Shown: positions 1 to 20,000 of the stretch, piece by piece
Numbering within the stretch: position 1 is the first letter of the stretch
How the letters are laid out: each line of letters begins with the position of its first letter
DNA from: Neophaeotheca triangularis
Lineage: Eukaryota
DNA: 20,000 nucleotides
Assembly: GCA_054600435.1 (NCBI GenBank)
Contig: BAAIJX010000031.1
Coordinates: 236,739-256,738 of the forward strand
Reading direction: 5' to 3'
Translations under genes and position numbers: made by a program
The notes under the pieces: generated by a model
Told to the model about the DNA's origin: nothing
The model's database searches: none
What the model saw: only the letters and a program-made list of their open reading frames with translations

Positions 1-901
1 TCTTGATACACCAGATCTTTGACGTTTTCGAGACTACCTGTACGCACCTTGACAAGTCGCATCGTGATCTCCTCGCTGTCGGCCAGAACATTGTTAAGGC
101 GGCGCGGGAGCCTCGCTTTTTAGCACCGGGAAGTCGTGCTGTTTGATCAGCGTGCGGACATCGCCAAAAAAGACAACGTCATGCTGGCCGATGAGCCTCC
201 GGTTGTTCTCGTAAGCGATAGTGTAGGAGCTGTTAGCGCGATTCCCAAGCGTTTTCGAACGCATTATTGAGACAGTTATTGCTCTCGTGAATTCGTTGGA
301 AAAGCCTAATAGTGTAGGCGGTGACAGTCGTAAAGGGAGAGGCATTGTTCTTGTATTTCACGAGTTTTCGTAACTCCATCATTTCAGACGTGTATACTCT
401 CCTTCTAACAGCAGCATCTCTTTCTAGCGCAGCTGACGCGTTGGGAACACTTTTCCTTAGATTCGGCCAAACTTCTCCGCTTCGGACGCATAAGTCAAGG
501 ATGGGAGGACGTTTCTGGAAGGGGAACACGATTAACAAAGAGACAATTTCTGAATTCGCTCTGGAATATGACGGCAGCCAAGTACAGCCCAAATGACTGC
601 TCAGCAGATCAGAACACTTACTTCCACGCGCTGAGCTGAGAACTTCATGGCGTCTGAACCGAAGTAACAAATCGATAGTCGCATCAAGCCACGTCAGCGC
701 GAGTTGCATTCGCGATGACTAGGTCGAATATACCCTCTTCACACATACACAAGTAACGCTGCCCGTCAAGGTAGAGGTTGAAAGGAATACATGTGTGTGC
801 ATAGATAAATAGCATTGGTGTCGAGAATCCTCATCCGAGTCATCTACACAAATCGAAAACACTATTCGTAGCCATCTCCAAGTACAATTCCGCACACTTG
901 A

Positions 902-3900
902 TCACATCAGATAATGCGCCTGAGCCAGTGGGACTTCAGACATTGCTGGCGCACAACATTCAAGACCGTCGGCGACGACTGTCTGCTCATATAGTCAGCA
1001 TGACTTCGCTTCCTGACGTCCAAGGGTTGGGCGACTTACAAAGGTTTCTGGATCGACCTTCATCTTCGGCGTGGCTCCGTTGAATTTCATGTCATGTTTG
1101 CCGACACTTCGCGTGTCCTTCACAGCTTCCACTCTTTTACCGAGGCCATAAGAACCTACGGTGCCACTCGCGATACCCGCCGCGGAGACAAACATCACGC
1201 TCGCATGCGGGACCAGGGGCTGTCGGTATGAGCAGTGTTCTTTTTTGTGTTTGCTTGATGGACTCACTGAAAACATTGGCCTCGATAAGATTGGCTGTAC
1301 CGTCGCGATTCTAAGCTTCAGGGTTAGATTGGGCATGACGAGAAGACAGCGGGCACCTTACGATGCGTTTGGATCGCCCTGATACATAGTTAGTCAATCA
1401 CGCTTTGTCAATCACGCTTTGTCATGCAAGCAGTTCCAATGGAACTCACCATCTGGGCAGAGGCAATGAAGCCGCTCTTTAGGACTTGGAAAGGCTTCGT
1501 GCCAAATCTGGAGGGTTCCCAAATGACCAAATCGGCTAACTTCCCGACTTCGACACTTCCTACCACGTGGCTAATGCCTTGTGTAATGGCGGGGTTGATG
1601 GTATACTTGCTGATGTACCTCTTCACTCTGTGGTTGTCAGCGCCAGTGCCTTTGTCTTCATCTAGAAAACCTCGATGAACTTTGTTCGCATGAGCCGTGT
1701 TCCAGGTACGCGATATGGTTTCGCCACATCTACCCATTGCCTGAGAATCGGACGACATCATACTAATGGCCCCGAGGTCGTGTAATACGTCCTCAGCAGC
1801 AATAGTCTCTGCGCGAATCCGAGACTCAGCAAAGGCTATATCCTCCGGTATGTCTTTTGACAAGTGGTGACAGGACATGGCCATATCTAGGTGTTCGTCG
1901 ACCGTGTCTGTAGTAAAGGGGCACGTTGGGTTGGTACTGCTAGGAAGAACATTCGGGTACTCCACTAGTCGAATCAAGTCCGGAGCATGGCCGCCTCCTG
2001 CACCTTCGATATGATATGCGTGAATGGTTCGCCCTTTGAAAGAAGCCGCGGTCTGTTCCACGTAACCAGCTTCATTCAGTGAGTCGCTGTGGAGCTCGCA
2101 CTGAATATCGTGCTCGTCACACAATCTAGGTGGTTGTTAGCAAGCTAGCTAAGAACTGAAGCACATTACTTACGATAGACAGTTGTCAATGGATGAAGGC
2201 GTGCAACCCCAGTCTTCGTGTACTTTGAGACCCGCCACACCTGCGTTCGCCTGATCTCGTAGTCCAGGGATCCCTGTGTCACTTCCTTTGCCTAGTATCC
2301 CATAGTTCAGCGGCAAACGATCGCAAGCTTGCATCATGCGGCCAATGTTTTCCTTTCCAGGAGTGCAGTTAGCTGCCACGGTGGCGGTACTACTTTACAT
2401 TAGCACAGCTTCTTTTCTAGCTTCGAGGCAATAGTTCACCTTGGACCAGTCCCGCCACTGAATTGTGTGGTAATACCCGCAGCTAAAGCTTCTTCAGCCT
2501 GCTGAGGGCAAATGAAGTGACAGTGAGTGTCAATTCCCCCAGCAGTCACTATCTTGCCTTCTCCTGCAATGACATCTGTACATGACCCGACTACCAAGCC
2601 AGGGTTCACTCCATCCATTGTGTCGATGTTTCCGGCTTTCCCGAGCCCAGCTATGTGTCCTTTCTTGATGCCAATATCGGCCTTGAAGATGCCGGTCCAA
2701 TTGATGATGAGAGCATTCGTTATGACTAGATCGAGACACTCGTCATCGGATCGACCACTCGCCTGGCCGATGCCGTCCCGCAACGTCTTGCCTCCTCCAA
2801 AAGTGCACTCGTCGCCGTAGCTTGTGAGGTCCTCTTCCACCTTTACCCATAGATCAGTCGAAGAAAGCCGAACAAAATCGCCAACTGTGGGACCGTACAT
2901 GGAAGCGTAAGCCTGACGATCCATTTTGCAGGCTTCGAGTCGCCCTTCCGTCTCGGTCGCGACTTCCGGCGTGTGACAAAACCTCTCCTCCTCCAAACGA
3001 CGAAGTATAGTGCTCGCCATGGACAAGTCAATTCTGCCAGGTGCAATGCTACTTCCTCCTCGAATAGTCTTGAGACCCCCAATCTCAACCAGTGATACAG
3101 TCTTAGTATCTCCTGGTTCGAAGCGTACCGAGGTTCCGGCCGGAACGTCGAGATGATAACCGTAAGACCTCAACCGATCAAAATCCAAGCAAGGATTCGT
3201 CTCAATAAAATGGAAATGCGATCCAATCTGCTATCCTTCAGCATGTAGCAACACTAGTGGGTTTATGGGAAACCCAACATACCTGCACGGCACGATCACC
3301 TTTGTTGGTGACCTGGAGTCTTCGCCTTGGTCTCCCCTTACGTAGCACGACATCGGGGCCCTTCGCAGTGACAAGAGCCCCTGGCATCTTCTCATGCTCG
3401 AATTCTGACTCGTCAACCGGTGGAAAAACGTCCATTTTGGGCGGATCAATACAACTGCCGTACATCGCCAACGTCAAGTCCCCACCGTCTGTGGAGATGG
3501 GCTTGTCGACAGTAACAAGATGAGTGCCTGTTCGGAACGTTCCTTCTACCTGTAGACCAGCAACCGTGGAGGTGACGGATGGCTCCACGTGTCTGCGTCC
3601 CAGGATCTTTTGCCCGATTGACATGAGATCTGAGACAGTGTGGTCGCCATCGCGTATGAGCTGAGCATTCATCAGTCTCATGACAGTCTTGATGGCTATT
3701 GGTTCTCATCGCCAGACATACCTCGTGAATGACGCAGAATATGAGGGCCTACTTTCGTCAGCTACCAGGTACAATTGATTTCATAGATGGCCAGTACGTA
3801 CTGTGGCTTCAGTGCCGTTCAGCTTGATCCCCCTAGCAAGACGTCGTTGGGCGAGATACCCAGCTTGTGCAACTAGGAGTTTGTCTAGCTGTAGTGAAAG

Positions 3901-3973
3901 CGTCAGAATCACGGACAACAAGGCGGTCTGTTGTCAGGAGGGCTCGACTCGCCTCTCTCGGCATGAGATGCAT
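902..3973 (-). CDS. ure1: Urease (single-chain fused gamma-beta-alpha, fungal type), 11 exons, ~837 aa, apparently intact
   Basis: Manually spliced exons (- strand): 3973-3953, 3888-3802, 3748-3722, 3660-3283, 3227-2440, 2389-2174, 2125-1450, 1378-1362, 1310-1268, 1219-1040, 982-902. They total 2514 nt with phases consistent. The protein starts [27 protein letters not shown] and contains [35 protein letters not shown] and the Ni-ligand/catalytic motifs [58 protein letters not shown]. It ends [10 protein letters not shown]. Confidence 0.97.
1393..1424. repeat. 14-bp tandem duplication (GTCAATCACGCTTT x2 + GTCA) inside urease intron 7
   Basis: Read directly from the sequence. Confidence 0.9.
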
Positions 3974-4230
3974 TGTTCCAAAACGCTCACAAAACTCTCT
4001 TTGAGGGATGAAGTTGCTGTAGTGGGCAACCGAGAGAATTTGATCGGAGAGTGCACGATAGAGTGTGGGATGGGTTCCAAGTGGAGATGATTTCGAACGA
4101 ACTTCGTTGCCGTATGCGCACTTATGTTGTCTCCCTTCCAGGTGCTCACAAGACTCCACTAGCCGGGAGCAGCGTCTTGGCATGCGGGGTCGATCTTGGC
4201 ATCTTGGCTATCATGCTTCCGTATGAGCCG

Positions 4231-4241
4231 GCGTGACGTCA
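4231..4241. promoter_or_regulatory. CRE-like palindrome (GCG-TGACGTCA) in the urease/MFS divergent promoter; candidate bZIP site
   Basis: Perfect TGACGTCA about 260 bp upstream of the urease ATG. A near-identical 11-mer (GCGTGACATCA) occurs twice in the ureD/ureG promoter. Confidence 0.45.
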
Positions 4242-4501
4242 AAGGCGCCGTGTCGGAAGACTCCACAGTTGTGTACGGAAAACCTTAGCGGGAGGGTCCA
4301 CGCCGGCCTGCAATGGATGTGGCTTGCACGGAAGACGTTCGTGACAGCCTCGTCGGCTGTAGTACCACCTACCTCTGCATAGCTATATTTGCCTACGTGC
4401 TGCTTTTTGCCTTTTTAGCTGATATCCCTTTCCACGTTGATGCGGTATCTATCCCTCGCTCTAGCCGAACTTGTGCTCCTGGTGTCCTCTTCCACGCTAC
4501 T

Positions 4502-6010
4502 ATGAGTTTAGAGTTTAGCCCATTCGGACAAAACGGAAACGGCTGTAAGCCAGACTCTACTGGCTTCAAAAAGCGATCGAAAGAGCAAAACTTTACTGCT
4601 AACCAGGCTGACACACTCAATGGAAACCGTGGCTCATCCCAGGACCGCCACGATGAGAATAATGTGACGGAACAGCTGCACTCCCATCCTCAAAAAGACC
4701 ATGGAGCGAACGCCTGTGAGCGTGTCGAGACCTTGAAACTGGATAGAGGAGTGTTGAAGAAGATTGAGAAAAGCCTCGTCCGCAAACTCGACCTGATCTT
4801 AATCCCTAACGCTTGCATCTCGATCATCACGAAAAAAATTGACACAAACGATTACAAGGACGAATGACGACATGGGCCTTGAAGGCACTAAAGCCCTCAA
4901 CTGGCTCAATATCTACTTCAACATCGCTTTTGCCATCTTTATCGTTCCCTCGGTCATTATCATACCTCGCGTGCGCCTCTCCCTCTGGCTGCCTGCCCTT
5001 AACTCACACGGGGCGTGCTGACCGGACGCATGGCGCTGGCTAACACTCTGAATCAAATGTACACCCTTCGTTGGTCCATCGGCCTGTGTGAAGCAAGTAT
5101 GCAATAGCGACAGGGACGACAGACTGTGTCCGTTTGCCAACATGTGTTAGGCGGAGGGGGCCGACCTGACGGTCGCAAGGGTGCAAGTAGCGGGCGCGGG
5201 TGGTATTGGGGTAGCCCGGTATGGTGTAGAAAGGTAGGCACGCGGACATGACGGTCACGATGCAGTTGACTATGTAGAGCCAGCGCTAGCCGGGCAGGCC
5301 ACTGTGGTTATCGAGGGTCTGGTGAATGGCGCTCTGCACAGCGAGAGTGAACACGCTAACGGCACACGAACCTCATAGATGTTTTGCTCGGTGCTTAGCC
5401 ATCTCGCAAGACGTGTATCAGCTGAGGAGGACGGGGACTCCAGGCCACCCGTTGTTCGTACAAGCGTGCAGAGTGCTGCTTGGTTTAGAGGTCGCACTAC
5501 TCTTCTTAGCTTACGCGCCCTGGGCGTGGGCTCAGAATATTAACGCTTACTTCAACATCTACCTCGACAGCCTACGGCGGTACTCCATAACAGAAGTGAC
5601 GAATATAGCCGTTGCCGCTTATATGATTAGCATCACTGGCTCGCTGGTCTTCGCCTCTTTATCAGACCGCTTACAGGCCCGCTGGCAGCTCGCTATCTTC
5701 GTCAACGTTATTTAGCTCGGGCGCACTTGCATACTCGCCGTTCGGCCCAGAAGCACGGCTTTGAAGATGTTCGCCTCCCCGCTCAGTTTCATTACAGGTA
5801 TCAACGAGCCTTCGCTGCTCAGCTAGATAGGGGACACGTGCAAGGATTTACCAATCGAGCGGCCCTTCATCATCGCTTCGACGCTGTCGCAACCGTTCGT
5901 CGGCAACGCCAGTATGCCGCACGCTTTGTGGTCTGCAAGTCAAGTTCCTAACTACAAAAGTGGACACAAATTCGATGTTAGTATTTGCATGGCGAGTCTG
6001 TGGCGAATTG
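4502..6010 (+). pseudogene. MFS transporter pseudogene (ACS/Dal5 superfamily, Fen2/Liz1-like) with stops, frameshifts and an internal inversion (~5100-5470)
   Basis: + strand: EKSLVRKLDLILIP, LNWLNIYFNIAFAIFIVPS, RVRLSLWLPAL, MYTLRWSIGLCEA, then YFNIYLDSL...SDRLQARWQ and ASQVPNYKSG. The intervening MFS motifs WPG..LLS*YT.CEMAK and QSAIHQTLDNHSGLPG*RWLYIVN..PGYPNTTRARYL are on the - strand. Start and end coordinates are approximate. Confidence 0.85.
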
Positions 6011-6303
6011 TGTCGCGAGTTGCGCGGCGAGTTGCGTGGGAACACCGATTTATCGGGGTCTAATTGCTAAGTAGCGGGAGTGAGCGTATGCTTTCGTCTT
6101 GCTTTGCCAGTTCGAAGTAAACATAGAGAGCGAGTGACCAGCAATTTCGTATTTAATCTCTAGCACTACCCTCGCGCGAAAGTCTCCGGAAAACGCCGTG
6201 TTTGATGCTCCCACGAACCCTCTCCCTTCCGTCCTCATTCAACCTTTGAGCACCTGGGGAGCTAATTATCCCCAACCCTCCGCTACTATCTTCTAACGCT
6301 GAA

Positions 6304-7290
6304 TCAGCGATCTTGTAGACAGAGCAAGTATTGCTTGCCGAATTCCTTTTCCACAGTGCCGTCACTAGTCAAGAGATCTCTCAACCAATGTCGGGCATGT
6401 TCCACTGAGGTCGCTCCGAATCTGACGACAACGAAGTTGCGAACTGAAGTCGCCGTCCATGTAGGCTGATCTTTAGTTGGTTGGGGAAAGGTCGCACGTC
6501 CTTCGTTTTGGCATCCGATTGCGTCCGAATTTTGGGACCAATCTCTATCACCGGCACGCGGCTGACAAGCGTAATGTTGAAGAAAATGGTTTCCTAGGTT
6601 TTCAAATAAAGGCCCTCGGATGATGACTGTGCCAAAGACCCCTAGTTGCTCCATACGTTCCCGCAACGACTGCGTGAGTAAAGGAGACTTGGCGAAGAGC
6701 ATCGTGTTGTCTCTCAGTAGCAATCTTCCTCCTTTCTGCTCCTCTCCGTTCGTTTTCGTAGGCAAGGACCATACTTCGTTCCGTGCTCTCCACTCTGTGA
6801 GATCCCATCTCTCATTGCGTGCGCTCCTTCCCTCTGATACCCAGTCCAACAAGAGCAGACTAGAGCTGAGAGGATCAATCTCAAAAATTTGCTCTTGTCT
6901 GTATACACTCCCCCTGAAGGGCTGTACAGGATCCTGGAGAACCACTAAAGACGCGTTATCCCTGATGGTAACCTTTAAGGACTGCGTAGTGCACCTGACG
7001 TTTGGTAGGCTCCTGTAGATCTTTGTGCTTCCTTGTGTCAGGAGGCCTAAGCGAGCGTTGGAGAGTATTTCGGCATGGACTTCGATCTCGTCTCCGGCAA
7101 CAAGTCCACCTCCGTGGTTAAGGACAAAGACAAGTACTGCGCTTGCACCGGGCGGCGAGGATGGCGATATCAACCTCACAGGGTACGTGCAAGCAAGGGC
7201 CTCGACTTTGGAAGATCGCAGTCCAAATGGCCTTGCGCAAATATAGCCGCGACCACCGGTCTGGCCTGACTGTACGGACGCTGGACGCAT
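6304..7290 (-). CDS. ureD: Urease accessory protein UreD (fungal Ure4), single-exon ORF of 328 aa
   Basis: Motifs YPVRLISP, NHGGGLVAGD, LLTQGSTKIY, DPVQPF, LLDWVSEGRSARNERW, LLLRDN, VFGTVIIRGP, VVVRFGATSVE and FGKQYLLCL. The exact start codon is uncertain. Confidence 0.92.
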   Translation of the reverse strand: MRPASVQSGQTGGRGYICARPFGLRSSKVEALACTYPVRLISPSSPPGASAVLVFVLNHGGGLVAGDEIEVHAEILSNARLGLLTQGSTKIYRSLPNVRCTTQSLKVTIRDNASLVVLQDPVQPFRGSVYRQEQIFEIDPLSSSLLLLDWVSEGRSARNERWDLTEWRARNEVWSLPTKTNGEEQKGGRLLLRDNTMLFAKSPLLTQSLRERMEQLGVFGTVIIRGPLFENLGNHFLQHYACQPRAGDRDWSQNSDAIGCQNEGRATFPQPTKDQPTWTATSVRNFVVVRFGATSVEHARHWLRDLLTSDGTVEKEFGKQYLLCLQDR

Positions 7291-7371
7291 CGAGAAGAGT
7301 TTGCTCAGTAAAGGGGTTGATGGAAAATCTACAGACTTTCATCCTTGTTTCCTACAAAGCGTTAGTACCGA

Positions 7372-7540
7372 GATAATAAGTAACTTCTTTCACTGCGCTG
7401 ACTGCCCAGACCGTCGATGTCATGTTGGAGCGTATCAGCACTACGGTCAACTCTCTAATGCCCGATCAGCTCCGAGTTGAATTGGGATCCGAGCGTGACA
7501 TCATGATTGATCACTGGGTCCACGGGTGTCGGACGATAAG
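7372..7540. promoter_or_regulatory. Candidate GATA (AreA/NIT2-type nitrogen regulation) sites: AGATAA at 7372 and CGATAAG at 7534
   Basis: HGATAR matches between two nitrogen-metabolism genes. The motif is short and could occur by chance. Confidence 0.3.
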
Positions 7541-7613
7541 CTCCGAGTCAGCTGTGGACTCGAGCGTGACATCATGAAATGATCAGATCACTTTGGTTCC
7601 CGGGTGACGGCCG
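7468..7613. repeat. Imperfect direct repeat (period 71 bp, two copies) in the ureD/ureG bidirectional promoter
   Basis: Copies start AGCTCCGAGT at 7468 and 7539. An identical 17-mer CGAGCGTGACATCATGA lies at 7490-7506 and 7561-7577. Both copies end ...CGGGTG(T/A)CGG(A/C)CG. Confidence 0.9.
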
Positions 7614-7726
7614 CTGCCCAGATATACATCGAACCCATCCCCGCGCAGTATCATGAGTCTCTCCCCGTTCTCGCCCAAACGCATGTAACGTGCGCATTGT
7701 CTCTCGGATTCGGTTCTACATTCTAA

Positions 7727-8557
7727 ATGACCATGGCATCTCAATCTCTCTATCTTGCGAACGAAAGCCACTCCCATGCTGGAGAGGGTCACGGACACAC
7801 ACACGAGCTTCTGTCCGGACCTGGCTCGTTTACACTACGCGAGAAGCCGGTTGTCGAGGGTCGAGACTTTCACGAACGAGCATTCACTGTTGGCATTGGG
7901 GGGTTGGTCTCCCGCACATTCCCTACATGAGATCTCCTACGGACTTATAATGACATGTAGATTCATAGTCCTGTTGGGTCCGGCAAAACGGCCCTGATGC
8001 TCGAGCTTTGCATCGCGTTACGACAGAGTCACAGCATAGCCGCCGTAACTAACGACATCTTTACGCGCGAAGATTGCGAATTTCTCACCCAACATCATGC
8101 TCTACCTAGCGAACGTATTCGCGCGATCGAAACTGGTGGATGCCCGCATGCCGCTGTGCGAGAAGACATATCTGCGAATCTCGCGGCTCTGACCGACCTC
8201 CACCGAGACTTCGACACCCAGATTCTGTTGATAGAATCCGGGGGCGACAACCTTGCGGCTAACTATTCACGAGAGCTCGCGGACTACATTGTTTACGTTA
8301 TAGATGTGAGCGGCGGGGACAAGATTCCGAGGAAAGGTGGACCTGGGATCACTCAAAGCGATCTCTTAGTGGTGAACAAGACTGACCTGGCAGATATTGT
8401 GGGTGCTGATTTAGATGTGATGGAAAGAGATGCGCGAAAGATTAGGGATGGCGGACCGACTATCTTCGCGCAGGTGAAACACGGGAAAGGCGTCAACGAC
8501 ATAGTGGACTTGATACTGAGCGCATGGAGAAGTTGCGACGGCAAGAGTATAGAATAG
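7727..8557 (+). CDS. ureG: Urease accessory GTPase UreG (fungal Ure7), 2 exons (7727-7902, 7969-8557), ~254 aa
   Basis: Short His-containing N-terminus [14 protein letters not shown]-loop GIGG/PVGSGKT across a GT-AG intron (7903-7968), then [46 protein letters not shown] and NKTD. Confidence 0.97.
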
Positions 8558-9009
8558 CAAACAAGAACAGGTAACATGACTTGCGGTAACGAATCAAGCT
8601 TTGATGTAAAGCAGTCTTTCTTATCACATATCTTTACGTGAATCCACAGAGCTTTGAACATCCAAGCAACGCCGTTTACGACCACATTGATCAACATTTG
8701 GGGGGAGGGGGGTGGTGTGTGAGTTGGATTAACGAGTCGCATGAAATATTCATCGCTGTACTTGTAATGTGGGGCTATCTATATCTCTATTTACATTCGA
8801 GCATGGAGTCGATGAGACCATCCACCAGCTGCCCACTCAACGACGCATGTGTTCAAGCGAAGCCATAACAACGCTTTCAAGAATCTTTAACACTCCTTTC
8901 CTGATTCCTTCGAATCTTGACAGCCTTATCCTTGGCCCCACCGCGCACCCTCTCGCCATCGAGACTCCAATGAAAGGCAAAACCCTCATCCTTATGTCCG
9001 GGCAGATTA

Positions 9010-9367
9010 CCATCCCCCGGTCGCAAGTATTCATATCATGCGAACACCCCACAGCTAACACCCACCCGGTATGCCCCTCTAAAGTATGCATCGGGTACCG
9101 GTCCTAGCTCCTCGCAGTCTTATCCCCACTCATCATCTCGCCATGCTCGCACACACTCGCTGAACACCTCGTCACCGCCGTGACCTTGAAAACCGCCTCC
9201 GCCCTGTAGGAGATACCTAGCTCCAACTCAGCCGTTGTCTTGCCATCTACGTACGCTTTCACCACGACATTCTGGCTGGTTTCTCCGGTGTCGCCGAAAC
9301 GGTTGTAAAACCTGTACGTGACGCGATCAGAGGGCTCTTCGTCGCCTAAGAGACTGTTGAGAAGGAG
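9010..9367 (-). pseudogene. RSA4: Fragment of RSA4/Notchless-like ribosome assembly factor (NLE domain end plus first WD40 repeats), degraded
   Basis: Translation LLLNSLLGDEEPSDRVTYRF...GKTTAELELGISYRAEAVFKVTAVTRCSASVCEHGE..SGDKTARS*, then PMHTLEGHTGWVLAV and ILATGG. This resembles Rsa4 motifs as I recall them (AVFKVKPVTR..GHG; GDNTARIWD..TPMHTLKGH..WVL; IATGSMD). Confidence 0.72.
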
Positions 9368-9375
9368 CGGGGGAT

Positions 9376-9800
9376 ATTATCGGCGTACGGTCAAAGTCAG
9401 ACTGCAAATATCTATGTGGCCAACTCATGACGCGTTATTACGGCGAGCGCAACTTGATCGGACTCTCCCGCGATCCCGGTGGGATCATGACGGACCTTGC
9501 GAGGCACATATATCAGGCAGACTACGAGATGCTAAAGATCGATAAGTTGCACAAATACATCAGATCCGTTGACCAAAGCGCCGCAACTTCCGTCTGGGCC
9601 GCCGTGTCGCCGCACTTCTAGGGCGAAGGAAGGGGTGGGCATTCATCTGGGAGATTGTAGGGAGTATGGGTCTGCAAGAGGATACCAGCGGTCCTCCTGT
9701 GGCGTATGCAAATCATGCTTATGATAAGGAGATGGAGAGATTGTGGAAGAGGGGTCGCGACGCTACGGGTGTTTCTGCTGGGGACCGAGAGGCGCGGTAG
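9376..9800 (+). pseudogene. C-terminal fragment of a short-chain dehydrogenase/reductase (retinol-DH/WWOX-like)
   Basis: AYGQSQTANIYVAN (YxxxK altered to YxxxQ), frameshift, then LSRDPGGIMTDLARH, RSVDQSAATSVWAAVSPHF* and HAYDKEMERLW. The N-terminal Rossmann motif is absent. Confidence 0.8.
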
Positions 9801-10289
9801 GAGTTGAGCGGAGGCTCCCATCTGTTGGCAGGTCCATTTTCGCATATATAACCGATCAGTACAATGGATGGTTCCTTGTTTCAATTACCAGCAACACAAT
9901 AAGGTAACAGATCGTTTGAAATGCGACGATACGTGAAGATTTCTGAGCTTGTATACCTTTGGCCTGCTGTGATCAAAGTATATATGGTGCACACGAGTCG
10001 GGGCTTCTTAAACACTTACAGGTTTACAGCTCTTGATACGCATATTTGCGGAGAGCATGTGTAACTCGTACGAGCGTCCATGTCCACCAACGTACACAGT
10101 TGACGCTAATCAAACAATACATGACCATGAATGCGTCTCAACGTTAGCCCTTCGTGGCTATCGTACCACCTGTGGTAGGTAGCGCAGAGTATGCGGTCGG
10201 GATGTAGACCACCGGTGAGTGGTGTGGCTGGGGCGACGATTCATCTTGAGCGCCAGAGCCGACAGATAACCACATAGAATATCGCCTCC

Positions 10290-10660
10290 TTGCAGTATCT
10301 AGAAGGCGATGTCAATACCTGGCTCTCCCTCAAGCCCGCCCCACCTACTGCGAACCATCATCATACGACGAGAGAGACTGTGGCCGCCGCCGCAGCTGCC
10401 ATCACCTCCAAAAATCTCAACGGCCCGAAACTTCTCAACAATTACGAGGCTGAGCGGCAGAAGCGCCTCCGTCCCAAAGCAGGAGCCCAATACATCGATC
10501 CCCGTGAGGACGAGAAGCTCAGCAAGTATCTAGACGACCCGTGGCTTGCGCCAGGAACGCCGGTGCAGCAAGCCGTTCTCGATGGCGGATCTCGCAAGCT
10601 CTTGATAGTGGGTGCTGGGTTCAGGGGGATTTTGTTCGCTGTCAAGCTTATTATGCAGGG
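10290..10660 (+). pseudogene. 5' fragment of a Baeyer-Villiger (FAD-dependent) monooxygenase
   Basis: YEAERQKRLRP..GAQYID..LDDPW..KLLIVGAGFRGILFAVKLI matches a BVMO N-terminus with its first GxGxxG. The similarity stops right after this motif. Confidence 0.75.
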
Positions 10661-10778
10661 GTGCACAGGGGGTTGGATGTCACGGTGGCGAACTAGTAAT
10701 TTTGGGTCGCATTGAGGCTTTTGTGAGCATGGCATGGCGCTGGAAGTGGAAAGCTCTCCAGGCCATCCCATCTTGGAC

Positions 10779-12443
10779 TCAAGTCGATCTGAGTTGCCGT
10801 CGAACTTCTTCCGGCGCATCGACATCGTAGTTTTGGAACTTCCGACTTCGGATCCTTCGCTCAAACATGATGTCTAACTCCTCAAATGTACGATCCTTCG
10901 TCTCCGGCAAGAAGAACCAACAATACAATGTACAGAGCATACTCAAGCCAGCAAAAAGAAATCCTAGCTTGCCACCCCAATTCCCCTCATCCTCCTGCAT
11001 AGCATAAGGTATCGACACGGAAAAGACAATGGAAGATATCTGCACCGTTACTGTGGCAATCGAAACACTAAGACCGCGCAAATGCACAGCCGAGACTTCT
11101 GCAAGAAGCACGTAGCAGAACGGTCCTACAGTAGTGTCGTAGACGATATTGCACAGCATCATAAGCACGCACTGCGCCCACGTTGCCGCCGTGTTGTTTG
11201 AATTTTCCTTGACAGTGTCCAGTACGCCTATCAAGAAGAGCAGCATCATCAGGCTTGTGCAGCCCATCAAGTACGCCGTACGTCGTCCAATGCGCGTCAT
11301 TAGGAACCAGGATAGAACTGTCCCTATGAAGCCGAGGGCTTTGAGACCGAGGTTCAGGGAAAAAGAGTTTGAACCGTCCAAACCGGCGGTCTCGAAGAAG
11401 TAGACGGCGTAGCTGATGAAGAGCAGATTTCCAGTGAAGGCTTGCATGTCGTAGGCCATGATGCAGATTACGAGGCGACGGAAATTGGTGCCTCGGAAGC
11501 AGTCTTTGAAACGAGGTGGGCCTTGGGCGTATGATGTTTCCAGTGCGAGCGTTTCTTTAACATGAGCGAGCTTGATGTCTACGTCGATGTTGCTGGTAGT
11601 CAGCCGGGTTAGGGAGTGTCGCGCGGCTTCGGGTTTACCTCGTCGGCAGAGCCAGTAAGGTGGGTCCGGGCAGAAGTAGATGATGGCTAGCAAGATTGCT
11701 GGGAGGATCCATTGTGTGGCTAGCGGGATTTTGTAGGCGAGGTTGTTATTATATTTGTTGGTGCCCTTGAGGATGCCGGCTGCGATGAATTGTCCGATGA
11801 CGAAGGCAAGGTTAGTCATGGACGCTGCGAATCCGCGTAAGGCTAGGGGGCAGACTTCTCCTACGAAAGTTGAGGCGACGATCGGGTAGAAAGCGATTAT
11901 GATGCCGTTGATCAGCTCGCCGGTGAAGAGTTGGGTGGGCGTGTTAGCGAAGAACTGAATGAAGATGACTCCCATAGAGAGTGCTGAGCAGACGGCTATC
12001 ACTTTTCTAGGCCCGAACCTGTCGTATGCTGCTCCTGCTAGGAGGGATCCTACGACTGCGCCAATGTTGTTGGCATAGTTGAATGCGCCGAGCCATTGCG
12101 CTGGAATGAGGTATTCGCCGCGATATTTGTAGCCGAATGTCTCTTTGAAAGGCTGGAGGCCGACTAGACTGCCCACAACATTGCCGTCGACGCCTATCGA
12201 TTGATTATTTAGTGTCAATTGAGTAACAATCACTCTACGAGACGGTTATCTACCTTTTAGAACGACTGCAAGATTGATAAACAGGGTCCATGCCACGGCA
12301 GGCCAGTACAGACGAACGGCATGCCAAAATGACAGGCCATGCTCGTACGCCGTGAACTGTCTCGATCTGTCTGCTTCGGTACTCACAAAGTCTGGCGACT
12401 CTGCCCGGGATTGGGTGGTGTTGTGGACCTTATTGCCCTCCAT
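10779..12443 (-). CDS. Sugar porter family MFS, maltose/alpha-glucoside permease-like; 2 exons (12443-12254, 12193-10779), ~534 aa, intact
   Basis: EHGLSFWHAVRLYWPAVAW, DRFGPRK, GEVCPLALRG, YKIPLATQW, DCFRGTNFRR, IGRRT, AEVSAVHLRG, WGGKLGF and LPETKDRTFEELDIMFE. One GT-AG intron at 12253-12194. Confidence 0.93.
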
Positions 12444-12685
12444 GACTGACTTTACAACTGCAGAGCTTGAAGAACTCAGTTGAGCGACAAAGTGGAAGAA
12501 ATTGATATGACTCTCTCCATATGTCACGTCGCATGCCAAGCTTCGTGCGGAGAAACCTGGCTTCACCGAAATATGGCCAGAGCTGGCTCCCGTGTCTGAA
12601 TACTGCCGTGTCTGTCAATGTAGCCTTCATATTGTATGTTGTTAGTGGTACATGCCTTTGTGGGGTGTTGTTGCTGCTCCTGTGC

Positions 12686-13358
12686 ATGCCGCCATACACT
12701 CCGCGCCACGTTGACTGAACGCGCCAGACTGCTCCTTAAGCTCCACACCGGTGATGCCGCTGTGGTTGGTCATGCTCTCGGTAAGAGCAAGCGTATGTTC
12801 GAGCGGTGGATCTTTCGCTCCAACCTCTTTGGTGAGTCGTATGCCTCTAAGTCGGTGACCATGGGAAGCCCTAAAGAGTTGACTGCGCACCAGGAGCAGA
12901 TCAGTAGCTGTTGGAGAATGGGACTGAATTGAACTGAGCGCGCTCTCAGTGGTTAATTGACTACCTCCATGATCGGCCTACGGCATACCTTGATGAGCTC
13001 GCTCTCGCCGCGTATGACGCATCCGACGTGCACGTGTCTCATACTACCCTTCACCGCACAATGGAGCGCCGCCGGTGTTCGAACAAGGTCGCCAAGAGGG
13101 TTACGAAGGAGAGGCACCGCGGGCTCCGGTCGTTGTGGTGTACAACGGCCTCAAAGTGGTCGCAAGAGCTGTTATGCTTTGTCGATGAATCTGCGGCAAA
13201 TGAGAAGACTGGATATTGTAAGAGAGGTTGGTCACCGCGAAGGGTTGACTGCGTCGATCTGGAGTTAACTAGGAGGTCTGAGGGGCGTGGTCAGTACTGC
13301 CGGCGTTGACTGTTAATAGGTACCTTGCCGGCACGAAGGTTGTACAAGGTGCCATTGT
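12686..13358 (+). mobile_element. Tc1/IS630-mariner (DDE) transposase remnant, 3'-truncated
   Basis: HTH-like N-terminus (...GSPKELTAHQEQ), LIDYLHDRPTAYLDEL, VSHTTLHRTM, first catalytic Asp in CFVDES, RGWSP, and WSVLPALTV..YL..VVQG. It is frameshifted and I could not identify TIRs. Confidence 0.8.
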
Positions 13359-13845
13359 AGTCTCTACGGTCTGCTGGGGATACTGGTCGCAGTATGCTTT
13401 CACAAGCTTCAGTGTTTCCCCATAGCCTTGCTGTTCCTTTTAGGCGCTCTCTCGTAGAAGACCACTAGTTGCACGATCCAGATCATGGCCGAGAGGCTGC
13501 TGTTGAAGTTGCCGGGTTCCCAGCTCTGCGTCGACATGATACTAAGCATAGCACAAAAGCTGAGTAAAGGCGACTGGTACCACGAGCGCCAGTGGTGTGG
13601 CAGATGAGAAGCATCCATAGGTCTAGAAGTCTTTATTTCAGTTGGTGCTCTTCGTCTTCGTCTTTACTGTCGGGATCATCGTCTTCGGTTTAGTCCGTAC
13701 ATATTTGTCGTGCTGCATCGCAGATTCTCTTGCCACACTGCTAGCTGATCGTTTGTGACCTCGAGGATATCCTCCGGTCTCTAGTCTTCGCTGTCGTCGT
13801 CCACATCTGCGACTAGGCTGAAGTGGTACTCATTGAGGGCTACAA
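13353..13845 (-). pseudogene. Fragment of a second, distant family of TLH-like gene (N-terminal/middle region)
   Basis: Across frameshifts: LLDLWMLLICHTTGAR-WYQSPLLSFCAMLSI..QSWEPGNFNSSLSAMIWIVQLVVFYE..TLKLVKAYCDQYPQQTVET. It parallels the YKSGLISGLVVMGL..GWIPAINYTPILLAIV region of the distal TLH (17640-17777). Family assignment is from memory. Confidence 0.6.
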
Positions 13846-13879
13846 CCCTACTTAAATACGACACGAATTAAAGCGCTAG

Positions 13880-14023
13880 GAGGAGGAGATGGAGAAGAAG
13901 TTTATTAGGGGGAGTTTAGATGAGGTGGAGAGTTAGGACCAGATGGAATGGAATGAGACAGAAGTTGAGAATTATATGAGGATGGTAAAGAGGTTCAAAG
14001 AGGAGTTGTTAGCATTGGCCCAT
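13880..14023 (+). pseudogene. 144-bp diverged paralogous fragment of the distal TLH gene
   Basis: Ungapped match to 18303-18446: EEEMEKKFIRGSLDEVES*DQMEWNETEVENYMRMVKRFKEELLALAH vs DEGIEKKFMKGNLDEVERWDQIKWNEIGVENYIRRVRGFKEELLALVH. Confidence 0.9.
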
Positions 14024-14144
14024 GGAGGACATTCCCCACTAGCAACTGCTCCATAGTGTGTCCTACTCAGCATACAGATGGTTACTCAACTTTAGATGAG
14101 TGAGGACATGAATGCAATGCTGCCTACTGCTCTGGGGGGTACTT

Positions 14145-14738
14145 ACTAGCTAATCATATGTAGGTACAAGATTTCTGCCAGCACCGTCAGGGGAAGGTGG
14201 TGGTGGGCAGGTATGAGTCCCCTATCCAGGACATCTCCTTTGCAGGCATCCCTTAAGGCTCCCCACTGTCCCCCATTCTCTATGTCTTCTACAATGCAGA
14301 TCTGGTAGACATGGACATTGACAAGCAGGGAGGGGCCATTGGCTTTGTGGATGACTTCAATGCATGGATCACAGGACCAAGCCCTAGTGACAACACACAC
14401 TGGCCATCCAATTCAGGATCGTACCCAGAGTGGAAGCCTGGGCCAAGGAAAGTGGTGCCATCTTTGGAACAGACAAGACAGGCCTCATCCACTTCACACC
14501 AGTGGCCAGGTCCAGGCAGGCAGCAGTAGAGGCACCTCCTCTGAACTTCCAAGGACAGGAGATCCACCCCCAGGAGACAGTCGAGGTCTTGGGGTCACAT
14601 TCGACACCCGGCTCAAAATGCACACCCACATCTCCAAGGTCACCACTAAGGGACTAGCAAAATGCATTGCCCTCCAGTCAGTCAAGGGCATCGGGCCCAG
14701 GCAGATGCGCCAGCTCTACAGGGCATGCGTGGTTCCTT
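14145..14738 (+). mobile_element. Non-LTR (LINE, Tad1-like) retrotransposon reverse transcriptase fragment
   Basis: GIP*GSPLSPILYVFYNADL, GFVDDF, WAKESGAIF..DKTGLIHF, LGVTFDTRL..HI and MRQLYRACVVP. Contains stops and frameshifts. Confidence 0.9.
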
Positions 14739-15136
14739 GTCTCATGGCGCTTTTATGGAAGACCAACAGTTGAATAACCCTAACTACAATGCCACGACAA
14801 GATTGCCGCAATCTGAATAAATTTTGGTGAGGATTTGGGGGCCAAAAGCTGACAGGGGGGGCAATCTTTTTAAAGAAAGGGACTCAATCCTTTTTAGCAA
14901 TTCTTGACCAATACTTCCAAAATTTTGACAGTTATAATGCAAGCCAAATTGGCTAGTGGAGCCAAAATTTTGGAGCATTTGAGCAACTTGTAAGGTTGTA
15001 ATTTAGTGTAGCCCAAAAAGTGAAGTTCTTCATGCCAAGAAACCTCTAGCCAATTAGGGTTGGAGGGCATAAAGCCAGCTTGCCAAGCCAACTAGCTAGC
15101 TAGTAAGCCACATAGCCAGCTAGCTAACTACACATC

Positions 15137-15232
15137 TAGCAGCCATCAAGCTAGCAGTTATCAAGGTAGAAGCCATCGCCATTAGTAGTCAGCTATTAAG
15201 ACAATAGCTATCAAGCCAGCAGCTATGAAAGC
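15137..15232 (+). repeat. Degenerate ~15-bp tandem array (GCCATCAAGCCAGCA-like), copy A
   Basis: Read directly; homologous to the array at 16178-16352. Confidence 0.8.
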
Positions 15233-15241
15233 CTGTATTCC

Positions 15242-15416
15242 TAATAGAAAGGTGGTGAATGGAGAAGCAGTCAATAGATAGTAAATAATACAAAGGTAGT
15301 GAATGAAGAAGTAGTCAATAGACAGTAACTAATAGGAAAGCAGTGAATAGAGAAGTAGTCAATAGACAGTAACTAATAGAAATGCAGTGAATAGAGAAGT
15401 AGTCAATAGACAGTAA
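15242..15416 (+). repeat. ~44-bp minisatellite, 4 copies (TAATAGAAATGCAGTGAATAGAGAAGTAGTCAATAGACAGTAAC-like)
   Basis: Four tandem units read directly, without spacers. Confidence 0.9.
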
Positions 15417-15510
15417 GGTAGGAGCAAACAGGCTGCTACATATCTTCCTCTCTCTTCCTTTCCTATCTTTCTCTTCTCTCTCTCCTTATATCATCCACTC
15501 TACTAGCTAC

Positions 15511-15600
15511 CTAACCAGCCAACTAACCAGCTAACAAACCAACTAACCAAATAACCAACTGAACAACTAACCAAACAACCAACTGAACAACCAACCAACC
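15511..15600 (+). repeat. Degenerate (AACC/AACT/AACA)n microsatellite, preceded by a CT-rich tract (~15443-15487)
   Basis: Read directly; lies just upstream of the ATG at 15608. Confidence 0.85.
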
Positions 15601-15607
15601 TTCTACT

Positions 15608-16160
15608 ATGTCTTTACCAAACCCCTTTGAAAAGATGAGGCAAGATGCCCTAGCTAGATATAGTCAGGTAAGTAAGCTCTTTCTTTAGTAAGCTTGTTCA
15701 CCCTAACATAATAACAGCAAGGCATCAACATGGTTGAGAGGCTACAAAATGCTATGTAGAGACTCCACCAAATCAGCTCTCTCCCACCCTATGGAGCTCT
15801 CACACCTATCCTAGCTGAAAAGCAAGGGACTGTTTTTAGGGTAGAAGATGTGTGGGAGTAGCTAGGCAAGCTAGGTAGAGAGGGAAATGCAGACTTTGAG
15901 AGAGCACTTCTAGGGAGACTGAATGTGGGCTCAGCTGATATGTTGATTCAAGAAAGAGGGTAAGAGGAAGCAATAGCAAATTAGAGATGGAGGGATAAGT
16001 CTGAGCAATTTAGGAGGGAGATGTACTTGGCTGTTAGGGATATCTTGTATGATCTAGATCACATGCTACTAGCTAGAGAGGCATTGATTAGTAGATAGTA
16101 AGGGGAGAGAGTAGAGGGAGAGGAGAGAGTACTGAATTTCAACTACCTCCCTTCTCAAGC
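15608..16160 (+). pseudogene. Small spliced gene of unknown function upstream of TLH, inactivated by point stops
   Basis: ATG at 15608; exon MSLPNPFEKMRQDALARYSQ; canonical intron 15668-15717 (GTAAGT..CTAAC..CAG). The second exon stays protein-like in one frame with scattered TAG/TAA. The 3' end is uncertain. Confidence 0.55.
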
Positions 16161-16177
16161 TAGGGTTAGGGTGTATC

Positions 16178-16352
16178 CAGCCATCAAGACAGCAGCCATC
16201 AAGCTACCAGCCATTGAGGCAGAAGCCATCACTATCAGCAGTTAGCCATTAAGTAGTTAGCCATTAAGCTAGCAGCTATCAAGCCAGTAGCCATCAAGCC
16301 AGCAGCTATCAAGACAGCAGCGATCAAGCCAGAAGCCATCAAGACAGCAGCC
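16178..16352 (+). repeat. ~15-bp tandem array (GCCATCAAGCCAGCA-like), copy B, running into the TLH start codon
   Basis: Read directly. It is preceded by TAGGGTTAGGGT at 16161-16172. Confidence 0.85.
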
Positions 16353-19300
16353 ATGGAGATGTTCATCTATAGACTAGAGAATCAAGTCATCATTTGCAAG
16401 CAGTGTAAATTTGCACTAGTGCCATCACAGGTGGAGAGCCATTTGAAGAACTATCACCTATTTATGACACTACAGACAAGGAAAGCAATTCAAGAAGCAG
16501 TGCATAGAATGGGTAGGGTTGCCTAGCAGGAATCCCAAGTATAGTACCCTAGCCTAGGAAGCTAGCCTATCCCAGGATTGCCCATTTTTAATGATGGATT
16601 CAGGTGTAAGGCATGCCAGTACATTTGTAGAGACATAAGTGGCATATAGAGACATTGCAAGAGCCAGCATAGATGGACCAACCCAAGGAAGAGAGGCAGG
16701 CCAAGCCAGGGTACATAGGGGTAGAGGGGAGCAAGCCAGAGTAATAATAAGATGTGGGAGGAAGGGCAGCATTGCCAGAGGTTTTTTGAGTATGCCCAGT
16801 AGAAGAAGTATTTCCAGGTGGCAGGACAAGCAGAGCAGGTAGGGCAGGCAGGGCAGGCAGGGCAGGCAGGGCAGGCAGGACAGACCTAGAGAGGAGGGAA
16901 AGAAAGAGCAGAGGACAATACTAGGAAGATGGAGAGGATAGCAGAGGAGATAAAAGAGCATGTAGCAGAATAGGGCAGGAATAGGGAGATCCAGGGCAGT
17001 ACAAGTAGGATGGAAGCTAACCCATGGATGGAATTTATAGGGTGGGAGGAGCATTTAAGGAAGTTCAAGAGGGAAGAGATGTTAGCTACAATGCAGCCTA
17101 GCAAAGCAGAGGTGGCAGATGTAGAGCAAGCAATGAGAAATAGGGAAGGGGGAGGGGAAGAGATAGATATAGGAGAGGAAGAGGGAGAGGAGAGAGGATT
17201 AGTAGAGGCATGTAGGGCAACCAGGAGGTTGATCAGGAAGGCTATAGCCACATGCCAGCTACATATTGTTAGGAGGTCAGCATTGGAGTTTGTGAACAGG
17301 AGAGAAGTAGGTGAGGCAGGGAATAAAAGGTCATTTTATGCTAAGCATAAGGCAAACACCATGAAGAAGTATATTGCAATTTAGGTGAAGATAATGAGGT
17401 ACATTTGGAGGACAGGTCAGGTAGGAGAGAAGAGAAGGCTAGGGTACACATTGACAGAGGAGTAGGAAGACATGTTAGAGCAGTTGAAGAGTAAGTCCAG
17501 GTAGTGGGAAAGGGTAGAAGATAGCATTCCAAGGGGAAGGAGGAAGGAGAAGAGGGAGATGTTTAGAGAAGAGATGGAGCATGTGTGTTTAGAATTTTGG
17601 ATTGCAATGTTTGACCACAGGTTAAAGGAAGGTGAGTATAAGAGTGGGTTGATTAGTGGGTTGGTAGTAATGGGTTTGAACCCAGAGAAGCCAGGGTGGA
17701 TTCCAGCCATAAATTATACCCCTATTTTGTTAGCCATTGTCACAGTGGCCAGAGGGTTAGTTGTGTATAAAGCATAGGGAGACAGGAAGCAGGAGGTGGA
17801 GGGTAGGATGAGAGATAGGATGTAGGAGAGGGAGGCTAAGAGGGAGTCAGTGTTAGTTTTTAAGGGGGTAAAAGAGATGGTCCACAGGTTCATGACATTG
17901 ATAAGATTTGATGGAGTTCCCAGCCCAATGGACAGGATTTTGTATATAAGGACATATAGGATGAAGATCAGATTTATGACAAAGGGAGATGCCAGGGTAA
18001 CATAGAAAGGGGAGGAGATTTGCATTAACAGGATCAGTTTTACTATGGATGATGTAAGGGAGGTTGTCCATAGGTTAAATGAGTCAGTGAGGCAGAGATT
18101 GATGGATGATTTGTTGTTTGTGAAGAGGGAGGGTAAGCCAGGGTGGTCAGGGTGGGTAGGGATGCCTAGTTTACCTAAGTTAGATTTAGGGAAGTTATAT
18201 AACAACCTAGCGGAGATGGCAGAGGATTGGAGTTTTTTGAAGGATCCTAGGAACAAGTAGGAAGTAGATAGGGAGAAGTAGTTATTTAAAAGGATTTCTA
18301 GGGATGAGGGGATAGAGAAGAAGTTTATGAAGGGAAATTTGGATGAGGTGGAGAGGTGGGACCAGATTAAGTGGAATGAGATAGGGGTAGAGAATTACAT
18401 AAGGAGGGTAAGGGGATTCAAGGAGGAGTTATTAGCATTAGTGCATTTGACAGCAGGGGCCCCAGCTAGAGGGACAGAAGTGTTGAGCATCCAGCACACA
18501 AATGGGGAAGATAGTAGGGCATAGAGGGGGGTTTTTGTAGACAATAGGATGGTGGCATTTGTGACATCATACCACAAGGGGTACAGCACTAGCCAGAAGG
18601 TAAAGATCATCTATAGGTTTGTGCCTAAGGAGGTGGGGGAGTTAGTAGTGTATTATTTGTGGTTAGTGGAGCTATTTGTGAGGCAGTTGCAGTTAGCAGT
18701 AAGGGGGCAAAGTGAGTTTAGCCCATTTTTATGGGAGCTAGAGCCAGAGGAAGAATTCAGGGAAGAATGGGATGGGGAGATGGAAGAGGAGGATGAAGTG
18801 GCAGAGGAGAATGAGAGGGAGATGGAAAGGGTGGGGAGAGAGGGGATAGTAGAGAGGGACATAGAGAGTGAGGGGGAGAGGGAGCAGCAGGCCAAGAATG
18901 TAGATGGATTTTGGGACATAGACAGGGTAAGGAGGGTGTTGCAGAGACAGACAGTTAGTAGGATGGGGGTGAAGATCAGCACAGCCATTTGGAGGCAGGT
19001 GTACCCAGCCATTCAGAGGGAGTAGACAAAGGAGAAGGAGGTAGGGGAGATGTTAGATGAGATTTATGAGGGGAGAGGGAAAGAGAATAAGGATTAGAGT
19101 GCAAGGCAAGCAGGGCACAGCAGAAGAATGGAGGAGATGATTTATGGGGTATTGATGTTAGAGTCCCCATTTTACACTATGTTAGAGAAGGCCAGGTTTA
19201 GGAAGGTAAGTTTGGATTGGCACAGGTTTTTGCATTTCCAGTCAGCATAGACAGATAAGAATGTGGATATGGAGATAAGGAGGAGGATGGATGAAGAGCA

Positions 19301-19886
19301 GGAGAGGCAGGAGTTTGAGAGGTGGAAGGTAGCCAGGCACACAGACATCAGGAAGAAGTTAAAGGGGATTATAGGGAAAGAGGCAGAGTTTAGGGGGTTG
19401 CAGAAGCCAGGGTTAGAGGCCATTATGGAGAGGAAGGCCAGGGTTTTGATTGTGATGAGAACAGGTGGTAGGAAGAGTTTGTTTTTCATGGTGCCAGCAG
19501 CCAGTTCAAGAGATGGGGTCAGCATTGTGGTAGTGCCATTGAATTCATTAAGGCAGGACATAAGAGAGAGGTACAGCAAGGCAGGCATCACATGTGCAGA
19601 GTAGGATAGGATGAGCCTAGCATTTTGGGCTAGCATTGTGTTAGTCACCCCAGAATCAGCAGTGACCAATGCATTCAGCAGGTTCATTAACCAGAAGAAA
19701 ATGATGAGGCAGTTGGACAGGATTGTGATTGATGAATGCCATGTGGTGTTAGATTCCACAGACAGGTAGAGGCCCAAGGTGAGGGAGTTGATTGAAATAG
19801 GGGACAAAGGGACACAGGTGGTATATTTGACAGCCACATTGCCACCCAAGGATGAAGCAGCATTTTTCAAGGCAATGGGGGTAGTG
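16353..19886 (+). pseudogene. Telomere-linked RecQ-like helicase (TLH) gene, RIP-like mutated and truncated by the telomere
   Basis: One reading frame throughout: the ATG at 16353 and the ORF-track pieces at 17010, 17559, 18045, 18327, 18549 and 19263 are all in the same frame, with many TAG stops. N-terminal Zn-finger/DUF3505-like motifs: IICKQCKFALVPSQVESHL..YH, CKACQYIC..RHCKSQH, CQRFF. RecQ motifs: FRGLQ, TGGRKS, VVVPLNSL, VTPE, IVIDECH, LTATLPP. Motifs IV-VI are missing. Confidence 0.92.
16842..16879 (+). repeat. 9-bp tandem repeat (GGGCAGGCA) x4 within the TLH frame
   Basis: Read directly; encodes GRQ repeats. Confidence 0.9.
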
Positions 19887-20000
19887 AGGGTTAGGGTTAG
19901 GGTTAGGGTTAGGGTTAGGGTTAGGGTTAGGGTTAGGGTTAGGGTTAGGGTTAGGGTTAGGGTTAGGGTTAGGGTTAGGGTTAGGGTTAGGGTTAAGGGT
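19887..20000 (+). repeat. Telomere (TTAGGG)n
   Basis: AGGG, then 17 perfect TTAGGG units (19891-19992), then terminal TTAAGGGT. The G-rich strand runs toward the window end. Confidence 0.99.

Follow-up and report, generated by a model that had tools for sequence, protein, structure and literature searches.

Exon-by-exon searches of the assembly in all six frames show that the genome of Neophaeotheca triangularis carries five genes, for urease, UreD, UreG, UreF and a nickel permease, in two copies each. One set lies within 18 kb and the other is scattered over four different contigs; because the other five copies are so dispersed, chance clustering is not a credible explanation. We think it probable that the cluster encodes a self-sufficient second pathway for urease, whose core is an old paralog of the enzyme (Ure2) that is matured separately and still hydrolyses urea, with changed kinetics. 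Fungal urease is usually viewed as one housekeeping enzyme whose helper genes are scattered. In the literature searched we found no description of a second fungal urease clade or of a fungal urease cluster, and supplementary cluster catalogues could hold one.

Gene anatomy of the cluster

The window, the whole stretch of 20,000 nucleotides that was analysed, ends in telomere repeats that lie 11.3 kb beyond ureG, on a contig of 257 kb. The host fungus is salt-tolerant, with this spare urease kit near a chromosome end. Gene models and telomere repeats bear out the sequence-only reading, which had placed an intact urease, UreD and UreG together with an MFS remnant in 902..8557, about 11 kb from the telomere, and had arranged them in two divergent pairs. 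That reading also called the locus operon-like, of which the clustering stands and the operon does not; instead of co-directional genes on one transcript, as in bacteria, we find two head-to-head pairs on opposite strands with separate promoters and introns. It had further proposed a self-contained second module with its own maturases. This module is even fuller than proposed, as the cluster continues past the left window edge (positions 1..901) with UreF2 and NicO/Nic1, where an arrestin-like ORF is a putative neighbour only, and thus comprises five genes rather than four with a dead permease (Table 1).

Table 1. Features of the cluster and its surroundings. Positions are those of the window unless otherwise given; L009 is the flanking locus that ends where the window starts.
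Feature	Position	Strand	Description
Urease Ure2	902..3973	minus	single gamma-beta-alpha chain, 837 aa, 11 exons, 10 introns
Ure2 exons	3973-3953, 3888-3802, 3748-3722, 3660-3283, 3227-2440, 2389-2174, 2125-1450, 1378-1362, 1310-1268, 1219-1040, 982-902	minus	
Urease/MFS divergent spacer	3974..4619		646 bp; one GCGTGACRTCA site at 4231-4241
MFS permease pseudogene	4620..6000 (ends approximate)	plus	frameshift near 4865; 5127-5474 inverted; more stops
UreD2	6304..7290	minus	1 exon, 328 aa, frame intact
ureD/ureG divergent spacer	7291..7726		436 bp; 44-nt direct repeat 7463-7506 and 7534-7577, GCGTGACATCA inside each copy
UreG2	7727..8557	plus	exons 7727-7902 and 7969-8557; 254 aa with in-frame acceptor
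Repeat remnants	14146..19886	plus	CpG-depleted, riddled with stops; between cluster and telomere
OrsD/DUF3505 domain	16359-16670		inside the repeat remnants
DEAD helicase	19251-19601		inside the repeat remnants
Telomere repeats (TTAGGG)n	19887..20000	plus	contig end
UreF2	C31 232537-233424 (L009 5799-6686)	minus	intact; 3.3 kb left of window
NicO/Nic1 nickel permease	C31 227568-228866 (L009 830-2128)	minus	432 aa, intact; 7.9 kb left of window
Arrestin-like ORF	L009 8510-9643	plus	left flank; putative cluster neighbour only

The Ure2 gene model has no internal stop, all 10 introns splice in frame (intron 1 is GC-AG), and the product is identical to database protein P0001. It scores above the Pfam cut-off for PF00547, PF00699, PF00449 and PF01979, which cover the gamma, beta and alpha domains; likewise, UreD (PF01774), UreF (PF01730) and UreG (PF02492) domains above cut-off lie in open frames. 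Three environmental runs of three studies yield RNA contigs that match urease, ureD and ureG at 99% or more and span, among others, 1529-1820 (urease) and 6055-6645 (ureD); parts of the window outside RNA cover carry no weight. Cluster words are nearly absent from two DNA runs with the same organism code (X6 and X7), a comparison that had no positive control and in which X6 covers none of 1-13500.

Three of the 12 genomic copies of GCGTGACRTCA, which we take to be a CRE-like site, fall in the two cluster spacers. As a cluster motif it is a lead only, chosen after looking, and two of the three spacer copies stem from one repeat. Counts of GATA and PacC-like motifs do not separate cluster from dispersed promoters.

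Active site, substrate and signs of decay

Is urea still the substrate? All 16 listed active-site residues are present in the window urease; the list was mapped onto it through an alignment with PDB 3LA4, the jack bean urease. The ligands and flap residues H406, H408, K489, H518, H544, D632, C591 and H592 are invariant across the Ure2 clade (clade 2), and the clade-2 rows that cover the active site keep all nickel ligands and catalytic residues, except for one Ala-to-Gly change. Ure2 has switched 15 otherwise near-invariant positions, and fixed switches stand next to the urea-binding Ala and the metal-binding His residues and within the flap. Eight of the 15 lie within three residues of an active-site residue, counted along the sequence, against 38 of 280 kept columns (Fisher p 5e-4). 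Switches of this type number 0, 0 and 2 in canonical subclades, whose stems are shorter than that of Ure2 and which therefore serve only imperfectly as a control.

The canonical second-shell motifs ATT, HTDTLNE, HTYHTEG and MLMVCHH read AAN, HSDSLNE, HAYHIEG and MAMSCHH in Ure2. AANCT, AANGT or GANCT occurs in 36 of 36 clade-2 rows, and the eight commonest canonical forms are all ATTCT, among 77 matched of 91 rows. Both HAYHIEG and MSCHH are found in 32 of 32 clade-2 rows (matched rows in the case of HAYHIEG) versus 0 of 88 canonical ones, and neither exact motif occurs in 71 mostly bacterial loci. A literature search on a second-shell residue gave no paper. The altered motifs are a variant feature and take no ligand away, and Ure2 probably still hydrolyses urea.

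More tentatively, Ure2 may form a second, hitherto undescribed class of fungal urease-fold enzyme that has a dedicated chaperone and whose second shell and flap are rebuilt, suited to a substrate other than urea or to conditions that defeat the canonical enzyme, such as high salt, low water activity or unusual pH. The urease-UreD module would then move between salt-tolerant and xerophilic species and fungi of rock, lichens, food and insects, becoming self-sufficient as it gains UreF, UreG and a nickel importer.

It is rather unlikely that Ure2 is a neofunctionalised nickel amidohydrolase whose main substrate, in place of urea, is a carbamate, a ureide or a substituted urea that the neighbouring SEO1-like permease used to bring in. 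The fixed switches and their enrichment near active-site residues would fit such a change, as would the MFS permease, which shares one divergent promoter spacer with the urease; the best relative of full length is a Rhizoctonia cluster in which one member is labelled SEO1, a name of the allantoate-permease (ureide-transporter) family. However, every direct ligand and catalytic residue is unchanged, the enrichment is tempered by the shorter-stemmed controls, a residue list mapped by alignment and proximity counted along the sequence, and the permease is dead, broken by stops, frameshift and internal inversion. Among 26 matches to the permease, the two looked up had no urease link, and no such linkage was found in any other genome.

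The broken permease and its inversion could also mark an old, real cluster decaying here, a subtelomeric relic losing its helpers, which we consider improbable. Repeat remnants lie between nic1, ureF and urease as well, GC3 is lower in the clustered than in the dispersed copy for four genes, and the UreG2 intron has a weak branch site; the sole spliced ureG contig uses an acceptor at 7960, out of frame, giving a 70-aa product. Yet this contig has a depth of 3 and cannot establish the main splice form, and the dispersed UreG could stand in. The frames of urease, UreD, UreF, UreG and Nic1 are intact, the urease introns splice in frame, and relatives at 66-87% identity retain full-length proteins. 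Classical RIP indices over the cluster are not raised.

Origin and spread of the Ure2 clade

In the urease tree Ure2 forms a clade with support 100/100, present patchily in four fungal classes, and with bacterial outgroups added it is placed outside the canonical mould ureases. The dispersed urease falls among the canonical ureases of Dothideomycetes, unlike the window copy. Approximately unbiased (AU) tests reject a clade of the window copy with its own dispersed copy for urease (p 5e-51) and for UreD (p 0.001), which refutes recent duplication of these two genes. At 63% identity to the dispersed copy and by the AU result, the clustered urease is not a recent duplicate. Identity is 40% for UreD, 50% for UreF, 88% for UreG and 78% for Nic1, and in all five pairs synonymous sites have reached saturation or come close to it. 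Ure2 has 10 introns versus 2 in the dispersed urease; 9 of the 10 recur in a Cladosporium-like Ure2 (L022) and 2 in the dispersed urease. Recent local duplication of the housekeeping set, recent insertion from bacteria and contamination of the contig are all hardly tenable: UreG and Nic1, by their identity, may be host-derived recruits, but saturation and the AU tests speak against duplication, the intron-rich single-chain enzyme and the outgroup tree against bacteria, as the sequence-only reading had held, and the long telomere-ending contig against contamination.

The suggested search for separate housekeeping copies thus succeeded for all five genes, and the predicted patchy, congruent distribution is seen for clustered urease and UreD, whose trees are largely congruent. 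Calogaya is the exception; its UreD lies two tags away from Ure2 but is not of the UreD2 type. Ure2 adjoins a UreD or UreF gene, by consecutive accessions or locus tags, in seven named species (H. werneckii, C. fumosorosea, P. concentricum, P. brevicompactum, A. ambiguus, A. varians and A. unguis), and linkage is putative in five further species where Ure2 and UreD/UreF lie on equal-sized contigs. The order in Hortaea is UreF-urease-UreD. Of the linkage expected in other fungi, the urease-UreD core is found, but neither the window's four-gene layout nor the permease linkage. The layouts met are Ure2 alone, with UreD, with UreD and UreF, and the full five-gene set; together they resemble successive steps by which a metabolic cluster is put together. 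Among the best 120 UreF matches there is no UreF2 from Eurotiales or Cordycipitaceae, a narrower spread. The Cladosporium-like Ure2 is free of helper genes over 8.4 kb on its upstream and 8.8 kb on its downstream side, and two further loci (L026 and L020) have none within the 3.7 and 3.4 kb covered. This lone Ure2, the dead permease and the out-of-frame ureG RNA are points against a fixed, working cluster.

Had the module been mobile or horizontally shared, as was also proposed? The Ure2 gene tree conflicts with taxonomy: Cordycipitaceae Ure2 is nested beside Neophaeotheca/Hortaea (100/97; alternative p 0.013, AU), and a Hortaea plus Vermiconidia grouping is rejected (p 0.001, AU), in tests whose groups were named after the tree was seen and which used a single-matrix model. 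The conflict suggests transfers between lineages, and ancient duplication with repeated loss could account for part of it. A search for a Starship captain gave no PF11917 (DUF3435) match in the genome, and none in the control genomes either.

Common Penicillium and Aspergillus species carry Ure2, with entries for P. camemberti, P. roqueforti and P. rubens among them, and it also occurs in black yeasts, in lichen assemblies and in Cordycipitaceae. A second urease clade in these fungi implies that their ammonia release may have an unrecognised source.

Proposed pathway and comparison with known systems

In the pathway we favour, a duplication predating the divergence of the main mould classes would have given rise to Ure2, which diverged in the company of its own UreD2; the pair has a patchy survival and, at times, has probably passed from one lineage to another. 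The Neophaeotheca/Hortaea branch also carries UreF2, and this genome UreG2 and the nickel permease in addition. By analogy with established urease biochemistry, Nic1 would bring in Ni2+, the GTPase UreG2 would hand it via UreF2 and UreD2 to apo-Ure2, and Ure2 would convert urea to ammonia and carbamate. According to PMC6077230, UreD is the first helper to bind urease. Because UreD binds the enzyme first, a diverged urease would need its matching UreD most, and for this reason the conserved core would consist of urease plus UreD. Residues remodelled near the metal site and in the flap most likely alter kinetics or tolerance of pH or salt, and separate promoters may permit regulation independent of the housekeeping set. 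Ure2 also offers a natural experiment on the role of invariant second-shell and flap residues and on the specificity of UreD for its enzyme.

Horizontally shared catabolic clusters are known in fungi for nitrate, GAL and DAL, and the Ure2 cluster shares their accessory, patchy and subtelomeric nature and the conflict of gene tree with taxonomy. Unlike them it has no identified carrier element, duplicates a host pathway and has as its core an enzyme with its chaperone. The Klebsiella aerogenes ureDABCEFG operon also keeps enzyme and maturases together, sometimes with a nickel permease, whereas the fungal cluster is not polycistronic, has introns and fused subunits, lacks UreE and has no recent bacterial origin. 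The canonical fungal and plant urease (3LA4) is likewise a single gamma-beta-alpha chain, to which Ure2 aligns over 1-836 with the same ligands and the same helper set, UreE being absent by Pfam and the helper roles as given in PMC6077230. In contrast to that system, Ure2 forms a separate paralog clade with clustered genes, 15 switched near-invariant positions and 10 introns in place of 2.

Composition of the cluster and its surroundings

The window closes a contig of 256,738 bases in a 25.4-Mb fungal assembly and ends on the right in TTAGGG repeats. The description in the sequence-only reading holds. The urease frame is intact, ureD and ureG stand head to head (436 bp between them), and the MFS gene opposite the urease is a pseudogene with stops, a frameshift and an inverted segment. 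The urease model matches database protein P0001, labelled Neophaeotheca triangularis (Dothideomycete), exactly and has 10 introns of 48-71 nt, the first being GC-AG; the tandem duplication in intron 7 makes it the longest (71 nt).

Features of the window and of adjoining stretches of its contig (window numbering unless stated)
Feature	Position	Strand	Remarks
Urease	3973-902	minus	11 exons, 837 aa, 0 internal stops
Tandem duplication, urease intron 7	1397-1424		~17 nt
Inversion in MFS pseudogene	5127-5474		~350 bp; opposite strand matches residues 161-274 of database protein P0403
UreD	7290-6304	minus	328 aa
UreG	7727-8557	plus	254 aa
Short ORF, tail to tail with sugar-porter gene	10278-10715	plus	presumably a flavin monooxygenase start; no Pfam match
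Sugar-porter MFS gene	10779-12460	minus	PF00083
Remnant	12938-13400		presumably DDE transposase; no Pfam match
Remnant	14146-14780		presumably non-LTR reverse transcriptase; no Pfam match
OrsD/helicase element, better preserved	contig 215100-219000		left of cluster; label partly presumed
OrsD/helicase remnant, short	4090-5300 of L009, the stretch left of the window		inside cluster; label partly presumed

Six-frame searches found two matches apiece for urease, UreD, UreG, UreF and NicO. On the window's contig, UreF lies 3.3 kb to the left of the window and a NicO nickel permease (Nic1) 7.9 kb; the frames of both are open, and their Pfam scores exceed the cut-off. A span of 18 kb thus holds five genes, covering the steps between nickel import and catalysis, interspersed with an arrestin-like ORF and repeat remnants, the one beside nic1 presumably LTR-retroelement-like. 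Separate copies of urease, UreD, UreG and UreF, plus the second NicO, are dispersed over contigs C43, C34 and C53 and two sites 309 kb apart on C8. The proposed second module with its own maturases is supported for UreD and UreG and extends to UreF and Nic1; the label operon-like fits only loosely.

OrsD/helicase remnants flank the cluster on both sides, at 16359 and ~18 kb left of the window. Within 19251-20000 the telomere repeats start inside a helicase reading frame, as if the telomere had been added at a break in such an element. The region at 15-20 kb is nearly free of CpG (CG/GC 0.00-0.03), a CpG-directed mutation pattern, not a CpA-directed one.

The Ure2 clade and its active-site neighbourhood

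In a 121-row tree, 29 of the best 120 urease matches (of 7,943), window protein included, form one clade, Ure2, supported at 100/100 (IQ-TREE) in a tree of 39 of these rows picked to thin near-duplicates and partial rows. Joining the window urease and the dispersed urease as one clade was rejected (p 5e-51). Rooted on 8 bacterial alpha subunits (65 rows, with a long-branch warning from the tool), Ure2 falls outside the canonical mould ureases, its order relative to one further row undecided. It occurs in Dothideomycetes (Hortaea, Vermiconidia, Cladosporium, Coniosporium uncinatum), Eurotiomycetes (many Penicillium and Aspergillus, one Lithohypha/Exophiala entry), Lecanoromycetes (Flavoplaca and Calogaya assemblies) and, among Sordariomycetes, only Cordycipitaceae, against 40 canonical Sordariomycete rows. 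The ranking of matches by similarity to the cluster copy leaves the canonical ureases of near relatives under-sampled.

All 16 listed ligand and catalytic positions, mapped through alignment with PDB structure 3LA4, are retained in Ure2. In 295 non-ligand columns, 95% or more of 92 canonical rows agree; 15 of these columns are switched in clade 2. An active-site residue is no more than three residues away for eight of the 15 and for 38 of the 280 kept columns (p 5e-4). Such switches number 0, 0 and 2 in canonical subclades, whose stems are shorter. Clade 2 almost universally has AAN in place of ATT, HAYHIEG in place of HTYHTEG and MSCHH in place of MVCHH, and none of these new forms appeared in the forms listed for canonical rows or for 71 mostly bacterial loci. 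This remodelling is the most surprising feature and points to changed catalytic properties. We consider it rather probable that the cluster is a second urease pathway, separately controlled and equipped with a chaperone of its own, in which urea is hydrolysed with altered kinetics. That Ure2 has changed its substrate, a reading that would draw on the same switches and has to accommodate the retained ligands, seems unlikely.

Linkage and possible passage between lineages

Ure2 is joined to a helper by consecutive accessions or locus tags in seven species: Hortaea werneckii (GAB1737055 UreF, GAB1737056-58 urease, GAB1737059 UreD; also KAI6827607/8, KAI6853467/8), Cordyceps fumosorosea (OAA49692/3), Penicillium concentricum (N7517_007574/5), P. 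brevicompactum (KAK9847364/5, KAJ5334422/3), Aspergillus ambiguus (KAL4889571/2), A. varians (KAL4781734/5) and A. unguis (KAL4801771/2). Five more (P. palitans, A. aurantiobrunneus, A. glaucus, A. ruber, A. chevalieri) have both on equal-sized contigs only, and in Calogaya UreD is two tags from Ure2. Linkage was judged where a helper surfaced; none did for Akanthomyces, C. javanica, Vermiconidia, Coniosporium, Cladosporium and others. Among the 120 best-ranked UreF matches, the cluster type was seen only in the window genome, Hortaea and a few further rows.

None of the eight clade-2 metagenome loci (among 80 loci listed; five of the eight under 3.6 kb) shows a helper gene. In one of them, L022, whose urease is Cladosporium-like (86% over matched segments), none lies within 8.4 kb upstream or 8.8 kb downstream of Ure2, and the neighbours are presumably housekeeping-type genes. 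Ure2 thus has UreD or UreF beside it in seven species but stands alone in L022, which counts against a fixed cluster. In L020, the closest metagenome relative of the window urease, the arrestin-like gene downstream is replaced by what we take to be an MFS gene of another kind and a gene resembling an aminotransferase (3142-5540); flanks therefore turn over quickly.

Inside Ure2, Cordycipitaceae adjoin Neophaeotheca and Hortaea (100/97; alternative excluding them, p 0.013), Hortaea and Vermiconidia, of the same order, are rejected as sisters (p 0.001), and so is a single clade of all Dothideomycete rows; groups were chosen after the tree was seen, under LG+G4. Linked copies (Neophaeotheca, Hortaea, Cordyceps) cluster, and the unlinked Cladosporium-like copy falls elsewhere. 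A branch with 100/99 support sets all linked UreDs but Calogaya's on the same side as that of the window (trees of 122 and 42 rows); Calogaya's groups with Chaetothyriales. On the suggested sharing between fungi, urease and UreD are patchy with largely congruent trees, Calogaya's UreD excepted, and the urease tree departs from taxonomy; hidden paralogy is a possible source of this conflict. Ure2 of the Lithohypha/Exophiala entry, a rock black yeast, and of lichen assemblies of another class (Calogaya, Flavoplaca) are 89-90% identical (proteins P0504, P0506 and P0028 between them), and this similarity, with the Calogaya UreD placement, may reflect transfer or mixed assemblies. No Starship captain was seen in the genome, in a search run without a working control.

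Expression, possible decay and divergence

Short RNA contigs at least 99% alike cover ureG, exon 7 of the urease and a stretch running from the 3' portion of ureD past the gene (three environmental runs, three studies). One contig over ureG is RNA because it is spliced across the intron; it uses the AG at 7960 instead of 7968, with a predicted 70-aa product, and at depth 3 this lone contig could be noise or decay alike. A 151-nt RNA contig in run X3 joins urease exon 4 (3303-3337) to the arrestin-like region (L009 ~8620-8650), ~4.6 kb apart, without splice signals, and is a chimera or a deletion allele. GCGTGACRTCA, a motif chosen after looking, occurs in both divergent spacers (3 of 12 genomic copies); it presumably resembles a stress-linked bZIP site, and its sharing is a lead only. 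That the cluster is a decaying relic, as the broken permease and the short ureG product might suggest beside otherwise open frames, is quite improbable.

Cluster and dispersed copies are 63% identical for urease, 40% for UreD, 50% for UreF, 88% for UreG exon 2 and 78% for Nic1, and differ at 0.67-0.83 of fourfold sites, near saturation; nine of the 10 window urease introns are common to L022 and two to the dispersed copy. Recent duplication, for which the identities of UreG and Nic1 might speak, or contamination is very hard to credit. GC3 is 0.49-0.56 in four cluster genes versus 0.65-0.71 in the dispersed set, and the 0.67 of cluster Nic1 hints that this gene may have been recruited from the host.

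A literature search (supplements outside its coverage) found no description of the Ure2 clade or of a fungal urease cluster. The second pathway that we favour has the domains and ligands of a urease, the ligand set being as given in PMC6077230. Judged by its genes, it would work like a urease system, and it is neither the canonical fungal orthologue nor an operon.
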